Part shown: positions 1 through 64,000 of the stretch, one piece after another | Layout of the letters: each line of letters starts with the position of its first letter | How positions within the stretch are numbered: position 1 is the stretch's first letter | NCBI GenBank assembly: GCA_035402805.1 | Contig: DAONDY010000001.1 | Location: forward strand, 253,672 to 317,671 | Direction of reading: 5' to 3' | DNA length: 64,000 nucleotides | Source: Candidatus Woesebacteria bacterium | GTDB taxonomy: Bacteria; Patescibacteriota; Microgenomatia; UBA12405 | Notes under the pieces: model-generated | Told to the model about the DNA's origin: nothing | Database searches by the model: none | The model's input: the letters and a program-made list of their open reading frames with translations, nothing else | Made by a program: the position numbers and the translations under genes

Positions 1-994
1 TAGATACGAAGCCGCTTGTGCCTCTGGTTCTGTTGCTATAGATGCCGCTTCATCAAAGATAAAAACAGGGGATTATGACGTTGCAATTGTTTTAGGAATC
101 GAATTAATGAAAACTGTAGATTCACAAATTGGAGGAGATTTTTTAGGTACTGCCGCATATTACCAAAAAGAGGCTAAAAATATAAGTTTTCCTTTTCCTA
201 AACTTTTTGGTCAATTAGCTGATGTTTATATTAAAAAATATTCTTTAGATGAAAAAAGATATCTAAACTGTTTATCTAAAATTTCAGCTATCAATTACGA
301 TAATGCCAAAAAAAATCCTAACGCTCAAACCAGAAGTTGGTTTATGAACGAAGAACATGCTGAAAACCGTAATAGTAAAAGCAACATGTTAGTTGGAGGC
401 AAGTTAGCCATTGCTGATTGTTCGCAAGTCACTGACGGAGCTGCCGTTGTCGTTTTGTGTTCCAAAAAATATTTATCAGAATACAAAACAAAAAGAAAAC
501 TAACTAATAAAAATTTCTCCGAAATTACTGGTTGGGGACATCGAGTTGCTCCCATTCAGTTCTCCGAAAAAATAAAAGAATCTAAAGATAGTCCTTTTGT
601 TTTACCATGGACAAGACAAGCTGTATTAGACGCTCTAAAAAGAGCTAATCTTAAAGAAAAGGAGATTGATGTTTACGAAACTCACGACTGTTTCACTTCA
701 AGTGAATATGCTGCCATATCTGCTTTTGGACTAACAAAACCAGGAGAAGAATACAAAGCAATCGAAAATGGTTTGATTAGTTTTAATGGCAAAAAACCAA
801 TAAATCCAAGTGGTGGATTAATTGGTTGCGGTCATCCAGTCGGTGCTACAGGAGTTAGAATGTTACTCGATTTACATAAACAAATAACTAAAACAGCTGG
901 TAATTATCAAGTCAAAAAAGCTAATCACGCCATGATGTTAAACATCGGTGGATCAGCAACTACGAATTTTGTATTTATAGTAAGCAAACTATAA
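1..994 (+). CDS. thiolase-family protein (acetyl-CoA acetyltransferase / SCP-x-like), 5'-truncated at window edge
   Basis: The frame is open from position 2 ([10 protein letters not shown]..., a thiolase-type active-site Cys motif). The C-terminal [10 protein letters not shown] motif is typical of thiolases. ORF track 107..994 is the in-frame continuation. Confidence 0.6.
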
Positions 995-1069
995 TCTAAC
1001 CTTTTCCCCATTTCCTTCCTCAACACCAAAACTATTTTGTATTTATGCTAACATTTTGTATCTAACCCT

Positions 1070-1732
1070 ATGTCTAGCAAAATTAAAAAAATAATCTTTT
1101 CCCTTCTTGCCATAGTCTTGTCCATTCTAGTCTATTTTTATCAACAAATTAAGACATACCAAAAACAACAAGATTTAATTTTAGTAACTGAAGTTTTGGA
1201 TGGAGATACTTTAGTAATCGCCCCCAACCAAAGTATCAGATTGGCCAACATTGACACTCCCGAAATCAATTTATGCCTTGGTCAAAACGCTAAAGACTTT
1301 TTAACAAATTTAATCCTTAATAAAAGAGTTAACATTGTAAGTGTTGGCAGAGATGCTTATAAAAGAACTATAGCTCTAATTTATTTACCAGATGGTCAAC
1401 TAGTTAACGAAATTGTGGCTTTAAATGGAATGGGTATCTACACCAGCACTAATACTAAGGAAAAAGAAAAAATAAATTTAGCAATAGAATCTGCCAGAGA
1501 TAAAAAGATTGGCATCTTTAGCCAAGTTTGTTCTCAAACAGAAAACATTGATAATTCTAAATGCAATATCAAAGGCAACATTGGTAAACATGACAGAGAA
1601 AAATATTACCATTTGCCCGAATGTGCTGAATACAATCGAACCGTGGTTGAACTACATCTAGGTGAAAAATGGTTTTGTAATGAAAAAGAAGCCATCGAGT
1701 CTGGATATAAAAAGTCTAAAAATTGTCCTTAA
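1070..1732 (+). CDS. thermonuclease (staphylococcal nuclease/SNase-like), membrane-anchored, with Cys-rich C-terminal extension
   Basis: N-terminal hydrophobic helix. SNase-like LDGDTL...R..N.DTPE and GRD.Y.R motifs. C-terminal C..KGNI...YHLP.C..Y....E..FC.EKEA tail. Confidence 0.6.
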   Translation: MSSKIKKIIFSLLAIVLSILVYFYQQIKTYQKQQDLILVTEVLDGDTLVIAPNQSIRLANIDTPEINLCLGQNAKDFLTNLILNKRVNIVSVGRDAYKRTIALIYLPDGQLVNEIVALNGMGIYTSTNTKEKEKINLAIESARDKKIGIFSQVCSQTENIDNSKCNIKGNIGKHDREKYYHLPECAEYNRTVVELHLGEKWFCNEKEAIESGYKKSKNCP

Positions 1733-2394
1733 GCTTTTATAAAGCAGGCCTCTCCAAGCATACCCGCCATCAATCCCTCTGTTTTTTCTAAGATCACAAC
1801 AACACTAAAGATTCCCGCCTTCTTATTTGAATAGGGGAGTATTAATTTAGTTTTTCCTTTCAATTTCTCTCCGACTGAAGTCAGTGAAATTTCCATCTCT
1901 TTCTCTTCTTCAAATTTAGATAAATCATCTTGACTTATTTCAAACTCAAAATAAAAAGAAGCGGTATCTAATATTTTAAAAGGGGAAGAGGCTGGAGAAA
2001 CATAAAGCCCAGCAACGATATCGCTGTCATCAACAACAACCCCACTTACTGGCGAAAATAATTCAACTTGATCCAATTTTGCCTTGGCCAGCTCCACTGA
2101 TCTGACACTTAAATCCAACGAGGCTTGTTTTTGTTTTTTTGAAAATCTACCCAGATCATCACTTGGTTCGCCTGCCTTAAGTCCATAGGCGTCAAAATCA
2201 GCTCTTACCTTTTCATAATCTAAAAGCTCACAGTCTAACTCTTTTTGTAAAACATTTTTGTCAAGACTAGCTATTAAATTTCCTTTTGAAACTATATCTC
2301 CACTTCTTTTGGCCACGTGTGACACCATTCCAGACGTGGCAAATCTAACTTCTACAATTCTTGCTTTTATTTCACCTTTGTATATATCAGCCAT
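1729..2394 (-). CDS. HlyD/membrane-fusion-protein-like periplasmic adaptor fragment (biotin-lipoyl-like N-domain)
   Basis: Sequence pattern resembles efflux-adaptor lipoyl/beta-barrel domains. There is no obvious signal peptide. GC is slightly elevated. Overlaps the nuclease gene end by 4 nt (convergent). Confidence 0.35.
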   Translation of the reverse strand: MADIYKGEIKARIVEVRFATSGMVSHVAKRSGDIVSKGNLIASLDKNVLQKELDCELLDYEKVRADFDAYGLKAGEPSDDLGRFSKKQKQASLDLSVRSVELAKAKLDQVELFSPVSGVVVDDSDIVAGLYVSPASSPFKILDTASFYFEFEISQDDLSKFEEEKEMEISLTSVGEKLKGKTKLILPYSNKKAGIFSVVVILEKTEGLMAGMLGEACFIKA

Positions 2395-2472
2395 ACTAAA
2401 AAATTATAACAAATATTACATTTTAAATAATAGATAAATATGTGCGGTTATGATCTATAATCAATTATCTTT

Positions 2473-4194
2473 ATGATAAAAAAAATCTCCCCCTTTTTCA
2501 CTTTTTTTATTCCTTTTATTTTTTCTTTTCTCTCTCAACGTCTAGTCATTGGCAGGGGATATGAATTCACTCAAAATAATATCTCTATTATTTTGATTAA
2601 TTACGTACTTTGGTTAGGCATTTATCTCTTTTTTATTTCCATTTTCAAAAAAAATTACCAATCAATTTTTGGCTTTTTAATTTTCTTTATAATTTTTACT
2701 CTTGCCAATCGTTATAAAAGCAAACTTTTAAATCAACCAGTAACTGCCAATGATTTTTATCTTTTAAAAAATCTTCTTATATTTTTACCTGATATTTTTA
2801 ACCAGCCAAACATCAAAAAAGAATTAATTGCTTCCGTAATTGCTCTATTTTTCTTTTTTTTCGCTATCAAAAAAATCTTTTATTTTCAAAACCCATCCAT
2901 AAAAATAAAATTATTTCTATTACCATTATCAATTTTTATCTTAACTTTTTCTTTTTTCTTTCCTAATAAATTCAATCTTCTTATTTCTGACATTGGGATA
3001 AACCCTGATGTTTCCAATCCCATGAACAGTTGTAAACAAAATGGTGCTTTATTTTGTTTTTATGATGATTTAAAAAAAATTAAAAATCCTGCTCCTAAAA
3101 ATTACAATCAATCCACCATTCAGCAAATTTACTCAAATATAAAACTTGATGAACTTTATAAACTTGATGAACTTTCAACTAAACCTAATATCATTGTCGT
3201 TCTTTCTGAAGCTCTTTGGGATCCGACTCTTTTATCAAACGTTAAAATTACCCAAGATCCAATTAAAAATATTAGACCCGATATCAAGTCCACCTTAATT
3301 TCTCCTACTTATGGTGGAGGCACTGCTAATGTGGAATTTGAAATTGCCACTGGTTTAAGTGCTTATTTTTTAACCGGCAAAATTGCTTACAGTCAATCCA
3401 TTCGCCAGGATATGCCTAGTATTTTTTCTTTATTTGAAGAAAATGGTTATTCAACTGCCGCCATTCATCCTTTCGTCAAATCCACTTATAATCGCACCAC
3501 TGTTTACAAGCATTTTGGTGTCGATAAATTTATCGGAGTTGAAGATATGAAGAATTACGAAAAAGCCGGGCCTTTTGTTTCCGATAAATCTTTTGCCCAA
3601 GAAATCATCAAACAATTAAATTCAACTGATCAGCCTCAATTTATTTTTACTTTATCCATGCAAAATCACTTTCCTTTTGAAGCCGATCGTTTTTCTGAAC
3701 ATCCAATTGATTTTTCCAGCAACCTCGACACTGAAAGTCATAAATCTCTCCAGAGTTATATTGATGGAATAAATTTAAGCGATAAATCTTATCAGGATTT
3801 AAAAACAGAAATTGAAAAATCAAAAAAACCAACAATTCTAATCGTTTATGGCGACCATCTTCCTTTGCTCGGCGATGATTTTGACATTTATAAAAAAACT
3901 GGCTTTTACCAAGATAATGATTTAAAAATGTATTCCACTCCTGTTGCCATTTGGTCAAACTTTAAAACAAATTTAGATTTACCAAAATTAATCAGTCCTA
4001 ACTTTTTATCCTTAGAAATATTAAAATTAGCCCAAATAAAACCAAAATATCAATATTCTTTTTTAGAAAGTATTGAAAAAACCGATACTGTTTTAAAACA
4101 AAACTTTTCTACAAAATTAACCAAAGAACAACTAGAAAATTACGAACTTATTCAATATGACCTTGTTTCAGGTAAAAAATACGGAATAAAATAG
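2473..4194 (+). CDS. LTA-synthase family membrane protein (N-terminal polytopic domain + C-terminal sulfatase/alkaline-phosphatase-like domain)
   Basis: Multiple TM helices in the first ~180 aa, then a sulfatase-like core (IIVVLSEALWDP...TYGGGTANVEFE). Confidence 0.7.
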   Translation: MIKKISPFFTFFIPFIFSFLSQRLVIGRGYEFTQNNISIILINYVLWLGIYLFFISIFKKNYQSIFGFLIFFIIFTLANRYKSKLLNQPVTANDFYLLKNLLIFLPDIFNQPNIKKELIASVIALFFFFFAIKKIFYFQNPSIKIKLFLLPLSIFILTFSFFFPNKFNLLISDIGINPDVSNPMNSCKQNGALFCFYDDLKKIKNPAPKNYNQSTIQQIYSNIKLDELYKLDELSTKPNIIVVLSEALWDPTLLSNVKITQDPIKNIRPDIKSTLISPTYGGGTANVEFEIATGLSAYFLTGKIAYSQSIRQDMPSIFSLFEENGYSTAAIHPFVKSTYNRTTVYKHFGVDKFIGVEDMKNYEKAGPFVSDKSFAQEIIKQLNSTDQPQFIFTLSMQNHFPFEADRFSEHPIDFSSNLDTESHKSLQSYIDGINLSDKSYQDLKTEIEKSKKPTILIVYGDHLPLLGDDFDIYKKTGFYQDNDLKMYSTPVAIWSNFKTNLDLPKLISPNFLSLEILKLAQIKPKYQYSFLESIEKTDTVLKQNFSTKLTKEQLENYELIQYDLVSGKKYGIK

Positions 4195-4234
4195 TTAAAA
4201 GTTAAAAGTCGAAAGTTTATCAAGTAAAAACAAA

Positions 4235-4594
4235 TTATAATTTTTTAATTAAACCAGAAATTATCTTAGAAATTTCTATAGATTTTGTATAAAAATTATT
4301 AAAATCGCTATTTGAAATATAATTTAAAGATAAAGCCAAATAAAGCATTGATCTTACCTCTCCACAAGAACCTTTTGATATAAACAAAAATTTTTTAAAA
4401 TCTTTATTAGTCTCTTTTTCATATCCTTCAGCAATATTATTCATAATTGAAACAGCTGCTCTTAATATTTGATCTTTAAACGAATAATCTTTACAAAAAA
4501 TAAAATTTTTATAGATATCTAAAACAAAAACTTTAGCCTTTTGCCAAACTAAAATATCTTCAAATCTCTCTATCGTCATGTAAAATTGTAACAA
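4235..4594 (-). CDS. four-helix-bundle protein (23S rRNA IVS-protein family, TIGR02436-like)
   Basis: 119 aa with the characteristic W.KA..L...IY......P..E.....QLRRAA.SI..NIAEG pattern. Confidence 0.75.
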   Translation of the reverse strand: MLQFYMTIERFEDILVWQKAKVFVLDIYKNFIFCKDYSFKDQILRAAVSIMNNIAEGYEKETNKDFKKFLFISKGSCGEVRSMLYLALSLNYISNSDFNNFYTKSIEISKIISGLIKKL

Positions 4595-4783
4595 ACTTTA
4601 CAAACTTTACAAACTTTCAACTTGATGAACTTTTTTGTGCTAAAATACCACTACTATCAAGCAAAAGCGCTTTGTAGTAGGTTCTTTAAAAGCAAAGGGA
4701 AGGGAGGCAGCCAATAATGTCACCATAGCTTCTAGTGTTTCTCAAACCAATTCACCTCAAAAGACAGAAGGGAAGGTATCAGA

Positions 4784-4975
4784 ATGGGAAACAGTTCTCA
4801 AAGGGTTAACCGTTTGCAAAAGCTGTTAAAAAAGAGAGGTCCTATGACATTGGAACAAATTTCTGATGAGACAGGTATGAGATACAACCGATGCAGAAGG
4901 ATTTTGAAGCAAAATTTTTTTCAAGTAGAAATCGGGAGCAACAAAAAATGGGCTGTAAGTCAGTTAGATAAATAA
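4784..4975 (+). CDS. small hypothetical protein with HTH-like segment (MTLEQISDETGMRYNRCRRIL)
   Basis: 63 aa ORF preceded by a strong SD (GGGAAGG, 7 nt before ATG). Local GC is higher than surroundings. A hairpin terminator follows. Confidence 0.3.
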   Translation: MGNSSQRVNRLQKLLKKRGPMTLEQISDETGMRYNRCRRILKQNFFQVEIGSNKKWAVSQLDK

Positions 4976-4996
4976 CACCTTCTTCCTTTGAAACAA

Positions 4997-5046
4997 AAAG
5001 CCGACAGGTTTATGTATTTTTTTATTCTCTGCCGGCTTTTCTTTTG
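4997..5046 (+). terminator. candidate rho-independent terminator (AAAGCCGACAG ... CTGCCGGCTTT + TTCTTTT)
   Basis: 10/11-bp inverted repeat with ~20-nt loop, followed by a T-rich run, downstream of the small ORF and upstream of ugd. Confidence 0.4.
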
Positions 5047-5141
5047 GTAAAAATTTGAAATTATATTAACTTATCTTTTTCCCCTCATTTCCTCAAGGGA
5101 GGGGATCAGAAGGGTGGGTTTTATATGTTATATTATTCCAT

Positions 5142-6437
5142 ATGAACAAAATCGCAGTTGTTGGAGTCGGTTATGTCGGCTTAGTTACTAGCACCTGTTT
5201 TGCCGAACTTGGAAATAAAGTTATCGGAGTTGATATTAATCAAAAAAAAATCAGTAATTTAAACAAAGGTATTATTCCTATCTACGAAAAAGGGTTAACC
5301 GAGTTGGTTAGAAAAAACTATAGTTCAGGTAATTTATCTTTTACCACTGATATTAATAAAGCCGTTAAAGCTTCAGATATTATTTTTGTTGCTGTTGGCA
5401 CCCCGCCAATGCCAGATGGCAGTGTTAATTTGGAATATGTTAAAGCTGCTGCCGAATCGATTGGTAAAGCCATGAATGGTTATAAAGTGATTATAAATAA
5501 GTCAACTGTTCCCATTGGCACTGGCAGTTTTGTTGAAAGAATTATTCAGCAAAATTATAAAGGTAAATTTGATATCGTTTCTAATCCTGAATTTTTAAGA
5601 GAGGGGAGCGCTGTTAGTGATTTTATGCATCCCGATCGAATTGTCATCGGCACTAGTTCTAAAAAAGCCAGGAAAATTGTCAATGAACTTTATGCCCCTC
5701 AAAACTCAACTATTGTTAATACCAACACTAAAACTGCTGAACTGATTAAATATGCCTCCAATGCCTTCTTAGCCACTGAAATTTCCTTTATAAACTCTAT
5801 TGCCAACATTTGTGAAAAAATTGGCGCCAATATTACTAAAGTTTCCAAAGGAATGAGACTTGATAACAGAATTGGACCTAAAGCCTTTTTAACCGCTGGA
5901 ATTGGTTACGGTGGCAGCTGTTTTCCCAAAGATGTTAAAGGCTTAATCCAAATTGCTCACGAAAACGGTGTTCGTTTTAGTATTCTTGATGCTGTTGAAG
6001 ACACTAATTTAGCCCAAAAACAATCTCTTTTACCCAAAATTCAATCTCTCCTTGGTGAAGATCTGCATGGTAAAAATATCACCGTTTGGGGATTGGCTTT
6101 TAAACCAAAAACAGATGATGTTCGCGAATCACCATCATTAGTTGTCGTTAGACAACTCCTCGACCGCGATGCCACAGTTACTGTTGTCGATCCAATTGCC
6201 ACTAATCAAGCAAAATTAATTTTAAAAGACACTGTTAAATACGAAAAAGATTTAATCAAATCAGTTACCGGTGCCGATTGTTTAATTATTGCCACTGATT
6301 GGCCAGAATTTAAGGCTATTGATTTAAAACAATTAAAAAAATCAATGAAAAAAACCAATATCGTCGACGGTAGAAATATTTTTAATAAAAGAAAAATAAA
6401 GAAACTTGGTTTTAAATATTTATCTGTTGGTCGATAA
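5142..6437 (+). CDS. ugd: UDP-glucose 6-dehydrogenase (nucleotide-sugar dehydrogenase family)
   Basis: N-terminal Rossmann motif VVGVGYVGL and catalytic GGSCFPKD motif. 431 aa. Confidence 0.85.
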   Translation: MNKIAVVGVGYVGLVTSTCFAELGNKVIGVDINQKKISNLNKGIIPIYEKGLTELVRKNYSSGNLSFTTDINKAVKASDIIFVAVGTPPMPDGSVNLEYVKAAAESIGKAMNGYKVIINKSTVPIGTGSFVERIIQQNYKGKFDIVSNPEFLREGSAVSDFMHPDRIVIGTSSKKARKIVNELYAPQNSTIVNTNTKTAELIKYASNAFLATEISFINSIANICEKIGANITKVSKGMRLDNRIGPKAFLTAGIGYGGSCFPKDVKGLIQIAHENGVRFSILDAVEDTNLAQKQSLLPKIQSLLGEDLHGKNITVWGLAFKPKTDDVRESPSLVVVRQLLDRDATVTVVDPIATNQAKLILKDTVKYEKDLIKSVTGADCLIIATDWPEFKAIDLKQLKKSMKKTNIVDGRNIFNKRKIKKLGFKYLSVGR

Positions 6438-6442
6438 TTTTT

Positions 6443-7951
6443 ATGAAATTCATTAAAAAATATCAACACTTAATAATCGCTTGTTTTTTGTTTTTAATAA
6501 TTTCAATTGTTTATCTCTACAAAATAATTCCTTCTTATAATTATGATTCTGATTTTGGTCGAGATTTAAATGACATTCTCCAAATAACCAGAGGCAAAAT
6601 GTCTTTAATTGGGCCAAAATTAAGTTTTGGCGGAATTCATGCTGGACCGTATTACTATTATCTCTTTGCTCCAGTTTTAAAAATATTCAGCCTTAAACCA
6701 GAATCCATGATTATTTTTAATGCCCTTATTTTCTTGATTATTCTGGCCATTTCTTTTGGAATAATTTTAAAAAGCAATTTAAAGAATAAATATTCTTGGC
6801 TTTTGGGAGCTACTTGGATTTTTCTAAGCCCGTTTATGATTTATTCCGGCAGGAGACCAGGCAATGCTTTTTCCTATCTGGCTTTATTATTTGTTCTTTT
6901 AATAATCTTTCCTTGGGTATTAAACAAAAATAAACTATTTTTAGGATTAATTTACGGATTTTTTGTCGGAGTTGTCATTAACTTTCATCTAATTAATCTT
7001 CTCATCTTTACTCCGCTTATTTTGATTACTTTTGTTTTTTATATCTTTAAAAAGGACTGGAAGAAAATTCTTTTAACTTTCTTAATGTGTTTGGGCATTT
7101 TAATTTCTTTTGGACCGCTTTTACTTTTTGAAGCCCGTCATAATTTTGTCCAATTTAAGAATACTTTTATTGACAAATCCTACATTATGTTTGTTGATAA
7201 TAAAAATCTCGTCGATCCACTCCCAACTTCTTCAAATCGTTTATTAAATTTTTGGTTGCTTCAAAAACATTTCACTACTTGGTCTCAAATTTCTTTTTTA
7301 GTTCTTTTTATCCTAACTATAGTTCTTTTAATAATTAGATGGAAAAAAATCGATTTTCCAACCAAAATTTATATTTTTTCCTCTCTCTTTGCTTTTATCT
7401 TATTAGTACTTATAGCTAAATCACAAGTCGCCATCCACTACTTCTTTCCTTTTATTCTAGCTATCCAGGTCTCCTTAATAATTTTAATTAGCAATTTATC
7501 TCCCAAAATTTCTTCCAAAATATTTTTATTATTTTTAATAATCAGTTTAATAAAATTCCCTAAATGGTTTTATAGTCCAGTCACTAGAACCATTGATAAT
7601 TATCGAAATTTTACTAATAAGTTAACTTCTTCTGACTTATTTAAAAACATTGATTCTCAAATTAATGTCTTTTGCGCCCGAGAAACTCCAGTTGCTATTC
7701 TTGGCTGGGAATATCGTTATTTTATGGAATTAAACGGTTATAAGGTGTTAGCCCCAACATTATTTAATCAAGCCAATCAACTCTTGATTATTAAAGAAGC
7801 CAGAAATTCAGATAATATTGATTCCCTAAAATCTTGGGAATTAGACGAATTTGGACCAAGGGTTCTAAATAAAACTATTGAGATTGACGGCCGAAAGATT
7901 TTTTTGTTCGATAAAAAAACATCATCAACACCAAAACAACAAACTCGCTGA
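6443..7951 (+). CDS. polytopic membrane glycosyltransferase (GT39/GT83, ArnT/PMT-like)
   Basis: Around 12 predicted TM helices. YDSDFGRD acidic loop after TM1. Typical architecture and context within a glycan locus. Confidence 0.5.
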   Translation: MKFIKKYQHLIIACFLFLIISIVYLYKIIPSYNYDSDFGRDLNDILQITRGKMSLIGPKLSFGGIHAGPYYYYLFAPVLKIFSLKPESMIIFNALIFLIILAISFGIILKSNLKNKYSWLLGATWIFLSPFMIYSGRRPGNAFSYLALLFVLLIIFPWVLNKNKLFLGLIYGFFVGVVINFHLINLLIFTPLILITFVFYIFKKDWKKILLTFLMCLGILISFGPLLLFEARHNFVQFKNTFIDKSYIMFVDNKNLVDPLPTSSNRLLNFWLLQKHFTTWSQISFLVLFILTIVLLIIRWKKIDFPTKIYIFSSLFAFILLVLIAKSQVAIHYFFPFILAIQVSLIILISNLSPKISSKIFLLFLIISLIKFPKWFYSPVTRTIDNYRNFTNKLTSSDLFKNIDSQINVFCARETPVAILGWEYRYFMELNGYKVLAPTLFNQANQLLIIKEARNSDNIDSLKSWELDEFGPRVLNKTIEIDGRKIFLFDKKTSSTPKQQTR

Positions 7952-9152
7952 TCACCAAACTCCAACCGCCTTGGACAAATCCTAATTTAGGAATTAAGAA
8001 ATAATTTATTGTTAAATTAAACAAAGTTCCTATTAGAATTGACCAAAAAACCATATTCTGTTTATGTTTTATCACCAATAAATTTCCCATAAAAACCCTA
8101 AAATAATTAATCACTCCCGACCAAACTAATAAGCTCATGACTTTAGCCGCCACCATGAATGATTGGCCATAAATTAACTTCATAATTAGTTCTCTTTGCC
8201 AAGTAATAACTATAGCCAATGGTATTAACCCCAAAAGAGACAATATGGTTACTAATTTGATTATTTTTTTGGCTGTATCTTCCTTGTTTTCATGAAATAA
8301 AATTGTCAGTCTGGGAAAAACCACATAATTGACCACATTAATGCTCTGAAAAGCAAACAATATTTTATAAGCAGTCTGATAAAAACCGACTTGATCATTA
8401 CCAAAATATCGGCCAATTAACAAAGTATCATTATTGGCATAAATAACCATTGCTGCCGTCATTCCCAAAAGTGGCAACGTTTCTTTAATTATTTCTTTCC
8501 AAAAACTGAAATCAAAAATTATTTTAATTTTTATTTTTAATAAATATGATTGCCAGATTCCCACCATTATTGTCAACACGGCTGACATTCCATACCCCAA
8601 AACTAAATTTATAGCACTTCCATTATTTTTAATTACCAACAAAGCAGAAACTAAAACTCCAACATAAAAAACCATTCTATTTAAAAACACCATTTCCATT
8701 CTTTCCCAAGCCTGAAAAATAGAAATAAAAAGTGTTTGAAAACCCTGAATTAAGCTATAAATCAAGGTCGCCACCAATAATTCAATTGAAACTGGTTTGT
8801 TAACAAACAAAAATGAAGCCGCAAAAAATAGTCCAATTACTAACGATAAAAGCAGTTTTAAACCAATTAAATTTCCTAAATATTTTTCGCTTAAATCTTT
8901 ACGCTTGGCCACTTCTCTAGTGGTAATTGTTGATAAACCAAAATCTGCCAAAATCATAAAAATAGATACATAAGCAGAAGCCAAATTGAAAGCTCCAAAT
9001 TCCTTTGCTCCCCAATATCTGACCAAACCAACAACTACAAAAAACAATAAAATCTTAGAAAAAAATTCAACTGCCCCCAACCAAAAAACATTTTTTATTA
9101 ATATCTTTTTATTAGACATTCTTTTTAAATTGTTTGTGCCAATTCCAAGCAC
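7875..9152 (-). CDS. wzx: polysaccharide/O-antigen flippase (Wzx, MOP superfamily)
   Basis: 425 aa polytopic protein with Wzx-family N-terminal pattern (KNVFWLGAVEFFSKILLF...). Confidence 0.7.
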   Translation of the reverse strand: MLGIGTNNLKRMSNKKILIKNVFWLGAVEFFSKILLFFVVVGLVRYWGAKEFGAFNLASAYVSIFMILADFGLSTITTREVAKRKDLSEKYLGNLIGLKLLLSLVIGLFFAASFLFVNKPVSIELLVATLIYSLIQGFQTLFISIFQAWERMEMVFLNRMVFYVGVLVSALLVIKNNGSAINLVLGYGMSAVLTIMVGIWQSYLLKIKIKIIFDFSFWKEIIKETLPLLGMTAAMVIYANNDTLLIGRYFGNDQVGFYQTAYKILFAFQSINVVNYVVFPRLTILFHENKEDTAKKIIKLVTILSLLGLIPLAIVITWQRELIMKLIYGQSFMVAAKVMSLLVWSGVINYFRVFMGNLLVIKHKQNMVFWSILIGTLFNLTINYFLIPKLGFVQGGWSLVISEFVVLVLMMFFYRTKKSFGRQSQ

Positions 9153-10089
9153 TGGTCATTATGGTTTTCAAATCAAAATATTTGGGTTCCCATTTTAAAA
9201 TTTCTTTAGCCTTCTTGGAATCAGCAATAAGCTCTGGAGGATCACCAGCTCGCCTATCTTTAGGTGTAACTTTAAAATCAATCCCCGTAACTTCTTTTGC
9301 CATATCAATAACCTCTTTAACTGAAAATCCTTTACCATTTCCCAAGTTAAAACAGTCACTTTTACCACCCTCCATTAGGTATTTAAGCGCCAAAACATGA
9401 GCCTCGGCTAAATCAGTCACATGAATGTAATCACGAATACAGGTACCATCTGGAGTTGGATAATCAGTTCCAAAAATTCCAATTTCCTCTCTAGCCCCAA
9501 TGGCGGCATCAAGAGTTAAGGGGATTAGATTTGAACTGCTTCCTTGCCATTCTCCGGTTTCACTTTCTAAATCAGCTCCACAAGCATTGAAATATCTCAA
9601 AGCCACATATCTGAAATCATAAGCCGTTGAATAGTCGCGCATGATATGTTCCACCATTAATTTTGTTTCTCCATAAGGATTAATTGGAGATTGTGGGTGT
9701 TTTTCATCAATTGGAATATATTGAGGATTGCCGAATGTTGCTGCTGACGAAGAAAAGATAAATTTATTGACATTATTTTCTCTCATCACTTTAAATAAAT
9801 TTAAAGTATTAGCCACATTATTTAAATAATATTTTTGCGGGTCAACCACCGATTCTCCCACTGCTTTAAAAGCGGCAAAATGTAAAACTGCTTCGATTGG
9901 ATATTTTTTAAAAACTTCTCTGATATTTTCTATGTTTCCCAAATCACCCTCAAAAAATTCACCCCATTTAACTAATTCTTTTTTACCACTCGATAAATTA
10001 TCAAAAACAACAGTTTTAAATCCTTGTTCAGTTAATTCTTTATTTATGTGGGATCCGATATATCCCGCTCCGCCAACAATCAAAATCAT
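9112..10089 (-). CDS. galE: UDP-glucose 4-epimerase
   Basis: GGAGYIGSH Rossmann motif, YGETK catalytic motif. 325 aa. Confidence 0.85.
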   Translation of the reverse strand: MILIVGGAGYIGSHINKELTEQGFKTVVFDNLSSGKKELVKWGEFFEGDLGNIENIREVFKKYPIEAVLHFAAFKAVGESVVDPQKYYLNNVANTLNLFKVMRENNVNKFIFSSSAATFGNPQYIPIDEKHPQSPINPYGETKLMVEHIMRDYSTAYDFRYVALRYFNACGADLESETGEWQGSSSNLIPLTLDAAIGAREEIGIFGTDYPTPDGTCIRDYIHVTDLAEAHVLALKYLMEGGKSDCFNLGNGKGFSVKEVIDMAKEVTGIDFKVTPKDRRAGDPPELIADSKKAKEILKWEPKYFDLKTIMTSAWNWHKQFKKNV

Positions 10090-10127
10090 AGAAATATTAT
10101 TAATTTTTAATTACTAAATTTTACCAT

Positions 10128-11231
10128 TTAAACAACTTTTTCCCACGGATATTCTTCATATCCAAAATGACCATACTTAGCCGTATTTTTATATATTGGT
10201 CTTTTTAAATCTAAACCATTAATAATTCCTTTAACCGACAAATCGATTAATTTCCAAGCAAATTCTTCAATCTCTTTTAAATCTTTTTTAGCTGTTTCAA
10301 AAGTTTCAATTGATTTAGAAATCGGATCTCTTTGACCAATTGCATAAGCTAATTGAACTTCACATCTATCAGCTAATCCAGCCGCCACAATATTCTTAGC
10401 GATATATCTAGCCGCATAAGCCCCACTTCTATCAACTTTTGTTGGATCTTTTCCGGAAAAACAACCACCGCCAATTCTTCCCATACCACCATATGTATCA
10501 ACTATAATTTTCCTACCAGTCAATCCAGTATCCGATGCTGGCCCACCAATTTCCCATTGACCAGTACCATTAAAGATAATTTGATTAATATCCAATTTAT
10601 TTAAATTATATTTTTTCAAAACTGGTAAAATTGCCAACTCGTATAAATGTTTTTTTACTTCATCTTTATTTATTTTTGGATCAAATGGTTTAGCTAAAAC
10701 TATTTTTTCCACTTTTATTACTTTTCCATTTTTATAACTCACACCCACCTCAGCTTTTCCATCTGGTCTTAAATAATTTAATTCTTTAAATTGTAATTCG
10801 TCCATCTTTCGACATAATTCATGTGATAAAACAATTGGCAATGGCATTAATTGTGGAGTCTCATTACAAGCATATCCAAACATCATCCCCTGATCGCCAG
10901 CTCCATCATTATCAGCTCCAATGGCAATATCACGAGATTGTTCATGAACCGCCACATCAAAAAAAGCATCTTTAGTAAAACCCAATTCTGGTTTGTTATA
11001 ACCTAGATTTTCTATCACTTTTTGGGCAATTTTTTTGTAATTTAATTTTGATTGGCTTGTCACTTCTCCTGCCATAGTTACTTTATTGGCAGTTACCAAA
11101 GTCTCTACGGCTACTCTAGAATTAACATCTAAACTTAAGGCTGCGTCTAAGACAGCATCAGAAATCTGGTCACAAATTTTATCTGGATGACCAGCACAAA
11201 CAGATTCGGAAACGAAAAAGGGATATTTCAT
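10128..11231 (-). CDS. metK: S-adenosylmethionine synthetase
   Basis: SESVCAGHPDKICDQISDAVLDA, GAGDQGMMFGYA and GGGCFSGKDPTKVDRSGAYAARY motifs. Confidence 0.95.
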   Translation of the reverse strand: MKYPFFVSESVCAGHPDKICDQISDAVLDAALSLDVNSRVAVETLVTANKVTMAGEVTSQSKLNYKKIAQKVIENLGYNKPELGFTKDAFFDVAVHEQSRDIAIGADNDGAGDQGMMFGYACNETPQLMPLPIVLSHELCRKMDELQFKELNYLRPDGKAEVGVSYKNGKVIKVEKIVLAKPFDPKINKDEVKKHLYELAILPVLKKYNLNKLDINQIIFNGTGQWEIGGPASDTGLTGRKIIVDTYGGMGRIGGGCFSGKDPTKVDRSGAYAARYIAKNIVAAGLADRCEVQLAYAIGQRDPISKSIETFETAKKDLKEIEEFAWKLIDLSVKGIINGLDLKRPIYKNTAKYGHFGYEEYPWEKVV

Positions 11232-11353
11232 ATTTTTCCTTTAATTAATTAATAAAGGCTTGTCTACTTCACGATGATTGAAGTACTAGCACCGCGACCC
11301 CTTTTGGGCTCGGTTGCTGTTCCCAATTTTCATTGGGGATCTCTTGACAAAGC
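11232..11353 (-). ncRNA. candidate SAM-responsive riboswitch (S-box-like) leader of metK, with an SD-sequestering hairpin
   Basis: Minus-strand RNA GCUUUGUCAAGAG-AUCCCCAAUGAAAAUUGGGGA-ACAGCAACC-...-GCGGUGCUAGUAC-...-GACAAGC. A P1 helix (GCUU(U)GUC/GACAAGC) encloses islands UCAAGAG, AUGAAA, GCAACC and GGUGCUA in S-box order. Downstream, CCUUUAAUUAAUUAAUAAAGG pairs the SD (AAAGGA) 6 nt before the ATG. Confidence 0.4.
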
Positions 11354-11359
11354 AATTTT

Positions 11360-11388
11360 ATATTAAAGTAATTTTTAAAAATTTTCAA
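11360..11388 (-). promoter_or_regulatory. sigma70-like promoter for metK leader (-35 TTGAAA, 17-nt spacer, -10 TAATAT)
   Basis: Read on the minus strand: TTGAAA-N17-TAATAT-aaaatt-G. The predicted TSS coincides with the 5' end of the P1 helix. Confidence 0.4.
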
Positions 11389-11398
11389 CTTGATAATT

Positions 11399-12358
11399 TT
11401 ACAAACTTTTCAACTTTCCTTTCGTCTCTTGATCAAAAAATGACAACACACCTCCAAACAAAGCATTGATTATTCCTAAAATTCCCAAAAATGTCGACAT
11501 TAATAAAATACTTTCGTTTGAGCCTCCGGCCTGAGAAAAGAAAAACAAAAACAACTGTTCTCTGGCTCCAAAACCACCAATTGAAATCGGTAAAACTAAA
11601 ATCATTGAAATGATAGTCATAAAGGCAAAAATCGAAAAAATACTAATGCCAACCCCAAATTTCCAGCTAATAAACCATGCCTGCAAAATCCAAATTGTCT
11701 CGCTCATTAAAGAAATCAAAAGACATTTAATAATTTTTTTCTTATTTTCACTAGTTAATGAATCAAAAGCATCATCTAATTTGTGTAAAAAAGTAACTTT
11801 AGGCAAAAATTTTGATGCATCAAAAAAATAAATTACTAAATAAACCAATAAACAAAGAATTGTTAATACCACCAATAAATAAAAAATATAATCTGGAATA
11901 TTTATGCCTTTTTTTCTACTTACAACAGCCGAAATTAACGCCAAAAACATAAACATTGAAAATCCAATAAATCTATCTAATATTATTGATCCTAATACTT
12001 TAGTTTTTGGAATTTCTGAATATTTACGATCAATCACTATCCACTTCAACACATCGCCAGCTGCTGAAGTTGGAAAAATTAAAGAATAATATGAAGCTAA
12101 AAAACTTGCTCTAGTAAAAGTTAATATTGTTTTAATTTTTATTTTTGGAAACAAAAGTAAACTCCATCTAACCGAAATTAAAAACACTATAAAAAAACTA
12201 ATAATTATATTGCTTATCACAAACCATAAAGGTACTTCCCTTAAATTTTTAAAAAGACTTACTATATCAACCTTTCTAAAAGCAAAATAAATTAAAACCA
12301 CCGAAAATGTTATCCTGAAAAGTTTAGAAGTAAAAATTTTCTTAAAAATCTTTAACAT
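11399..12358 (-). CDS. flippase-like membrane protein (lysylphosphatidylglycerol-synthase TM-region / UPF0104 family)
   Basis: 319 aa with ~8 TM helices and sequence pattern typical of TIGR00374-like proteins that accompany glycosyltransferases. Confidence 0.45.
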   Translation of the reverse strand: MLKIFKKIFTSKLFRITFSVVLIYFAFRKVDIVSLFKNLREVPLWFVISNIIISFFIVFLISVRWSLLLFPKIKIKTILTFTRASFLASYYSLIFPTSAAGDVLKWIVIDRKYSEIPKTKVLGSIILDRFIGFSMFMFLALISAVVSRKKGINIPDYIFYLLVVLTILCLLVYLVIYFFDASKFLPKVTFLHKLDDAFDSLTSENKKKIIKCLLISLMSETIWILQAWFISWKFGVGISIFSIFAFMTIISMILVLPISIGGFGAREQLFLFFFSQAGGSNESILLMSTFLGILGIINALFGGVLSFFDQETKGKLKSL

Positions 12359-12396
12359 AAGCTAATTATTAGGATAACACGAAGTATAATTACTAA

Positions 12397-13575
12397 ATGA
12401 GGATTTTATTATTAAGTCACATTTTTCCCAAAGCCATTGATGGGGGATCAAAGGTTATTTACAAACTTGGCCAATATTTTGAATCCCAGCAACATCAAAC
12501 CCTTTACATTTCCTCTGATTGTTCCAGCACCGATGATTTTGTCAAAAAAATCCAACATACCAGCCCACCAATAAACCAAAAAATTATAAAACTCCCTGTT
12601 TATCACCATCTTCGCCGTCCATTAAAATTTTTAAATCTATTTTTAAAATCAGATTTTTTAAAAGTTCTTCAAAAAGGACCAATTTTTAAAATTATTCCAT
12701 TTATAAAAACTGTAATCAAAATTATTAAATTCAATCCAGATTTAATCGTCGCCGGACCTCTTCCTACCACCATTGTCCTTTATGGTAATTTTTTCAAAAA
12801 AATAACCAAATCAAAATTATTAATCAATTCTTCATTTCATCCAACTGACTTCGATTTTCAACAAAAACCTTTAATCAAATCTCTCCAATCCGCCAATTTT
12901 TTATGGACTCTTACCCAATTCGAAACCGATTATTTTATTAAAAATTTTAATATTGATCCTAAAAAAATTATCCTCGCCGGCAATGGAGTTGATTCTAATT
13001 TTCTGTTAAAAAGATCTAAAATAACTACTAATAAACCCACTACTAATTTATTGTTTATCGGTTCTCTTTCCGCCCATAAACGTGTTGATCTTCTTATCCA
13101 ATCTTTTTCTAATTTTATTTCCCCAAAAATTTCTCTAACTATTGCCGGTCAAAAAACTCTTTTTTACCCTCAAATCGAAAAATTGGTCAATTCTCTTGAT
13201 CCAAAAATAAAATCCCAAATTAAATTTATTTTCGACTTTCCTCAAAACGATTTAATTAATCTTATTGATAATTGTGATGTTTTAGTTTTTCCCTCAATCC
13301 AGGAAAGTTTTGGATTAGTGGTCATTGAAAGTTGGGCCAGACAAAAACCAGTAATTTGTGCCGATATTCCAGCCCTAAAAGAACTGGTAACTAAATCAAA
13401 TGGAGGATTATTATTCAAAACCGACGATCAAACTGATCTAGCTAAAAAAATTGAATTTATTTTTAATCATCCCAAAAAAGCAAAAGAATTGGGGAAAAAT
13501 GGTTACGAATATGTTAAAAATAACTATACTTGGAAAAAAGTAGGAGACAAAATATGTCAAAAAATATTATTTTAA
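12397..13575 (+). CDS. glycosyltransferase family 1 (GT4-like)
   Basis: C-terminal GT-B donor-binding motif (FPSIQESFGLVVIESWARQKPVICADIPALKELV). Confidence 0.7.
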   Translation: MRILLLSHIFPKAIDGGSKVIYKLGQYFESQQHQTLYISSDCSSTDDFVKKIQHTSPPINQKIIKLPVYHHLRRPLKFLNLFLKSDFLKVLQKGPIFKIIPFIKTVIKIIKFNPDLIVAGPLPTTIVLYGNFFKKITKSKLLINSSFHPTDFDFQQKPLIKSLQSANFLWTLTQFETDYFIKNFNIDPKKIILAGNGVDSNFLLKRSKITTNKPTTNLLFIGSLSAHKRVDLLIQSFSNFISPKISLTIAGQKTLFYPQIEKLVNSLDPKIKSQIKFIFDFPQNDLINLIDNCDVLVFPSIQESFGLVVIESWARQKPVICADIPALKELVTKSNGGLLFKTDDQTDLAKKIEFIFNHPKKAKELGKNGYEYVKNNYTWKKVGDKICQKILF

Positions 13576-14009
13576 TTTTTACTCCGGTTTTAATAATTAT
13601 TGCCGGTATTTTAATTTGGCGTTTATTTTTTTATTTACCAACCTCTAATTTTATTAAAATCAAAATTGCCGACACTGATTACAAAATTGAATTAGCCAAA
13701 ACTTCATCTCAAAAAATAAAAGGATTATCAGATAGAGAGTCTCTTTGTCCAAAATGCGGTATGCTTTTTATTTTTGGCTTTGAAACTGACCTGCCTTTTT
13801 GGATGAAAAATACCCTTATTCCATTAGACATGATTTGGCTTGATAAAACCGGAAAAATTGTCGATATTAAAACGGCCACTGAAGTTAATTCCCAAAAAAT
13901 TTACACCAACCAGTCTCCAGCCCAATATGTTCTTGAATTAAATGCCAACGATTCTAAAAAATTAAACCTAAAAATAGGCGATATAATTTCATTACCAAAT
14001 ACTTTATAA
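13554..14009 (+). CDS. DUF192 domain protein
   Basis: GMLFIF...PFWMKNTLIPLDMIWLD..GKIV pattern. Start chosen at ATG 13554, preceded by AGGAG SD. The track ORF begins at 13530. Confidence 0.65.
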   Translation: MSKNIILIFTPVLIIIAGILIWRLFFYLPTSNFIKIKIADTDYKIELAKTSSQKIKGLSDRESLCPKCGMLFIFGFETDLPFWMKNTLIPLDMIWLDKTGKIVDIKTATEVNSQKIYTNQSPAQYVLELNANDSKKLNLKIGDIISLPNTL

Positions 14010-14026
14010 CTTTAAAAACTTTAAAC

Positions 14027-15007
14027 TTGACAAACTTCTCTATTATCATTCCAAACTACAACGGTGGTCAATTTTTATCTGAATGTCTCAATTCACTTCT
14101 CTTAAGCATTCATAATTGTCCCGAATCTCAATTTGAAATAATTTTAATTGACAACAATTCACACGATAACAGTATTGAAATATTCGAAAATATCGTTCCT
14201 AAAAGTTTCCATTATCGAATTTTATTAAATCCTAAAAATTATGGATTTGCTAAAGCGGTCAACCAAGGTATTAAAAAAGCTAAATATAAATATGTCGTCC
14301 TTTTAAATAATGATCTAACTATGGAAAAAAACTGGTTTAAATTAATCAACCAAACCATTAAAAATAATAAAAACCCTAAAATAGGCACTTTCTTTGGCAC
14401 TGTTCTTACTAAAGATGGCACTAAATTTGAATCTCAAGGTTTAGAATTTTTCTATCGAGGCAAAGCCAAAAACATTTCCAATGGAAAAAATTTCACCCCA
14501 TCCTTGTCAAAGGAGGAGACAGGGGGTGGATTAGTTTGGGGAGCCTCTGCCGCTTTAGTTGTTTATAAAAAAAACATTTTAGAAGAAATCGGCCTCTTTG
14601 ATGATGATTTTTTTGCCTATGAGGAAGATGTTGATCTGGCTCTCCGACTCCATAATTTAAAATATCAAACTCTCTATATTCCTCAAGCCATCTCTTACCA
14701 CTTAGGTGGGGGAACTAGTAATAAAATGGGTATTTTTAGAAACAAAATGGACGCTAAAAATTGGATTTATATCATTGTCAAAAATTTTTCTTCAAAAGAA
14801 ATATTAAAAAATCTATTTTCAATAACAGAAGAGCGATTAAGAAACCTGTCTGGACTATGTAAACAAACAATTCGTATTTATAAAATAAAATCTTTTTTTT
14901 ATCTACCCTATGTCTTAATTTCCACCTATGGTGAAGTTCTTTTAAAATTACCCAAAATGTTTAAAAAGCGAAAAGCTATCCAAAAATTGGTAAAATTACA
15001 TAATTAA
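14027..15007 (+). CDS. glycosyltransferase family 2
   Basis: IIIPNYNGG ... DNNSHDNS ... DxD-like motifs. The track start is TTG; the true start is uncertain. Confidence 0.75.
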   Translation: MTNFSIIIPNYNGGQFLSECLNSLLLSIHNCPESQFEIILIDNNSHDNSIEIFENIVPKSFHYRILLNPKNYGFAKAVNQGIKKAKYKYVVLLNNDLTMEKNWFKLINQTIKNNKNPKIGTFFGTVLTKDGTKFESQGLEFFYRGKAKNISNGKNFTPSLSKEETGGGLVWGASAALVVYKKNILEEIGLFDDDFFAYEEDVDLALRLHNLKYQTLYIPQAISYHLGGGTSNKMGIFRNKMDAKNWIYIIVKNFSSKEILKNLFSITEERLRNLSGLCKQTIRIYKIKSFFYLPYVLISTYGEVLLKLPKMFKKRKAIQKLVKLHN

Positions 15008-15009
15008 AT

Positions 15010-16146
15010 ATGATTATTGGTATTGATATTTCTTCTATTCCCTACAAAACTGGTGTCAGTAGCTACACTCTAAATTTAGTCAGAAATCTTCTTAAAATCG
15101 ATAAAGTAAATACTTACAAACTTTTTTATTCTTCCATGCGCCTTCCTTTACCAGAAGAAATCATTGAACTCAAAAAAAATCATTCTAATTTAAAAATTTA
15201 TCAATTTAAACTACCTCCGACTTTACTTCAAATTTTATGGAATCAATTACGGCTCTTTCCAATTGAACTTTTTATCGGCAAGTGTCATCTTTTTCATACT
15301 TCAGATTGGACTCAGCCACCGACTATAAAGGCCAAAACTATTGCCACTGTCCACGATTTAACTCCATTTCTATATCCACAATGGCACCAAAAAAAGGTCA
15401 TTGTGGCTCATAAAAATAAAATGCGTTTGGCAGTAAAAAAATGTTCTAAATTAATTAGTGTTTCTCAAAACACTAAAAATGATTTATTAAAAATATTTTC
15501 TCAAATTAATCCCCAAAAAATTGAAATAATTTATGAAGCCGCCGAAGAAAAATACGGAAAATTTATAAAACTATCTAAAGATGCTCAGCAAAAGAAAAGA
15601 GAGGCCATTAAAAAACAATATGATCTAGATAGATTTATACTCGCCCAAGGCACTCGTGAACCCCGAAAAAATTTAAAGAGATTGATAGATGCTTTTATTG
15701 CTTTTAAAGAAAAAAATCCCAATTGCCATGTTGATTTAGCCATCGCCGGTAAATACGGCTGGGGTCAGGATGTTGATGGTGTTAAAGATCCATCAGTAAA
15801 AATTCTTGGCTTTATTCCCGAAAAAGATATGGTCGCTCTCCATGCCAGTGCTCTTTGTTTAGCCTATCCCTCACTTTATGAAGGCTTTGGTTTACCTTTA
15901 GTCAAATCACTCAAAGTTGGTACACCTATAATTACCAGCAATATTTCTTCTATGCCTGAAGTCGGAGGTAAAGCTGCTCTTTATATTGACCCAACTTCAA
16001 CCGAAGACATAACTAAAGCTATTACCAAGATAATTAAATCGAGTGCCGTTAGAAATAAATTAACATCAGCCGGTTTAATTCAAGCCCAAAAATTTGATTG
16101 GCTTAAAACCGCCGAAGAAACCTTACAAGTTTATCAATCCCTATGA
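15010..16146 (+). CDS. glycosyltransferase family 1 (GT4-like)
   Basis: MIIGIDxS N-terminus and EGFGLPLVKSLKVGTPIITSNISSMPEV C-terminal motif. Confidence 0.7.
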   Translation: MIIGIDISSIPYKTGVSSYTLNLVRNLLKIDKVNTYKLFYSSMRLPLPEEIIELKKNHSNLKIYQFKLPPTLLQILWNQLRLFPIELFIGKCHLFHTSDWTQPPTIKAKTIATVHDLTPFLYPQWHQKKVIVAHKNKMRLAVKKCSKLISVSQNTKNDLLKIFSQINPQKIEIIYEAAEEKYGKFIKLSKDAQQKKREAIKKQYDLDRFILAQGTREPRKNLKRLIDAFIAFKEKNPNCHVDLAIAGKYGWGQDVDGVKDPSVKILGFIPEKDMVALHASALCLAYPSLYEGFGLPLVKSLKVGTPIITSNISSMPEVGGKAALYIDPTSTEDITKAITKIIKSSAVRNKLTSAGLIQAQKFDWLKTAEETLQVYQSL

Positions 16147-17261
16147 TTATTGGAATTGACGGTAATGAGGCTAATATAAAAAACCGGGTTGGTGTTGGCC
16201 AATATGCCTTTAATCTTCTAAAGAATCTTTATTTATTGGATAAAAAGAATCAATATATTATTTATCTCAAAAATCCTCCTCTTTCCGATCTACCAATAGA
16301 AACTAAAAACTGGCGTTATAAGGTATTTGGACCAAAAAAACTTTGGACGAAATTTTCCCTACCTATTCATCTTTTTACTCAATCAGAAAAGTTAAATCTT
16401 TTTTATTCTCCCAGTCATTATTCTCCTTCTTTTGCTCCTTGTCCCACCATTCCTACTATTCATGATTTAGGCTATCTTCAGTTTCAATCTCAATTTACCA
16501 AAAAAGATTTTTACCAACTAAAAAATTGGACTAAACAATCAATTAAAAAGGCCTCTCATATAATTACTGTCTCTGATTTTTCTAAAACCGAAATTGAAAA
16601 AACTTATAAAATCGATCCTAAAAAAATAACTATTGCCTACAATGGTGTTGTTGATGAACCATTCAAAATTAATATTAAAGATCAACAAAAGATTATTTCT
16701 TATTATCAGCTAACATCTAAAAAATATTACCTGTATTTAGGCACTCTTAAACCCAATAAAAACATTCCTTTTTTAATTAAATCTTTTGCTAAATATTTAA
16801 AAATAACTAACTCAAAAAACAAACTCGTCATTGCTGGAAAAAAGGGTTGGCTTTTTGATGAAATTTTTTCCACTGTCAAACAAGAAAGATTAGAAAAAAA
16901 TGTCGTCTTTACTGATTTTATTGACGATATTCAAAAAACAGTTCTTTATCAAAATACTCTAGCTCTAATTATGCCCAGTAGTTACGAAGGCTTTGGCATT
17001 CCTGTTATTGAAGCCATGAAATTAAATACCCCCGTAATCTCTAGCGATATCCCTCCATTAAAAGAGGTGATCCAAAATAATGGCTTTTTTTTCGATCCCA
17101 CCAACCAAGAACAATTAGTCAATCAATTAATTAAATTTGAAAATACTAGCCTTTCAGAAATCGAAAAGATAACCAAATTAGCTAAAGTCAGAGCTGACTT
17201 TTTTAATTGGGCTAACACTGCCAAATCAGTATTAAAAGTTTTTGAACAATTTCAAAAATAG
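16143..17261 (+). CDS. glycosyltransferase family 1 (GT4-like), tandem paralog of the preceding gene
   Basis: MIIGIDGNEANIKNRVGVGQYAFNLLKNL N-terminus parallels the upstream gene, with an EGFGIPVIEAMKLNTPVISSDIPPLKEV motif. Overlapping ATGA junction. Confidence 0.7.
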   Translation: MIIGIDGNEANIKNRVGVGQYAFNLLKNLYLLDKKNQYIIYLKNPPLSDLPIETKNWRYKVFGPKKLWTKFSLPIHLFTQSEKLNLFYSPSHYSPSFAPCPTIPTIHDLGYLQFQSQFTKKDFYQLKNWTKQSIKKASHIITVSDFSKTEIEKTYKIDPKKITIAYNGVVDEPFKINIKDQQKIISYYQLTSKKYYLYLGTLKPNKNIPFLIKSFAKYLKITNSKNKLVIAGKKGWLFDEIFSTVKQERLEKNVVFTDFIDDIQKTVLYQNTLALIMPSSYEGFGIPVIEAMKLNTPVISSDIPPLKEVIQNNGFFFDPTNQEQLVNQLIKFENTSLSEIEKITKLAKVRADFFNWANTAKSVLKVFEQFQK

Positions 17262-17313
17262 GTTTCACTAACTTTACAGCTTTATAAACTTTATAAACTT
17301 GATAAACTTAATT

Positions 17314-17907
17314 ATGAAAGATAGAACTGGTAAAAATCTAAGTCTTCAAGAAATTTGTCAAAAAATCTTCAACCGTTTTAAAACTATTTTACTTGAATTT
17401 TGGCTCATGATCCTTCGTTTTATTGGCTTTATTCCTATTCATACTATTAGAAAAATATTCTATATTGCCTCTGGAATAGACATGCCTTTTAACTCAACTA
17501 TTCACATTGGAGCTAATTTTTTTAAACCATCAAACATTAAAATTGGCCACGACACCATTATTGGTGACCATTGTTTTATGGATGGTCGGGCTAAATTAAC
17601 TATTGGTAACCATGTCGGAATTGCCAGCCAGGTCTTAATTTACAACGATGAACACGATATTAATTCTATTGATTATAGAAATTCTTTCGGCCCAGTTGAA
17701 ATCGGTGATTATGTTTTTATCGGCCCTCGATCCGTCATCTTACCTAATATTAAAATCGGCAAAGGTGCTGTCATCGCCGCTGGTGCTGTTGTCACCAAAG
17801 ATGTTCCCGAATTTGAAATTTGGGGTGGAGTTCCAGCCCAAAAAATAAGTGATAGAAAAAATAAAAACCCAAATTATAAACTCGGTCGTGCTATGTGGTT
17901 TCAATAA
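17314..17907 (+). CDS. hexapeptide-repeat (left-handed beta-helix) sugar O-acetyltransferase
   Basis: Repeated [LIV]G..xx[LIV] hexapeptides (IHIGANFF, IGHDTIIGDHCFM, IGNHVGIAS, IGDYVFIGP, IGKGAVIAAGAVV). ATG at 17314 is preferred over the TTG at 17299. Confidence 0.7.
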   Translation: MKDRTGKNLSLQEICQKIFNRFKTILLEFWLMILRFIGFIPIHTIRKIFYIASGIDMPFNSTIHIGANFFKPSNIKIGHDTIIGDHCFMDGRAKLTIGNHVGIASQVLIYNDEHDINSIDYRNSFGPVEIGDYVFIGPRSVILPNIKIGKGAVIAAGAVVTKDVPEFEIWGGVPAQKISDRKNKNPNYKLGRAMWFQ

Positions 17908-17908
17908 T

Positions 17909-18454
17909 ATGATTAAAAAAATATTAATCATTATTTTTTTTCTTTTTAATATTTTTGCTATTGTTTATTTAATTAGTCCTACACCAAATTTCCCCGATTT
18001 AGCCAACAGTGTTAAGTCTGATCTTCCTGGAGATACGGTCCAAATCGAAAATGTCTCCGCTTACTTTACCAACATGACCCGAACCGAAGTTATGAATTTC
18101 TATAAAGCTTACTACAGTGGCCCATTTAGAATCATCATTAATCATCCGCCAGAAAAAGCCCAGGAGCTTATTGTTAACACTCTTCAAAGTTATTATTTTG
18201 AAGAATTTATTTTACCTTTTAAAGAATCTTTATATATTAATGGATTCGAGTGGGAAAATAATGTTTTTACTAAACCAGAAAATAGAGACCAATTTAAAAT
18301 TATTTATAATGGCAAAGAATATAAATCTAAAATTACCCTGCGTCTTTATCCAACCTCTATTCCCAAAAGAATTTTTGCCTTTTTATTCACTGAATTTGTA
18401 GTTATATTTGCCTTTTACACCTATAAGTCATTTTTAAAAAAGAAACATGATTAA
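17909..18454 (+). CDS. hypothetical membrane protein (N- and C-terminal TM helices)
   Basis: ORF with a start at ATG 17909 immediately after the upstream stop. No recognisable domain. Confidence 0.4.
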   Translation: MIKKILIIIFFLFNIFAIVYLISPTPNFPDLANSVKSDLPGDTVQIENVSAYFTNMTRTEVMNFYKAYYSGPFRIIINHPPEKAQELIVNTLQSYYFEEFILPFKESLYINGFEWENNVFTKPENRDQFKIIYNGKEYKSKITLRLYPTSIPKRIFAFLFTEFVVIFAFYTYKSFLKKKHD

Positions 18455-19397
18455 CCCGGTCCTTTCGATAATTATAATTTCTTATAATACCAGTGACATT
18501 ACTGTTAACTGTTTAAAATCCATATTTCAAGACAAAGGCCTTAAAGAAATTCCTTTTGAAATCATTATTATTGATAATAACTCTCAAGATGACAGTTTAA
18601 AAAAAATTAAAGAATTTCAAAAATCATTAAAAATTGGGAATTGGGAACTGAAAATTATAGAGAATAAATTCAATGGGGGATTTGGAAAAGCTAATAATCA
18701 AGGTTTAAAAATTGCTAAAGGTAACTATATTTTATTATTAAATTCTGACACTATTGTTCTTCATTCGGCCATCAGTCAAAGCCTTAATTGGTTATGTTCC
18801 CATCCTGAGGCTTCAGTTTGCACTGCTCAGCTATTAAATAAAGATAAAACCATCCAAGCATCTGGTGGATTTTTCCCCAATTTAATCAATGTTATTTCTT
18901 GGTGTTTGAATCTTGATGACCTTCCTTTTGTTAATAAAATGATTAAACCGCTCCATCCCCATACCCCTTATTTTTATACTCATGACAAATTTTATCTAAA
19001 AGATCATCAGCAAGATTGGGTCACTGGTGCTTTTATGATGATTAGGAATTCTCATTTAAAACCAACTAATGGCTTCGATGAAAATTATTTTATGTACGGC
19101 GAAGAAGTTGAATTGTCTTATCGTATCAAAAAAAATAATCCCCAAGGTCAAACTTGGTATTTAGTTGGTCCTCAAATTATTCATCTTGGTGGTGCTTCGG
19201 CTAAAAATAAGATAGATCCCATTCTCAATGAATATCTCGGAATTTTAACTTTTTTTAAAAAGCACAAAACTAGACTCGAATATAAAATTGTTAAACATTT
19301 AATTAAATTTAATGCTCTTAACCGCAGTGTTATATACTCTTTAAAGGGCAATAAACAAATTGCCTCTCTTTATCTTCAAACATGTTCAAAAATATAA
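18447..19397 (+). CDS. glycosyltransferase family 2
   Basis: LSIIIISYNTSD ... IIIIDNNSQDDS ... LLLNSDT motifs. Confidence 0.75.
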   Translation: MINPVLSIIIISYNTSDITVNCLKSIFQDKGLKEIPFEIIIIDNNSQDDSLKKIKEFQKSLKIGNWELKIIENKFNGGFGKANNQGLKIAKGNYILLLNSDTIVLHSAISQSLNWLCSHPEASVCTAQLLNKDKTIQASGGFFPNLINVISWCLNLDDLPFVNKMIKPLHPHTPYFYTHDKFYLKDHQQDWVTGAFMMIRNSHLKPTNGFDENYFMYGEEVELSYRIKKNNPQGQTWYLVGPQIIHLGGASAKNKIDPILNEYLGILTFFKKHKTRLEYKIVKHLIKFNALNRSVIYSLKGNKQIASLYLQTCSKI

Positions 19398-20782
19398 ACA
19401 TCTTTAGACCAATAATTGCCATTCTTCTTTTTTTTATTCCTCTCTATCCTAAATTTCCCTTAATTGGCGTCACTGGTACCTATGTTGCTATTCGTCTAGA
19501 TGATATTGTCATTGCCATTTCTATTTTAATCTGGCTTATTTATCAAATAATTCATAAATTTCCAGTTTTTAAAGTAAAAATTACCAAATTATTTTTAGTC
19601 TATTTTTTGGCCATTATTGCCAGCTTCGTTACCGCTTTTTTAATTTATCGAAACACCACTCCTGATAATATTTTAATACTTCATCTCCTACGTCGTTTTG
19701 AATATATTTCCTTATTTTTTATTGCCCTTAACAGTATTAACTCAACTCAAGATTTTAAACTCAGTTATATTTTTCTTCTGATTTCTACTTTTTTTGTCAG
19801 CATTTACGGTTATGGTCAAAAATATCTGCAATTTCCAGTAATTTCCACCATGAATTCAGAATTTTCCAAAGGTCAACTAATTAAAATGAGTACTTGGACT
19901 AGAATTAATTCTACTTTTGCTGGCCATTATGATTTAGCCGCCTTTTTAAGTGTCGTTTTAGTTATTATTGCCGTTGTTTTTATTGTTAGTAAAAACATTT
20001 GGACAAAAATAATCAGTTTTATTGTTTGGATTGCCGCTTATCCAATTTTTACTTTTACCGCTTCTCGTGTCTCCACTTTTGCTTTTTTAGGCGGCATTTG
20101 TTTTACCCTATTTGTTTTAAGAAAATATCTCTGGATTATTCCTTTTTTTATTTTAGTTGGATTTAGCATCTTCAGTTCTAAAGACCTAAATCAAAGACTA
20201 TTAGCTACTATTCCCGCCATTAAAAATCAAATCAAAAACACTGCCACCTCCACCATAACTCCCACTCCAACTCCAGCACCAATCATTGCCGCTGTTACTC
20301 CAAAACCAAGTTCAAAACCAATCGTTCCCACCCCAACTGTCATCCGTAATAAACCAACCGAAAGTTATCCAACTGTCGACGCTGACGCCGGTGTTGCTAG
20401 ATCCGGAGAAATTCGCTTCAATGTCGAATGGCCCAGAGCCATTAATGCTTATAAAAAAAATATTATCACCGGCAGTGGTCTTGGCTCGATAACTTTAGCC
20501 ACCGACAATGATTATTTAAGATCTTTAGGGGAAAGCGGACTTTTAGGTTTTGTCTCTTTTATGGCTATAATTTTATTTTTTATAATAAAAACCATACCGT
20601 TGATTTTTAAAAAAGAAAAAACCAGCCATAATTTAATCTCCATAATTTTCTTAGGATGTCTCTTAACTACTTTAGCTAACGCCATTTTTATCGACGTTTT
20701 TGAAGCATCAAAGACAGCCTATCTTTTTTGGATAATGATGGGTCTTTATTATCAATCATTAAATCTAAAAAATGAAAAATAA
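19382..20782 (+). CDS. O-antigen ligase/polymerase-like membrane protein (Wzy_C family) with Pro/Thr-rich insertion
   Basis: Polytopic protein with a central low-complexity TPTPTPAPIIAAVTPKPSSKPIVPTPT segment, then a periplasmic loop with TGSGLGS glycine-rich motif typical of Wzy_C/O-antigen ligase. Confidence 0.55.
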   Translation: MFKNINIFRPIIAILLFFIPLYPKFPLIGVTGTYVAIRLDDIVIAISILIWLIYQIIHKFPVFKVKITKLFLVYFLAIIASFVTAFLIYRNTTPDNILILHLLRRFEYISLFFIALNSINSTQDFKLSYIFLLISTFFVSIYGYGQKYLQFPVISTMNSEFSKGQLIKMSTWTRINSTFAGHYDLAAFLSVVLVIIAVVFIVSKNIWTKIISFIVWIAAYPIFTFTASRVSTFAFLGGICFTLFVLRKYLWIIPFFILVGFSIFSSKDLNQRLLATIPAIKNQIKNTATSTITPTPTPAPIIAAVTPKPSSKPIVPTPTVIRNKPTESYPTVDADAGVARSGEIRFNVEWPRAINAYKKNIITGSGLGSITLATDNDYLRSLGESGLLGFVSFMAIILFFIIKTIPLIFKKEKTSHNLISIIFLGCLLTTLANAIFIDVFEASKTAYLFWIMMGLYYQSLNLKNEK

Positions 20783-21986
20783 ACGCAAAATTTTAATGCT
20801 TACTCCTTATCTCCCTCGTCGCGCTCAATCTGGTGGACAAAATAGCTCCTATTATTCCATAAAATATCTCGCAGCTGAAAACGATATTACTCTAATTTGT
20901 TTCAGTCGTGATCAAGAGGGTCTAGAAGAAATTAAACAATTTTGTAAAAAAGTTATTGTTGTTAAACGCGGTAAAACTTGGACTGCTAAAAAAATTCTCT
21001 ATACCGGTTTTAGTACTTATCCTTTTTTAGTCGCCAACTATATTAGTAGTGAGTTAAAAAAAACCATTGCTATTGAATTAAAGAATCACCAATATGACTT
21101 AATTCATTGTGAATGTTTTTATTTAATGCCCAATATTCCTAAAACCGAAATTCCCATCGTTCTTGTTGATCAAACTATTGAATACGCTGTTTACCAACAT
21201 TATGTCGAAACTGTTCAAAAGTGGAAAAAAATAATTAAACCATTTCTATGGCTCGATGTTATTAAATTAAAATATTGGGAAACTTATTATTGGAAAAATA
21301 CCCACACTGTAGTTGCTTTTGCTGCTGAAGATCAAGAATTAATTTGTAAAGTTACTGGTCGAAAAGACATTAAACTTTTTCAAAATGGTGTTGATAATAA
21401 ATTTTTTGAATCAAAAACAAAAACCCCAAAAAGTCCGTTTCCATCCATTCTTTTTGGCGTTTCCAACATGAAATGGATGCAAAACCGCGAATCAGTCGAA
21501 ATGATTATTAAAGATTCTTGGCCAGCAATCAAAAAGACCATCCCTGAATGCAAACTTTATATTATTGGTCGTGGTGCTCCAGATTATTATGGTCATTATC
21601 GATCTAAAGATATAGTTGTTGAAGAGGCTGATTTTGATGGTGAAGCTCATGATCCTATATATTATTACCAGTATTGTTGGACTTTAGTCGCTCCTATGGG
21701 TAGTGGTGGAGGTACTCGTAATAAATTCCTAGAAGCTATGGCTTGTCGACTTCCAATTGTCACCACTCCAGAAGGAATGGGCGGAATTAAAATTGAAAAT
21801 TTCAAACAATCTATTATTTGCAGCTATGATCAAATTGCTAAAAACACTATTGACCTTTTAAAAGATGATAAGAGAAGAACCAAAATGGGGGATGAAGCCA
21901 ATAAACTTATCAGCAGTAAATACTCCTATCAAAGTAGTGTTAATGGTTTAAACCAAATTTATAAAGAAATTACTAATAAAAAATAA
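20772..21986 (+). CDS. glycosyltransferase family 1 (GT4-like)
   Basis: GT-B-like architecture and context. Weaker motif conservation. Confidence 0.6.
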   Translation: MKNKRKILMLTPYLPRRAQSGGQNSSYYSIKYLAAENDITLICFSRDQEGLEEIKQFCKKVIVVKRGKTWTAKKILYTGFSTYPFLVANYISSELKKTIAIELKNHQYDLIHCECFYLMPNIPKTEIPIVLVDQTIEYAVYQHYVETVQKWKKIIKPFLWLDVIKLKYWETYYWKNTHTVVAFAAEDQELICKVTGRKDIKLFQNGVDNKFFESKTKTPKSPFPSILFGVSNMKWMQNRESVEMIIKDSWPAIKKTIPECKLYIIGRGAPDYYGHYRSKDIVVEEADFDGEAHDPIYYYQYCWTLVAPMGSGGGTRNKFLEAMACRLPIVTTPEGMGGIKIENFKQSIICSYDQIAKNTIDLLKDDKRRTKMGDEANKLISSKYSYQSSVNGLNQIYKEITNKK

Positions 21987-21987
21987 A

Positions 21988-22899
21988 ATGGATTTATCTG
22001 TCATTATTCTTAACTACAATTCAGCTGACTATCTTAAAAAATGTCTTGAAAGTATCAGCAAGTCAGATATTGGTAATTATCAGTATGAAGTCATTGTGGT
22101 CGATAATTGTTCCACTGATAACAGTATAAAACTAGCCAAAGATTCTAAAACACCAAATACTAAGTACTTGATATTAAACACTAATAAAGGTTTTGCTTAT
22201 GGCAATAACCAAGGTTTAAAAGAAATCAATCCCAAAACTCGTTTTGTTTTATTTTTAAATCCCGACACCATCATTCAAAAAAATACATTTAAAAACATGA
22301 TCGATTTTTTTGACCATAATAAAGATGTTTCCGCCGCCACTTGTCAAATAGATCTTGCTCTTACAGGTAAAATGCAACCAGAATGTCATCGCGGTTTTCC
22401 TACTCCATGGAATTCTTTATGTTATTTTAGTGGACTCTCAAAGTTATTTCCTAAATCAAAAATATTTTCTGGGTATTTTATGGGTAATTTAGATCTCACT
22501 GTTCCTCATAAAATTGATGCTTGTGTCGGCGCTTTCCTAATGGTTAAAAAAGACGTCGGTGACAAAGTTAATTGGTGGAATGAAAAATATTTTTTCTATG
22601 GTGAAGATTTAGATTTTTGTTATCAATTAAAAAAACAAAATTTTAATTTATTCTTTAATCCCGATTGTAAAATTATCCATTATCAAGGTGTTTCCTCTGG
22701 CTTAATTAGTAAAAGTAAACATCTCTCCCTGGCTTCTAGAGAAACAAAAATTAAAGTGGCTAAAGCCAGCACTCAGGCCATGAAAATTTTTTATCAAGAA
22801 AATTTATTTTCTAATTATTCGGCTCCAATTCGACTTTTAGTTATGCTCGGTATTAAAATACTAGAACTTAAAAGAGTTTTTAAAGCCAGATATTTATGA
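21988..22899 (+). CDS. glycosyltransferase family 2
   Basis: LSVIILNYNSADYL ... VVDNCSTDNS ... NPDT motifs. Confidence 0.75.
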   Translation: MDLSVIILNYNSADYLKKCLESISKSDIGNYQYEVIVVDNCSTDNSIKLAKDSKTPNTKYLILNTNKGFAYGNNQGLKEINPKTRFVLFLNPDTIIQKNTFKNMIDFFDHNKDVSAATCQIDLALTGKMQPECHRGFPTPWNSLCYFSGLSKLFPKSKIFSGYFMGNLDLTVPHKIDACVGAFLMVKKDVGDKVNWWNEKYFFYGEDLDFCYQLKKQNFNLFFNPDCKIIHYQGVSSGLISKSKHLSLASRETKIKVAKASTQAMKIFYQENLFSNYSAPIRLLVMLGIKILELKRVFKARYL

Positions 22900-24011
22900 A
22901 AAAAATGAAACATATCGTTATTGATGCTCGTCTTTATGGACCAAAACACACTGGAATTGGTCGATATACTAAAAACTTACTTAAAGCTTTAGTAAAACTT
23001 CCTGATTTTAAAAAATATAAATTTACCCTCATCATTTATAAAAATTTAGAAGAAGAAGTCAAAAGAGATTTAGGTGATAATTTTAATTACGTTACCACCA
23101 ACATTCATCATTATTCTTTAGCTGAACAATTTTTATTGCCTTTTATTATTTACAGATTAAGAGCCGATTTAGTTCACTTTACTCACTTTAATAAACCAAT
23201 TCTTTATTTTAAAAAATCAGTCATTACTATTCATGATCTGATTAAGCACTTTTTTACCGGCAAAGACACTACTACAAAAAATCAATTTTTATACAGTCTA
23301 AAACACTTAGGTTATCTATTTTTAACCAATATTATCGTTAAAAGAAATCAATTAATTGTCCCCAGTAATTTTTGGCGCAAATATTTAATTAAAAAATATA
23401 AATTAAATCCATCAAAAGTTGTTACCACTCATGAAGCTGTTGATCCCACTTTTTTATTTAATGATCAGAATAGTCTCATCGAAACACCACAAAACTATAT
23501 TATCTATACCGGTAATTTATATACTCACAAAAATATAAAAGTTATTTTGGAAGCATTAAAAGGTTTACCAAATATTAGTCTTAAAATTATTTGCGCCAGA
23601 AGTTTTTTTAGTGAAAAATTAAAAGACAAAATAGTCGAAATGGGACTTAAAAAACAAGTTGAATTCTTGGGTTATTTAGACGACAAGCAGTTTAAAGATA
23701 TTTATCAAAAAGCTCTGGCTTTAGTCCATCCATCGTTAATGGAAGGCTTCAGTTTAACTGGTCTCGAAGCCATGGCTCTTAATTGTCCTGTTATTTCTTC
23801 TAATGCCAGTTGTTTACCGGAAATTTATGATGACTCAGTTTTATATTTTGACCCTAATAGTGCCCCGGATTTAGTTCAAAAAATTAATCAACTCAAAAAT
23901 AACCCCGAACTTAGACAAAAATTAATTAAATTAGGTCAACAACAACTTAAAAAATATTCTTGGTCTAAAACAGCCAAACTTACTATGGCTGTTTATAAAA
24001 AATTATTATGA
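22896..24011 (+). CDS. glycosyltransferase family 1 (GT4-like)
   Basis: HIVIDARLYGPKHTGIGRY N-terminus and EGFSLTGLEAMALNCPVISSNASCLPEIY motif. Confidence 0.7.
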   Translation: MKKMKHIVIDARLYGPKHTGIGRYTKNLLKALVKLPDFKKYKFTLIIYKNLEEEVKRDLGDNFNYVTTNIHHYSLAEQFLLPFIIYRLRADLVHFTHFNKPILYFKKSVITIHDLIKHFFTGKDTTTKNQFLYSLKHLGYLFLTNIIVKRNQLIVPSNFWRKYLIKKYKLNPSKVVTTHEAVDPTFLFNDQNSLIETPQNYIIYTGNLYTHKNIKVILEALKGLPNISLKIICARSFFSEKLKDKIVEMGLKKQVEFLGYLDDKQFKDIYQKALALVHPSLMEGFSLTGLEAMALNCPVISSNASCLPEIYDDSVLYFDPNSAPDLVQKINQLKNNPELRQKLIKLGQQQLKKYSWSKTAKLTMAVYKKLL

Positions 24012-25099
24012 TCAAACCAAAGGTTGCTCTCTTTTATGATTGGTTAAACCAATGGGGAGGAGCCGAAAAAGTTTTATTAGACCTAATTAAACTTTACCCC
24101 AAAGCTCCTGTCTACACATTAATTTATGACCCAAAAAAAACTAAGTGGTTACCCAAAAATACTGTCGTAGTTCCTTCATTTCTTAACAAATTATCTCCTT
24201 CTAAAAAAAACAATATTCTTCACACTCCGCTTTATTCATCAGCTGTCCGCAGTTTTGATTTTTCTAAATTTGATATTGTCATTTCCACTTCATCAACTAT
24301 TGGCCACCATTTATTAATTCCTAAAAAAACCCTTTTTATTTGCTATCTTCACAACGTTAATCGCCACATTTATCAACAAAAATATCATTGGCCACTTTCT
24401 TATTTAATTTCTAAATATAAAGAAAAAGATAAACTTTACTCCCAAAATCCAGATTGTTTTTTTTGTAATTCCAAAACCGTTCAGAAAAGGATTTTTGATA
24501 TTTACAAACGAAAAGCCAAAATAATTTACCCGGGAATCGATACTTCTTTTTTTATTGCCTCAAAAAAGAAAGTGAAGGAAAAATATTTTTTAATTGTTTC
24601 CCGTTTGGTTTCTCATAAAAAAATTGATATTGCCATTAAAGCCTGTCATCAATTAAACAAAAAATTATATATTGTCGGCACTGGCCGAAATAAAAATAAG
24701 TTAAACAATTTAATTAATTATCTTAAAGACAAAAAGATAAAATTATTAGGTCAAATTGATAATGATAAACTTTTAAATCTTTATCAAAATTGTCAGGCCC
24801 TAATTTGCCCCCAATTAGAAGATTTTGGATTAACTCCTATTGAAGCTCAATCCTGTGGCAAACCAGTTATTGCCTACAACAAAGGAGGATTAACCGAAAC
24901 AGTAATTAATGAAAAAACAGGAATCTTTTTCAATAACCAAACAGTCAATGATTTAGTTGATGCTATTCAAATATTCGATTCAAAAAAATTTTCTCAAAAT
25001 CTTTGTCGGCAAAACGCTAAAAAATTTTCTAATCGAAGCTTTATGTTAAACTTTGAAAGAGAAGTAAATCTAATATGGAACAACAATCACCATCGATAA
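24008..25099 (+). CDS. glycosyltransferase family 1 (GT4-like)
   Basis: EDFGLTPIEAQSCGKPVIAYNKGGLTETV motif. Overlapping ATGA junction. Confidence 0.65.
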   Translation: MIKPKVALFYDWLNQWGGAEKVLLDLIKLYPKAPVYTLIYDPKKTKWLPKNTVVVPSFLNKLSPSKKNNILHTPLYSSAVRSFDFSKFDIVISTSSTIGHHLLIPKKTLFICYLHNVNRHIYQQKYHWPLSYLISKYKEKDKLYSQNPDCFFCNSKTVQKRIFDIYKRKAKIIYPGIDTSFFIASKKKVKEKYFLIVSRLVSHKKIDIAIKACHQLNKKLYIVGTGRNKNKLNNLINYLKDKKIKLLGQIDNDKLLNLYQNCQALICPQLEDFGLTPIEAQSCGKPVIAYNKGGLTETVINEKTGIFFNNQTVNDLVDAIQIFDSKKFSQNLCRQNAKKFSNRSFMLNFEREVNLIWNNNHHR

Positions 25100-26175
25100 A
25101 GCATTATATTTTTGTCCTCTGTGGCGGCACTGGACCACGTCTTTGGCCATTATCTAGAAAAGACAATCCCAAACAATTTCTTTCTCTCTTAGACAAAAAA
25201 TCAATTCTAGAACAAACTCTCAAAAGATCTCAACGAACAGTTGATCCTCAAAATATTTATATAGTTTCTGGAAAAAATTACTTTGACAAAATTATTAAAA
25301 TCGCTAAAGATTTTAATCTAACTAAAAATGTCATCATTGAACCAGAAAAGAAAAATACTGCTTTAGCCATTCTCTACGCCGTCACTAAGATCAAACAAAT
25401 TGACCCTAATGCTGTTATTAGCACTCTTCCATCAGATCACTATATTAAAAACATTTCTCGATTTAAACAAACTTTAGCCAAAGCTAAACGAATAGCTCAA
25501 TTAACCAATACTATCGTTACTATTGGAATTAAACCCACCAAACCAGATTCTTCTTACGGTTATATTTATCCAGATAAAAAAATTGACGACTATTATCATG
25601 TTGCTAAATTTATTGAAAAACCAGACGCCAAAAAGGCTCAAGATTTAATTGATAAAAATTCTTATTGGAACTCAGGAATTTATACTTTTTCAATTTCCAC
25701 CATCCTTTCTGAATTTGAAAAATTACAACCAGAATATTTTTCCATCTTTAAAAGATTAGAAGAAAATTTAAATTATCCAAAAAAAATAGAACAAATTTAT
25801 AAAGAGTCTCCTGATCTGGCAATAGATAAGGCCATTTCAGAAAAATCATCAAAAATGACCATGGTTCCCGCCACCTTTGATTGGAGTGATATTGGTGAAT
25901 GGGAGACTATTTTTTCAAAATCAATTAAAAGAAAGGATAACAATGCCATTATTAATTCTAAAACTCAATTTTTAACCACTAATTCTCAAAATTGTTTAAT
26001 TTCTGGTCAAGATAAAAAATTAATCGGTTTGGTCGGAGTCAATAATTTAGCCGTTATTGATACTCCAGATGCTTTATTAGTTTGTAATTTAGACTCTAGT
26101 TTTAATGTTCGAGATTTAGTAAGCTTAATGGTGAAAAATAAAAAATATAAAGTATATTTCCTAGGTCAAAAATGA
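25075..26175 (+). CDS. mannose-1-phosphate guanylyltransferase-like nucleotidyltransferase
   Basis: N-terminal NTP-transferase motif LCGGTGPRLWPLSRKDNPKQF. 366 aa with no cupin PMI domain. Confidence 0.7.
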   Translation: MEQQSPSIKHYIFVLCGGTGPRLWPLSRKDNPKQFLSLLDKKSILEQTLKRSQRTVDPQNIYIVSGKNYFDKIIKIAKDFNLTKNVIIEPEKKNTALAILYAVTKIKQIDPNAVISTLPSDHYIKNISRFKQTLAKAKRIAQLTNTIVTIGIKPTKPDSSYGYIYPDKKIDDYYHVAKFIEKPDAKKAQDLIDKNSYWNSGIYTFSISTILSEFEKLQPEYFSIFKRLEENLNYPKKIEQIYKESPDLAIDKAISEKSSKMTMVPATFDWSDIGEWETIFSKSIKRKDNNAIINSKTQFLTTNSQNCLISGQDKKLIGLVGVNNLAVIDTPDALLVCNLDSSFNVRDLVSLMVKNKKYKVYFLGQK

Positions 26176-26810
26176 GAAAAAAAATATTTGCAATTTTTAA
26201 AAGAACCATCGACATCATAGGCTCTATAATCCTTTTGATTTTATTTTCTCCCATAATGTTAGTCACTATGGTTTTAATAAAATTTGGTTCAGTCGGACCA
26301 ATTTTTTTTAAGCAAAAAAGAGTTGGCAAAGGTAGCCACGAATTTTGGATGTATAAATTTCGTTCCATGTATATTGGCGATAACGATAAAAGACTTAGAG
26401 AAAATTATCCTGACTTATGGAAAAAATATAAAGAAAGTGGTTGGAAATTACCAATGTGTGAAGACCCTCGTATTACTCCCATCGGTAAAAAAATAAGATC
26501 TCTAACTATCGATGAATTTCCTCAATTGATTAATGTCTTAAAAGGGGACATGAGTCTAGTTGGACCAAGAGCTTATCGCGAGGAAGAACTTCAAGAACAA
26601 GAAAAACGATATCCTAAAACCAAAAAATATATTGAAATAATAAGAACAGCCAAACCCGGAATTACTGGTGTCTGGCAAACTTCAGGACGAAATGACATTA
26701 CCTTTGAAGATAGAGCCAAAATGGATGCTGAATATATCAAAAAAGAATCATTTCTTGAAGAGATATTGATAATTATCAAAACTCCAATGTCCATGTTGTC
26801 TCGCTGGTAG
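26172..26810 (+). CDS. sugar transferase (small initiating undecaprenyl-phosphate hexose-1-phosphate transferase, Bac_transf family)
   Basis: Single N-terminal TM helix, then KFRSMY...DEFPQLINVLKGDMSLVGPRA motif. Confidence 0.8.
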   Translation: MRKKIFAIFKRTIDIIGSIILLILFSPIMLVTMVLIKFGSVGPIFFKQKRVGKGSHEFWMYKFRSMYIGDNDKRLRENYPDLWKKYKESGWKLPMCEDPRITPIGKKIRSLTIDEFPQLINVLKGDMSLVGPRAYREEELQEQEKRYPKTKKYIEIIRTAKPGITGVWQTSGRNDITFEDRAKMDAEYIKKESFLEEILIIIKTPMSMLSRW

Positions 26811-26829
26811 TTTTAAGTTAAACTTTAAT

Positions 26830-28740
26830 ATGGATCAATTAAACCCTGTAGTGCCTCCTGTTAAAATCAAAAAAACAATTCCAAAATTTGTCTGGATTAT
26901 TTTAATCATTTTATCGATAATTACCGTCTTACTTTTCTTTTTTATTTTTGTCCCTGGCAAAAAAATATACTCTCAAGTTAAAAACATTAAAGAAATAATT
27001 CCTGCCGTTAAAGAAGCCATTAATGATAAGGATTTAGACAAGATTAAAGAATCTTTAAACACTGCCACTAATCAGGTTAACTCCATCGAAATTAATTATA
27101 AAAAACTTGCTTGGACAAAGATTTTACCCATAGTTGGTAACTATTATAAAGATGGCCAACAAGCTTTAATAATTGCCAATCAAGGAATTGACACCGGTAA
27201 AATATTAATTCAAGCAATTGAACCATATAAAGATTTCTTAGGTGCTAAAGGTTCTTCAACCAGCAACGAAAAAACCACCGAAGATAGAATTGCTTTTTTA
27301 ACCGAGTCAGTTGAAGGTTTGATTCCTTATTTAGACCAAATTGAAGCCAAAGCCGCCATTATTCAGACCGCCATAGAACAAATTGATCCAGATCGTTATC
27401 CGGAGGAATTTAGAGGTATTGAGCTTAAGTCCAATATAATCAAAGTTAAAGATATTGTTGATGAAAGCTACAAGTTTATTAAAGATGGTAAACCGATTAT
27501 CGGTAAAATATCTTGGCTTTTAGGTAAAGACTCTCCACGCAAATATCTAGTGATTTTTCAAAATGATGGTGAACTTCGACCTAGTGGTGGTTTTTGGACA
27601 GCCTACAGCACCCTTACTGTTAAAAATGGTAAAGTTATTCCCGGTACTGCCAGTAATATTTATGATCTTGACGATAAAATTGCCAGCAAAATTCCTGCAC
27701 CTCGTTTAATTAAAAGCTATCATATTGGCGTTCCTTACTTAAATCTTCGTGATAATAATCTTTCTCCAGATTTTCCGACAGATGCCCAAATATTTTTAGA
27801 TCAATATTACAAAGCCATGGGTAAAAAAGATAAATTTGACGCTGTAATTTCCATTGACACCAATCTTTTGGTTGATATGGTAAAAGTTCTCGGAAAACTC
27901 GACACTCGTGTTGGAACTTTCACTGCCGAACCAGATAAAAGGTGCAACGGTTGTCCGTCAATAATTTATGATTTGGAATGGATTGCTGGTCGACCTAGAA
28001 ATTACATCGAAAAAAATAGAAAAGATTTTATGAATCCACTCATGTCATCTTTGCTTTCCAATATAATGGGTTCAGAAAAAACCAAAATGCCTTCTATTAT
28101 TGAAGCAGGACTAAAAAACATTAATGAAAAACATGTTATGTTCTATTTCCCAGATGATGAAATACAAACTATAGGTAATTTAGCCAATATTACCGGGAAA
28201 ATAGTTGATGTCGAAAAAAATGTAGACTATTTTCATTTAAATGATGCCAATTTTGCCAGTGCTAAAAGCAATATTTTTATCACTCAAAAAATTAAACATG
28301 ACATCACCATTAAAAATAATGTTGCCGAACACAAAATCTCAGTAACTTACGAAAACCCAGCTCCAGCTTCTAACTGTAATCTAGAAAAAGGAGACCTTTG
28401 TCTTAATGCTTCTCAATATCGCGATTTGTTCCGATTCTACGTTCCCATCGGTTCTAAGTTAACCAAAATGACTGGTTCTGAAGTCGAAGCAGTCCAATAC
28501 GAAGAATTAAACAAACAAGTGTTTGAAGGTTTCTATGGTAATAAATATGCCTTAAATGCCAAATCTAGTATAAAAACTTCAATTCAATATACTTCCAGCG
28601 TCACAGTTGGTTCAACTTATACCTTATTGCTTCAAAAACAGCCAGGAACTAAACCGGTTGAATATGAACTAACAATTAATGGCGAAGAACAGCCTGCTTT
28701 TCAGTGGGTTGCTGATAAAACCATTAAATTTTCCCTATAA
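26830..28740 (+). CDS. membrane-anchored large extracytoplasmic protein, DUF4012-like
   Basis: 636 aa with an N-terminal TM anchor. Pattern and location at the end of a polysaccharide locus resemble DUF4012 proteins. Assignment is from memory, not a search. Confidence 0.4.
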   Translation: MDQLNPVVPPVKIKKTIPKFVWIILIILSIITVLLFFFIFVPGKKIYSQVKNIKEIIPAVKEAINDKDLDKIKESLNTATNQVNSIEINYKKLAWTKILPIVGNYYKDGQQALIIANQGIDTGKILIQAIEPYKDFLGAKGSSTSNEKTTEDRIAFLTESVEGLIPYLDQIEAKAAIIQTAIEQIDPDRYPEEFRGIELKSNIIKVKDIVDESYKFIKDGKPIIGKISWLLGKDSPRKYLVIFQNDGELRPSGGFWTAYSTLTVKNGKVIPGTASNIYDLDDKIASKIPAPRLIKSYHIGVPYLNLRDNNLSPDFPTDAQIFLDQYYKAMGKKDKFDAVISIDTNLLVDMVKVLGKLDTRVGTFTAEPDKRCNGCPSIIYDLEWIAGRPRNYIEKNRKDFMNPLMSSLLSNIMGSEKTKMPSIIEAGLKNINEKHVMFYFPDDEIQTIGNLANITGKIVDVEKNVDYFHLNDANFASAKSNIFITQKIKHDITIKNNVAEHKISVTYENPAPASNCNLEKGDLCLNASQYRDLFRFYVPIGSKLTKMTGSEVEAVQYEELNKQVFEGFYGNKYALNAKSSIKTSIQYTSSVTVGSTYTLLLQKQPGTKPVEYELTINGEEQPAFQWVADKTIKFSL

Positions 28741-29300
28741 TGGATAAATACCAAAGTACAGTTGGCATTGTTATTAATAAAAAAACAATTAAAGAAACTG
28801 ATTTATTAGTAACTCTTTTAACCCCAAAAAACGGTAAAATAATTGCTCTCGCTAAAGGTGCCAAAAATATCAAGAGTAGTCGTTTAAGTTCTCTTCAGCT
28901 TGGTAATATTATCAAGGTTCAACTTTATCAAAAAAATGATTTTTTATGGTTATCAGAAGCCCAAACTATAACCCCTTTTCTTCAACACAATAAAAGCTTA
29001 ACTCAAATAAACCTATTATTTTATTTTTTAGAAATTTTAAATCGATTAATTGCTGAGAATCAACAAATCGAGAATATCTATAAAATCTCCCAAGACTTAG
29101 TTGAGGCTATTAATCAAAATCAATTACATCGTTATATTAAAAACGAAATTTTATTTTTAGAGACTCTCGGATTTGGTGTCCCAGATGAGATTACTCAATA
29201 TTTTAAAAAAGAAGATTATAAAACCACCCAACAACTTATTAAAGGATTTTTTGAGTCTATTATTGAAAAGCCCCTTGAAAGCAATAAACTTTTTAGGTAA
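28740..29300 (+). CDS. recO: DNA repair protein RecO (short form)
   Basis: N-terminal OB-fold pattern GIVINKKTIKETDLLVTLLTPKNGKIIALAKGAKNIKS. 186 aa is shorter than canonical. Confidence 0.6.
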   Translation: MDKYQSTVGIVINKKTIKETDLLVTLLTPKNGKIIALAKGAKNIKSSRLSSLQLGNIIKVQLYQKNDFLWLSEAQTITPFLQHNKSLTQINLLFYFLEILNRLIAENQQIENIYKISQDLVEAINQNQLHRYIKNEILFLETLGFGVPDEITQYFKKEDYKTTQQLIKGFFESIIEKPLESNKLFR

Positions 29301-29317
29301 ATCAGTTATAATATTGC

Positions 29318-30640
29318 ATGGCCGAAAATAATCAAAATGAATTAGTTAGTAAAATCGTCAGTCTTTGCAAAAGACGAGGAATAATTTTTCAAAATTCTGA
29401 AATCTATGGTGGTGTTCAAGGTTTTTACGACTACGGCCCAATTGGTTCTTTAATGAAACTTAACTGGAAAAATCTTTGGTGGAACGATAATATTACTCAT
29501 CGTCGCGATGTTGTTGGTATTGACGGTTCTATTATTACTCATCCAAAAGTTTGGGAAGCATCAGGTCATGTCAAAAATTTTGCCGATATTATGGTTGAAT
29601 GTAAAAAATGTCATAAAAGATTCCGCCCAGATTTATTGGAAGATTCGTCAAAATGCCCCGAATGTGGTGGTGAATTCACTACTGGTCGCAAATATAATAT
29701 TTTATTTGAAACTGAAATTGGTGTCATTGAAGGTGAAAAACAACATGCTTATTTAAGAGGGGAGGCTTGTCAAACTATTTATCTCGATTTTAAAAATATT
29801 GTTGACTCTTGCCGAGTTAAAATTCCTTTTGGTATTGCCCAAATCGGAAAAGCTTTTAGAAATGAAATCACTCCAAAAAATTTTTTATATCGCACCCGTG
29901 AATTTGAACAATGGGATATTCAATATTTTGTTCATCCGTCAGAAATGGAAAAATGGTATGAATATTGGAAAGAAAATCGTATGAATTGGTATAAAAAAAT
30001 ATTTAATAATCCAGATAATTTAAGATTTAGACAACATGAAAAAGACGAACTTGCTTTTTACGCTAAAAAAGCTTTTGATATTGAATATAATTCTCCCTGG
30101 GGTTGGGCCGAAATGGAAGGAATTCATTGGCGTTCCGATTATGATCTAACTCAACATTCTAAATTTAGTGGCCAAGATTTAACTTATATCGATCCAACTA
30201 CTCACGAAAAATACTTGCCTCATATAACTGAATGTTCTGGTGGTGTCGATCGTAGTTTCTTTTTTATACTTCTCGATGCCTACCATGAAGAAAAAACTGA
30301 ATCTGGCGAAATCAGAACCGTTCTTAAAATTAATCCTAAAATTTCCGCTTATAAAATGGCCATTCTCCCCCTTGCCGCCAATAAACCAGAACTTATTAAA
30401 AAAGCTGAAGATATTTTTGAAAAATTAAATGAAAAGTACTCGGTTGACTATGATGATTCCAGTAATATTGGCAAAAAATATCGCCGCCAAGATGAAATCG
30501 GTACTCCATGGTGTTTGGTTGTTGATTATCAAACAATGGAAGATGGCACCGTCAGTATTCGAGATCGTGATACTATGCAACAAATCAGAATTAATTCCGA
30601 TGAGGTTGACAGTTGGTTAGAAAAACAGTTAAATAAATGA
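29318..30640 (+). CDS. glyQS: glycine--tRNA ligase (dimeric class II type)
   Basis: N-terminal GIIFQNSEIYGGVQGFYDYGPIG and class II motifs. 440 aa. Confidence 0.9.
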   Translation: MAENNQNELVSKIVSLCKRRGIIFQNSEIYGGVQGFYDYGPIGSLMKLNWKNLWWNDNITHRRDVVGIDGSIITHPKVWEASGHVKNFADIMVECKKCHKRFRPDLLEDSSKCPECGGEFTTGRKYNILFETEIGVIEGEKQHAYLRGEACQTIYLDFKNIVDSCRVKIPFGIAQIGKAFRNEITPKNFLYRTREFEQWDIQYFVHPSEMEKWYEYWKENRMNWYKKIFNNPDNLRFRQHEKDELAFYAKKAFDIEYNSPWGWAEMEGIHWRSDYDLTQHSKFSGQDLTYIDPTTHEKYLPHITECSGGVDRSFFFILLDAYHEEKTESGEIRTVLKINPKISAYKMAILPLAANKPELIKKAEDIFEKLNEKYSVDYDDSSNIGKKYRRQDEIGTPWCLVVDYQTMEDGTVSIRDRDTMQQIRINSDEVDSWLEKQLNK

Positions 30641-30641
30641 T

Positions 30642-31346
30642 ATGAAAAAAATAACAATTATCTTGATTCCAATTATTTTTTTAGTTTTAATATTAATTTT
30701 TGTCCTTACCAAAACTAAAAAAACTACCATTAATATTCCAACTGAAACCAAAAAAACTTCTAAAGAAATCCAATTATCTGATGATGAAAAACCAGTTGTC
30801 AGCCTTATACCTCGAGTAGATGGACATAATTTAACACTTAAAATTACTAATATTCCCGACAAATTTACTACTGTTGATTACGAATTAATTTATACTGCTG
30901 AAGATGAAGGTTTAGAAATTGAAAAAGGCGTTAGCGGTACGGTTAAATTAACCGGTTCTGAATTAGAAAAAGATGATCTATTGTTGGGAACTTCTAGCTG
31001 TACTAATGGTTGTAAATATAAATATGACGAAGGAGTTAATGGTGGCACACTCACCTTAACTTTAACCACCTCTGATAAACAATATGTCAGTTATGAAACT
31101 CCTTTCACTTTAAAAAGTGCCACTAATCTCAATAAATCCAAAAAATTAACCTTAGATTCTGAGGGCTTAATCATTAATGGTACTGTCAATTCTAAAAATG
31201 ACTATTTTATAGTAATTAAGAATTTTAATTCTGTTTATTCTGTTTTTTCCAGTGGCAACGGTAAAGGTAAAATTACCTCGATTGAACCAAGCACTGTCAC
31301 TAAAACTGATTTAACATCAATAGTTGGTGATTATATTTCTAAATAA
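30642..31346 (+). CDS. hypothetical membrane-anchored extracytoplasmic protein
   Basis: N-terminal TM helix, Thr/Gly-rich beta-like body, no recognisable domain. Confidence 0.4.
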   Translation: MKKITIILIPIIFLVLILIFVLTKTKKTTINIPTETKKTSKEIQLSDDEKPVVSLIPRVDGHNLTLKITNIPDKFTTVDYELIYTAEDEGLEIEKGVSGTVKLTGSELEKDDLLLGTSSCTNGCKYKYDEGVNGGTLTLTLTTSDKQYVSYETPFTLKSATNLNKSKKLTLDSEGLIINGTVNSKNDYFIVIKNFNSVYSVFSSGNGKGKITSIEPSTVTKTDLTSIVGDYISK

Positions 31347-32218
31347 TGGATTTTCATATTCCAGTTTTATCTGCCGAAATTATCGATTTTTTTGATATTC
31401 AAAAAGGTAAAATTTACATTGACGGCACTCTTGGTCACGGAGGACATGCTCTTGAAATTCTTAAAAAAGGCGGAGTTGTTTATGGTATAGACCAAGATCC
31501 TCAAAATTTAAAAATCGCTACCAATCGCATTAAAGAAGCCGGTTTTGAAAATCAATTTTTTCCTATACATAACAATTTTAATAAACTGGAAAATATTGTA
31601 AAAAATAAGATTAAACAAAAAATTGACGGCTTGATCATTGATTTAGGGTTGAGTCAAAATCAACAAACCAATCAGGGAAGGGGATTTTCTTTTAACGATA
31701 AGATATCTTTAGATATGCGCCTTGACACTCAAAAACAAGAATTAACTGCCGAAAATATTATTAATACCTACGACTACAACGAACTTTTTGAGATTTTTAG
31801 TAAGTATGCTCAAGAAGTTTATGCTAAACCAATTATTTTAAAAATAATTAGTGAACGTCAAAAATCACCCATTAAAACAGCCACTAAATTAGCTGATATC
31901 ATCCGAGATTTTTATAAAAATCATCACCTTAAATCAAAAATAGATCCTAGTACTAAAATTTTTATGGCCCTTCGAATCGTAGTTAACGATGAATTTGAAA
32001 ATTTAAAAAAACTACTTACTCAAAGCCTAAAAGTTGTTAAAAAAGATGGAAAAGTTTGTATTATCACCTTTCACTCTGGAGAAGACCGTATTGTTAAGTT
32101 GTTTTTAAATCAAAACCCTTTATGTTTAGCCCAAAAACCAATCAAACCTTCTTTTGAAGAAATAAAATATAATCCACTCTCTCGCTCAGCCACCCTAAGA
32201 TCGTATAGAATAGTATAA
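31346..32218 (+). CDS. rsmH: 16S rRNA (cytosine1402-N4)-methyltransferase
   Basis: HIPVL ... DGTLGHGGHA motif at the head of a dcw cluster. Confidence 0.9.
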   Translation: MDFHIPVLSAEIIDFFDIQKGKIYIDGTLGHGGHALEILKKGGVVYGIDQDPQNLKIATNRIKEAGFENQFFPIHNNFNKLENIVKNKIKQKIDGLIIDLGLSQNQQTNQGRGFSFNDKISLDMRLDTQKQELTAENIINTYDYNELFEIFSKYAQEVYAKPIILKIISERQKSPIKTATKLADIIRDFYKNHHLKSKIDPSTKIFMALRIVVNDEFENLKKLLTQSLKVVKKDGKVCIITFHSGEDRIVKLFLNQNPLCLAQKPIKPSFEEIKYNPLSRSATLRSYRIV

Positions 32219-32219
32219 G

Positions 32220-32477
32220 ATGTTTAACAAACCATTCTTTATAATTCTCTTTATTCTCATCGCCAGTCAAATTCTTTTTTCTTTCTATTACTCTAGCGAG
32301 ATTATCAATCAAAATAATATTATCAATCAAAACCAAACAACCCTTCAATCTTTAAAAATAACCAATCAAGAATTAGAAAAACAACTAACTTCGCTAACAT
32401 CTTTGAATCAAATTCAATTTTTGGTTGATCAAAAAAATTATATAAACTTAAAAGAAACTCTTAACCTTCAAAATTAA
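32220..32477 (+). CDS. FtsL-like cell division protein (TM helix + coiled coil)
   Basis: 85 aa, N-terminal TM and Q/L-rich coiled coil, positioned between rsmH and ftsI. Confidence 0.5.
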   Translation: MFNKPFFIILFILIASQILFSFYYSSEIINQNNIINQNQTTLQSLKITNQELEKQLTSLTSLNQIQFLVDQKNYINLKETLNLQN

Positions 32478-32478
32478 A

Positions 32479-34128
32479 GTGATAAATCAAAGATCTAAAA
32501 TATTATCTATTGCCTTAACTTTTTGCTTCATCTTAGTTTCATCGCGTCTTTTTTATTGGCAAATAATAAAAGGACCAGAGCTAAGGGAAAAAGCTCAAAA
32601 CCAAGCTTATAAACTAGAAAAAATAATACCAGAACGAGGGAAAATATATTCATCAGATAATTTTCCCTTGGTTTTAAACCAAACCACCTATCAATTATCA
32701 ATTTATAAACCAAATCTTAAAGACAGCCTAGACGAAGTCATCGATAAAATAGAGCAAAATTATCCTAACTTTAAACTTGAAAATAATATTTCCATTGATA
32801 AATTTAAAAACAATCCAAATCAAAAATGGATTACTTTTAACTCGTTTTTTAGTGATAGCCAAAAAAAACAACTAGAAATCCCTGGGCTTGAATTTCAAAA
32901 AATAGCCAAAAGATATTATCCAGAAAATTTAATGGCCAAGGATATTCTCGGAATAATAAGTAAAGATTATCAAGGATCACCAGTTGGTTATGGTGGATTA
33001 GAAGCTTTTTATCAAAAACAGCTAAAAGGAAAAACTGGGTTCGTTTGGGCCCCACAAGATGCCACTGGCAAAACCATTTTAAACAAAAAAAGTTGGAGCT
33101 CTGAATCAATAAATGGTAGAGATATTTTTACTTCTATTAATCGAAGTGCTCAATTTTATGTTGAAAAACTATTACAAGAGGGTATAGATAAATATTCCGC
33201 CGACTCTGGTTCTATCACCGTTATGGAACCAAAAACCGGAGCCATTTTAGCTATGGCCTCTTTAACCAGTACTAGCTCCGCTACTATCAGTTCGATTAGA
33301 AATCCGGCTATTTCCGACCTTTTTGAACCAGGATCAATTTTTAAACCCATTGTTGTGTCTATGGCTCTAGATAATAAATCTATAAATACAGATTTTATCT
33401 GTAGCCAATGTCATCAACCTAACGTTATTGGTAAGTACTTTATCAGCAATTGGGATAATGAATTTCATCCTAACTCCAGTCTTCAAGATATTATTAAAAA
33501 TTCGGATAATATCGGTATGAGTTATATAATCGAAAAACTCGGAAAAGATGATTTTTTGAAATACTGTCAGAAATTAGGACTCAACCAAAAAACTGGAATT
33601 GATCTTCAAGGAGAAGCTAAACCGTCTTTAAAAACTGAATGGCCTGAAATCGACCTAGCTACCGCTTCTTTTGGTCAAGGAATTGTTGTTACTCAAATCA
33701 ACATGCTTCAAGCTTTTAATACCATTGCTAATAATGGTGTCTTGGTTAAACCAAAAGTTGCTAATTATTTTACAGAAGGGGATAAAATCATAAAAAATAA
33801 GAACCAGACCGAGACAAAAGTATTTAGCGATCAAACTATCACCGATGTTAAGGCAATTCTAAAATATGCTGTTGAAAATGGTGTTGTTTCACAATTTAAG
33901 CCAAAGAAACTAGAAGTTTGTGCTAAAAGCGGTACCGCTCAAATAGCTATTGGAGGAAAATACACCGATTCAAAAACTATTGCTTCATATATAGGATTTT
34001 CGCCTTGTGACAATCCTAAATTCACCATGATTGTCACCATTAATAATCCCAAAACTTCTCCCTGGGGATCAAGTACCGCCGCTCCAATTTGGTACGAATT
34101 AGCGTCAAAACTAAACGATTTGTTATAA
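32479..34128 (+). CDS. ftsI: peptidoglycan D,D-transpeptidase (class B PBP, FtsI-like)
   Basis: N-terminal TM, SxxK-region (SIFKPI), KSGTAQ (KTG-type) motif, dcw context. Confidence 0.85.
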   Translation: MINQRSKILSIALTFCFILVSSRLFYWQIIKGPELREKAQNQAYKLEKIIPERGKIYSSDNFPLVLNQTTYQLSIYKPNLKDSLDEVIDKIEQNYPNFKLENNISIDKFKNNPNQKWITFNSFFSDSQKKQLEIPGLEFQKIAKRYYPENLMAKDILGIISKDYQGSPVGYGGLEAFYQKQLKGKTGFVWAPQDATGKTILNKKSWSSESINGRDIFTSINRSAQFYVEKLLQEGIDKYSADSGSITVMEPKTGAILAMASLTSTSSATISSIRNPAISDLFEPGSIFKPIVVSMALDNKSINTDFICSQCHQPNVIGKYFISNWDNEFHPNSSLQDIIKNSDNIGMSYIIEKLGKDDFLKYCQKLGLNQKTGIDLQGEAKPSLKTEWPEIDLATASFGQGIVVTQINMLQAFNTIANNGVLVKPKVANYFTEGDKIIKNKNQTETKVFSDQTITDVKAILKYAVENGVVSQFKPKKLEVCAKSGTAQIAIGGKYTDSKTIASYIGFSPCDNPKFTMIVTINNPKTSPWGSSTAAPIWYELASKLNDLL

Positions 34129-34139
34129 TTAAACACCAA

Positions 34140-35456
34140 ATGATTCAAAAACTTAAAAATATTTTTATTCATCTACCAAAAAGTATTTTTTACAATTTCT
34201 ATTACGGTTTTCCCTCAAAAAAACTAACTCTCATCGGAGTTACTGGTACAGATGGCAAAACCACCACCTGCACCCTAATTCATGAAATTTTAAAACAATC
34301 TGGCCTAAAAACAGGATTAATTACCACTATTGGAGCCAAAGTTGAAGACCGGGAAATCGATACTGGTTTTCACACTACTACACCAGATCCATCTTTACTT
34401 CAAAAAATTTTGGCCGAAATGGTTAAGGCCGGTATGACTCATGTTGTTTGTGAAGTTACTTCTCACGCTCTTGATCAATATCGTTTTTTAGGTTGTCAAT
34501 TTGAAATTTCTGGAATTACTAATACCTCTCACGAACATCTTGATTATCATAAAAATTTAACCAATTACATCAACACTAAAGCCAAGTTATTTTCTATATC
34601 AAAAAGTGCTGTTTTAAATAAAGACGATCAATCCTTTGAAATTATTAAAAAACAAATTAAAACTCCCTTTAAAACATTTAGTATTAAAGAAAATTCCGAT
34701 TATCAAGCCAAAAAAATTAAGTTAGATCAAAATCTACTTAACTTTGAAGTCAACGATCAAAAATTTACTACCGATAGTAATTATGAATATCAAATTTACA
34801 ATATTCTTTTAGCTTTAGCCATTTGCCAAAAATTAAAAATTGATTTAAGTCTTGTTCAGAAAACCATAGAACATTTTCCTGAAACTAAAGGTCGTCGAGA
34901 AGAAATTCCAAATGATTTTAAATTTAAAACTATTATCGATTTTGCCCACACTCCTTTTGCTTTGGAAGCCTCACTTTCATCACTTAGAAAAATAGATAAA
35001 GGTAATCTTATTGTTATTTTTGGTGCCACCGGAGGACGAGACCAAAGCAAACGCCCTGAGATGGGTAAAGTTGTTTCTAAACAAGCTAATATTGCTTTTA
35101 TTACCGCCGACGATACTCGAAACGAAAAAATAGAAGATATTAATAAACAAATAATTAGCGGAATTGACCCCAAAAAATCAGAGTTGATCGATTATCAGGA
35201 AATAAAAAACAAAAAACAAATTCAAAATATAATTGAATTATCAAAACAAAAATTTATTTATTTTAATATTCCTAATCGGCAAGACGCTTTCAATCTAGCT
35301 ATAAAATTTGCCCAACCACAGGACATTGTTATTGCCTGCGGTAAAGGTCACGAAACCACTATTCTTCACGGCCGCACTGAATATCCCTGGTCAGAAGCCG
35401 AAGCTTTCAGAACCGCTTTTAGACTTAAAAAATTAAATAAAAATGGCTCAATTTAA
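34140..35456 (+). CDS. murE: Mur ligase, MurE-like (UDP-MurNAc-L-Ala-D-Glu:diamino acid ligase)
   Basis: GVTGTDGKTTT P-loop and Mur-ligase middle/C domains. Start moved to ATG 34140 just after the ftsI stop. Position after ftsI. Confidence 0.75.
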   Translation: MIQKLKNIFIHLPKSIFYNFYYGFPSKKLTLIGVTGTDGKTTTCTLIHEILKQSGLKTGLITTIGAKVEDREIDTGFHTTTPDPSLLQKILAEMVKAGMTHVVCEVTSHALDQYRFLGCQFEISGITNTSHEHLDYHKNLTNYINTKAKLFSISKSAVLNKDDQSFEIIKKQIKTPFKTFSIKENSDYQAKKIKLDQNLLNFEVNDQKFTTDSNYEYQIYNILLALAICQKLKIDLSLVQKTIEHFPETKGRREEIPNDFKFKTIIDFAHTPFALEASLSSLRKIDKGNLIVIFGATGGRDQSKRPEMGKVVSKQANIAFITADDTRNEKIEDINKQIISGIDPKKSELIDYQEIKNKKQIQNIIELSKQKFIYFNIPNRQDAFNLAIKFAQPQDIVIACGKGHETTILHGRTEYPWSEAEAFRTAFRLKKLNKNGSI

Positions 35457-36036
35457 CTTAAAAAATACCAAAAGTATTGAAGAAAATTATCAAAGCGGAC
35501 TTTTACCTCAAAGGAATGATAAAAATTCCTTTTACTTTCAAACGAGCAGTCGTTCTAATTTAGAAAATTTTAATCTTAGTTCAGAAAATCGCCGAATATT
35601 ACGAAAAACCGAAAATTTCACTTTCGAGAAAAAAAGCCTTAATGATTTTGACTATAATTTTAAAGTTCAAAAAGACATAGCTGGTTGGATAAAAAATCTA
35701 TCTTGGAATTTTCCCGTTAGCTCCGTCAAAAATGTTTTTAAAAATCATATTTTTAATTATCTATACATTTGGAAAGACGAAAAAAACGAAATTATTGCCT
35801 ATTCTTTGTGTTATTTTTCAAAAAATATCAGTCACATTGCTTATGTTTTTTATAATCCTGCCCTTGCTAATAGCAATTTACCAATTAGGCTAGTACTTCA
35901 AGCTATTATTGATAGTCAAAAATTAGGTTTAAAATATTGTTATCTCGGTCGTTTCTCCTTAGAATCCGGTTATTATAAAAGAAATATGCCTGGTTTTGAA
36001 TATTTTAAAGATAATAATTGGGTTACACTTAATTAA
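35443..36036 (+). CDS. GNAT-fold aminoacyl-tRNA-dependent transferase-like protein (ATE/Bpt C-terminal-like or Fem-like)
   Basis: C-terminal YCYLGRFSLESGYYKRNMPGFEYF...W resembles the ATE_C/Bpt LGYW..S.KM.YK..F.P.E pattern. Embedded between two Mur ligases. Confidence 0.4.
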   Translation: MAQFNLKNTKSIEENYQSGLLPQRNDKNSFYFQTSSRSNLENFNLSSENRRILRKTENFTFEKKSLNDFDYNFKVQKDIAGWIKNLSWNFPVSSVKNVFKNHIFNYLYIWKDEKNEIIAYSLCYFSKNISHIAYVFYNPALANSNLPIRLVLQAIIDSQKLGLKYCYLGRFSLESGYYKRNMPGFEYFKDNNWVTLN

Positions 36037-36039
36037 TAT

Positions 36040-37413
36040 ATGCACATCCATATTCTAGGCATCGCTGGTACGATGACCGCTCCTTTAGCCGTCGCCTTAA
36101 AAAAGGAAGGACACTTAATCACTGGTTCTGACCAAGAAAAAATTTATCCGCCTGTCAGTACTATTTTAAAAAAATCTAATATTAAAATTAATTCTCAAAA
36201 AATTGATTCTACTATCGATTTGGCCATAATTGGCGGATCATACTCCAGTTTTCAAAAAACCAAAGAAGAATTTGAGCAAATTAAAAAACTTAAAATTAAA
36301 TATATATCCGCAAGTGAGTTTATAGCTCAAAAATTAATTAAAGAAAATTCTGTTTTAATTGCCGGAACATATGGAAAAACTACCATCACTTCCTTAGTTT
36401 CCTGGATCTTTTGTCAATCAAATTTTAATCCAAATTATATGTTTGGAGGCGAAGCCATTAATCACTTTCCCTCTACCAATATTTCTTCGTCAAATTGGTC
36501 TGTAGTTGAAGCCGATGAATCAATTCACGGACTCGACAACCAAGCTAAATTTTTGTATTACCCAGTTAAGTTCTTAACATTAACTAGTGCTGATTGGGAA
36601 CACAAAGACTCATATTCCACAGAAATTGCCAATTTTAATGCTTTTAAAAAACTCATAACCAATGTTCCAGAAAATGGATTTTTACTCGTCAATTCTAAAG
36701 GTTTTCAAACTAAAGAGTTAAGCCTTTATTCTAAAACAAGAATAATCACATATAACTCATCAAATTCGGACTACTATCTAAAACATATAAAAATAAAAAA
36801 GAGTTATTCTGTTTTAAATATCAGAACCCCCAGAAATATTATTGAAATCAAAACTAAATTAATAGGTCAATTTAATTTTGAAAATATTCTAGCAGCAGTC
36901 GCTCTAACCGACAGTCTCAATATTAATCAAACTATTATCAAAAAGGCCATTTTCAATTTCAAGGGAATTAAACGCCGAATTGAAAAAATTTATGACCAAA
37001 ATAAAATTACCATCTTTGATGATTTTGCCCAATCTTCAAATAGAATTAAATCTACATTAGAAAGTATTAAATCTCATTTTCCCAAAAGAAATATAAAAAT
37101 TCTTTATCAACCTCATGCTTCCTTTATTCAATATAAAGAAAGCTTAAAAGATTTTAAAAACGCTTTCTCCTTAGCTTCTGAAATTGTTTTATCAAAAATA
37201 AATTACAACCATAACATTGATAAAAACAACCGCACTACTGCCAAAGATTTTAGAGATATTATCGGTTCAAAATTAGTTTATATACCGATAGACGAAGACA
37301 TTATTAATTTTTATAAACAAAACCTCAAATCTGGCGATATTTTAATAAATATGAGTTCTGGCGGTCTTAATGGAAACAACATTGTCAAATCTGTTATTAA
37401 TTATTTAAAATAA
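36040..37413 (+). CDS. Mur ligase of the MurC/Mpl subfamily (Mpl-like N-terminus)
   Basis: MHIHILGIAGTMTAPLA...GSD...YPPVST (Mpl/MurC-type N-domain) and a GTYGKTT P-loop. Confidence 0.75.
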   Translation: MHIHILGIAGTMTAPLAVALKKEGHLITGSDQEKIYPPVSTILKKSNIKINSQKIDSTIDLAIIGGSYSSFQKTKEEFEQIKKLKIKYISASEFIAQKLIKENSVLIAGTYGKTTITSLVSWIFCQSNFNPNYMFGGEAINHFPSTNISSSNWSVVEADESIHGLDNQAKFLYYPVKFLTLTSADWEHKDSYSTEIANFNAFKKLITNVPENGFLLVNSKGFQTKELSLYSKTRIITYNSSNSDYYLKHIKIKKSYSVLNIRTPRNIIEIKTKLIGQFNFENILAAVALTDSLNINQTIIKKAIFNFKGIKRRIEKIYDQNKITIFDDFAQSSNRIKSTLESIKSHFPKRNIKILYQPHASFIQYKESLKDFKNAFSLASEIVLSKINYNHNIDKNNRTTAKDFRDIIGSKLVYIPIDEDIINFYKQNLKSGDILINMSSGGLNGNNIVKSVINYLK

Positions 37414-37416
37414 TCT

Positions 37417-38745
37417 ATGTCTAGATATATCATAACCGGTGGTAATCAACTTAAAGGCGAAGTCTCTATTAGAGGCGCTAAAAACGCTAGTTTTAAACAA
37501 ATAATTGCCTCAATGTTGACTAATAAAACTGTTTCATTAAATAATATTCCTCAAATATCTGATGTAAAAATAACTTTAAGCATTGCTAAAAGTCTTGGTT
37601 GCCAAGCAAAACAAATAGGTGAACATTGCCTTGAATTAACTACTCCAAAAATAAATAAATCAATTGTTCCCAGTGGTACTGGAGAAAAATCTCGAACCTC
37701 TTTTATGTTTGTAGCTCCGCTTCTGGCCAGAACTGGTACTGCCACAATTCCATCACCAGGAGGGGATAAATTAGGCAACCGACCTCTCGATCGTCTTTTC
37801 GATTGTTTTTCTCAAATGAATATAAAAACTTCTGAAAAAGAAAACGAAATTACTTTCAACACCGACAAAATCATTGGGACTCATTACACTTTTACTAAAC
37901 CGTCACATACTGTTACTGAAGTAATTATTATGACTGCTGTTTTAGCCCAAGGTGAAACAATTATTGATAATGCTGCTCTAGAACCAGAAATTGATGATCT
38001 TATTTTAATGTTAAATGAAATGGGAGCCAAAATTGAAAGAGATCCATCCAATAACAAAAGAATTACCATCCAAGGCGTTTCTTTATTAAACGGAACTGAA
38101 CACAGCGTAATTTGCGATCGAAACGAAATTGTCACTTTCGCTTGTGCCGCTTTAGCCACCAAAGGTTCTATCTGCATTCTTAGAATAAAACCAGACGTAG
38201 TCAAAACATTTTTAGACGTTATAAAAAAAATGGGGGCCGAAGTTAAAGTTGGTAATGATGAAATCTGTATTCAATGGGTTAAACCATTAACTAATATAGA
38301 TATCGAAACTGGTCCAGAACCTATGTTTATGACCGATTGGCAAGCCATCTTTACTGTTCTATTGACCCAAACTGTAGGGTGTAGTTCACTTATTGAAACA
38401 GTTTTTCCAAATAGATTTCAACATATTGAAAATCTCAAAAAAATGGGTGGAAAATTCAATTTCTTTAATCCACCTGTTAAAGATCCAGATAATTATTATC
38501 AATTCAATAAAGAAAGTGATAATCCTCAATACTTCCACGGTGTAAAAATATATGGACCAACCATGCTTAAACCAGCCAACTTTGTTATTAGTGACCTTCG
38601 AGCCGGAGCTTCAGCTACTGTTGCCGCTCTAACAGCTCAAGGAAAATCAATTATTGATGGAGTTGAATACATAGAAAGGGGATATGAAAAATTAGCTGAA
38701 CGTCTTTCTTCTTTAGGTGCTAACATAGAATATATAAAAACGTAA
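37417..38745 (+). CDS. murA: UDP-N-acetylglucosamine 1-carboxyvinyltransferase
   Basis: IRGAKNASFKQIIASMLT N-terminus and two-domain EPSP-like architecture. 442 aa. Confidence 0.9.
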   Translation: MSRYIITGGNQLKGEVSIRGAKNASFKQIIASMLTNKTVSLNNIPQISDVKITLSIAKSLGCQAKQIGEHCLELTTPKINKSIVPSGTGEKSRTSFMFVAPLLARTGTATIPSPGGDKLGNRPLDRLFDCFSQMNIKTSEKENEITFNTDKIIGTHYTFTKPSHTVTEVIIMTAVLAQGETIIDNAALEPEIDDLILMLNEMGAKIERDPSNNKRITIQGVSLLNGTEHSVICDRNEIVTFACAALATKGSICILRIKPDVVKTFLDVIKKMGAEVKVGNDEICIQWVKPLTNIDIETGPEPMFMTDWQAIFTVLLTQTVGCSSLIETVFPNRFQHIENLKKMGGKFNFFNPPVKDPDNYYQFNKESDNPQYFHGVKIYGPTMLKPANFVISDLRAGASATVAALTAQGKSIIDGVEYIERGYEKLAERLSSLGANIEYIKT

Positions 38746-38749
38746 TTTT

Positions 38750-39784
38750 ATGATGCATTTATATCTTGGTTTATTACTTTTTTCTTTTTTAATCACTAGT
38801 ATTTTAGTTGTTCCTTTTATTAATCTTCTCTATAAACTTAAGTTTCAAAGACAAATTCAAAAAACTACCGACTTCCAAAATAAAAGAACCACTATTTTTG
38901 ATAAATTTCACAACCAAAAATCTGGCACTCCTGTTGGTGGCGGTCTTCTGATAATAGTCTCAGTTTGTTTAATGTTTATAATTCTTTTCCCCATACTTAA
39001 ATTCTCCAGAATCTTTATTTCCTCCAACTACAATATAGAGAACGAATTATTTATTCTCTTTTTTACCTTTATAAGCTTTGGATTATTAGGACTTTATGAC
39101 GACATCTATAAATTTTTCGGATTTAAAAAAACTGGCTTTTTCGGCTTGAAGATGGTCCACAAATTTATATTACAAATATTGATCTCTTTAGTTATTTCTT
39201 TAATGATTTATTTTAAACTTAAGATCGAATTCATTTATATACCCTTTTTAGGTCCCATTCACTTAGGATTTTTCTTTGTTCCTATTTCAACTGTTATTAT
39301 CACCGGTTTTGCTAATTTCTTTAATATAAGTGACGGCCTAGACGGGCTTTCTTGTGGATTATTAATGATTGCCTTATTTTCATTTTGGATTTTAGCCAGC
39401 AACTCTTTAGACACCGTCATTTCTTCTTTTCTGGCACTTTGGATTGGTGCTCTAATCGCTTTCTTGTATTTTAATGTTTATCCAGCCAGAATCTGGCTTG
39501 GCGATGTTGGCTCACTTTCCTTTGGAGCCACTTTTGCGGTCATTGCTCTTTTATTAGGAAAAATAGTCCCCTTAATAATTGTTGGCTCACCCTTCATTAT
39601 TGAAGGTATGTCCAGTGCTATTCAGCTAATTAGTAAAAAATATTTTAAAAAGAAAATTTTTCCAGCCGCTCCGCTTCATTTAACCCTTCAAAGTATTGGT
39701 TGGGAAGAACCAAAAATAGTTATGCGTGCTTGGTTGGCTGGAATTATATTAGCAATCTTTGGATTATGGCTGGGAATAAATTAG
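38750..39784 (+). CDS. mraY: phospho-N-acetylmuramoyl-pentapeptide transferase
   Basis: DD.YKF, NFFNISDGLDGL and C-terminal HH-like motifs. 10 TM helices. Confidence 0.9.
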   Translation: MMHLYLGLLLFSFLITSILVVPFINLLYKLKFQRQIQKTTDFQNKRTTIFDKFHNQKSGTPVGGGLLIIVSVCLMFIILFPILKFSRIFISSNYNIENELFILFFTFISFGLLGLYDDIYKFFGFKKTGFFGLKMVHKFILQILISLVISLMIYFKLKIEFIYIPFLGPIHLGFFFVPISTVIITGFANFFNISDGLDGLSCGLLMIALFSFWILASNSLDTVISSFLALWIGALIAFLYFNVYPARIWLGDVGSLSFGATFAVIALLLGKIVPLIIVGSPFIIEGMSSAIQLISKKYFKKKIFPAAPLHLTLQSIGWEEPKIVMRAWLAGIILAIFGLWLGIN

Positions 39785-40320
39785 ATTTATTAAAACAGGA
39801 GATCCAATATTATATTGGCTTACCTTATAGTAAAAACATCCTTAAGAACGGAAAAATAATTAAAGAACAATTTCTTGGGGGTAAAGGTAATTATCGTCAA
39901 ATTGCAACCGAAACCATTAGACTTGCTCAACAACAAAAAATAGATTTACTTAAACTAAGTAACCAAGAGTTCTATAATTTTCAAAAGAAAAATCATCTTG
40001 GAATAGATTGTTCTGGACTTGCCTGTCAGTTATTAAACTTTTATTTTCAAGCTGATTTAAATCCGCGAAAAACTTCAGCCGACATGTTAACATCTGCTCC
40101 AATTTCCCAAAAAATAACCGATTTGGATAAAATCCAAACAGGTGATTTAGTTCGCCAAAACAACGGCCATCATGTTTTATTTGTCATCGAAAAACAAAAC
40201 AACACCATTTACTACGTTGACAGTTCACTTAAAGGCAGGGGAGTAAAATATGGTAAGTTTGATATTACCGATAAAAATTTTATTCACCAAGGTTTTTATC
40301 GATTACTTTTCCTCGATTAA
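39766..40320 (+). CDS. NlpC/P60 (C40) family cysteine peptidase-like protein
   Basis: HLGIDCSGLACQLL (catalytic Cys motif) and TGDLV....GHHVLFVI (His motif). Start chosen at ATG 39766, overlapping the mraY end by 19 nt. Confidence 0.45.
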   Translation: MAGNKLDLLKQEIQYYIGLPYSKNILKNGKIIKEQFLGGKGNYRQIATETIRLAQQQKIDLLKLSNQEFYNFQKKNHLGIDCSGLACQLLNFYFQADLNPRKTSADMLTSAPISQKITDLDKIQTGDLVRQNNGHHVLFVIEKQNNTIYYVDSSLKGRGVKYGKFDITDKNFIHQGFYRLLFLD

Positions 40321-40461
40321 TTCTCGATATTTTAACGGGTTTATAGACAAAATCTCAACTTCAGTTCCACATTCAGGACACTCGATAATATCTCCCACCA
40401 TAGTATTTTCTGTTATTTCAATTTCGGTTTGACAATCTGGACAAATAACTTTTTCGTTCAT
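40303..40461 (-). CDS. LysW-like zinc-ribbon small protein (52 aa, 2x CxxC)
   Basis: Translation MNEKVICPDCQTEIEITENTMVGDIIECPECGTEVEILSINPLKYRELIEEK follows the LysW/ArgW carrier pattern CPxC..E.......GE.IEC.ECG.E.E.....P. It lacks the canonical C-terminal EDWGE tail. Missed by the 60-aa ORF cutoff. Confidence 0.45.
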   Translation of the reverse strand: MNEKVICPDCQTEIEITENTMVGDIIECPECGTEVEILSINPLKYRELIEEK

Positions 40462-40501
40462 GTTTTATTAAATTAATAACTAGTATAATTAAACTAATTA
40501 T

Positions 40502-41257
40502 ATGGCAAACACTCCTTTAATCAAATTAGAAGATGTTTATTTCAAAAGAGAAGATCTAAATGAAACTGGATCAGCTAAGGATCGGGCTATTATTTTTCAA
40601 ATAGAAAATCTCAAAAAACAAGGATTTAATAGTGCTGTAATTTCTAGCACTGGCAATGCTGCCATTTCTGCTTGCCATTTTTGTTTTTTGAACAAAATTA
40701 ACCTAACCGTTTTTTTATCACCCAAAGTAAACAAAAATAAATTAAATTTAATCAAAAACTGCCAAATAGTTTTCTCTAATAAAGCCATTAGCGATGCTAT
40801 TAAATTTGCTAAAAAAAATAACGCTTATCTTTTACGTCAATCAACTGACCCCAGTGCTTTAATTGGTTATCAAGAAATTGGCAAAGAATTAACCAAAGCT
40901 ACCAGCATTTTTGTTCCAGTTGGCAGTGGCACCACTCTTTTAGGAATCTCCCAAGCGGTTAATCCTTCAGTTAAAATGTTTGCCATTAAACCAGAAAACA
41001 CCTTATTAACTGATGCTCTCACTGTCAAATACCAACCCCTAAAAAACAGAGTAGCTTCTACTGTCAAAAATTCTGAAGGGTCAGAACTAATTATTCAAAA
41101 TAAAGAAATCTTGGAAGCTCAAAAAATACTAGAATCAAATAATATAAAGACCTCTCCCGAGGGAGCGTTGGCTTTTGCTGGATTTAAAAAAGCTAAAAAT
41201 CAAAAATTAGATATCGGTAGTTATCCAGTTGTAATCTTCACCGGATGTCAAAGATAA
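40502..41257 (+). CDS. short PLP-dependent enzyme of fold-type II (threonine-synthase/TrpB-like)
   Basis: TPLIKL...FKREDLNETGSAKDR (PLP-Lys motif), ISSTGNAAISA, PVGSGTTLLGI. Only 251 aa, lacking much of a ThrC C-terminal region. Confidence 0.55.
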   Translation: MANTPLIKLEDVYFKREDLNETGSAKDRAIIFQIENLKKQGFNSAVISSTGNAAISACHFCFLNKINLTVFLSPKVNKNKLNLIKNCQIVFSNKAISDAIKFAKKNNAYLLRQSTDPSALIGYQEIGKELTKATSIFVPVGSGTTLLGISQAVNPSVKMFAIKPENTLLTDALTVKYQPLKNRVASTVKNSEGSELIIQNKEILEAQKILESNNIKTSPEGALAFAGFKKAKNQKLDIGSYPVVIFTGCQR

Positions 41258-42360
41258 ATTTAGAAACTATCATTAATGATTCTCACTATTCCTTTTATTT
41301 TTTAGTGGTCGATAAGTTTCTAGACATAAATCTACCTCAAATCAAAAATTTTCACAAAATTTATCTTTCGGATTATTCTTCAATTAAAGTAAAAAATAGC
41401 GGAAAGCTTCTTAGTAATCAGAAAGTAATCGATTACATAAAATCGACATCAGGTTCTCTAATTCCCGCTATTATCCCTTTTAAGCCATCTGCTAAAATTG
41501 ATTTTTTATGTAAAAAATATAATTGGATAAATGTCAGTAATCCAGCCCCAATTAACCGATTTTTAGAAGATAAAATCAAGTTTGCCAAACTTTGTCAAAA
41601 ATATAAATTACCAATGATTCCTTTTGTCATTGGTAATTTTAATCAAAAAAACTTTTTAAAATATCAAAAATTATATGGCCCAAAATTGGTCTTACAAACT
41701 CATTTTGGTTGGGCTGGAAACAGCACTTTTTCTGCTTCGTCTTGGAACGAGATTAAAGATAAAATTTCTCCAGAAGTTATTACTAAATATAGCCCTTTTA
41801 TAAATTCTTCTTATTCTTTATTAAATAATTGTTGCCTTACTAAATTTGGTCTAATCCAAAGTCCTCCAGCTCTTCAATATACCGGAGTTAAACCATTTAC
41901 TCAAAACCCATTTACAACTGTTGGTCGACAATGGCCATCTTTTGCCCCATTAAAAATAATTAAAAAAATTAACACCATAACCAAAGATTTTTCCAAAATT
42001 TTAGAAGAAATCGGCTATAAAGGTTTTTTTGGACTTGATTTTTTAATCGATCAAGATAAAGTATTTTTATTAGAATGCAACCCTCGATTAACTGCCTCTT
42101 TTGATTTCTATACTAGACTCGAGTTAGGTCAAAAGATAACCCCTCTTTTTTATTTCCATCTGGCCGAATTTTTAAAACTTGATTATCAAATTGACATTAA
42201 ATTAGAACAAAAACGATTTGACAATAAAAAAATTATTGGCTCTGAATTGACTCCAAAAAATAAAAATAATAATTCTTGTCAGAAGCTAAATTTTTTTTAT
42301 CCTTTATCTAAAACCACTAATCCAATTTCTATCCCAAAAGATTTAAATGAAAAAAACTAA
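41245..42360 (+). CDS. ATP-grasp carboxylate-amine ligase (CPSase-type ATP-grasp), at the syntenic ddl position
   Basis: EDKIKFAKLCQKYKLPMIPF pre-ATP-grasp motif and GFFGLDFLIDQDKVFLLECNPRLTAS core. The E.NPR.S signature differs from Ddl's E.NT.PG.T. Confidence 0.55.
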   Translation: MSKINLETIINDSHYSFYFLVVDKFLDINLPQIKNFHKIYLSDYSSIKVKNSGKLLSNQKVIDYIKSTSGSLIPAIIPFKPSAKIDFLCKKYNWINVSNPAPINRFLEDKIKFAKLCQKYKLPMIPFVIGNFNQKNFLKYQKLYGPKLVLQTHFGWAGNSTFSASSWNEIKDKISPEVITKYSPFINSSYSLLNNCCLTKFGLIQSPPALQYTGVKPFTQNPFTTVGRQWPSFAPLKIIKKINTITKDFSKILEEIGYKGFFGLDFLIDQDKVFLLECNPRLTASFDFYTRLELGQKITPLFYFHLAEFLKLDYQIDIKLEQKRFDNKKIIGSELTPKNKNNNSCQKLNFFYPLSKTTNPISIPKDLNEKN

Positions 42361-43525
42361 ATCTCCTTTATTATTTTTAGTTTTTAGTCTAATTTTTATT
42401 GGCCTTATTTTTATTTCCATCTCTTCATTAAGTGAAGCCAATTCTACTATTGGTGACAAATTTTTCTTTATTAAAAAACAAGCCTTTTGGCTTATTTTAG
42501 GTATAATTTGTTTTTTTATAACTTCAAAAATTAAAATTGAAACAATCAAAAAATTTTCTTTTCTTTTTTATGCAGCCTCTATTTTATGTTTAGTTTTAGT
42601 TTTGATTCCTGGTTTTGGCAACGAAGCTCTTGGAGCCAAACGCTGGCTAAATTTAGGGTTTACTAGTATTCAACCATCAGAAATACTAAAACTTAGTTCA
42701 ATTATTTATTTTGCTTATCTATTTTCTAAAGAAGAAAAACGTCATATAAAAAACCTGATTTTTTATTTAGGAATTCCTTTTATTCTTATCATCATTGAAC
42801 CTAACTTGAGCACTGCTATTTTAATCTCTGCCATTGTTGGTTCTATTTATTATCTTTCTGGTGGCGATGTTATGCCTTTATTCGGAATTATCAGTCTTAT
42901 TTTAATTTTAAGTGTGCCATTAATCTTTTTTTCACCCTATAGATCGGCTAGATTAAAAACATTTTTAGAACCTCAACAAAATCAAGAAACATCTTCCTAT
43001 CATAGCAACCAAATAATACTAACTCTTTCTTCTGGGGGTCTCTTGGGAAAGGGTTTTGCTAATTCAGATCAAAAATATAAATTTCTACCTAAAATATCAA
43101 CCGATTCAATTTTGGCAGTTATTGGCGAAGAGGTTGGTTTTGTTGGTATTTTTGTAGTTTTATTAATTTATCTTTCTTTAATAAATTACCTGTTAAAATT
43201 TTCCAAAACTATAGATGACCAATTTCAAAGCCTTTTGGTTTCCGGCACTGCCTGTTGGATCGCCTACCAAAGTTTGATAAATATTTCTGCTATCGCTGCT
43301 CTTATACCCCTAACAGGAGTTCCTCTTCCTTTTATTTCCTATGGTGGATCATCACTATTAACCCTTTTTGTCGCCATTGGTTTAGTCAGAAATGTCGAAA
43401 AAAACCAAAAAATGCTGTTATACTCAAAGAGTGACCACAGTCAAACAAAAAAAAACGATCATTATCACCGGGACCCATCTCACCCCAGCCTTAGAACTCA
43501 TTCGACAACTAAAATCAGATCCTGA
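42347..43525 (+). CDS. ftsW: SEDS-family peptidoglycan glycosyltransferase (FtsW-like)
   Basis: 10 TM helices, periplasmic loop motifs SDSILAVIGEEVGFVG and PLPFISYGGSS. The 3' end overlaps the murG ORF. Confidence 0.8.
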   Translation: MKKTKSPLLFLVFSLIFIGLIFISISSLSEANSTIGDKFFFIKKQAFWLILGIICFFITSKIKIETIKKFSFLFYAASILCLVLVLIPGFGNEALGAKRWLNLGFTSIQPSEILKLSSIIYFAYLFSKEEKRHIKNLIFYLGIPFILIIIEPNLSTAILISAIVGSIYYLSGGDVMPLFGIISLILILSVPLIFFSPYRSARLKTFLEPQQNQETSSYHSNQIILTLSSGGLLGKGFANSDQKYKFLPKISTDSILAVIGEEVGFVGIFVVLLIYLSLINYLLKFSKTIDDQFQSLLVSGTACWIAYQSLINISAIAALIPLTGVPLPFISYGGSSLLTLFVAIGLVRNVEKNQKMLLYSKSDHSQTKKNDHYHRDPSHPSLRTHSTTKIRS

Positions 43526-44531
43526 AATTGATTGGCAAATAAATTATATCGGCCGAAAAAACAATTCTAGTGTTGACAATACTCCATCTATAGAATCCAA
43601 TATAATCCCTAAAATGGGAATAAATTTCTATTCAATTAATTGCGGAAAATTAGACCGCCGATGGATTCCAAATACCATTAGAGGTCTTCCCCAAACATTT
43701 AAATCCGTTTTTCAATCCTTTAAATTAATCAAAAAAATTAAACCAGACGTTATTATTTCTTTTGGTGGCTATGTTTCCGTTCCCATTATTATCGGTGGAT
43801 TTTTTAAAAAAATTCCTTCAATCACCCACGAACAAACCCTTACTAATAGTTTAACTACCAAAATTAATAGCCTTTTTGTCAATATAGTTGCCCTTTCTTT
43901 TAATAATCAAAAACAAAAAAATAGCCTCCCTAAACATAAAATAGTTGTTACTGGAAATCTTTTACGACAGGAACTTTTTAATCCTAAAAAATCAAAAATA
44001 GGGGATCAGATTGCTAAAATAAAAACAAAAATTATTTTTATTACCGCTGGTAACCAAGGTTCTCATGTTATTAATCTAATAATTGAACAATTATTACCTG
44101 AATTAAAAAATTATTTTATAATCCACCAAACTGGGAAAAACGATTTTGATAAATTTAATAAATTATCTAAAAAATATCCTAATTATCGAGTTTTCGACTA
44201 TATCGAAGCCAATGATATTGGTCATATTTTTAATAAATCAGAACTCATTATCAGTCGCTCCGGTGCTAACACCAGTCAAGAAATAGTCGCTTTAAACAAA
44301 AAATCAATTTTAATTCCCTTAAAAATCAGTCAACAAAATGAACAATTTTTAAACGCCACCTGGGTTAAAGAAAAAATCCCCGAATTTACCGAAATAATAG
44401 AAGAGAAAAATCTAAATAATATTAGCCTTTTAGGAGTTATAAAAAAGTTAATTTCTCTTAAAGTCAAAAATAATATTACCAAAGAAACTAACAATCCAAA
44501 ACTTTTAAGATTGATTCATGAAATTATTTAA
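43392..44531 (+). CDS. murG: UDP-GlcNAc:lipid I N-acetylglucosaminyltransferase (MurG-like, GT28)
   Basis: Two-domain GT-B, FITAGNQGSHVIN donor motif. The N-terminal G-loop is divergent (TGTHLTPA instead of GGTGGH). The true start may be downstream (GTG ~43431), which would reduce the overlap with ftsW. Confidence 0.7.
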   Translation: MSKKTKKCCYTQRVTTVKQKKTIIITGTHLTPALELIRQLKSDPEIDWQINYIGRKNNSSVDNTPSIESNIIPKMGINFYSINCGKLDRRWIPNTIRGLPQTFKSVFQSFKLIKKIKPDVIISFGGYVSVPIIIGGFFKKIPSITHEQTLTNSLTTKINSLFVNIVALSFNNQKQKNSLPKHKIVVTGNLLRQELFNPKKSKIGDQIAKIKTKIIFITAGNQGSHVINLIIEQLLPELKNYFIIHQTGKNDFDKFNKLSKKYPNYRVFDYIEANDIGHIFNKSELIISRSGANTSQEIVALNKKSILIPLKISQQNEQFLNATWVKEKIPEFTEIIEEKNLNNISLLGVIKKLISLKVKNNITKETNNPKLLRLIHEII

Positions 44532-44898
44532 AATTTCTTTATTCATTATTTTTTTTTCCCTATTATCTTTTTCTACCTATTCATTGGTTAATTTTTCTAA
44601 TAATAAAATTAACCCCGCTTCCAGTAAAAATAATTTTTATCTCCAAATAGAACATGCCTTAAAAACTAGCCAACTTGTAACCACTAAAAACACCATTAGG
44701 GATTATCAAAATCAGTTTGAATTCTATATAATTAATGAAAGTAATCCAATTAAAGTTAATTTATCAACTCAAAAAAATCCTTATTGGCAAATTACTTCTT
44801 TACAAGAAATTTTAAAAACAGCTAAAATTAATAATAAACAACTTCAATTAGTTGATCTAAGTATTAATCATCCTTATGCAACATTCAAAAATAATTAA
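44518..44898 (+). CDS. small FtsQ/DivIB-position membrane protein (minimal FtsQ-like?)
   Basis: 126 aa with an N-terminal TM helix, located between murG and ftsA where ftsQ normally lies. No clear POTRA signature. Confidence 0.3.
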   Translation: MKLFKISLFIIFFSLLSFSTYSLVNFSNNKINPASSKNNFYLQIEHALKTSQLVTTKNTIRDYQNQFEFYIINESNPIKVNLSTQKNPYWQITSLQEILKTAKINNKQLQLVDLSINHPYATFKNN

Positions 44899-46123
44899 TG
44901 TAATCGATATCGGTACCTCAAAAATTACTACTCTTGTTGGTCAATATTTTGAAGATGAAGATAAATTTAACATTGTTGCTGTTTCTTCGATTCCATCCTT
45001 AGGTTTTAGAAAAGGACAAATAATCAACCTAGAGCAGGCCTCGCATACTATCACTCAAAGCATAGAATCTGCTGAAAGAATGGCTGGTTTTCAAATAAAT
45101 AGTGCTCATATTTCTATTTCTGCTCCTCATATTGAATCAATTAATTCCCACGGTGTTGTTGCTATTAGTAATCCCAATGGTGAAATTGATCTTAATGACA
45201 TAAACCGTGTTACCGAAGCTGCTAAAGCTATTTCTTTACCAACCGGTAAAGAAATAATTCACATTATTCAAAGAAAATTTACTGTTGACGGTCAAGAAGG
45301 GGTCATTGATCCGGTCGGAATGAACGGTATCAGGCTTGAGGTTGAAGCCCATTTAGTTTTGGCATCAAGCCCGGCCTTAAAAAATCTCAAGAAATGTCTT
45401 GAAGATATCGGTATTAAGATAGAGTCTTTGACTTACGCTGGACTAAGCACTGCTACTGCGGCTTTAACTGATACTGAAAAAGAACTCGGTGTTGCTTTGG
45501 TTGATATTGGTGGCAGTATTACCAACATTACTATTTTTTCAGAAGGTTCACCTGTATTTTCCTCTGTAATTCCAGTTGGAGCTAATAATGTCACCAATGA
45601 CATCGCTATCGGTCTTCGATTTTCCATTGAAGATGCCGAAAAAATAAAATTAAAATTAACTAAATTAGCTGAAACTAAAAAATTTGAAGATGAAGTTGAA
45701 CTCTCTCATTTTGATATTCATTCCGATGATAAGAAAAAAATCTCCCTTCAAATGGCAATTAACGGTATTATTAAACCTCGATTAGAGGAAATTTTTAGTT
45801 TAATTTATTCCCAAATTGAGACCAGCGGTTTCAGTCAAACAATTCCTGCTGGTATCGTTTTAACTGGCGGGGGAGCCATGACTGTTAACGCCAAAGAAAT
45901 TTGCAATAAAATAATTCCTCTGCCATTAAGAATTGCCGATCCTCCCAAAGTCGGAGGTGTAGTTGATGATATTATTAATCCGGCTTATACTAGCACCATT
46001 GGTCTCTTAATCCATAATAAAAACACTAAAAAGAATAGTGGGTCAAATATTAAGGCTCCTAAAGTTTCTATGGGTGGATTTATTGGCAAGTTAAAAAAGA
46101 TTCTAGAACCACTTTTACCCTAA
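44876..46123 (+). CDS. ftsA: cell division protein FtsA
   Basis: Actin-fold motifs (IDIGTSKI, DIGGSITNITIF, LTGGGAM), directly upstream of ftsZ. Confidence 0.9.
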   Translation: MQHSKIINVIDIGTSKITTLVGQYFEDEDKFNIVAVSSIPSLGFRKGQIINLEQASHTITQSIESAERMAGFQINSAHISISAPHIESINSHGVVAISNPNGEIDLNDINRVTEAAKAISLPTGKEIIHIIQRKFTVDGQEGVIDPVGMNGIRLEVEAHLVLASSPALKNLKKCLEDIGIKIESLTYAGLSTATAALTDTEKELGVALVDIGGSITNITIFSEGSPVFSSVIPVGANNVTNDIAIGLRFSIEDAEKIKLKLTKLAETKKFEDEVELSHFDIHSDDKKKISLQMAINGIIKPRLEEIFSLIYSQIETSGFSQTIPAGIVLTGGGAMTVNAKEICNKIIPLPLRIADPPKVGGVVDDIINPAYTSTIGLLIHNKNTKKNSGSNIKAPKVSMGGFIGKLKKILEPLLP

Positions 46124-46126
46124 AAT

Positions 46127-47302
46127 ATGGGATTAATCAAAACTCTTACTGGACAATTTGCCAAAATAAAAGTCATCGGAGTTGGTGGCGGTGGTAATAA
46201 TGCCATTAATTCAATGATCTCCGAAGATTCCATCAAGGGCGTCGATTTTATTTCTGTTAATACCGATTCTCAAGCTTTGTTAAATTCTTTGGCCTCAGTC
46301 AAAATTCAAATCGGTGAAAAATTAACTAAAGGTTTAGGAGCAGGTGGTAATCCTCAAATTGGCCAAAAGGCAGCAGAAGAATCCAAAGAAAGAATTAAAG
46401 AAGTGTTGGAAGGCACGGATATGGTTTTTATTACTGGTGGCATGGGAGGAGGCACTTGTACTGGTGCCGCTCCGCTTATTGCCCAAATCGCCAAAAAAGA
46501 GTTGGGGATTTTAACTATTGGTGTCGTCACTAAACCATTTTTATTTGAGGGCACTCGCCGCATGACTAATGCTGAAGAAGGAATTTCTCAACTAAGAGAA
46601 AATGTCGATACCTTAATTGTCATTCCTAATCAAAAAGTTATGGAAGTTGTCAACACTAAAGCCACCCTGCTTGAAGCTTTTAAAATTGCCGATTCTGTTT
46701 TAAGTAAGGGAACTAAAGCTATTGCTGATTTAATCACTGTCCCTGGTCTTATAAATCTTGATTTTGCTGATATTAAAACCGTCATGAGTAATGCTGGTTC
46801 TGCTCTTATGGGAGTAGGGGAATCCGAAGGTGAAAATAAAATTCAAAAAGCCGTTGAAGACGCCATTAATTCACCTCTTATTGAAGTCAATATTGAAGGT
46901 GCTAGGGGAGTTCTCATAAACGTTACTGGCGGACCAGATATTACTATGGCTGAAATTGAAGAAGCAGCTAAAGCTATAACCGAAAGAACCGCCCCCGACG
47001 CTAATATTATTTTTGGCGCTACTATCGATAATGATTTAAAAGGTAAAGTTAAAATAACTGTCATTGCTACTGGTTTTGATCCTAGTCGAGCTAATCTTTA
47101 TCAACATATTAAAAAACCTCAGCCAACTTTAATTAACCTGTCTAAAATAGAAGAAAATAAAAAACCCGAAAATAATCTTTCAAATCCAGCCGAACTTAAC
47201 GATAATCAGATAAAAGAATTTTTAGACAATAAAGAAGTTCCCGCTGGAATTGATATTGTCGACGAGTACGATATTCCCGCCTTTTTAAGAAAAAATAAAT
47301 AA
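46127..47302 (+). CDS. ftsZ: cell division GTPase FtsZ
   Basis: GVGGGGNNAIN, tubulin signature GGMGGGTCTGAAP, C-terminal DIPAFLRK tail. Confidence 0.95.
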   Translation: MGLIKTLTGQFAKIKVIGVGGGGNNAINSMISEDSIKGVDFISVNTDSQALLNSLASVKIQIGEKLTKGLGAGGNPQIGQKAAEESKERIKEVLEGTDMVFITGGMGGGTCTGAAPLIAQIAKKELGILTIGVVTKPFLFEGTRRMTNAEEGISQLRENVDTLIVIPNQKVMEVVNTKATLLEAFKIADSVLSKGTKAIADLITVPGLINLDFADIKTVMSNAGSALMGVGESEGENKIQKAVEDAINSPLIEVNIEGARGVLINVTGGPDITMAEIEEAAKAITERTAPDANIIFGATIDNDLKGKVKITVIATGFDPSRANLYQHIKKPQPTLINLSKIEENKKPENNLSNPAELNDNQIKEFLDNKEVPAGIDIVDEYDIPAFLRKNK

Positions 47303-47327
47303 AAAAAACGGCCAAAAACTAAAAACA

Positions 47328-47340
47328 AATAACACCTTTC
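47328..47340. repeat. 13-bp direct repeat AATAACACCTTTC (copy 1)
   Basis: Exact copy of the sequence at 47808-47820. Lies in the loop of the long hairpin/terminator between ftsZ and the minus-strand ORF. Confidence 0.6.
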
Positions 47341-47373
47341 GGTATCAAAGTTTCAGCTTTCAGCCGTTTAATA

Positions 47374-47805
47374 TTACGGATGTCCGACGAAGTAGAAGTT
47401 CTTCACTTCTGATTGAGCTCCTACAAGATCAGATAATTTTCCATTATATTCTGATGAAAAATTAGTGAGTTTGGTTATATAACTGTAATCCCCCGGAAGA
47501 TAAATCCACAAGGAACCCTGAGAAAAGCATCTCTTCGATTCAAAGAAGACAACTACGCCTTCTGTTACGGGCGCATTTTCTTCCCCCATATCGCTTTCCC
47601 CATCAACAACCAGATGTGACGAGTAATCAACCACCATAATTGTTCCTTTCGGAACAATTGCGTTTACATTTTCCATCTTCTGCCAGCCTGGCTGAAGACT
47701 CAAATGATTCTCAAAGCCAGTCACTGAAAACACGATTATAAACGCTACCGCCAGTACTACTAGTACTGTAAAAATAACTTCTCTCTTTTTGTCCATGAAT
47801 AACAC
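47374..47805 (-). CDS. hypothetical membrane-anchored protein encoded in a GC-richer islet
   Basis: 143 aa with an N-terminal TM helix. Local GC is about 40% vs about 30% in flanks. Strong SD GAAAGGTG 7 nt upstream. A long-loop hairpin + U8 terminator lies downstream. Confidence 0.4.
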   Translation of the reverse strand: MLFMDKKREVIFTVLVVLAVAFIIVFSVTGFENHLSLQPGWQKMENVNAIVPKGTIMVVDYSSHLVVDGESDMGEENAPVTEGVVVFFESKRCFSQGSLWIYLPGDYSYITKLTNFSSEYNGKLSDLVGAQSEVKNFYFVGHP

Positions 47806-47807
47806 CT

Positions 47808-47820
47808 TTCCTTCTCATCC
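47808..47820. repeat. 13-bp direct repeat AATAACACCTTTC (copy 2; contains the SD of the minus ORF)
   Basis: Exact repeat of 47328-47340. The two copies bracket the GC-rich segment. Confidence 0.6.
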
Positions 47821-47962
47821 GTTTTTAATGTACATCTTTTATATATAAACTCGAAGCTTAATTCGAGAATAAAAAAGATTTTACTAGTTTAAACAATTTT
47901 CATTGTCAAACTAACCTATAATATCACAATTTATATTATAAGTCAATATCTTAAGCCCAAAA

Positions 47963-47983
47963 CATAGTGTAAAATACACTATG
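47963..47983 (+). promoter_or_regulatory. perfect 9-bp inverted repeat CATAGTGTA-aaa-TACACTATG spanning the ileS start codon
   Basis: Seen directly in the sequence. The ATG of ileS is the last 3 nt of the right arm. Confidence 0.5.
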
Positions 47984-50791
47984 TCTAAATTCAAAGATGT
48001 TCCTCAAAATCAAAGTTTTCCTGCTCTCGAAGAAGAGATAATTTCTTTTTGGAAAGAAAACAAAATTTTTGAAAAATCTGTTGATCAAAGACCAGCCGAT
48101 AACGCCTACACTTTTTATGATGGCCCTCCGTTCATCACTGGTATGCCTCATCATGGCCATTTATTATCCAGCATCGCCAAAGACATTATTCCTCGATATC
48201 AAACCATGAAAGGTAAAAAAGTTAGAAGAGTTTGGGGTTGGGATTGCCATGGTCTTCCAGCTGAAAATAAAGTCGAAGAAAAACTTGGTTTAAAATCCAA
48301 AAAAGACATCGAACAAATCGGTATCAAAAAATATATCGAAGAATGTTATTCCTATGTTCAAAATGTTTCTCAAGAATGGCCCTGGTATATTGATCATATT
48401 GGTCGTTGGGTTGATCTAGAACATGCCTACAAAACCATGGATTTAAATTATATGGAAAGTGTTATGTGGGTTTTTTCTGAATTATATAAAAAAGGTTTAA
48501 TTTACAAAGGTCGTCGAATTTCTCTTTATTGTCCTCGTTGCTCCACTCCACTTTCTAATTTTGAAATCGCCATGGATAATTCCTATAAAGATGTTGAAGA
48601 TCCAGCCATTTCTATCAAATTTAAATTAAAAGACCGAGATGCTTTTATATTAGCTTGGACCACTACCCCTTGGACTCTCCCTGGAAATTTAGCCTTAGCT
48701 GTCAATAAAAATGAAAATTATGTTGAAATCAATATAAATAATGAAAATATTATTTTATCTAAAGCCCGATTTGAATCAGTTTTAGGTAATCAAGAATATA
48801 AAATAATTAAAGAGTTTAAAGGTCAAGAATTGATCGGACTTTCTTATGAACCTCTCTATAATTTTTTCGAAGTAACTTCGACTGATTATAAAATCTATCA
48901 CGCTGATTTTGTTTCTATGACCGATGGCACCGGAATCGTTCACATTGCTCCTGGCTTTGGTGAAGACGATTCAGCTCTTGGTAAGGCCAATAATTTATCT
49001 GTTATTGACCATGTTGATGATGAAGGCAAAATAATTGACAAAGTAATTCCTTTTGCTGGTCTTTTTGTTAAAAAAGCCGATCCTTTGGTTGTTGATGATT
49101 TAAAATCAAGAAATTTAATTTTTAAAGAAGAGAAAATTAAGCACAGCTATCCTTTTTGTTATCGTTGTGGCACTCCTTTAATTTATAAATCTCAAACCGC
49201 CTGGTATTTAAATGTCCAATCCATCAAACCAGGAATGAAGGAGACTAATCAAAAAATTAATTGGGTTCCAGAACATATTAAAAATGGCCGTTTTGGGCAG
49301 GGGATTGAAACCGCCCCAGATTGGTGTCTTTCTCGATCTCGCTATTGGGCCTCTCCTGTCCCAGTTTGGGAATGTGACTGTGGCGAACGTTATGTTCCAG
49401 AATCAATTGCTGATTTAGAAGCTCGCTCTGGTCAAAAAGTAACCAATCTTCACAAGCCTGATATTGACAAAGTCGTTGTTAAATGTGATAAGTGTGGAAA
49501 AGACGTCCACCGTGTTCCGGAAGTTTTGGATTGTTGGTTTGAATCAGGTTCCATGCCTTATGCTGAACGCCATTATCCATTTGAAAATAAAGATCGATTA
49601 GAAAAAGAATTTCCTGCTGATTATATCGTCGAATATATCGGCCAAACTCGAGGTTGGTTCTACACACTTCACACTTTATCTAATGCTCTTTTTCAATCAG
49701 AATCATTCAAAAATTGTGTTGTTACCGGCACCATTATGGGCAATGATGGTCGCAAGATGAGTAAACTTTTCAAAAATTTCCCTGATACTAAAATGGTTCT
49801 CCAAAAATATGGTGGGGAAGCTATGCGTCTTTATTTAATGAGTGGTGTCATTATGGTTGGAGAAAATATGAACATCAATGAAAAAGAGATTGAAGATAAG
49901 GTTAAATTTATTCTTCTTCCTCTTTGGAATTGTCTTAAATATCTCACCACTTATGCCCAAATGTATAATTGGACTCCAAACTTAAATTCCACTAACAATT
50001 TCAAAAACATTCTTGATCAATGGATAATTACTAGAACCGATCAATTTACCAAAGATTTTGGCCAAGAATTAGATAAATATATTATTCCCAACGCAGTTAA
50101 ATTAGTAACTCCTTACATTGAAGATTTATCGCGTTGGTACATTCGACAATCACGAGATCGATTCGTTAACGGTGATCAAGAAGCACTTCAAACTCTTTGG
50201 CAGGTTTTAGTTCAATTTACTAAAACATCAGCTCCATTAATCCCTTTCATCACTGAATATTTTTGGCAAAATCTAGTTTTACCTTTTGATTCCAACGCTA
50301 AAGAATCAGTTCACCTAGAACTTTATCCAGAAATAAAATCGATTGATCAACAATTATTAGACAATATGACCTATGTTAGAGAAATTTGTGAACAAGGAAA
50401 CATGGTCAGAAAAACTAATAATATCAGCACTCGTCAACCACTATTAAAAGCCATTATTAATAATTCTCAAAAAATAAATTTAAGTCCTGAATTAATAGAA
50501 GTTGTTAAAAACGAATTAAATGTTAAAGATATCGAAACAATTTTATCCAATGATAATTTAACTGTATCTCTCGACACTAATATTACTCCTGAATTAAAAG
50601 CTGAAGGTGATGCTCGAGATTTAATTCGCCAAATTCAAAGTCTTCGTAAAGAAAATCAATTGGATTTAAAAGACAAAATTAAAATTTTTGCTCCAGATTG
50701 GCCAGCTAAATTCGAAAAAGAAATTCTGTCAAAAACACTCGGGCAAAGCATAACTAAATCAGAAAACATTAAGATTGAAAAAATAAGTTAA
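47981..50791 (+). CDS. ileS: isoleucine--tRNA ligase (type 2, archaeal/eukaryote-like)
   Basis: FYDGPPFITGMPHHGH (HIGH region, type-2 IleS style), KMSKLFKN (KMSKS), CP1 editing domain. 936 aa. Confidence 0.9.
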   Translation: MSKFKDVPQNQSFPALEEEIISFWKENKIFEKSVDQRPADNAYTFYDGPPFITGMPHHGHLLSSIAKDIIPRYQTMKGKKVRRVWGWDCHGLPAENKVEEKLGLKSKKDIEQIGIKKYIEECYSYVQNVSQEWPWYIDHIGRWVDLEHAYKTMDLNYMESVMWVFSELYKKGLIYKGRRISLYCPRCSTPLSNFEIAMDNSYKDVEDPAISIKFKLKDRDAFILAWTTTPWTLPGNLALAVNKNENYVEININNENIILSKARFESVLGNQEYKIIKEFKGQELIGLSYEPLYNFFEVTSTDYKIYHADFVSMTDGTGIVHIAPGFGEDDSALGKANNLSVIDHVDDEGKIIDKVIPFAGLFVKKADPLVVDDLKSRNLIFKEEKIKHSYPFCYRCGTPLIYKSQTAWYLNVQSIKPGMKETNQKINWVPEHIKNGRFGQGIETAPDWCLSRSRYWASPVPVWECDCGERYVPESIADLEARSGQKVTNLHKPDIDKVVVKCDKCGKDVHRVPEVLDCWFESGSMPYAERHYPFENKDRLEKEFPADYIVEYIGQTRGWFYTLHTLSNALFQSESFKNCVVTGTIMGNDGRKMSKLFKNFPDTKMVLQKYGGEAMRLYLMSGVIMVGENMNINEKEIEDKVKFILLPLWNCLKYLTTYAQMYNWTPNLNSTNNFKNILDQWIITRTDQFTKDFGQELDKYIIPNAVKLVTPYIEDLSRWYIRQSRDRFVNGDQEALQTLWQVLVQFTKTSAPLIPFITEYFWQNLVLPFDSNAKESVHLELYPEIKSIDQQLLDNMTYVREICEQGNMVRKTNNISTRQPLLKAIINNSQKINLSPELIEVVKNELNVKDIETILSNDNLTVSLDTNITPELKAEGDARDLIRQIQSLRKENQLDLKDKIKIFAPDWPAKFEKEILSKTLGQSITKSENIKIEKIS

Positions 50792-50800
50792 ACTTGTCTA

Positions 50801-51796
50801 ATGTCAAAATCATTATGGTTGCCAACTTTGATTAGTTTGTCAGTTCTGTTTTGTATCAACATTTTGATGATCAGTTCCATTGCCCCAAATTTAATTCTCA
50901 AACAACTTATCGCCTGGTTTTTAGGCTTAATTCTTTTTTTAATCGGCAAACAAATAAATTTAAAACAACTTAGCTCTTACAAATGGCCAATTTTTATTGT
51001 TTGCTGCGTTCTTCTCCTTTTACCTATAGTTTTAAACAGCATTACTCGAGGTTCTCGCCGTTGGATTTATTTAGCCGGTCTTACCCTTCAACCTTCAGAA
51101 ATGGTTAAGCCTTGGCTAATGTCATTTTTAGCCAGTTCCAATATACCCCTTCTTCATATCATTCCTGTTGCCATAATTATGATTCAACCAGATCTGGGCA
51201 GTGCTATTTCTGTGTTTTTTTTAATTATTCCCATAATCTTATATAACAAAAAATTGCTTCGACTTTCGCTTGTTTTAGGATTAATTTTTATTGTAATCTC
51301 CCCTTTAGTTTACAAATATGTTTTACATGATTATCAGCAAAAAAGAATTATTACTTTTTTAAACCCTAAAGCCGATCCTTTGGGTGAAGGTTATAATGTT
51401 ATCCAATCTCAAATCGCTATCGGTTCCGGTGGTTTTTTTGGAAAAGGTTATAAAAAGGGGACTCAAGGTCAATTACTTTTTTTACCAGAAAAACATACCG
51501 ATTTTATGTTCGCTACCACAGCTGAAGAATTAGGATTCGTTGGTATCATTATTGTTTTATTTGCCTATTATCTATTAATTAGCACTTTATTTAATAAAGC
51601 TTTTTCCACAGTAAACAGACCCTTATTTCTTTTTACTCTCGGAATTGCCATTCAAATTTGGATGCAAGCTTTCGTTAATATCGGGATGAATATCGGTCTT
51701 CTACCAGTAACTGGAATCCCTTTACCATTCATTTCCGTTGGTGGCTCATCCATAATGACATTACTTTTTTCTCTCGGAATTATCTATTCTTCCTAA
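50801..51796 (+). CDS. rodA: SEDS-family protein (RodA-like), second copy in window
   Basis: TDFMFATTAEELGFVG and GIPLPFISVGGSS motifs. 331 aa. Confidence 0.75.
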   Translation: MSKSLWLPTLISLSVLFCINILMISSIAPNLILKQLIAWFLGLILFLIGKQINLKQLSSYKWPIFIVCCVLLLLPIVLNSITRGSRRWIYLAGLTLQPSEMVKPWLMSFLASSNIPLLHIIPVAIIMIQPDLGSAISVFFLIIPIILYNKKLLRLSLVLGLIFIVISPLVYKYVLHDYQQKRIITFLNPKADPLGEGYNVIQSQIAIGSGGFFGKGYKKGTQGQLLFLPEKHTDFMFATTAEELGFVGIIIVLFAYYLLISTLFNKAFSTVNRPLFLFTLGIAIQIWMQAFVNIGMNIGLLPVTGIPLPFISVGGSSIMTLLFSLGIIYSS

Positions 51797-51807
51797 GAAT
51801 CTTAACC

Positions 51808-51835
51808 TTGTCAAGATAATTTCCTATGCTATAAT
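51808..51835 (+). promoter_or_regulatory. sigma70-like promoter of rplU-rpmA (-35 TTGTCA, 16-nt spacer, -10 TATAAT)
   Basis: Near-consensus hexamers at 51808-51813 and 51830-51835. The ATG at 51844 implies a leader of about 5 nt. Confidence 0.45.
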
Positions 51836-51843
51836 CGAACAGT

Positions 51844-52158
51844 ATGAAATACGCCGTTATTGCCATTTCTGGCACCCAACATCAAGTTGAAGAAAATCAA
51901 AAAATTGTCGTTGATCTTTTAGATGTAAAAGAAAATGAAAAATCCTCAACCGATCAAGTTTTATTAACTGTTAATGAAGATGACGTTAAAGTTGGCACTC
52001 CAACTGTTAAAAATGCTTCTGTTGAATTTAAAGTTTTAAAACATTTTCAAGGTAAAAAACTTAAAGTTTTTAAATATAAATCAAAATCACGTTATCGTAA
52101 AACTACTGGTTTTCGCCCTCAATTAAGCGAAATTCAAATTACCAAAATTAACTTTTAA
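51844..52158 (+). CDS. rplU: 50S ribosomal protein L21
   Basis: MKYAVIAISGTQHQV... L21 signature. 104 aa. Confidence 0.9.
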   Translation: MKYAVIAISGTQHQVEENQKIVVDLLDVKENEKSSTDQVLLTVNEDDVKVGTPTVKNASVEFKVLKHFQGKKLKVFKYKSKSRYRKTTGFRPQLSEIQITKINF

Positions 52159-52190
52159 CTTTATAACTTGATAAACTTTTAACTAAAAAT

Positions 52191-52442
52191 ATGGCACATA
52201 CAAAATCACAAGGTAAAACAAATCAAAAAGCTAATCGACCCGGTCAAAGACGGGGTGTTAAAGTTTTTGGTAGTCAAAAAATCAACACCGGAGAAATCAT
52301 TGTCAGACAAGTTGGCTCTAGTTTCCATGCTGGTAAAGGCGCAAAAACCGGCAAAGATTTTACCATCTATGCCATCAGACCAGGTATCGTCAAATTTTTC
52401 AAAAAATTTGGCAAAAACATCGTTTCTGTCATAAAAGGTTAA
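52191..52442 (+). CDS. rpmA: 50S ribosomal protein L27
   Basis: MAHTKSQGKT...GQRRGVKVFG...FHAGKG L27 signature. 83 aa. Confidence 0.9.
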   Translation: MAHTKSQGKTNQKANRPGQRRGVKVFGSQKINTGEIIVRQVGSSFHAGKGAKTGKDFTIYAIRPGIVKFFKKFGKNIVSVIKG

Positions 52443-52508
52443 GATTGATTTAGTTTGAATCATTTTTGGATACTTTTTTCACGAGACTTTTCATAGTAAT
52501 CTTATTCT

Positions 52509-53348
52509 ATGATGAAACAGGTCAGCCAAATTCCAACTAATCAATTAGAACCAAACCCACTTCAACCACGAGGAATTATTAACCAAGAATCGATTTCTGA
52601 ATTAATTGAATCCATTAAAGAACACGGAATTCTCGAACCACTCATCGTTGCTAAAACTCCAGCCGGATACCAAATAATCGCCGGAGAAAGGCGCTGGCGA
52701 GCTGCTAGAACCCTTAAACTAGAATATGTTCCAGCTATTATCAAAGAAACCACACCTCAACAGATGTTAGAGATGGCTATTGTAGAGAATGTCCAACGAA
52801 AAGATCTTAATCCAATAGAAAGAGCTAAAGCTTTTCTGCGATTAAAAGAAGAATTTAGCTTTGATAATAACCAAATTTCCAAAAAAGTCAGCAAAAGTGT
52901 TCCTTATGTTATCAATTGTCTAAAATTATTAACTCTCCCAGATGCCATTAAAGACGGGTTATTATCCGGTTTAATCAGTGAAGGTCATGCCCGAGCTTTA
53001 TCTGGAATAGGGGATACCCGTCTAATGATTGAAGCTTATAAAATTATTTTGAAAGAAAAAGCTTCTGTTCGTAGAGCCGAAGATATTGCTAGAAGAATGC
53101 GTAAAAAAATAGAAGAAGGCGATGTCCCAATTACTAAAGAAAATCTACCTCAATTTTTAAAATCAAAAATTGATAATATTAGCCAAGATATGCAGTCTGT
53201 TTTTAATAATAAGACCACTTCGGTTAAAATCGTCCAAACAAATATTTTAACCAAGGTAACTTTCCAATTTAAAGGACCAATCGATCAAAGGTTTGATGAA
53301 CTAAAAAATCTCTATAAACAAATTTGTAAAAAAGATCTTCAAAATTAA
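52509..53348 (+). CDS. parB: ParB/Spo0J-family partition protein
   Basis: ParB N-terminal box GERRWRAAR and HTH middle domain. Confidence 0.85.
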   Translation: MMKQVSQIPTNQLEPNPLQPRGIINQESISELIESIKEHGILEPLIVAKTPAGYQIIAGERRWRAARTLKLEYVPAIIKETTPQQMLEMAIVENVQRKDLNPIERAKAFLRLKEEFSFDNNQISKKVSKSVPYVINCLKLLTLPDAIKDGLLSGLISEGHARALSGIGDTRLMIEAYKIILKEKASVRRAEDIARRMRKKIEEGDVPITKENLPQFLKSKIDNISQDMQSVFNNKTTSVKIVQTNILTKVTFQFKGPIDQRFDELKNLYKQICKKDLQN

Positions 53349-53935
53349 AACCTGACAGTGGGAACTAATCCGAGAGAACTTAATGGCCAGTACTTAAAGA
53401 AGGCCTTTCCTATAATCAAATCTTCTTTTATTGGACCAAATTCTCGACCATCTCGAGAATGTTGTCTATTATCTCCAAAACACAAGTATTGACCTTCGGG
53501 AACTGTTTGTTCGACTCCTTCTTTACTATATTGACCAGCCTCACTTATCACTCCTTCTGGCAAAAAAGTTTGATTTAATAATTCACCATTTAAATAAACC
53601 TGACCACCCTTAACCATAACTTTATCTCCAGGTAAACCAATGACTCTTTTAATATATTCGCATTCTTCAGCCGCACATGGTTCACCTGCCGGAGCTTTAA
53701 AAACTACCACATCACCTCTCTTTGGTGTTCCAAACTGATAAGATAATTTTTCTGTTAACAAAAATTCTTTATCTACAAAATTAGGCACCATTGAGCTTCC
53801 TTTAACCTCATTTGGTTGAGCCACAAATAAATAGAGTAGAACAAAAACAGCTAAGGCTAAAACTATTGACTGAATAAAATCCAACACAAAAGAACCAATT
53901 GAACCGCCTTGTTTTTTATAAATTTTGTTTTGCAT
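53345..53935 (-). CDS. lepB: signal peptidase I
   Basis: GSSMVPNF (Ser box), KRVIGLPGD, GDNRQHSRDGR motifs. Confidence 0.9.
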   Translation of the reverse strand: MQNKIYKKQGGSIGSFVLDFIQSIVLALAVFVLLYLFVAQPNEVKGSSMVPNFVDKEFLLTEKLSYQFGTPKRGDVVVFKAPAGEPCAAEECEYIKRVIGLPGDKVMVKGGQVYLNGELLNQTFLPEGVISEAGQYSKEGVEQTVPEGQYLCFGDNRQHSRDGREFGPIKEDLIIGKAFFKYWPLSSLGLVPTVRF

Positions 53936-53967
53936 AATGAATAATTATAGTGTAATTTTAGCGATCT

Positions 53968-53976
53968 TGGTATAAT
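53968..53976 (+). promoter_or_regulatory. extended -10 promoter element TGGTATAAT
   Basis: TGnTATAAT match located about 18 nt upstream of the hairpin repeat array and about 115 nt upstream of the GIY-YIG start. Confidence 0.3.
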
Positions 53977-53993
53977 CTGATTTATTGAGGTTG

Positions 53994-54067
53994 TTTTCAG
54001 CCACAGGCTGATGAGCCTCTGGCTCAAGCTCAGTTTCAGCCAAAGGCTGATCGGCCTCTGGTCGAGG
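53994..54067 (+). repeat. two-unit imperfect tandem repeat (~39-nt period), each unit forming two GC-rich 5-bp hairpins
   Basis: Unit 1 CAGCCacaGGCTGatGAGCCtctGGCTC. Unit 2 CAGCCaaaGGCTGatCGGCCtctGGTCG. GC-rich against an AT-rich background. Confidence 0.6.
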
Positions 54068-54091
54068 TTAGAGCATTCATGTAAAAATAAT

Positions 54092-54352
54092 ATGTATTTC
54101 GTATATTTTTTAAAAAGTCTTAAGAATGAAAAAATATATGTTGGTTATACAGAAAAAGATCCTCAGATTAGATTAAAAGAACATAACCAAGGTTGCAACA
54201 GTTGGAGTAAAAACAATAATCCCTTTGTTTTAATTTACTTTGAAAAATATCATTGCAAAACAGACGCTATTGCAAGAGAAAGTTTTTATAAATCTGGTTT
54301 TGGAAAAAAAATTAAAAAAGTTATAATAGATACACTTACAAAGGTTGTTTAG
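54092..54352 (+). CDS. GIY-YIG nuclease-superfamily small protein (UPF0213/YhbQ-like)
   Basis: MYFVYFLKSLKNEKIYVGYTEKDPQIRLKEHNQG matches the GIY-YIG signature. Start moved to ATG 54092. The upstream part of the track ORF is read-through of the hairpin array. Confidence 0.65.
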   Translation: MYFVYFLKSLKNEKIYVGYTEKDPQIRLKEHNQGCNSWSKNNNPFVLIYFEKYHCKTDAIARESFYKSGFGKKIKKVIIDTLTKVV

Positions 54353-54416
54353 CTCAGTTGGTTAGAGCGTTTCGTTCACATCGAAGAGGTCACAGGTTCG
54401 AGTCCTGTAACAACCA
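54343..54416 (+). tRNA. tRNA-Val (anticodon CAC)
   Basis: Cloverleaf: acceptor GGTTGTT/AACAACC, D-arm GCTC-AGTTGGTTA-GAGC, anticodon arm TTTCG-TTCACAT-CGAAG, T-arm ACAGG-TTCGAGT-CCTGT. No encoded CCA. Confidence 0.85.
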
Positions 54417-56858
54417 CTTTTTAAACTCATCTCTATGGCCTTTCATTAAAACTTCATTGCCATAATTTAAAGCCGTAAAGTTATTGGCACAAATTTCAGA
54501 ATAATCTTTTTCATCTAAATCATTTCTATTTTCTTCTAAAATTTTAGTCATCTTTTCATAACTAATTGCCATATTTTCATTAATTCCTGAATATTTTTTA
54601 TATTTTAAACCAACCACTCTCTCGATTAAATTTTGATAGTTGTTAACTATTTTTAAACCACTTATTGCCTTATTTTTAAGGCATTTTTCAATTAAAGATA
54701 ACCAAATCGTTGTGTTATCTATAATTTTTTGACTAATATTTTTTTCGCTAGTTATCCTTCTAAAATTAAAAATACTTCTAATTAATTTTTTTGGTTGATT
54801 TTTATCTAAAGACTTCAGAGATTCTTTCAAGTCTTTACTGTTTTTATTTAAAACTAAAAGAGAATTTAAATCTTCCTTAATAATCGATTTTAAAAATAAA
54901 ATGTTATTTTTATCATTAACAATTTCACCATCATTTGGATCAACTTTAACTACCCCTTCCTCTCCATTAACGACATTCTTTTCCCAATACGACCATTGAT
55001 TATTGTCAGTATTACCAGTAACGATATGAATTAAGCCATTTCCACTTCCAATATAGTTGATGTTGCAAATTTTATAGTTGTTATTTTTAATAACCACAAA
55101 CCCATCCTTTTCCAAAATAGGGGAATCATTGTCACATTGTACAGAGTAATTAACCGGCGAACCAATGAAAAATACCAAAGTATTTTTTAGATTTTCATTT
55201 TGATCAATAATTTCAACCTGACTTAAGCCAATTTCCATCATCACTTGATTAACTGTTTTATCTACAATTTCCCCATGATTACTATCTAATTCCACAAAAC
55301 CATTTTTATCATAATTAGCACTTTTAATTAAAACCGTTCCATCACCTTCATTTGTATATAAAAAATTATTAATTCTTCCATCTGGCCAAATACCCAACAC
55401 CCTATCAAAAACATTATTGTTTTTTAAATTAATCGAATCTATTGTCTTAACACCATTTCCAACGAACAATTTTAAATTTACCCCCAAATCAACATTTGTA
55501 TTATTCTTTTCTATCAAATAATTATTTTTTGTTTCCAACTGACTCGTAAAATCAACACCATTTTTAGATACAAAACTAAAAGTTGGCAATAAATCTTTTA
55601 CAGAGGGAATATAAGTTCTAACTGCATCCATATCTGTTTTAGTGGTTAAACCCTTAAGTTTTAGTAAAATTTTAAAAGCAATTGAACTTATATTTGATAA
55701 ATCAGAAATCTGCCCGCCATTCCAAGCTTCATATGCATCTACAGATCCTAAGTGTGGACTACCCAAAGTAATAATTTTTTCTAGTCTAGTATCGTCTTTA
55801 TTATCTTCTGCCCAAATTCTAGCTGCTAATCCACCTAAACTGTGACCAATCAAAATAACCTTTTCACTCGAATTAATTTTTTGACCAATAAAATTATCTA
55901 AATCATTAACAATACTCGATAATGGTTTTCTCCAATCATAATTCCAAACATAAAAATCTTCATTTTCTTTCAAACTATTATCTTTTAAGGCTTCTATTAA
56001 ACCTTCATAATTTTTAACAAAAGGTGTCATTTTCCATTGATCATTATTGACATTTTTATCATAAACAATCGCCTCCGAGTTCCAACTCGCCCCTAAACCA
56101 GGGATAATAATTATTTTCGGTGTAGGGGTAGGGGTGGGGGTAGATGTAGGTGTGGGTGTAGAAGTCGGTCCTTCATCATAATTAAAATCACCAACAATAA
56201 GATTGTCAAATAAATTTCTAGTTGATCCATAACAAAAACTACCACCCCAATTATAGAAGCCAAAACTTCCAGTCAAAATAGGGTTTTCATCATTTAAATC
56301 TATCACTAAAACTGAATCAAAATATATTTTTATATTTGATGATATAACCTCAATTTTAACTTTATGAACCTCATTTTGTGTTAAACGTACTTTACTAGGT
56401 TCATTAAAAGTTGATAATGCACTATACCCGATACTGGAATTATATTTCCATAAAACAATCTCTCCTCCTTCAGACCAATCAGAATCATTAAACCTCAAAT
56501 TCAACATATAATATTCACTTCTATTTTCATTAATTCTAAAAACAATCTCTTGGTCAACACCATTTTCATTTATAGAGTCAAATCTAATCGAATAATCAGA
56601 TAAATTCCAAAAAGATTTAGCTATTAAAAAAGAAGATTGATACCAAGTAACCTCACCTAATAAATTACCATTTGATGGTGTCCAACTATTTTTTACTGAA
56701 GGATATTCTGAAGAGTGATCAACAAACAACTCCCAACTATCTAAACTGTCTCCATCAAAATTATCCGAAAAATATTCCATGCCTAAAACACCTTTGACAT
56801 TAATCATAAATGATAAAATCAAAAAGAGTGTTAAATATATTTTAGTTTTTAAATACAC
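54390..56858 (-). CDS. secreted multidomain protein: N-terminal lectin/glucanase-like beta-sandwich, Pro/Thr linker, alpha/beta-hydrolase lipase domain (LCAT/PGAP1-like, GHSLGG, YDWR)
   Basis: Signal peptide, PTSTPTPTSTPTPTPTP linker, IIPGLGASW...YDWR...GHSLGG lipase-type motifs. 822 aa. The 3' end overlaps the antisense tRNA-Val by 27 nt. Confidence 0.5.
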   Translation of the reverse strand: MYLKTKIYLTLFLILSFMINVKGVLGMEYFSDNFDGDSLDSWELFVDHSSEYPSVKNSWTPSNGNLLGEVTWYQSSFLIAKSFWNLSDYSIRFDSINENGVDQEIVFRINENRSEYYMLNLRFNDSDWSEGGEIVLWKYNSSIGYSALSTFNEPSKVRLTQNEVHKVKIEVISSNIKIYFDSVLVIDLNDENPILTGSFGFYNWGGSFCYGSTRNLFDNLIVGDFNYDEGPTSTPTPTSTPTPTPTPKIIIIPGLGASWNSEAIVYDKNVNNDQWKMTPFVKNYEGLIEALKDNSLKENEDFYVWNYDWRKPLSSIVNDLDNFIGQKINSSEKVILIGHSLGGLAARIWAEDNKDDTRLEKIITLGSPHLGSVDAYEAWNGGQISDLSNISSIAFKILLKLKGLTTKTDMDAVRTYIPSVKDLLPTFSFVSKNGVDFTSQLETKNNYLIEKNNTNVDLGVNLKLFVGNGVKTIDSINLKNNNVFDRVLGIWPDGRINNFLYTNEGDGTVLIKSANYDKNGFVELDSNHGEIVDKTVNQVMMEIGLSQVEIIDQNENLKNTLVFFIGSPVNYSVQCDNDSPILEKDGFVVIKNNNYKICNINYIGSGNGLIHIVTGNTDNNQWSYWEKNVVNGEEGVVKVDPNDGEIVNDKNNILFLKSIIKEDLNSLLVLNKNSKDLKESLKSLDKNQPKKLIRSIFNFRRITSEKNISQKIIDNTTIWLSLIEKCLKNKAISGLKIVNNYQNLIERVVGLKYKKYSGINENMAISYEKMTKILEENRNDLDEKDYSEICANNFTALNYGNEVLMKGHRDEFKKWLLQDSNL

Positions 56859-56885
56859 AATTTAAATGTAAATTAATTATCAATA

Positions 56886-57737
56886 ATGTCAACTAGCAAA
56901 AAATCTATAATAATTATTAATTATAATTCATCGGAAAATACCAATAATTTGTTAATATCTATCAAAAAAAATATCTACAAATATATCAACGAGATAATCA
57001 TTATAGACAATAATTCAAAAGATATTAAAAAATTAAACATTAACGACAAAAAAATTAGGTTAATAAAAAACAAAAAAAATTTTGGATTTGCTAAAGCAGT
57101 CAATCAAGGAATAAATAAATCAAAAAACAATTTACTAATATTATTAAATCCAGACACAACCATCATAAATGATTCTATTTTGACAACAATTAGCTTAATA
57201 GAAAACGATAAAAACATTGGTGTAATAGGTGGAAAAATAAAATATAAAAATAAAGATATATTCACAGCCAATAATGTTCCAACATTTTTCACTGGCCTTT
57301 TTGAATTTACTAATCTTAAAAAAATATTTCCAAACAATAAATACACTTTAAATTTTTGGCCAGAAAAATCTAAAAAAATAATGAAACCAATTAACGTTTA
57401 TGGAGTTTGTGGAGCTTATTTAATATTTAAAAAATATGATAAAAAAGGGAACATAAACTATTTTAATGAGGACTATTTTTTATATCTAGAAGATTTAGAC
57501 TTTTGTTTAAAAATGAGAAAGAAAGGTTACAAAGTTATTTTTGATCCAAGATCAGAAATATTACACCTAGGTGGAGCCAGTAGTCAGAACATATACAATA
57601 TGGCGTTAAATCACTGGTATAAATCAAGAAAAATATTTTTTAAAAAACATTTAAATAAGCTTGAAGGTATAATATTAAATATAATATTTACGATAGAAGA
57701 ATTATTTTTAAAAATACGACTTTTTATAAAACCATGA
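56886..57737 (+). CDS. glycosyltransferase family 2
   Basis: IIIINYNSSENT ... IIIDNNSKD ... LLNPDT motifs. Confidence 0.75.
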   Translation: MSTSKKSIIIINYNSSENTNNLLISIKKNIYKYINEIIIIDNNSKDIKKLNINDKKIRLIKNKKNFGFAKAVNQGINKSKNNLLILLNPDTTIINDSILTTISLIENDKNIGVIGGKIKYKNKDIFTANNVPTFFTGLFEFTNLKKIFPNNKYTLNFWPEKSKKIMKPINVYGVCGAYLIFKKYDKKGNINYFNEDYFLYLEDLDFCLKMRKKGYKVIFDPRSEILHLGGASSQNIYNMALNHWYKSRKIFFKKHLNKLEGIILNIIFTIEELFLKIRLFIKP

Positions 57738-58510
57738 TTAAAAAACATCGACATTTTTCCATCCTGCTTCTTACCCACAACGAAGAAAAAAATCTTCTCA
57801 AATACTGGACTTGGCTTGATAAGGCTAAAAGAATTAACGAAATTGTAGTTGTTGACGATAACTCCGACGATAAAACCATAGAAATATTAAAAAAACTCGG
57901 TTCAAAAAAAATTAAAGTTAAAGTCTTTAAAAGGGGATTAAATAATAATTTTTCCAATCAACGCAATTTTGGCATTACTAAAACAACTAATAATTGGGTT
58001 CTATGGCTTGACGCCGACGAAAAACCAAGTACAGATTTAATCCGATTCTTAAATCATATAGACAACCTCCAATATAAAAGCTATGCCTTTAAAAGGAATG
58101 ATATTTTTATTGGTCACGAACTAAAACATGGTGAAAATGCCCATCAACATTTCGTCAGATTTTTCAATAAAAAATATGGCCGCTTTACTGGTTTAGTTCA
58201 CGAAATATGGCAAACTCCCAAAGAAATTGAATTAAAAAAAATTCATATCCATCATTACCCACACCAATCGTTAAGAGGGTTTATTAAAAAAATAAACTTC
58301 TATTCCGATATTCGTGCTCAGGAATTATTTGACCAAAATCAAAAAAGCAATTTATTCCAAATAATTTTTTACCCATTTGGTAAATTCATTAATGATTATT
58401 TCTTTAAATTAGGGTTTTTAGATGGCACTCCTGGAATTATCATGGCTCTTGGTATGAGTTTTCATTCATTTTTAGTCCGATCTAAATTATGGCATTTGTC
58501 ACATCATTAA
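57734..58510 (+). CDS. glycosyltransferase family 2
   Basis: SILLLTHNEEKNL ... VVVDDNSDDKT ... LDADE (DxD) motifs. Confidence 0.7.
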   Translation: MIKKHRHFSILLLTHNEEKNLLKYWTWLDKAKRINEIVVVDDNSDDKTIEILKKLGSKKIKVKVFKRGLNNNFSNQRNFGITKTTNNWVLWLDADEKPSTDLIRFLNHIDNLQYKSYAFKRNDIFIGHELKHGENAHQHFVRFFNKKYGRFTGLVHEIWQTPKEIELKKIHIHHYPHQSLRGFIKKINFYSDIRAQELFDQNQKSNLFQIIFYPFGKFINDYFFKLGFLDGTPGIIMALGMSFHSFLVRSKLWHLSHH

Positions 58511-59565
58511 TTTATTTATCCACAATTGTTGTTTTCTTCTTCGGTCAATTGTTAAGAATCGAACTAAAAGGTATTTCTTTCCCCATAATTGATATTTTCA
58601 TTGCCATTATTTTTTGTTTAAACATCTTTCAAAAGATAAAAAATAAGGATATTAAGGTAAAAAATAAATACATATTATTTTTTTTGATCTTTACGTGGCT
58701 AAGCTTTTTCTTTAATTATTTTCGTTATCAATTCGATCTTATTAAACCAATTTTATATTTATTTCGTCTAACTTTTTTACTCTCATTCTTTATTTTTCCA
58801 CCAAGAATCAATGAAAAAATAAAAATGATTTTTTACTTAAGCATATTTAGCAACGTTATCTTTGGTCTGATTCAGTATTTTCTTTGGCCAGATTTCACTG
58901 TTTTCAAATCTTTAAATTGGGACCCTCATTTATACCGATTAATTAGTACTTTTTTTGACCCAACTTTCACCGCCTTAATTTATTTATTTCTAATTATTAT
59001 CGTTTTTTTAAATAAAAATTTTCCTTTTAGAAAAACTATTTTAGTTATTTCATATTTAGCTTTAGCTCTAACCTATAGCCGATCCAGTTATATCTGTTTT
59101 TTAGCCGCTTTTACTTTTATTGCTTATCAAAAAAAGAATTTAAAAATTTTTATTTTTAGTTCACTTTTAATTCTTTCTACTCTCTTTCTTTTACCCCGTT
59201 TTGAAGGTGAGGGGACTAAACTTGAAAGAACTTCCTCAATTGTCGCTAAGATTGAAAATTACAAAGAGGGATTTAACCTTTTTTTAAAATCACCCATAAT
59301 TGGACACGGTTACAATAATCTTTTTTATATTCGTCAAATTAAAAATCAAAACTCTCACGCCAATTCTGGTTTTGACGGATCACTGATGACAATTTTGACC
59401 ACCAGCGGACTCATCGGATTAGCTTTTTTTATTTTAGGATTTAAGACAATTTTTAACCAAGCTAATTTAACAACCAAAACTATTTTAATTTCAATATTTT
59501 TTCATTCCCTGTTTGCTAATTCTCTTTTATATCCTTGGATATTACTTTCCTTTATCTTTCTTTAA
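58489..59565 (+). CDS. O-antigen ligase/polymerase-like membrane protein (Wzy_C family)
   Basis: Polytopic protein with LTYSRSSYICFLAAF and IIGHGYNN loop motifs. Confidence 0.55.
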   Translation: MAFVTSLIYLSTIVVFFFGQLLRIELKGISFPIIDIFIAIIFCLNIFQKIKNKDIKVKNKYILFFLIFTWLSFFFNYFRYQFDLIKPILYLFRLTFLLSFFIFPPRINEKIKMIFYLSIFSNVIFGLIQYFLWPDFTVFKSLNWDPHLYRLISTFFDPTFTALIYLFLIIIVFLNKNFPFRKTILVISYLALALTYSRSSYICFLAAFTFIAYQKKNLKIFIFSSLLILSTLFLLPRFEGEGTKLERTSSIVAKIENYKEGFNLFLKSPIIGHGYNNLFYIRQIKNQNSHANSGFDGSLMTILTTSGLIGLAFFILGFKTIFNQANLTTKTILISIFFHSLFANSLLYPWILLSFIFL

Positions 59566-60278
59566 ATATCATAGGTAATAGTTATTTTCTTTTTAGTTTC
59601 ATTTAGAGCCTCATCCTTAACAATTATCTCAATATCGTTTTTGCCGGCATTTAGTTGCACTTTTAGTTTAAAATTCCCCTCATCATCAACTGTCGCCACT
59701 CTGCTGTTAATCAAAACACTAACTCCTTTTTCGCTTTTTCCTACAACATCAAAATCAGGGGATTCAACAGTTAAAGTTTCCTCAACCGGATTAGTCATGG
59801 TTAATTCAGGTGCTTTATTATCAAAAATTACAGTTATTTCTTTTGAAACTTCACTGCTTCCACTTTTATCTTTGATAGCCACAGCTGAAAAACTATTTTC
59901 TCCTTCAATTAATTCAATATTTTCAAATAAAAAATCTCCGTTTTCACTTACATCAATTCTGCCTACTGATTCGTCATTTTTAAGTAATTCAACCGAAGAT
60001 CCAGTTTCGGCAAATCCATTAATCTTAATTTTATTACTATTAGTTGCTTCAAAAGGAACCACTAATCTTGGTGCTAATGGAGGTAAAACATTTTCACTAA
60101 CTACTTCCTTTTTACTCTTAGTATTACCCAAAAAAATTGAAAAATTAATTAGAAAAGGCAATCCAAAAACAATAATCAAAATAAAAACCAATACTGTTAA
60201 AAACCCCAAAAAAACTGTTTTTTTAGTTATCTGTTCTTCTTTTTTTCTTTCTAATCTTGATCTTTTAAAATCAGTCAT
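59562..60278 (-). CDS. membrane-anchored protein with Ig-like (Big-type) beta-sandwich domains
   Basis: N-terminal TM helix and repeated beta-rich segments (NGFAETGSSVEL...GENSFSAVA). Preferred over the low-complexity antisense ORF 59641..60312. Confidence 0.35.
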   Translation of the reverse strand: MTDFKRSRLERKKEEQITKKTVFLGFLTVLVFILIIVFGLPFLINFSIFLGNTKSKKEVVSENVLPPLAPRLVVPFEATNSNKIKINGFAETGSSVELLKNDESVGRIDVSENGDFLFENIELIEGENSFSAVAIKDKSGSSEVSKEITVIFDNKAPELTMTNPVEETLTVESPDFDVVGKSEKGVSVLINSRVATVDDEGNFKLKVQLNAGKNDIEIIVKDEALNETKKKITITYDI

Positions 60279-60315
60279 AACTTATTTTAAGTATAACAAT
60301 ATTTATTTCTAATTG

Positions 60316-60388
60316 AGCCGAAGGGGAGAGTCGAACTCCCGACCCCAGCTTTACGAAAGCTATGCTCTACCAACTGAGCTACTTCGGC
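60316..60388 (-). tRNA. tRNA-Thr (anticodon CGU)
   Basis: Reverse complement GCCGAAG-TA-GCTCAGTTGGTAGAGC-A-TAGCT-TTCGTAA-AGCTG-GGGTC-GGGAG-TTCGACT-CTCCC-CTTCGGC-T folds as a cloverleaf. Confidence 0.85.
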
Positions 60389-60393
60389 ATCAG

Positions 60394-60464
60394 AGCGGCT
60401 AGAGGGAATCGAACTCTCGACCTATCCTTGGGAAGGATATATTTTACCACTAAACTATAGCCGC
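60394..60464 (-). tRNA. tRNA-Gly (anticodon CCC)
   Basis: Reverse complement GCGGCTA...TATCC-TTCCCAA-GGATA...GAGAG-TTCGATT-CCCTC-TAGCCGC-T. One A-C mismatch in the T-stem. Confidence 0.8.
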
Positions 60465-60484
60465 AACGGCTTATTTTATCACGT

Positions 60485-61075
60485 CTATAGCTTTGGAATA
60501 TTAAGCACCATTCCAATTTCCAACAAATTAGGACTATTAAGTTTTGCTTTATTTTCTTTATAGACATTAACCCACTTATAACCATCACCATAAGCCCTTA
60601 CCGAAATTTTCCATAAATTATCGCCTCTAACTACTTTGTATTCTCCAGCTTCAATTTTACTATTAGAATCATTTGCGGCTGCTACAATTTTAGTCTTAAC
60701 CTCTAGTGTTGGCATTTTTAATTTTTGGCCAACATATATAACAGAAACATTTTTTAAGTTATTTTCTTTAGCAATTTTTGTCCAGGCATAACCATCGTTA
60801 TATCTTTTTTCTGCAATTTTCCAAAGATTATCTCCTTTATCTACTACATAAACACCTTCATTTTCTTGTTTATCTCTTATTGCTTCATCAGATAAATTTA
60901 TATTAGTCGCACCTGGAATTTCCACTGTTCCCTTTTTCCTTTGGACAAAGTTAAAAATTAAAGAAACCACCACAATCACAATTGCCAAACCTAATAACAT
61001 ACTTACCAATTCTTCCGAAGATTTTATATATTTTTTACCTGCTTTAATTAAAAACATATTATTTATAAACAGCAA
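60485..61075 (-). CDS. LysM-domain peptidoglycan-binding protein (two LysM repeats, N-terminal TM)
   Basis: Two copies of Y.V..GDNLWKI......W..I...N.L....I..GQ.L LysM pattern. Confidence 0.75.
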   Translation of the reverse strand: MLFINNMFLIKAGKKYIKSSEELVSMLLGLAIVIVVVSLIFNFVQRKKGTVEIPGATNINLSDEAIRDKQENEGVYVVDKGDNLWKIAEKRYNDGYAWTKIAKENNLKNVSVIYVGQKLKMPTLEVKTKIVAAANDSNSKIEAGEYKVVRGDNLWKISVRAYGDGYKWVNVYKENKAKLNSPNLLEIGMVLNIPKL

Positions 61076-61137
61076 TTAATAATTTATGCTGACTTATAAT
61101 AATCTACAACTCAAATCAAAAATAGTCAATCTAGGTA

Positions 61138-61440
61138 TTATTTTCTCGATCTAATTTCCATATCATTAGAAATATTTTCCGCAAAATTTCCGACAAATTT
61201 ATCTATATTATTAGCAAAACTTCTAAGTAACTCAATATTCAACCTATAAATTCTTTGTTTTCCAAAAATACGATTTTCGATTAAGTTTGCTTTTCTTAAA
61301 ATCGCCAAATGACTTGATAAAGTTGCTTGAGTTATCTCAAAATTTTTTAATAATTCATTAACCGACATCTCTCCACTTTTTAATAGAGTTAAAATTTTTC
61401 TTCTATTAATATCAGCCATTGCTTTGAATATTTTATCCAT
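61138..61440 (-). CDS. ArsR/SmtB-family transcriptional regulator
   Basis: ADINRRKILTLLKSGEMSVNELLKNFEITQATLSSHLAILRKANLI wHTH signature. Confidence 0.85.
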   Translation of the reverse strand: MDKIFKAMADINRRKILTLLKSGEMSVNELLKNFEITQATLSSHLAILRKANLIENRIFGKQRIYRLNIELLRSFANNIDKFVGNFAENISNDMEIRSRK

Positions 61441-61524
61441 AGACGTATTATATCGATAAATATCAATATATTCAATTTTTTAATAACTTGATTATTCACG
61501 TCATTTTAGAGAAAATAAGCCAAT

Positions 61525-62136
61525 ATGAAAAACTTTGATGCTAAACAAGAACAAACACTCGTCATTATTAAACCAGATGGTGTTCAAAGAGGTTTAATTG
61601 GTGAAGTTATAAAAAGATATGAAACCTGTGGTCTTAAATTAGTTGCTCTTAAAATGCTTATTCCCAGTAAAGAAACTGTTTGTCAACATTATTCTATTGA
61701 TCCCGATTGGGCTATCAAAACTGGAACTAAAACCTTTGAGTCCTACGCTTCTAAAGGCTTACCAATGCCAGGAAAAAGTCCTGTGGAGTTTGCTGAAGGT
61801 GTCAGGAAAAATCTTATGGAATTTATGAGTAGTGGTCCAGTTGTCGCTATGGTTTGGCAAGGTATGGGTGCCGTCGCTGTTGTTCGTAAAATTACTGGTT
61901 CTACCGAACCATTAACTTCTGCACCAGGAACTATTCGTGGTGATTATACTATTGATTCTTACACTGCTTCCGATATCGACAAACGTGCCGTTCGAAACAT
62001 CATTCATTCTTCAGGTTCTATTGATGAAGCTTCAAAAGAAATTCCTATCTGGTTTGATAAAAAAGAAATTCTTCAATTCCGACTTGTTAGTGAAGAAATA
62101 ATTTATGATGTTAATCTTGACGGCATTTTAGAATAA
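61525..62136 (+). CDS. ndk: nucleoside diphosphate kinase with an internal ~35-40 aa insertion
   Basis: QTLVIIKPDGVQRGLIGEVIKRYE ... NIIHSSGS motifs. 203 aa vs about 140 typical. Confidence 0.85.
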   Translation: MKNFDAKQEQTLVIIKPDGVQRGLIGEVIKRYETCGLKLVALKMLIPSKETVCQHYSIDPDWAIKTGTKTFESYASKGLPMPGKSPVEFAEGVRKNLMEFMSSGPVVAMVWQGMGAVAVVRKITGSTEPLTSAPGTIRGDYTIDSYTASDIDKRAVRNIIHSSGSIDEASKEIPIWFDKKEILQFRLVSEEIIYDVNLDGILE

Positions 62137-62241
62137 ATTCAAAATCGAACAATTAAAGCTAATTTCTGTTATAATTGACTTACACTTATTCGGCCTCCGG
62201 AATAGTTTGCCTTTATTTTTTTACACTATTTTGCTCAATTT

Positions 62242-62757
62242 ATGACAGATATTAAGAAAGGATTTTCAATTGGTGATTACATTATTGATTTTGAAAATAT
62301 TTATCAAATCACTAGTCAAAAAAAAGGAGAGGATTGCTCTGGAAAAACTCTTTCTTATTTTTTTTATCAACCCATTGAAATTGACAGTCAAAACAATACC
62401 ACTTATTCAACTCCAATTGATAATATTTACAAAAGTGGTCTAAGACATCTAGTAACTCCTGTAATTGTTAAAAAGCTATATCAAGAGGCTAAAGAAAAAA
62501 TAAGTCATGAGGCTATTCTGGATTATAAATCTATTAAGGAAACTTTATATCAAAACGATCCTAGCAAAAGTTTAGTTATTTTAAAACAATTATTTTTAGA
62601 AAGGGACAAAAATGCCGAAGCCTTTTCTAGAACCAATAAAGAAATTTTGGAATCAATATTGCAACATCTATCTAATGAAATCGCCTTTGTTACCAATAAA
62701 TCGATTGAAAAAGTTTCTCAAAAACTCACTATCCTAATTAAACAAGCTATTAAATAG
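62242..62757 (+). CDS. hypothetical protein, possibly CarD/CdnL-like N-terminal domain
   Basis: FSIGDYIIDFENIYQI resembles the CarD RNAP-interacting domain (F..GD.VVH..HGVG.I). Weak evidence. Confidence 0.3.
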   Translation: MTDIKKGFSIGDYIIDFENIYQITSQKKGEDCSGKTLSYFFYQPIEIDSQNNTTYSTPIDNIYKSGLRHLVTPVIVKKLYQEAKEKISHEAILDYKSIKETLYQNDPSKSLVILKQLFLERDKNAEAFSRTNKEILESILQHLSNEIAFVTNKSIEKVSQKLTILIKQAIK

Positions 62758-63047
62758 TTTTTATTAAAAAATCCCCGAATGAGGAGTGCTCTAAGCGGAC
62801 AATGTGAAACGAAATTGGAACGTTTTTAAAATAAATAATAAATTTTTAATAAAAAAAAGCGCCTAAGGTATTGAATTGCAGAATAAAAAGTGGTTTTACA
62901 ACCAACAGTTTTTCTGTTTTTCACCATTAGACGCTTAATTCGACCTGAAGTCGATTGTGGAATTTTCCTCAATATTTGATATTAAGATCGCATTTTGATC
63001 CCCATACAAACACCGAGGCAACATCTTCCCGAAAGGAGACATAGTTA

Positions 63048-63305
63048 TCATTTTTTTCTATCAAACAAAAAGAAAGACAGGATTTCTACAATTATAAGCA
63101 AAATACATGACACGACTACGAACCAACCGGCTACCAAGCAAGACAATACAAGGATACAACCCAATAATGATACGTTGACCAAGAAAACGGCAGGGGTTTC
63201 GTTGCACTTCTTAACGAAAGTCACTGTTCGAACTATGCCAATGAACAGAGCGTAAACAATCAAAAGAAGTAATAGAACTAAACCTAAAATTGTTTGAATT
63301 TCCAT
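63048..63305 (-). CDS. small hydrophobic membrane protein in a GC-richer segment
   Basis: 85 aa with 2-3 TM helices. A very strong SD (AAGGAGAGAGG) lies 6 nt upstream, unlike most genes here. The opposite-strand ORF looks non-protein-like. Confidence 0.3.
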   Translation of the reverse strand: MEIQTILGLVLLLLLIVYALFIGIVRTVTFVKKCNETPAVFLVNVSLLGCILVLSCLVAGWFVVVSCILLIIVEILSFFLFDRKK

Positions 63306-63600
63306 AGTATGACCTCTCTCCTTTTTTTTACACGATTACTCGTGGCTAACCTAGTGGATAGCACTTTGGACACAAAATTTATGTCTAAGGTGCTACCCAC
63401 TATTCAGCAAAATTCAAATTCCACAATTTTAATGTACAAGTATAATTAAAAAACGGTTAATTATATTAATCCGCATCTTCAATTATCTGCTCATTATATC
63501 AAAAAATATCCCAAAAATCAATATTATAAGACTTATTTTACAGAAAATCACTAAAAACAAACCATTTATTTATAAGATAAAACAAAACTTTTAAGCACAA

Positions 63601-63627
63601 AAAAATCCCCTAAAGTAGGGGATTTTT
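63601..63627 (-). terminator. rho-independent terminator (perfect hairpin AAAAATCCCCTA-aag-TAGGGGATTTTT)
   Basis: 11-bp perfect stem flanked by A/T runs on both sides (bidirectional), immediately downstream of tRNA-Asp. Confidence 0.6.
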
Positions 63628-63634
63628 ATATTTG

Positions 63635-63708
63635 CGGACCGGATGGGATTCGAACCCACGATCTTCCGCGTGACAGGCGGATGTGCTAGACCGCTGCACC
63701 ACCAGTCC
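63635..63708 (-). tRNA. tRNA-Asp (anticodon GUC)
   Basis: Reverse complement GGACTGG-TG-GTGCAGCGGTCTAGCAC-A-TCCGC-CTGTCAC-GCGGA-AGATC-GTGGG-TTCGAAT-CCCAT-CCGGTCC-G. Confidence 0.85.
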
Positions 63709-63788
63709 ATATTCGGTCTAATTACCTTGATACTATACCAAAACTTGCCATAACAAACAACAAATCAGTTTTTGATTTAAAATAGTTT

Positions 63789-64000
63789 ATGGACAAAATT
63801 TACAGTAATGCTGAAATTGCTGAATTTTTGCAAAATATTGCCACTGCTTACGAAATTAAGAAAAAAAACATCTTCCGAACTTTATCTTACCAAAACGCCG
63901 CTGAAACCGTTGTCTCTTATCCTAAATCCCTTCAAGAACTCTGGAAAAAAGACCCTTGTGAATTAGATAATATTCCTAATATTGGACAAAATATTATGGA
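63789..64000 (+). CDS. DNA polymerase X-family protein (N-terminal 8-kDa/HhH domain), 3'-truncated at window edge
   Basis: MDKIYSNAEIAEFLQNIATAYEIKKKNIFRTLSYQNAAETV matches the PolX N-terminal pattern (N..IA..L..IA.L.E......F...AY..AA..I). The frame is open to the end of the window. Confidence 0.5.
   Translation, partial: MDKIYSNAEIAEFLQNIATAYEIKKKNIFRTLSYQNAAETVVSYPKSLQELWKKDPCELDNIPNIGQNIM

Follow-up and report, generated by a model that had tools for sequence, protein, structure and literature searches.

The metK gene on the minus strand of the 64,000-nucleotide stretch of DNA analysed here (the window) is preceded by a structured leader, which a sequence-only reading had taken for an S-box-type riboswitch. 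The question is whether this leader senses S-adenosylmethionine (SAM) and, if so, with which kind of aptamer. The leader is a genuine regulatory RNA of a familiar kind, in a sub-type that lies below the standard Rfam thresholds. We consider it probable (about 0.75) that the leader is a SAM-sensing translational OFF switch which belongs to the SAM clan as a distinct sub-type. This reading starts from the observed structure, conservation, covariation, gene context and promoter position, from which we infer which ligand is bound, in which direction regulation acts and how aptamer and ribosome-binding-site hairpin are coupled.

Locus, promoter and comparison set

The open reading frame contains all three MetK Pfam domains, and its homologues are annotated as methionine adenosyltransferase from Candidatus Shapirobacteria or Woesebacteria. 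We label the organism of the window Shapirobacteria-like (Patescibacteria/CPR). A sigma-70-type promoter spans 11388-11360 of the minus strand ahead of the leader (Table 1). The near-consensus arrangement TTGAAA-17-TAATAT proposed from the sequence is thus confirmed, and 12 of the 13 orthologous leaders have a TTGACA or TTGAAA box at this distance. The first P1 base, G11353, is the seventh nt after the -10 box in the window, and across the family 5-6 nt lie between the two. Transcription probably starts at or near G11353. No terminator was found from the aptamer to the start codon. The loop of the Shine-Dalgarno (SD) hairpin was considered as the site of an internal promoter, which was rejected, as TATTAAT is present there without a correctly spaced -35 box.

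For comparison, 12 orthologous metK leaders from Shapirobacteria/Woesebacteria-type genomes were obtained through exact-protein look-ups, giving 13 sequences with the window. In all 12, the same architecture is found, with the element in every case immediately ahead of metK. The leader has disappeared entirely from one nested lineage (L172). With the family model, no second copy was found in the window; the other matches all had E >= 0.18. A protein-pattern scan of genome contigs returned mostly distant MetK (<=60% identity), with a simple-P2 SAM core only in L002, and a metagenome scan with universally conserved peptides gave only five useful loci (L081-L085).

Table 1 Features of the metK leader region; positions are those of the window
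Feature	Position	Strand	Remarks
metK coding sequence	10128-11231	-	367 aa; ATG at 11231-11229
-35 box TTGAAA	11383-11388	-	promoter scan
-10 box TAATAT	11360-11365	-	promoter scan; 17-nt spacer from -35
RNA from P1 to AUG	11353-11229	-	begins GCUUUGUC, runs to AUG
P1 5' strand GCUU(U)GUC	11346-11353	-	conserved helix
J1/2 AAGA	11342-11345	-	within invariant AAGAG core; SAM-I positions A9-A12
P2 hairpin GAUCCCCAAU-GAAA-AUUGGGAAC	11319-11341	-	uninterrupted; GNRA loop; without kink-turn
P3	11289-11317	-	lower stem GCAACC/GGUGC invariant, then GAG...UCGC, then variable upper stem
Internal P4 hairpin UACUUCA-AUCAUCG-UGAAGUA	11265-11285	-	SAM-I position, between P3 and P1 3' strand
P1 3' strand GACAAGC	11258-11264	-	pairs with GCUU(U)GUC
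SD-sequestering hairpin CCUUUA-UUAAUUAAU-UAAAGG	11238-11258	-	abuts P1; C11258 common to P1 and hairpin
Shine-Dalgarno AAAGGA	11237-11242	-	read from sequence; 5 nt before ATG 11231-11229

Architecture of the aptamer

Downstream of the promoter, a four-helix junction occupies 11353-11258 of the minus strand. All elements that the sequence-only reading had listed (P1 and, enclosed by it in S-box order, UCAAGAG, a hairpin, GCAACC and GGUGCUA) are present on that strand.

P1: In leader L174, U-A is replaced by A-U and C-G by U-A in this helix, as read from the alignment. C11262 and G11348 form the counterpart of the SAM-I pair A6-U88, one of the two base pairs there that face the sulfonium of SAM. 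All 13 family members have G-C here, whereas the position equivalent to 6 is an A (A-U-type) in 46 of the 49 other pattern matches at sampled metK loci from many phyla. A6 and U88 are among the highly conserved positions of SAM-I (PMC3764141), and the discrimination between SAM and SAH in SAM-I has been attributed to the carbonyls of U7 and U88 (bioRxiv 10.64898/2026.03.23.713157; PMC6914780).

J1/2: UCAAGAG is present, and its AAGA is aligned to both the SAM-I and the SAM-I/IV consensus.

P2: The stem in the window is CCCAAU/AUUGGG with the loop GAAA. It had been read as CCCCAA/UUGGGG. The hairpin holds, but its 3' strand reads UUGGGA and the first C is therefore unpaired. P2 forms a single unbroken hairpin in each of the 13 sequences, 9-11 bp long and with no bulge larger than 1 nt, and all six modelled pairs carry compensatory changes. 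Its loop (L2) varies in length and sequence, with a GNRA tetraloop in the window, L173 and L082.

P3: GCAACC lies at 11317-11312 and GGUGCUA at 11293-11287 of the minus strand. The six lower pairs are invariant and the five upper pairs are compensatory; in the window, the upper stem is CCC-AAAA-GGG(G).

P4: All cells are paired (100%), with compensatory changes in 6/6 pairs. The Rfam SAM-I/IV model treats this hairpin as an insertion, and the SAM-I model aligns it to P4. The linker J3/4 is only 2-3 nt long in 12/13 sequences.

Folding, conservation and covariation

The 131-nt leader folds at -37.4 kcal/mol, compared with -22.9 +/- 3.3 kcal/mol for shuffled sequences (z = -4.4; 0/200 shuffles as good). 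RNAalifold recovered P1-P4 from a sequence-only MAFFT alignment, and 17 of the 30 aptamer pairs are compensatory. The fraction of paired cells was 90-92% (78-79% in shuffles; at most 58% in slid registers), and the covariation score was 0.40-0.45 (0.20-0.21 in shuffles, none of 500 as high).

The columns AAGAG, GCAACC and GGUGC are invariant in 13/13 leaders and match up with the consensus of the SAM-I/IV model as well as that of the SAM-I model. The core of the SAM clan (CL00012), i.e., AAGAG in J1/2, GCAACC...GGUGC in P3 and the U7-A87-type nucleotides in P1 around the P1/P2/P3 junction, is present. The invariant columns hold the positions that are published as ligand-contacting and conserved in SAM-I, G11, C44, A45, A46, C47, U57 and G58 (PMC3764141; bioRxiv 10.64898/2026.03.23.713157).

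The Shine-Dalgarno hairpin

The SD-sequestering hairpin that had been proposed ahead of metK is present, with the SD in its 3' strand (predicted to be about 80% paired in the window). Its letters had been transcribed incorrectly; the correct reading is CCUUUAUUAAUUAAUUAAAGG. In the family, two forms occur, CCUUUA/UAAAGG and CCUCUU/AGGAGG, which preserve complementarity at positions 4 (U-A in six sequences, C-G in six) and 6 (A-U in five, U-A in five) and are interspersed on the MetK tree. The loop UUAUUAAUU is nearly invariant. Predicted stabilities range from -2.7 to -6.3 kcal/mol, except for L164 with an inserted stem (-11.6). Folding energies thus describe a hairpin that is predicted to be marginally stable, at about -3 to -6 kcal/mol, with CCUUU or CCUCU as the anti-SD. 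The Rfam SAM-I/IV model aligns it to its own hairpin 3' of P1.

P1 and the anti-SD had been suggested to form mutually exclusive folds. This is not supported. The two overlap by a single nucleotide (C11258) and are predicted to coexist, and the minimum-energy folds contain the junction (P1) and the SD hairpin together in 10/13 family sequences.

Comparison with known SAM riboswitches

A scan of the whole window at the Rfam gathering thresholds returned only four tRNAs and no riboswitch match. Below threshold, SAM-I/IV (RF01725) matched over its full length with 34.9 bits (E = 3.8e-4 in 331 nt; gathering cut-off 41.1). SAM-I (RF00162) also matched over its full length, on the junction alone, with 24.1 bits (cut-off 44.4; best relative L173, 29.4 bits). 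SAM-IV (RF00634) was not returned by Rfam as the best clan match, and the leader matched no other Rfam family. None of the 12 close relatives matched SAM-I/IV at E <= 0.1 in a 52-kb search. The more distant CPR metK leaders L083 and L085 exceed the SAM-I/IV cut-off and also match our family model R1; in L083, the alignment also shows an internal P4-like hairpin. Together with the covariation among the orthologous leaders, the compensatory changes in the SD hairpin and the fixed distance of the promoter, these full-length sub-threshold matches support the assignment to an S-box-type aptamer of the SAM clan that has its own promoter and an SD-sequestering hairpin. The suggested SAM-I/IV-like variant without the SAM-I kink-turn block also agrees with the uninterrupted P2 in 13/13 sequences and with SAM-I/IV as the best Rfam model.

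SAM-I/IV: This clan member gives the best-scoring Rfam model, which matches end to end. It shares with the metK leader the SAM-binding core sequences, an uninterrupted P2 with a 1-nt 5' bulge and without kink-turn or PK-1, and a hairpin immediately 3' of P1, which is conserved here with compensatory changes. It acts mainly on translation, its 3' subdomain contains the ribosome-binding region, and it occurs in metagenomic and CPR metK leaders. An undivided P2 without internal loop or PK-1 has been described for SAM-I/IV (PMC2864571, PMC6890682). According to the account of Trausch 2014 given in PMC8525861, the PK-2 of SAM-I/IV (P3 loop with 3' tail) is required for regulation. In contrast, the leader studied here scores below the gathering cut-off and has no detectable PK-2 from L3 to the 3' tail; its SD is enclosed in the hairpin next to P1, a hairpin whose loop is enlarged and nearly invariant, and the P1 pair beside the ligand is G-C instead of A-U.

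SAM-I (S box): Common features are the four-way junction, in which P4 stands between P3 and the 3' strand of P1, the sequences AAGAG, GCAACC and GGUGC, the U7-A87 equivalent, a model that aligns end to end, and metK as a classic target gene. In SAM-I, a kink-turn splits P2 into P2a and P2b, with conserved G19, A20, G35 and A36 (PMC3764141). The metK leader differs in that P2 has no kink-turn/P2b block, so that the SAM-I model deletes about 20 positions, and in that the J3/4 strand of PK-1 is either deleted or taken up by P4. G-C stands in place of A6-U88, and control would be translational instead of by a terminator.

SAM-IV: Clan and core are the same, and a hairpin lies 3' of P1 (named P5 in PMC6890682). 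SAM-IV has a split P2a/P2b with PK-1, a PK-2 and no internal P4 (PMC6890682), whereas the metK leader has an undivided P2 and an internal P4, and neither pseudoknot was seen in it.

SAM/SAH: The SAM/SAH riboswitch (RF01727) is metK-associated and translational and occludes the SD. It has an unrelated H-type pseudoknot fold, and no Rfam match to it was found in the metK leader. Its relevance here is limited to the precedent that a metK switch can discriminate less strictly between SAM and SAH.

Search for pseudoknots

PK-1 between L2 and J3/4 was rejected because the loops are too variable (three are GNRA); on inspection, the 13 sequences showed no consistent complementarity between these two regions. 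For PK-2, the best complementarities between L3 and the tail were 5-8 nt long, lay between -24 and +29 of the AUG and were equalled in 23-300 of 300 shuffles (8/13 sequences); they fall at inconsistent positions. A match of AAAAG with CUUUU at +10 in the window, which would pair L3 with the early coding sequence, is unconserved and was equalled in all shuffles. L3 varies in length and sequence and the tail is invariant. As every candidate 3' partner is invariant, no consistent L3-tail pairing is possible.

Proposed mechanism and alternative explanations

We propose that the transcript would start at or beside the first base of P1 and fold into the P1-P4 four-way junction, in which AAGAG, GCAACC and GGUGC are the nucleotides that contact SAM in SAM-I. 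Binding of SAM would lock the core together with P1. The SD hairpin that adjoins P1 would then stack on it, possibly docking via its conserved UUAUUAAUU loop, and would be harder for the 30S subunit to open. MetK synthesis would therefore fall when SAM is plentiful, which amounts to translational feedback repression. The alignments suggest a sub-type that combines a SAM-I/IV-type P2 with a SAM-I-type internal P4, no detectable PK-2 and G-C at 6-88. Nearest-neighbour folding returned no ligand-dependent alternative structure, as the SD hairpin forms with or without P1; the coupling of aptamer and hairpin is therefore purely inferred. We count this result against the proposal, as well as the sub-threshold Rfam scores, the lack of a detectable PK-1 or PK-2, and the G-C at 6-88.

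The leader could instead be an ordinary divergent member of SAM-I/IV (RF01725), with a PK-2-type pseudoknot or an equivalent that a comparison of 13 AU-rich sequences does not reveal, and with regulation via SAM-induced stabilisation of the 3' subdomain. This is possible, at clearly less than even odds. The SAM-I/IV model is the best Rfam match and aligns as a whole, including the hairpin 3' of P1; P2 has the same layout of closing pair, 1-nt 5' bulge and uninterrupted stem; L083 and L085 pass its cut-off and match R1 as well; and an undivided P2, the lack of PK-1 and a P4 helix have been described for SAM-I/IV by Zhang et al. 2019 (PMC6890682). Against it stand 34.9 bits where 41.1 are needed, 0/12 relatives at E < 0.1 in the 52-kb search, an unconserved L3 facing invariant 3' partners, and an SD that lies inside a hairpin and not in an L3-pairing tail. 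The G-C at 6-88, fixed in the family and set against an A at 6 in nearly all other matches, also raises altered ligand selectivity, in which SAH would be recognised as well as SAM, as by the SAM/SAH riboswitch, or a related metabolite would be bound. The role credited to the U7 and U88 carbonyls in SAM/SAH discrimination (bioRxiv 10.64898/2026.03.23.713157; PMC6914780) fits this idea, but all other ligand-contacting nucleotides are invariant, cytosine retains the minor-groove O2 carbonyl, and the context is always metK, which fits SAM; we regard it as improbable.

A classical helix swap, as the sequence-only reading implied, would let the 3' strand of P1 compete with the anti-SD, or use another anti-sequestor helix, and would leave the SD free without SAM. 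C11258 indeed has two possible partners, G11353 (extended P1) and G11238 (hairpin), and in most sequences, forcing the SD open lengthens P1 by G-C and C-G at a cost of 1.5-4.6 kcal/mol. However, blocking P1 leaves the predicted SD pairing unaffected in 13/13 sequences (0.80 versus 0.83 in the window), and the overlap of 1 nt has the wrong sign for feedback on metK, because a P1 stabilised by SAM would weaken sequestration. Among other helices, AAGAG of J1/2 is complementary to the anti-SD CUCUU in the CCUCU-type members, as seen in an alternative fold of L162; we rejected this pairing, as the CCUUU-type members, the window among them, lack it. The 3' strand of P4 as an SD mimic or anti-anti-SD was also rejected: it is purine-rich in all members but on inspection not tied to the CCUUU or CCUCU type. 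A helix swap thus appears quite unlikely. The leader might also act without any ligand, as a relic aptamer that serves mRNA stability or constitutively damps translation. Both known supporting pseudoknots are missing and the element has been lost altogether in nested lineage L172, but compensatory change has altered every helix while exactly those nucleotides that contact the ligand have stayed invariant, a signature of selection on the binding pocket, and we think that a relic is very unlikely.

The proposed translational OFF switch of the SAM clan leaves room for a further proposal. Peripheral pseudoknots are known to support the SAM-clan core. We tentatively suggest, while considering it rather unlikely, a pseudoknot-free SAM-clan architecture in which the SD hairpin with its UUAUUAAUU loop replaces the PK-1/PK-2 subdomain, and/or in which the G-C at 6-88 alters SAM/SAH discrimination. 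If this is true, the ribosome-binding-site hairpin would itself be part of the ligand-stabilised tertiary fold.

Significance

Riboswitches are barely documented in Patescibacteria/CPR, and our literature searches found no description of one in this group, including a CPR SAM riboswitch. The family covariance model R1 could be used for the annotation of CPR genomes. The leaders are a natural experiment, as they retain the SAM-binding core in the absence of both peripheral pseudoknots believed to stabilise it, and a position considered to be A-U without exception carries a G-C pair. Explaining how SAM, or a slightly different ligand, is bound here would make the rules for aptamers of this clan more precise. 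For the organisms, the leaders imply that a whole Shapirobacteria/Woesebacteria-type lineage would control metK by a SAM-clan RNA that annotation at Rfam thresholds has missed.

Layout of the metK leader

The metK gene of the window is preceded by a promoter, an aptamer with the helices P1 to P4 and a hairpin that covers the Shine-Dalgarno sequence (SD). All elements listed in the sequence-only reading are present, with two single-letter slips only. The leader folds at -37.4 kcal/mol compared with -22.9 ± 3.3 for shuffles (z = -4.4).

Features of the metK leader and flanking genes (window positions; all leader features on the minus strand)
Feature	Position	Remark
Upstream gene, LPG_synthase_TM family	11399-12358	stop codon just before promoter
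-35 box TTGAAA	11388-11383	promoter scan
-10 box TAATAT	11365-11360	17-nt spacer from -35 box
P1 5' strand GCUUUGUC	11353-11346	starts 7 nt past -10 box
J1/2, AAGA		between P1 5' strand and P2
P2	11341-11319	23-nt uninterrupted hairpin, GAAA loop
Single A		between P2 and P3
P3	11317-11289	GCAACC-GAG-CCC-AAAA-GGGG-UCGC-GGUGC
UAG		between P3 and P4
P4	11285-11265	7-bp hairpin UACUUCA/UGAAGUA
P1 3' strand GACAAGC	11264-11258	partner of GCUUUGUC
SD hairpin CCUUUA-UUAAUUAAU-UAAAGG	11258-11238	directly 3' of P1
SD, AAAGGA		in 3' strand of SD hairpin, 5 nt ahead of ATG
metK ORF	begins at ATG 11231	367 aa, three MetK domains (domain search)

Conservation in related genomes

The window protein has many MetK homologues with 65-89% identity, named Candidatus Shapirobacteria or Woesebacteria where the sources give a name. 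Twelve exact-protein look-ups and one locus from a metagenome scan yielded 12 distinct orthologous leaders, all of the same architecture. In 12/13 leaders of this family, TTGACA or TTGAAA is followed after 17-18 nt by TAnnnT, as proposed for the window (TTGAAA-17-TAATAT, confirmed), and the first P1 base follows the promoter end by 5-6 nt. Given this distance, P1 would begin at or beside the mRNA 5' end, with the transcription start site placed from the promoter position.

From a sequence-only MAFFT alignment, RNAalifold independently predicted P1, P2, P3 and P4, with compensatory changes in 17 of 30 pairs; the proposed helices are conserved in the orthologous leaders. Pair counting on this alignment gave 90.1% paired cells (78.4% in shuffles) and a covariation score of 0.403 (0.204 in shuffles, none of 500 equal), while slid registers paired at most 55% of cells. 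Model-based realignment gave 92.0%, a score of 0.446 and 100% pairing of P4; as it is biased towards structure, the MAFFT figures are fairer. Folded alone, 10 of the 13 sequences adopt the same junction and hairpin.

Double changes have accumulated freely in P2, upper P3 and P4. No variation is seen in AAGAG, GCAACC, GGUGC or most of P1, and these invariant positions match those that published work on SAM-I lists as ligand-contacting or conserved (PMC3764141; bioRxiv 10.64898/2026.03.23.713157). In the relative L164, P3 carries an insertion of ~30 nt forming an extra hairpin (GGAUUUAAUCC, ~565-625); hence, P3 length is evidently unconstrained.

The gene order LPG_synthase_TM, metK, epimerase is otherwise kept, but several relatives have a 23S_rRNA_IVP/bAvd-like gene of 113-115 aa between metK and the GalE-like epimerase (L164 1870-2217, L167 1870-2211, L168 1841-2185), whereas these two genes are just 38 nt apart in the window (10090-10127). 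L172 (P0075, MetK 73% identical) is nested within the family and lacks the leader (~500-701): R1, a covariance model built from the family, finds nothing, and the metK ATG directly adjoins the stop of the LPG_synthase_TM gene. The element has apparently been lost in this lineage.

Class assignment

At gathering thresholds, Rfam reports only four tRNAs in the whole window and no riboswitch; the tRNA genes lie at 54343-54416 (+), 60316-60388 (-), 60394-60464 (-) and 63635-63708 (-), two of them 5 nt apart. In a local E-value search, SAM-I/IV (RF01725) matched the leader over the whole model with 34.9 bits (E = 3.8e-4; cut-off 41.1), with P4 as an insertion in J3/1 and the SD hairpin on the model's hairpin 3' of P1. 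SAM-I (RF00162) matched the junction without the 3' hairpin end to end with 24.1 bits (cut-off 44.4), but its kink-turn/P2b block and J3/4 pseudoknot strand are deleted in the alignment. Thus, core sequence and topology place the leader within the SAM clan, as the sequence-only reading had suggested, and it is a threshold-passing member of neither family.

With R1, the 13 family members reach 80-136 bits and the more distant leaders L085, L081 and L083 from the candidate phyla radiation (CPR) 32-52 bits. None of 80 further metK loci, 19 of them classic SAM-I pattern matches, gives an R1 hit at E ≤ 0.01. In Rfam, L083 and L085 score above the cut-off for SAM-I/IV and L084, also from the metagenome scan, above that for SAM-I; hence, the family adjoins SAM-I/IV within CPR.

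In L081 (MetK 61% identical), a 33-codon upstream ORF, MKNNLPLQTKFSLKTDPKLSYVFCIVFLNNSVL (1403-1504), follows the riboswitch-like leader and an SD. The stop codon of this ORF and the start codon of metK share nucleotides (AUGA), which suggests metK control through translational coupling. L001 (CAZLVB010000040.1), whose MetK is the nearest one found in the GTDB species representatives (60% identical), lacks a leader; another ORF lies immediately ahead of its metK. Its MAG label, 'uncultured Gammaproteobacteria', looks odd for a CPR-type MetK.

Three features of the family are unusual, one of them the loop of the SD hairpin (see below). The pair equivalent to A6-U88 of SAM-I is G-C in 13/13 members, whereas 46 of 49 other SAM-clan-core pattern matches at metK loci of many phyla have A at the A6-equivalent position; U88 of SAM-I is one of two uridines with a carbonyl towards the sulfonium (bioRxiv 10.64898/2026.03.23.713157; PMC6914780). 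Furthermore, loop comparison and an L3-tail complementarity test detected no peripheral pseudoknot. The P2 and P3 loops (L2, L3) differ in length and sequence, three L2 loops being GNRA tetraloops, and L3-tail complementarity was scattered and no better than in shuffles (8 of 13 sequences processed).

Expression platform

The SD hairpin occurs in two forms, CCUUUA/UAAAGG and CCUCUU/AGGAGG, with compensatory changes at position 4 (U-A and C-G, six each) and position 6 (A-U and U-A, five each), and the pairing that would sequester the SD is kept. As both forms are intermixed on the MetK neighbour-joining tree, complementarity has been regained repeatedly, although the tree is rough and the count of events approximate. 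Stabilities range from -2.7 to -6.3 kcal/mol; L164 (-11.6) has an inserted GC-rich stem and retains the loop motif. The loop CUUUAUUAAUU (11244-11256, minus; at the same position in L161-L174 and L082) is almost invariant while all surrounding helices drift. It contains the palindrome AUUAAU, and no conserved pairing partner was found for the loop. Between aptamer and ATG of the window, no transcription terminator was found.

The sequence-only reading suggested mutually exclusive folds of P1 and the anti-SD, for which the predicted outcome is activation by SAM. P1 and the hairpin overlap by a single C, and this reading is therefore not supported. When P1 was forbidden, the predicted SD pairing was unchanged in 13/13 sequences; forcing the SD open would cost 1.5-4.6 kcal/mol, the sole gain being two extra P1 pairs. 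As P1 and the SD hairpin abut without a linker, a SAM-locked P1 would probably stabilize the marginal hairpin, whether it stacks on it, makes tertiary contacts with it or does both. Such a mechanism would parallel SAM-I/IV, in which the regulatory step is the SAM-induced stabilization of the 3' subdomain, according to the summary of Trausch et al. 2014 in PMC8525861.

The metK leader is a genuine cis-regulatory RNA and a new structural variant inside the SAM-I/SAM-IV/SAM-I/IV clan rather than a new class. Homology and context, from which ligand and regulatory step are inferred, make a translational OFF switch that responds to SAM its most likely function.

Follow-up and report, generated by a model that had tools for sequence, protein, structure and literature searches.

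A conserved six-gene module in the dcw cluster of Microgenomates bacteria as a possible replacement for MurC, MurI and MurD

Following this analysis, we found that six genes, encoding an ATE-like protein, an Mpl-like ligase, an NlpC/P60-like protein, a LysW-like zinc ribbon ending in EEK, a ThrC-like PLP enzyme and an ATP-grasp ligase, are inherited together and sit where the ancestral cluster has murC and murI-murD. Within the cluster they are mutually exclusive with MurC, MurI and MurD, and they coexist with genuine MurE, MurB, MurA, Ddl, MurF and MraY. The MurC, MurI and MurD steps supply and attach L-Ala and D-Glu, the residues at positions 1 and 2 of the stem peptide, and we tentatively propose that the six genes are a non-orthologous replacement for these three enzymes. 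If this is true, they represent an undescribed way to start the peptidoglycan peptide in a large CPR/Microgenomates group of ultra-small bacteria.

Gene content of the window

The window is the whole 64-kb stretch of DNA that was analysed, and the genes of interest are listed in Table 1. A sequence-only reading had singled out five non-canonical ORFs; their coordinates and folds were both correct. The genes are real, a large CPR clade has kept them within its dcw cluster, and a role in making peptidoglycan precursors is very probable. To the gene order given by that reading murA has to be added, which separates the MurC-like gene from mraY. The block had also been assigned to the ddl position, and this was mistaken, since it lies in the mraY-ftsW interval, which is the murD/murI position.

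Table 1. Genes of the cluster in the window, with their best-supporting profile matches
Feature	Position	Strand	Profile match
MurE (438 aa)	34140..35456	+	TIGR01085 351.8 bits (cutoff 257.3)
ATE-like protein (197 aa), GNAT fold, probable aminoacyl-tRNA-dependent transferase	35443..36036	+	
Mpl-like Mur ligase, in the place of MurC (457 aa)	36040..37413	+	
MurA	37417..38745	+	TIGR01072 412.7 bits (cutoff 392.7 exceeded)
MraY	38750..39784	+	Pfam Glycos_transf_4 101 bits; TIGR00445 168.8 bits
NlpC/P60-like cysteine peptidase or transferase, cytoplasmic (184 aa)	39766..40320	+	NLPC_P60 19.5 bits
LysW-like zinc-ribbon protein (52 aa), candidate carrier	40303..40461	-	Pfam Zn_ribbon_LysW 50 bits (cutoff 27)
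ThrC-like fold-type-II PLP enzyme (251 aa)	40502..41257	+	PALP 119.8 bits
ATP-grasp carboxylate-amine ligase (371 aa), amino-acid/peptide-ligase structural type	41245..42360	+	ATP-grasp_3 27.3 bits
FtsW, downstream edge of the murD slot	42347..43525	+	FTSW_RODA_SPOVE 309 bits

Using E. coli MurD, MurF and DdlB as tblastn queries against the whole window, we found no match beyond two Mur ligases, and scanning the remaining large ORFs of the window with Pfam likewise gave no MurD, MurF or Ddl. The earlier statement that murD, murF and ddl are lacking is right for the window. However, the missing murF and ddl probably reflect only erosion of the cluster, because murB is also gone from it and murA is retained, a pattern that argues for relocation over loss. 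MurE is kept in module-bearing and canonical relatives alike; the window copy is missing the N-terminal UDP-binding domain, its alignment to TIGR01085 beginning at about profile position 74-100 and its tblastn alignment with E. coli MurE at residue 95.

Conservation and mutual exclusion across relatives

Two samples of related loci were compared, 82 spanning mraY-ftsW and 73 spanning murE-mraY. The (NlpC)-LysW-PALP-ATPgrasp block was present in 72 of the 82 mraY-ftsW loci, with protein identity down to about 33-37%, and neither MurD nor MurI occurred in any of these 72. MurD was found in nine of the 82, three of them with MurI as well, and none of the nine had the block. In the same way, 66 of the 73 murE-mraY loci carried ATE and the Mpl-like ligase, seven carried MurC without ATE, and there were no mixed cases. 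NCBIfam and Pfam identified the canonical enzymes of these relatives as MurC (388 bits, cutoff 335), MurD (389 bits, cutoff 212) and Asp_Glu_race (52-70 bits). The matches listed in a MurD profile search were close relatives of the canonical lineages only (at least 54% identity), and a metagenome scan extended no further than near relatives. Such a conserved arrangement is far beyond chance.

The fullest cluster reads ftsI-murE-ATE-mpl-like-murB-murA-ddl-murF-mraY-NlpC-LysW-PALP-ATPgrasp-ftsW, and MurC, MurD and MurI alone are absent from it. In six loci (L084, L085, L105, L107, L108 and L110) the module is clustered with a bona fide Ddl (NCBIfam 344-354 bits, cutoff exceeded) and with MurF-type ligases, whose best match is TIGR01143 at 236-270 bits, just under the subfamily cutoff of 288.6. 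Bona fide MurB is also retained alongside the module in deeper-branching relatives.

Perhaps MurC, MurD and a source of D-Glu are encoded elsewhere in the genome, and the module alters the stem peptide or provides a special residue; the alpha-carboxyl of D-Glu might be substituted, for instance, or a branch added in a tRNA-dependent way, and the Mpl-like ligase would serve for recycling only. We consider such an accessory modification unlikely, given that the exclusion between module and MurC/MurD/MurI is perfect in both samples and at identical cluster positions, and that the fullest clusters hold every other cytoplasmic step. Nor would a purely accessory role explain the swap in situ of MurC for an Mpl-type ligase.

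Three different architectures tie the module to Mur genes. The LysW-like/PLP/ATP-grasp trio of other CPR lineages adjoins MurD, in the order MurD / LysW-like / PALP::ATP-grasp in L096 and NlpC-like / MurD-like / LysW-like / PALP / ATP-grasp in L101. Since the trio occurs together with MurD(-like) ligases in these two loci, it is not in itself an analogue of MurD. A PALP::ATP-grasp fusion was found (P0512), as were four ATP-grasp::NlpC/P60 fusion clusters, the NlpC/P60 domains of which gave no match to the window NlpC-like family by hmmsearch and are not close relatives of it.

The Mpl-like ligase and the NlpC/P60-like protein

Mpl joins preformed peptides to UDP-MurNAc. The window ligase, described earlier as MurC/Mpl-type, is indeed a Mur ligase, but it is Mpl-like rather than MurC. 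It missed both curated cutoffs (TIGR01082 murC 239.7 bits, cutoff 335.1; mpl 186.8 bits, cutoff 388.7), and by blastp it scored 165 bits with E. coli Mpl versus 93 bits with E. coli MurC. Eight module ligases behaved similarly (140-211 versus 81-113 bits), whereas the true MurC proteins of relatives scored about equally with both or better with MurC. The best PDB match of the window ligase is 3hn7, the Mpl of P. arcticus, an enzyme that accepts L-Ala-D-Glu, although weakly (PMC3060825). The window ligase has the Mpl-type motifs GSD..YPPxS, DDFA and MSSGG, with QSS in place of HHP.

The gene for the NlpC/P60-like protein overlaps the 3' end of mraY by 19 nt. Its Pfam score is under the cutoff of 23; hhalign matched it to canonical NlpC/P60 domains at 84% probability, pairing the Cys and the His, and among 16 relatives DCSG of the G-x-DCSG motif with its Cys, His136 and [H/D]152-S-S do not vary. 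Inspection of its N-terminus revealed no signal-peptide-like hydrophobic stretch. Members of the NlpC/P60 family cut gamma-D-Glu-diamino-acid bonds, and YkfC of B. subtilis is a cytoplasmic enzyme of this family acting in muropeptide recycling.

Peptide recycling is typified by two activities, those of an Mpl-type ligase and of an NlpC/P60 enzyme without a signal peptide, and amino-acid biosynthesis is limited in CPR bacteria. As episymbionts these organisms could import host muropeptides, which the NlpC/P60 enzyme would trim from L-Ala-gamma-D-Glu-X to L-Ala-D-Glu in the manner of YkfC; the Mpl-like ligase would put the dipeptide back on UDP-MurNAc, MurE and MurF would rebuild the rest, and the trio with the ATE-like protein would be a back-up or editing system. 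This is consistent with the acceptance of L-Ala-D-Glu by Mpl and with the retention of MurE, MurF and Ddl, and the module ligase shares YPPxS, DDFA and MS[SN]GG with Mpl. Salvage nevertheless seems quite unlikely. Four of the six co-varying genes would have no necessary part in it, the loci examined showed neither a peptide transporter nor an LD-carboxypeptidase linked to the module, and the existence of ATP-grasp::NlpC/P60 and PALP::ATP-grasp fusions points to a peptidase that partners the ligase and the PLP enzyme and does not act alone. Moreover, the module ligase differs from recycling Mpl in lacking the His-His, SAFFDK and EPRSNT elements, and it occupies the murC position as apparently the only MurC/Mpl-type ligase of the cluster, which implies an essential biosynthetic role and not a recycling one.

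The zinc ribbon, PLP enzyme, ATP-grasp ligase and ATE-like protein

The LysW assignment of the zinc ribbon held at the Pfam level (Table 1), and the protein is under the NCBIfam LysW cutoffs. Its four Cys are invariant in 72 distinct sequences, and the C-terminus has the form ...E-L-[IV]-E-E-K, with EEK in 69 of the 72, down to 44% identity, and ETK or EQK in three. The EEK tail recurs in the distant contexts L096 and L098; the EDWGE tail was sought in the LysW-like sequences and was absent. The gene lies on the strand opposite to the rest of the block.

ThrC-like families are the best NCBIfam matches of the PLP enzyme, but all are far under their cutoffs (thrC TIGR00260, 33 bits against 167). 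The motifs GS.KDR, SS[ST]GNAA, PV[GS]SG and LTG are invariant, catalytic Lys26 and the cofactor motifs are intact, and the copy of the window species has a 16-aa internal deletion. The predicted structure of the ATP-grasp ligase (pLDDT 93; ExNxR motif intact) comes closest to those of amino-acid/peptide ligases, among them BesA, a gamma-glutamyl ligase, and PylC, a Lys-epsilon-amine ligase. The ATE-like fold is nearest to ATE1, MprF and FemX. In contrast to ATE1/Bpt and FemX/MprF, the ATE-like protein is only 197 aa long without an ATE_N domain and is encoded between murE and the Mpl-like ligase; its tRNA dependence is putative, and it is far under the arginyltransferase equivalog cutoffs. Enzymes of the ATE family use acceptors with an N-terminal Asp or Glu.

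A simpler arrangement of soluble enzymes could be imagined, in which the PLP enzyme racemises free glutamate (or another amino acid) in place of MurI, the ATP-grasp ligase makes L-Ala-D-Glu or is a direct MurD analogue, with the Mpl-like ligase attaching what results and the zinc ribbon serving just as a structural or regulatory subunit. The block does occupy the murI-murD slot, the ATP-grasp structure is also near L-amino-acid ligases and Ddl, and fold-type-II PLP racemases exist, serine racemase being among the weak PDB matches of the PLP enzyme. We regard this arrangement as improbable, since it explains neither the near-invariant EEK tail nor the obligatory ATE-like and NlpC/P60-like partners, and in L096 the adjoining MurD would make a dipeptide ligase superfluous.

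The sequence-only reading had taken the ATP-grasp ligase as a substitute for Ddl fed by the PLP enzyme, with MurF replaced and the ATE-like protein responsible for Fem-like branching. This is hardly credible, because deeper-branching relatives hold a bona fide Ddl, and the six loci above MurF-type ligases too, beside the module, the block replaces murI-murD, the ATP-grasp ligase has no Ddl HMM match, and simple branching would leave unexplained the perfect co-variation of the ATE-like gene with MurC/MurD loss and Mpl-like gain. Classical LysW/AmCP lysine or arginine biosynthesis, in the dcw cluster by accident, could account for the Zn_ribbon_LysW match and the ATP-grasp gene close by, but is extremely improbable given the tail, the sub-cutoff NCBIfam scores, an ATP-grasp that is not RimK/LysX-type, the strict link to Mur genes and the finding of no LysZ, LysY, LysJ or LysK in any locus.

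A possible route to the first two residues

In its general form, our proposal is that the trio makes or prepares the position-2 residue and that the Mpl-type ligase attaches a preformed peptide to UDP-MurNAc, a scheme that we put forward tentatively; MurE and MurF would then carry on as usual. In the L096 and L101 lineages, MurD would take the product of the trio directly.

The specific version that we prefer, deduced from family chemistries, is viable but doubtful, and it retains the earlier suggestion of a LysW-style carrier co-opted into cell-wall synthesis. The ATP-grasp ligase would link a carboxyl of glutamate to the epsilon-amino group of the invariant lysine at the C-terminus of the LysW-like protein, and the PLP enzyme would racemise the free alpha-amino-acid end ("racemise-and-trap"). 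The ATE-like enzyme would put L-Ala from Ala-tRNA on the alpha-amine of Glu, the NlpC/P60 enzyme would free L-Ala-D-Glu, and the Mpl-like ligase would couple it to UDP-MurNAc. True LysW holds its cargo via the amino group of the cargo, and attachment in that style would block PLP chemistry. Tethering to the epsilon-amine of a C-terminal Lys and PLP racemisation of a protein-bound residue are both without precedent, which counts against this version. Against the replacement of MurC, MurI and MurD as such, we count the near-relative reach of the MurD profile search and the metagenome scan, the presence of MurD(-like) ligases beside the trio in L096 and L101, the Mpl-like ligase being under both curated cutoffs and lacking His-His as well as further loops specific to Mpl, the distant kinship of the NlpC/P60 domains in the fusions, the antisense LysW-like gene and the deletion in the PLP enzyme.

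Comparison with known systems

The module resembles the LysW/LysX AmCP systems of Thermus, Sulfolobus and Streptomyces in bringing together an ATP-grasp ligase, a hydrolase for release and a small zinc ribbon that belongs to the same Pfam family as theirs, and its conserved C-terminal tail likewise suggests insertion into active sites. However, the tail is ...ELIEEK and not ...EDWGE with a terminal Glu, the ligase is of another type, the partners are fold-type-II PLP, NlpC/P60 and ATE-like enzymes in place of LysZ/Y/J/K, and the setting is that of peptidoglycan instead of Lys/Arg or secondary metabolism. The CysO-CysM-Mec and butirosin BtrI/J/K/H/G pathways also combine a small carrier, an activating ligase and a PLP enzyme working on or with carrier-bound species, and a peptidase or transferase frees the product; their carriers are ubiquitin-like or ACP and not zinc ribbons, the activating chemistry and products are unlike, and they have no linkage to Mur enzymes.

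For an alternative D-Glu step there is a precedent in MurD2/MurL of Xanthomonas (PMC8788868), which is another ATP-consuming solution for D-Glu at position 2, encoded beside a murD-type gene and found in organisms without Glu racemase. The Microgenomates form differs from MurD2/MurL in having neither MurD nor MurC in the cluster, and in using a PLP enzyme, an ATP-grasp ligase, a zinc-ribbon protein, a peptidase and a tRNA-type transferase.

Gene content of the cluster

The cluster has the order listed in the table, and the relatives are named Candidatus Shapirobacteria or Woesebacteria (Microgenomates, CPR). All five open reading frames singled out in the sequence-only reading (ATE-like, NlpC/P60-like, LysW-like, PLP enzyme and ATP-grasp) proved to be real when gene order, HMM matches and folds were checked, and they have the folds proposed for them. 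Its report that murD, murF and ddl are lacking was also borne out, since neither a scan of the remaining ORFs nor tblastn with the E. coli proteins found MurD, MurF, Ddl or MurB elsewhere in the 64-kb window. Around the cluster, the window carries genes for glycosyltransferases and tRNA synthetases, a second SEDS gene and others of this sort.

Features of the window (positions in nucleotides; strand entered where reported)
Feature	Position	Strand	Remark
Surface-polysaccharide locus	5142-26175		
LPG_synthase_TM protein	11399-12358		inside polysaccharide locus
rsmH, ftsL-like, ftsI			start of cluster, ahead of murE
murE	34140-35456		
ATE-like gene	35443-36036		
MurC/Mpl-type ligase	36040-37413		
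murA	37417-38745		
mraY	38750-39784		
NlpC/P60-like gene	39766-40320		
LysW-like gene	40303-40461	minus	
PLP enzyme gene	40502-41257		
ATP-grasp gene	41245-42360		
ftsW, murG, ftsQ-like, ftsA, ftsZ			after ATP-grasp gene, in that order
Second SEDS (RodA/FtsW-family) gene	50801-51796		directly after IleRS, downstream of ftsZ
822-aa hydrolase-like protein	54390-56858	minus	

Several other features of the window were recorded. The longest murG ORF (43392-44531, 379 aa) shares 134 nt with ftsW and its start is ambiguous, gene callers in public records placing it at about 43614 (305 aa). MurE is about 400-440 aa long and is without the N-terminal UDP-binding domain, its alignments to the HMM and to the E. 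coli protein beginning at about residue 95. Short MurE proteins occur in module-bearing and canonical relatives alike (L080 3877-5103, L094 2850-4112, L085 8752-9993; L numbers designate loci of related genomes), and the MurF proteins of relatives are N-terminally short as well (378-415 aa, aligned from profile position of about 60). The synteny of IleRS with the second SEDS gene is kept in the relatives L001, L006, L008 and L010. The large polysaccharide locus encodes a UDP-glucose dehydrogenase, a Wzx-like flippase, an epimerase, a mannose-1-P guanylyltransferase, two Wzy_C-like proteins and about ten GT1/GT2/GT4 glycosyltransferases. The 822-aa protein joins an N-terminal 3-keto-disaccharide-hydrolase-like domain to an LCAT/PGAP1-type alpha/beta-hydrolase (lipase-like) domain.

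Comparative genomics of the dcw cluster

Species-representative genomes were scanned with the MraY of the window, which gave 80 loci with MraY identities of 60-92%, and loci from exact-protein look-ups were added. The mraY-ftsW interval was compared in 82 loci: 72 had the arrangement (NlpC)-LysW-PALP-ATP-grasp, PALP being the PLP enzyme, with neither MurD nor MurI; nine had MurD (three of them with a Glu racemase) and no such block; and one was empty. The murE-mraY interval of 73 loci held an ATE-like gene and a ligase of the window's type in 66 cases, and a true MurC with no ATE-like gene in the other seven. Not one locus of either set mixed the genes of the module, that is the ATE-like, ligase, NlpC/P60-like, LysW-like, PALP and ATP-grasp genes, with the canonical ones. 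Because the block and MurD/MurI stand in for each other in this way, the slot that it fills is that of murI-murD, and not the ddl position where it had been placed from the sequence. The canonical genes were identified by curated HMMs, with MurC at 388 bits (cutoff 335), MurD at 389 bits (cutoff 212) and Asp_Glu_race at 52-70 bits; the MurF-type ligases scored 236-270 bits, TIGR01143 being their best match, just under its subfamily cutoff of 288.6. Canonical clusters were also found on two further MurD-bearing contigs.

The deeper-branching carriers of the module (L084, L085, L087, L098, L102 and L105-L110) retain genuine MurB, Ddl and MurF in the cluster, in the order ftsI-murE-ATE-ligase-murB-murA-ddl-murF-mraY-NlpC-LysW-PALP-ATPgrasp-ftsW, and the only canonical cytoplasmic functions missing are MurC, MurD and MurI. 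The idea that the ATP-grasp enzyme replaces Ddl is therefore refuted, as mutual exclusion would be expected and a true Ddl is instead encoded in the same cluster in six relatives, identified by HMM in L084 and L085 (344-354 bits, above cutoff) and by blast in L105, L107, L108 and L110. No Ddl family (TIGR01205, Dala_Dala_lig_C) appeared among the HMM matches of the 371-aa ATP-grasp protein, and E. coli DdlB found nothing in the window by tblastn. Loci of the Shapirobacteria type, including the window, have lost murB, ddl and murF from the cluster and keep murA; since the retained MurA needs MurB, relocation of these three genes is more likely than their loss.

This comparative genomics is the decisive evidence: the six genes co-vary, they fill the murC and murI-murD places of sister lineages, and they coexist with every remaining Mur enzyme. 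An accessory-modification system, with MurC and MurD encoded elsewhere in the genome, is a rival explanation that we regard as unlikely. A MurD profile search aimed at module-bearing contigs matched only MurDs of the canonical lineages, at identities of at least 54%, and a metagenome scan with the MurF of a module-bearing relative recovered near relatives only, in which Ddl and MurF co-occur with the module.

Other wall-related genes can occupy the murE-to-ligase position in relatives: a Cu-oxidase_4 (PgeF/YfiH-like) gene lies between murE and the next ligase in the canonical cluster of L074 (3345-4061), and an Amidase_3 gene lies ahead of the ATE-like gene in the module cluster of L084 (2617-3246). 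Many of the public records with this dcw cluster, which is clearly of the Microgenomates type, bear the title 'uncultured Gammaproteobacteria', 'Candidatus Methanoperedens', 'Bathyarchaeia archaeon' or 'Nevskiaceae' (L014-L018, L041, L079, L080) and are apparently mislabelled or mis-binned MAGs.

Properties of the module proteins

The ligase scored below the equivalog models of both Mpl (TIGR01081, 186.8 bits versus a cutoff of 388.7) and MurC (TIGR01082, 239.7 versus 335.1). It carries the motif DDFAQSS in place of the DDY[AG]HHP[TE] of MurC, of which the true MurC of relatives, at 388 bits, keeps HHP. The window ligase reached 165 bits with E. coli Mpl versus 93 with MurC, and the same bias was seen in eight module ligases (140-211 versus 81-113 bits) and was absent from the MurC of relatives. 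Its closest PDB structure is 3hn7, the Mpl of P. arcticus. The Mpl features GSD..YPPxS (Tyr of YPP), DDFA (Phe-Ala) and MS[SN]GG (S-x-G) are present, and the elements His376-His377, the SAFFDK loop and EPRSNT are not. Judged by these motifs and scores, the module ligase is probably Mpl-like. Mpl joins preformed peptides to UDP-MurNAc, with L-Ala-D-Glu as a weakly accepted substrate (PMC3060825).

The NlpC/P60-like protein scored 19.5 bits with the Pfam model, under the gathering cutoff of 23. Its family has an invariant G-x-D-C-S-G motif and His136, with H or D152 at the third position, on a papain-like core. By hhalign it matches canonical NlpC/P60 domains at 84% probability (E 7e-6), the Cys and His of both falling into register; a signal peptide is absent. 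Muropeptide salvage by a YkfC-like peptidase and Mpl is a rival explanation that we find rather improbable.

The ATE-like protein has the catalytic GNAT domain ATE_C and its fold. It had no ATE_N match, its best NCBIfam arginyltransferase score was 32.8 bits versus a cutoff of 267, and neither a FemAB Pfam domain nor a twin-GNAT architecture was found.

The PLP enzyme had been described as ThrC-like and truncated. Its fold, the Schiff-base Lys26 and the cofactor loops are indeed conserved and the copy is shortened, but it stays far short of all equivalog cutoffs and is not an ordinary ThrC (TIGR00260, 33.4 versus 167.1 bits; PRK08329, 92 versus 358 bits), and we therefore assign it to the PALP superfamily only. 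Compared with all 14 aligned relatives, this species' copy is missing 16 internal residues after ...KMFAIKP, and its N-terminus is shorter than in the deep-branching forms (311-314 aa). The identical sequence occurs in five independent assemblies, so the deletion is not an assembly error.

The LysW-like protein is a clear member of the Pfam family PF21344 (Zn_ribbon_LysW; 50 bits, cutoff 27), and its four Cys are invariant in 72 distinct sequences. LysW of Thermus and Sulfolobus has an acidic C-terminal extension ending in EDWGE, whose terminal Glu is the attachment site. The protein here lacks EDWGE and ends instead in ...RELIEEK, about 6 residues shorter than the LysW tail. This EEK end is present in 69 of the 72 sequences (ETK or EQK in the other three), down to 44% identity, and also in two unrelated genomic contexts. 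The protein thus belongs to the ribbon family, as had been proposed, but not to the LysW system proper: it scored below the curated equivalogs (TIGR01206, 41.2 versus 53.2 bits; NF041070, 39.5 versus 75 bits), and neither a LysX/ArgX partner (RimK-type ATP-grasp) nor LysZ/Y/J/K neighbours were found. A scan of the divergent LysW-like/PALP region detected no promoter or terminator signals above chance.

Linkage to MurD outside the Microgenomates cluster

A HMMER search with the ATP-grasp profile, run in full over 1.84 billion representatives, returned 2,036 relatives, including a PALP::ATP-grasp fusion from Patescibacteria. Four clusters of ATP-grasp::NlpC/P60 fusions were found, one from Peregrinibacteria; the peptidase parts of these fusions are of the canonical NlpC/P60 kind and not near kin of the window's NlpC-like family. 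L096 has the order MurD (258 bits, cutoff 212), LysW-like (...ELINEEK, minus strand) and PALP::ATP-grasp, outside any dcw cluster. L101 has NlpC-like, a divergent MurD-like ligase, LysW-like, PALP and ATP-grasp. With the dcw block included, three architectures thus tie the trio of LysW-like, PALP and ATP-grasp to the step of MurD. We had considered the ATP-grasp enzyme as a direct MurD analogue and downgraded this once the trio was found adjoining MurD or MurD-like ligases. Its coexistence with MurD argues that the trio prepares the residue of position 2 and is not itself a MurD analogue. A racemase and a dipeptide ligase acting as a carrier-free pair are a rival explanation that we consider improbable.

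More distant ATP-grasp homologues, which either stand by themselves (L100) or form part of an unrelated MATCAP/7TM-transglutaminase system (L099), were set aside. The L099 gene set (2075-10930: 7TM_transglut, ATPgrasp_ST, the tyrosine-carboxypeptidase-like MATCAP, FGase, ATP-grasp, a Ddl-like protein and GNAT) is conserved and differs from the module, its ATP-grasp being only distantly homologous; it resembles a separate peptide-tagging or modification system.

A possible route for stem positions 1 and 2

Perhaps the module provides an alternative route for stem positions 1-2, in whose last step a preformed peptide is attached by the Mpl-type ligase, a reading that we find quite plausible, if a little short of probable. 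The most coherent specific version, with steps drawn from family chemistry, would begin with the ATP-grasp ligase tethering Glu to the C-terminal Lys of the LysW-like protein. The ThrC-like PLP enzyme would racemise the carrier-bound Glu at its free alpha-amino-acid end, the ATE-like transferase would place L-Ala from tRNA on the Glu alpha-amine, which is the type of acceptor used by the ATE family, the NlpC/P60 enzyme would free L-Ala-D-Glu from the carrier and the Mpl-type ligase would join it to UDP-MurNAc. In all its details this scheme is doubtful. Such a route would stand in for MurC, MurI and MurD across an entire clade of the CPR, or alternatively might place at position 2 a residue that is not D-Glu; that a carrier-based, partly tRNA-dependent synthesis of positions 1-2 does either is a tentative proposal and unlikely.

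Significance and comparison with known systems

In the literature searched on CPR, Microgenomates and Patescibacteria, we found no description of this gene set, and the papers on pseudomurein ATP-grasp enzymes and on the lipocone proved unrelated to the module. Bacteria that have a wall are generally held to share, almost without exception, the cytoplasmic Mur pathway (MurA-F, MurI, Ddl), and MurD2/MurL is the single alternative that we know of at the D-Glu step. If the proposed route is true, the logic of LysW-type carriers and tRNA-dependent chemistry of the ATE type would reach primary cell-wall synthesis, and a 'recycling' ligase of the Mpl type would be able to turn into an essential entry enzyme. 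The route has a bearing on the source of D-amino acids in CPR bacteria, whose genomes are reduced, and perhaps on whether the stem of their peptidoglycan is unusual. Because the module proteins are all small and soluble, the hypothesis is directly testable in vitro and by complementation of E. coli. As a precedent, the MurD2/MurL pathway (PMC8788868) comes closest, and a clade-wide exchange of MurC, MurI and MurD would, if true, be a second alternative that is far more radical.

Follow-up and report, generated by a model that had tools for sequence, protein, structure and literature searches.

A truncated ATE1/Bpt relative in the cell-wall gene cluster of CPR bacteria and its possible part in peptidoglycan precursor synthesis

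What does a protein resembling the aminoacyl-tRNA transferases ATE1 and Bpt do among genes for peptidoglycan synthesis? The question is raised by a 197-aa open reading frame (ORF) with an ATG start (positions 35443..36036, + strand) in the window, that is, the whole 64-kb stretch of DNA that we analyzed, which comes from a bacterium (Shapirobacteria/Woesebacteria) of the ultra-small 'candidate phyla radiation' (CPR). Nearly all that is known of the walls of CPR bacteria (Patescibacteria) has been deduced from gene lists, and no peptidoglycan composition of any CPR bacterium was found in the literature searched. We examined the ORF, hereafter the ATE-like gene, by means of the ORF list, Pfam profiles, an AF2 model, homologues and dN/dS, and describe here its family, its neighbors and the functions that may be assigned to its ATE_C-only, aminoacyl-tRNA-transferase-like product.

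The ATE-like protein and its conserved residues

The ORF was confirmed at the stated coordinates; it is a genuine gene, subject to strong purifying selection, and not a chance reading frame. A homologue search found 591 homologues of its product, relatives are present in at least 582 CPR genomes, and dN/dS against five orthologues is 0.075-0.117. The original prediction held that the C-terminus of the protein (...YCYLGRFSLESGYYKRNMPGFEYFKDNNW...) resembles the C-terminal domain of ATE, and this was borne out. Pfam ATE_C (PF04377) matched residues 98-170 with 26.1 bits (gathering score 25, E 1.4e-5) as the sole Pfam match at E<=10, and was matched in 39 of 40 relatives. Although the profile match is borderline, it is backed by the homologues and dN/dS values given above, by profile alignment and by structural comparison. 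With hhalign, the family profile aligned to P0266, a true ATE_N+ATE_C protein, with a probability of 98.5% (E 1.7e-15). The AF2 model (pLDDT 89.9) consists of one GNAT domain (about residues 60-197) and a small N-terminal beta subdomain, and its best PDB fold matches are ATE1 structures (E 5e-9 to 1e-6, query TM 0.70-0.75), followed by MprF (E about 1e-6), Sba18 (PDB 9wqy, E 1.6e-5) and FemX (1xf8, E 1.7e-5). The top fold matches are thus aminoacyl-tRNA transferases throughout. In PDB sequence-profile searches with the family alignments A1 and A2, ATE1 was found below threshold (E 0.12-0.5), and these matches were used for motif alignment alone.

The prediction had also called the protein Fem-like, and had proposed comparing it with profiles of both families and with a structural model. 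The best profile matches are not to unrelated families, ATE_C being matched and FemAB not, and the model ranks FemX (query TM 0.52) below ATE1. FemAB (PF02388) gave no match at E<=10 for the 197-aa protein or at E<=1 for the 40 relatives, 19 of which matched the FemAB-related profile Acetyltransf_6. With one GNAT domain as against two, the Fem-like label found no support in either sequence or architecture.

The likeness to ATE1 and Bpt stops short of the N-terminus. Six NCBIfam arginyltransferase (Bpt) models scored 23-33 bits over residues of about 35-197, and the best of these scores (32.8 bits) misses the equivalog cut-offs of 170-267. ATE_N (PF04376) was matched at E<=1 in none of the 40 relatives; the control P0266 scored 28 bits. 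What is left of ATE_N in the family is its last ~18 positions (R37...NRR51). Residues 1-33 gave no hhalign alignment to ATE_N, residues 1-122 of the 197-aa protein hold no cysteine, and a query made of the first 106 residues of a long-form relative brought no relevant match. The ATE-like protein is a truncated relative of ATE1/Bpt that does without the Cys-rich part of ATE_N.

The residues on which catalysis in ATE1 depends are in place. Alignment to ScAte1 (...MNYKANY) identifies Y178-K179 (35974..35979, + strand) as the equivalent of the catalytic pair. Both residues are invariant in alignment A2 and are the counterparts of Y303-K304 in klAte1, where K304A and Y303F each abolish activity, and of F304-K305 in FemX. 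A basic helix, S47-K55 (SENRRILRK; 35581..35607, + strand), is a putative tRNA-binding patch on the basis of the AF2 model and its conservation. In 40 relatives of 25-66% identity, S47, E48, N49 and R51 are invariant and R50 is at least 90% conserved, and in the model the helix bears R50, R51, R54 and K55. We infer that it is placed like the alpha3 basic patch of klAte1 (K112-K123), which is essential for activity, the correspondence being one of motif order rather than of superposed structures.

The donor pocket appears to be different. The arginine pocket of klAte1 (S255/S273/E277/Y289) aligns to I132/L150/A154/C166, a hydrophobic set like that of the leucine-transferring Bpt. A pocket of this kind, as predicted from the alignment, argues against arginine as the donor amino acid, which is probably small or non-polar. 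At the position of the C75/A76-binding histidine of FemX and klAte1, the alignment places F104. On the acceptor side, the GWRRSG region is presumably the site of the acid-recognizing Arg (R80 in klAte1). The region of klAte1 R80 does not align with the ATE-like family, which by eye has GFLPxR24 where Bpt-like proteins have GFRRSG.

Gene neighborhood in the mur/dcw cluster

The description of the gene as inserted between two Mur ligases proved accurate, since both neighbors carry Mur-ligase domains. Upstream lies MurE, the UDP-MurNAc-tripeptide synthetase (34089..35456, + strand; TIGR01085 351.8 bits, cut-off 257.3), whose stop overlaps the start of the ATE-like gene by 14 nt and whose specificity motif is DDTR in place of DNPR. 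Three nucleotides downstream of the ATE-like stop begins a MurC-like ligase (36040..37413, + strand) with all three Mur-ligase domains; it scores 239.7 bits on the murC model TIGR01082, below the cut-off of 335.1, and lower, 186.8 bits, on the mpl model. MurA (37417..38745, + strand; TIGR01072 412.7 bits, above cut-off) and MraY (38750..39784, + strand; Pfam Glycos_transf_4, TIGR00445 168.8 bits) follow. Neither MurD nor MurF is found in the window.

This linkage is not local. The next gene downstream is MurC-like in 81 of 86 loci (median gap 11 nt), with MurE or MraY as the direct upstream neighbor, an arrangement that holds at loci with the titles Shapiro-, Woese-, Dojka-, Sacchari-, Magasanik-, Taylor- and Parcubacteria (30-86% identity). 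In three assemblies of one lineage (P0122), the ATE-like protein is fused in frame to MurC through a Pro/Ser linker. Another relative, P0191, is fused to a PEP-utilizing enzyme in a different gene context. Our findings support a link to the wall, with the ATE-like gene as a conserved member of the CPR cell-wall gene cluster. Fusions of non-consecutive Mur steps are known, and dcw order is conserved for many reasons, so the linkage marks a shared pathway rather than a particular step.

Could the ATE-like gene stand in for the missing MurD or MurF? We rejected this, since with aminoacyl-tRNA as donor no peptide can grow at its C-terminus and since sister lineages keep canonical MurB, Ddl, MurF and MurD within the same clusters, which makes the ATE-like gene an add-on and not a replacement. 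An upstream glycyl-tRNA synthetase gene was likewise dropped as a clue to the donor: the order recO and then this gene is ancient and conserved, and has nothing to do with the ATE-like gene.

Beyond MraY, four further genes belong to the neighborhood. The first (39766..40320, + strand), its start set at a Met conserved among orthologues, encodes an NlpC/P60-like Cys-His peptidase that scores 19.5 bits on Pfam NLPC_P60, below the gathering score of 23. All 16 orthologues compared keep C82 (in GIDCSG) and H136, the best PDB profile matches are Spr/MepS (E 0.2, over an alignment that covers both Cys and His), and inspection showed no signal peptide, in keeping with a cytoplasmic enzyme. The second, on the opposite strand (40303..40461, - strand), encodes a LysW-like zinc-ribbon carrier protein of 52 aa (Pfam Zn_ribbon_LysW, PF21344, 50 bits), which matches the PDB LysW chains 5k2m_E (E 1.3e-7) and 3wwl_A (E 5.4e-7). 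Divergent from it is the gene for a fold-type II PLP enzyme (40502..41257, + strand; Pfam PALP 119.8 bits) that is distant from the threonine synthase, cysteine synthase and SbnA models, scoring far under the cut-offs of all of them. The last encodes a divergent ATP-grasp ligase (41245..42360, + strand; Pfam ATP-grasp_3 27.3 bits), with 106.8 bits on NCBIfam PRK06524 against a cut-off of 684. PDB profile searches with the ligase returned generic ATP-grasp matches only, and PDB sequence searches with the PLP enzyme and the peptidase returned only generic or sub-threshold matches.

These genes travel together to differing degrees. Among 83 loci, the ATE-like gene is accompanied by MraY in 63 and by the ATP-grasp gene in 50. 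The LysW-like gene is present in all 58 loci that have the PLP gene and diverges from it in 57, and when three loci were sought independently, with the LysW-like protein as seed, each again held an ATE-like gene. The carrier ends in ...EEK or ...DEGK, with E50 and K52 invariant; its C-terminal Lys is found in 52/52 locus copies and 120/120 database matches. No fusions were found among its longer relatives.

Proposed function and competing explanations

We tentatively favor the reading, drawn from sequence and predicted structure, that the ATE-like enzyme transfers an L-amino acid from aminoacyl-tRNA to an amine of a cytoplasmic peptidoglycan precursor, though we hold it with somewhat less than even confidence. 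A soluble enzyme of ATE1/Bpt descent with a single GNAT domain would take the L-amino acid from its tRNA and join it to a free amino group of the precursor. The likeliest acceptor would be the amine on the side chain of the diamino acid that the MurE encoded upstream adds at position 3, since an aminoacyl-tRNA donor requires an amine acceptor and residue 3 offers the only free amine of the stem peptide. The enzyme would then fill the role of FemX/MurM of Firmicutes by way of a different member of the GNAT clan. The MurE specificity motif is ambiguous as to the position-3 residue: compared with DNPR, the forms DDTR and EDPR keep the Arg and lose the Asn.

The LysW-like carrier, which the original prediction did not consider, provides a chemically equivalent second candidate acceptor, its C-terminal ...Glu-x-Lys fitting equally well. 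In canonical LysW, the cargo sits on a C-terminal Glu, so the C-terminal Lys in every copy of the CPR protein needs explaining. The ATE-like enzyme might aminoacylate the epsilon-amine of this Lys, or a tethered intermediate; the PLP enzyme and the ATP-grasp ligase might then modify or extend the tethered residue, and the NlpC/P60-like peptidase might free the product as a building block for the Mur ligases. The constant company of the carrier and PLP genes, the Lys at every carrier end and the ATE-like gene at all three carrier-seeded loci speak for this explanation, as does the resemblance, by analogy, of carrier, ATP-grasp ligase, PLP enzyme and peptidase to the logic of the LysW/LysX/LysJ/LysK pathway. 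Against it, the ATE-like gene is tied to murC and not to the carrier gene, being fused only to MurC and to the PEP-utilizing enzyme; the ATP-grasp ligase has no detectable likeness to LysX; and at some ATE-like loci (L064, L070, L083) no carrier gene was found within 6 kb. We know of no enzyme that aminoacylates a lysine of a carrier protein from tRNA. On balance, we consider the carrier a possible but doubtful acceptor. We are similarly hesitant about the broader proposal that MraY, MurC, the ATE-like enzyme, the Lys-ended carrier, the PLP enzyme, the ATP-grasp ligase and the NlpC/P60-like peptidase form a seven-gene CPR module in which a wall building block would be made on the carrier, which we rate as a minority possibility. 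Such a module is not described in the literature searched, whose full texts likewise held no mention of the ATE-like gene, the MurC fusion or the Lys-ended LysW-like protein.

The substrates of ATE1 and Bpt bear an N-terminal Asp/Glu, and CPR bacteria rely on building blocks from their hosts. The ATE-like enzyme might serve salvage: with Ala-tRNA as donor, it would load L-Ala onto the N-terminal (iso)glutamate of gamma-D-Glu-diamino-acid peptides taken from the host, after which the adjacent MurC/Mpl-like ligase would join the product to UDP-MurNAc. Tight coupling, once as a fusion, to a ligase that scores on both murC and mpl (239.7 and 186.8 bits) and the co-conserved cytoplasmic peptidase would suit this scheme. 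However, the GWRRSG region with its acid-recognizing Arg is not alignable in the family, MurD and MurE in the same clusters indicate that stepwise synthesis is intact, and the ligase is better as a MurC than as an Mpl. We regard salvage as quite improbable.

The original prediction preferred a cell-wall role to N-end-rule tagging. The link to the wall stood, given the mur linkage and the fusion; the stem peptide as the site of modification is kept here as the tentative reading stated above; and tagging proved unlikely, with ATE_N missing and the Bpt cut-offs missed. The protein could instead be a Bpt-like N-degron enzyme, marking the N-termini of proteins for Clp-dependent breakdown, with its place in the dcw cluster incidental. 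This would agree with Bpt/ATE as the nearest sequence family and with the arginylyltransferase labels given by JGI. Yet scores of 23-33 bits fall far from equivalog cut-offs of 170-267, ATE_N with its Cys motif is missing in 40/40 relatives by a search in which the control P0266 was positive, and adjacency to murC across phyla, together with the fusion, is hard to square with a general proteolysis factor, which leaves this explanation highly improbable.

Least credible of all is an ordinary, tRNA-independent GNAT N-acyltransferase that uses acyl-CoA, for instance to acetylate or succinylate a precursor amine: it has in its favor weak matches of relatives to Acetyltransf_1 (9/40), Acetyltransf_7 (5/40) and Acetyltransf_10 (1/40) and GNAT acetyltransferases as the best PDB sequence-profile matches of A2 (E 0.06-0.09), but the top fold matches are all tRNA-dependent transferases, the Tyr-Lys pair and basic helix that characterize this subgroup do not vary, and the Q/R-x-x-G-x-G/A pyrophosphate-binding motif, which acyl-CoA GNATs carry at the beta4-alpha3 junction, is missing from the 197-aa protein, where the corresponding N143-S-N-L-P-I-R149 (NSNLPIRL) has no glycine. 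Across the wider family the same position reads LGMGMM, which is ambiguous.

A CPR-wide enzyme with intact catalytic residues beside murC would imply an extra, tRNA-dependent step on the precursor, and our findings suggest a so far undescribed way of building or decorating the wall peptide in CPR bacteria. If the favored reading, branching of the stem peptide, is true, the Fem function was recruited independently, and this would be, as far as we know, the first enzyme of the ATE/Bpt lineage in wall synthesis. It would also predict a CPR-specific muropeptide, with a bearing on host recognition and on the targeting of epibionts. If instead the Lys-ended carrier is the acceptor, the cluster would represent a new biosynthetic logic, a route into peptidoglycan that depends on both tRNA and a carrier protein. 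At present, the ATE-like and LysW-like genes are labeled 'hypothetical protein', 'arginyltransferase' or 'lysine biosynthesis protein LysW', and some ATE-like relatives carry the JGI label arginyl-tRNA--protein arginylyltransferase. Our findings would correct existing annotations of both genes.

Comparison with known systems

The closest known relatives are ATE1 and Bpt. Like them, the ATE-like protein has an ATE_C GNAT domain with the motifs F-Y-D/N-P, (S)LG and YLG and the catalytic Y-K, and an R..L..F..S..NRR motif with a putatively equivalent basic helix at the ATE_N/ATE_C junction; its best structural matches are to ATE1, and its hydrophobic donor pocket resembles that of Bpt. Unlike ATE1, it is only half that enzyme's size, and unlike Bpt, it scores far under the equivalog level. 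From both it differs in the loss of the first ~55 ATE_N positions, among them the Zn/Fe-S cysteines and, apparently, the GWRRSG acid-recognition region, and in its distribution and setting, the family being CPR-restricted and encoded in the mur/dcw operon rather than beside N-degron components.

ATE and FemABX belong to the same GNAT clan. The ATE-like protein resembles FemX/FemABX/MurM in its catalytic aromatic-Lys pair, in having FemX among its fold matches, and in its proposed function and genomic tie to wall synthesis, whereas it gives no FemAB profile match, lacks a coiled-coil insertion and has a single GNAT domain in place of two, and its model fits FemX less well than ATE1 (query TM 0.52 versus 0.70-0.75). 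The C-terminal domain of MprF (DUF2156), the second-best fold group, is likewise a tRNA-dependent GNAT fold with a catalytic Lys. MprF, however, combines a tandem GNAT with a membrane flippase domain and acts on a lipid head group, while the ATE-like protein is small and soluble. Sba18-type small-molecule transferases also have the GNAT fold and aminoacylate a metabolite amine with tRNA as the donor, but they are encoded in secondary-metabolite clusters and not, as here, in a core wall operon of genome-reduced bacteria.

The neighboring genes recall the LysW system in that a clear LysW homologue of 52 aa is encoded together with an ATP-grasp ligase, a PLP enzyme and a peptidase. Canonical LysW has the acidic tail motif EDWGE, and the CPR carrier has a tail about 5 residues shorter, with Lys rather than Glu as its last residue. 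Its partners also differ, being a non-LysX ATP-grasp ligase, a fold-type II PLP enzyme and an NlpC/P60-like peptidase, and, unlike the LysW system, these genes lie in the dcw cluster alongside a gene for a putative tRNA-dependent transferase.

Genomic setting and mur linkage of the ATE-like gene

The ATE-like gene spans 35443..36036 on the plus strand and encodes 197 amino acids from an ATG start, with a C-terminus reading ...YCYLGRFSLESGYYKRNMPGFEYFKDNNW..., exactly as in the original prediction. Profile scores also bear out the predicted position between two Mur ligases. The ATG overlaps the end of murE (TIGR01085, 351.8 bits, above its cut-off) by 14 nt, while the stop codon lies 3 nt ahead of a second Mur-ligase gene, whose three-domain product gets its highest score from the MurC model (239.7 bits, under the cut-off of 335.1; mpl, 186.8). 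This division/cell-wall (dcw) cluster runs RecO, GlyRS, a hypothetical gene, RsmH, FtsL, FtsI, MurE, ATE-like, MurC-like, MurA, MraY, NlpC/P60-like, a small minus-strand gene, PLP enzyme, ATP-grasp, FtsW (42347..43525), MurG, FtsQ-like, FtsA and FtsZ. Mur-ligase paralogues in the 64-kb window are limited to MurE and the MurC-like protein: neither MurD nor MurF was detected anywhere in it, and its dcw cluster lacks MurB and Ddl. The MurE ORF as listed begins with TTG and shares 40 nt with the end of ftsI (34089..34140); its true start may be a Met 16 codons downstream (MIQKLKN...), since tblastn matches in relatives begin about there.

Several other genes in the window were recorded. A large surface-polysaccharide cluster (5142..28740) precedes the dcw genes and encodes UDP-glucose dehydrogenase, a Wzx-like flippase, several GT4/GT2 glycosyltransferases, and Wzy_C-like, mannose-1-phosphate guanylyltransferase-like, Bac_transf and DUF4012 proteins. 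A second FtsW/RodA-family gene (50801..51796, plus strand) comes just after an isoleucyl-tRNA synthetase-like gene (47981..50791). At 54390..56858 on the minus strand lies the gene for an 822-aa protein in which an LCAT/lipase-type alpha/beta-hydrolase domain occurs together with a 3-keto-disaccharide-hydrolase-like (concanavalin-type) domain; this is possibly a secreted lipase with a bearing on epibiotic life.

The 197-aa protein has an identical entry in a 'Candidatus Woesebacteria' MAG and close relatives in Shapirobacteria, which assigns the window to a bacterium of the CPR (Patescibacteria); its dN/dS against five orthologues is 0.075-0.117. Scanning one genome per GTDB species, with context counts covering about 6-10 kb around each relative, we obtained relatives at no fewer than 582 loci. 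The best 80 of these all belong to CPR lineages, among them, going by record titles, Shapiro-, Woese-, Dojka-, Sacchari-, Magasanik-, Taylor- and Parcubacteria. Many GTDB records with the CPR-type cluster (loci L005, L007-L009 and many others) are titled 'uncultured Gammaproteobacteria bacterium', which the genes they contain, and an identity of 60-90% to those of Shapirobacteria, indicate to be wrong.

When the window's dcw proteins were mapped onto the fetched loci, a MurC-like gene lay directly downstream of the ATE-like gene in 81 of 86 (78 of 83 non-redundant), so that linkage to mur genes, rather than an unlinked position, is what related genomes show. A median of 11 nt separates the pair, and in 66 loci they are no more than 60 nt apart. 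On its upstream side the ATE-like gene adjoins MurE in Microgenomates and Dojkabacteria; Saccharibacteria and Parcubacteria have MraY there. One lineage carries the ATE-like and MurC-like genes as a single fused 645-aa ORF (L084 8001..9938; also L085 and L086) with the Pro/Ser-rich linker PSPSVPSPSVPSPSTPS, in the context MurE-[fusion]-MurA; the fusion occurs in three assemblies, at least two of them from the same groundwater project. A different fusion, the 809-aa homologue P0191 (L087 8001..10430), joins an ATE-like domain to PPDK_N and PEP-utilizers domains outside any dcw cluster, beside restriction/helicase genes and with a Mur ligase 5 kb upstream, which suggests that the domain also serves another context.

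We considered whether the ATE-like gene replaces a missing Mur ligase. Bona fide MurB, Ddl, MurF and MurD are encoded inside the same cluster in sister CPR lineages (L055, L056, L059, L074), which marks the gene as an addition to the canonical pathway. Donor chemistry leads to the same conclusion, since an aminoacyl-tRNA hands its activated carboxyl to an amine, but peptide growth by Mur ligases takes place at the carboxyl end. Replacement is therefore ruled out.

Family membership, predicted fold and active site

The predicted likeness to the ATE C-domain was upheld: ATE_C is the sole Pfam match of the protein (residues 98-170, 26.1 bits against a gathering score of 25) and is matched by 39 of the 40 relatives in alignment A2, which extends down to 25% identity. 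Of the two other families named in the original prediction, Acetyltransf_6 matches 19 of the 40 and FemAB none; ATE_N likewise matches none. Residues about 35-197 are matched by six NCBIfam Bpt/arginyltransferase models, with scores of 23-33 bits where the cut-offs lie at 170-267. A 90% cluster database contains 591 homologues, and an alignment of 26 of these has a mean column identity of 73%. When 1.84 billion representatives were searched exhaustively with a profile, only 233 clusters reached E<=1e-3, so the family is small and distinct. Invariant in A2 are G19, R37, S47-E48-N49, R51, G169, Y178, K179 and W193.

As a control we used P0266, a homologue from the same search that has the Cys motifs and scores 28 bits for ATE_N and 72 bits for ATE_C. 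Alignment of A2 with P0266 by hhalign (probability 98.5%, E 1.7e-15) placed residues 34-196 of the window protein on control residues 84-256. As read from these alignments, the family retains ATE_C and the last ~18 ATE_N positions (R..L..F..SSENRR), and the Cys-rich N-terminal part is replaced by an unrelated or unrecognisable segment of 33-55 residues. The family falls outside Bpt/ATE1 proper because ATE_N and equivalog scores fail, and outside FemABX because both the profile and the two-domain architecture fail; with one GNAT domain, the suggested Fem-like identity is not supported in sequence or architecture.

The AlphaFold2 model built with alignment A1 is confident (pLDDT 89.9, pTM 0.86). 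It has a small beta subdomain at the N-terminus and a helix at 47-55, and from about residue 60 onward the chain forms a single complete GNAT fold. In a Foldseek comparison with the PDB, FemX was among the matches (E 1.7e-5, query TM 0.52), but human ATE1 ranked first (E 5e-9, 0.70), with yeast and K. lactis ATE1 reaching a query TM of 0.75. MprF aminoacyl-phosphatidylglycerol synthase domains (E about 1e-6) and the tRNA-dependent peptide synthase Sba18 (E 1.6e-5) also matched.

To map the active site, we aligned A2 by HMMER to residues 238-307 of yeast ATE1 and interpreted the result with the K. lactis Ate1 structure (PMC9351520). Y178 and K179 align with Ate1 Y303 and K304, the equivalents of FemX F304 and K305; K304A and Y303F abolish Ate1 activity (PMC9351520). 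Y137 aligns with Ate1 W260, which is Tyr in mammals (PMC9351520). The His that touches C75/A76 in FemX and Ate1 (PMC9351520) is F104 here. The region of Ate1 R80, which recognises an acidic residue (PMC9351520), cannot be aligned in the family, so acceptor specificity need not be N-terminal Asp/Glu. A conserved basic helix, S47-K55, stands at the place of the essential basic alpha3 patch of Ate1 (PMC9351520), an equivalence given by motif order only. The arginine pocket of Ate1 (S255, S273, E277, Y289; Bpt A168, A185, Q189, L201) (PMC9351520) corresponds to I132, L150, A154 and C166. These residues form an uncharged, hydrophobic pocket, which makes arginine an unlikely donor; judged from these residues, the donor is likely to be a small or non-polar amino acid.

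Candidate acceptors and co-conserved genes

Our findings fit an active transferase of the ATE/Bpt lineage that depends on aminoacyl-tRNA and is dedicated to making peptidoglycan precursors in the cytoplasm of CPR bacteria, although we infer its donor, acceptor and tRNA dependence. The simplest acceptor, which we favour tentatively, would be the residue-3 side-chain amine of the stem peptide, a Fem-like role that would have arisen by independent recruitment. The MurE specificity motif (35106..35126, MurE residues 340-346) is DDTR, and DDTR, EDPR or DDPR occurs in more than 60 related loci. Compared with the DNPR of meso-DAP-adding MurE, it keeps the DAP-carboxylate-binding Arg and loses the Asn, so that the position-3 residue is not readable from this motif.

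A competing candidate acceptor is encoded in the same cluster. ATE-like loci repeatedly encode a fold-type II PLP enzyme, an ATP-grasp ligase and an NlpC/P60-like protein; these three occur alongside the ATE-like gene, MurC and MraY in different CPR phyla, in either of two gene orders. Between the NlpC/P60-like and PLP genes lies a minus-strand gene (40303..40461) for a 52-aa zinc-ribbon protein (MNEKVICPDC...YRELIEEK), below the 60-aa minimum of our first ORF list. Its homology to LysW is clear (PF21344, 50 bits; PDB LysW 5k2m_E, E 1.3e-7, and 3wwl_A, E 5.4e-7). The gene is present in all 58 loci with a PLP gene, and in 57 it is divergent from that gene and close upstream (24-655 nt in nearly all). 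The family comprises 1754 clusters, and the source names given among the matches listed are CPR lineages. E50 and K52 are invariant, and a C-terminal Lys (EEK, EQK or DEGK) ends all 52 locus copies and all 120 database matches listed of the 1754. Three loci fetched from other lineages with LysW-like seeds again contained PLP, LysW-like, MurC-like, ATE_C-like and MraY genes, two of them also a putative NlpC/P60-like gene and ATP-grasp. In canonical LysW, whose tail is about five residues longer, the cargo sits on a C-terminal glutamate; here the protein ends in Lys. At its ...Glu-x-Lys terminus both an epsilon-amine and an alpha-carboxylate are free, just as at the end of a Lys-type UDP-MurNAc-tripeptide. 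This lysine, or an intermediate on it, might be the acceptor in a carrier pathway feeding the Mur ligases, the main rival reading, though a doubtful one beside the stem-peptide amine. The three accompanying enzymes are divergent. The PLP enzyme (40502..41257, plus strand) is short and shows remote similarity to threonine synthase, cysteine synthase and SbnA; the ATP-grasp ligase (41245..42360, plus strand) has no recognisable LysX likeness. The NlpC/P60-like Cys-His peptidase (39766..40320, plus strand) is cytoplasmic, with no signal peptide and an invariant Cys-His pair; its best PDB matches, Spr/MepS, are sub-threshold.

It is improbable that the enzyme rebuilds salvaged gamma-D-Glu peptides for the MurC/Mpl-like ligase. 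A genuine N-degron role appears slightly more improbable still. Least credible is an acyl-CoA GNAT, the 50 PDB fold matches listed being aminoacyl-tRNA-dependent transferases except for one serotonin N-acetyltransferase at rank 46.

Databases label the ATE-like protein 'hypothetical' or 'arginyltransferase' and the candidate carrier 'LysW', and a full-text literature search found no description of the ATE-like family, the MurC fusion or the Lys-ended LysW-like protein. The ATE-like family is best grouped with the tRNA-dependent GNAT transferases, and its members plausibly work like FemX.
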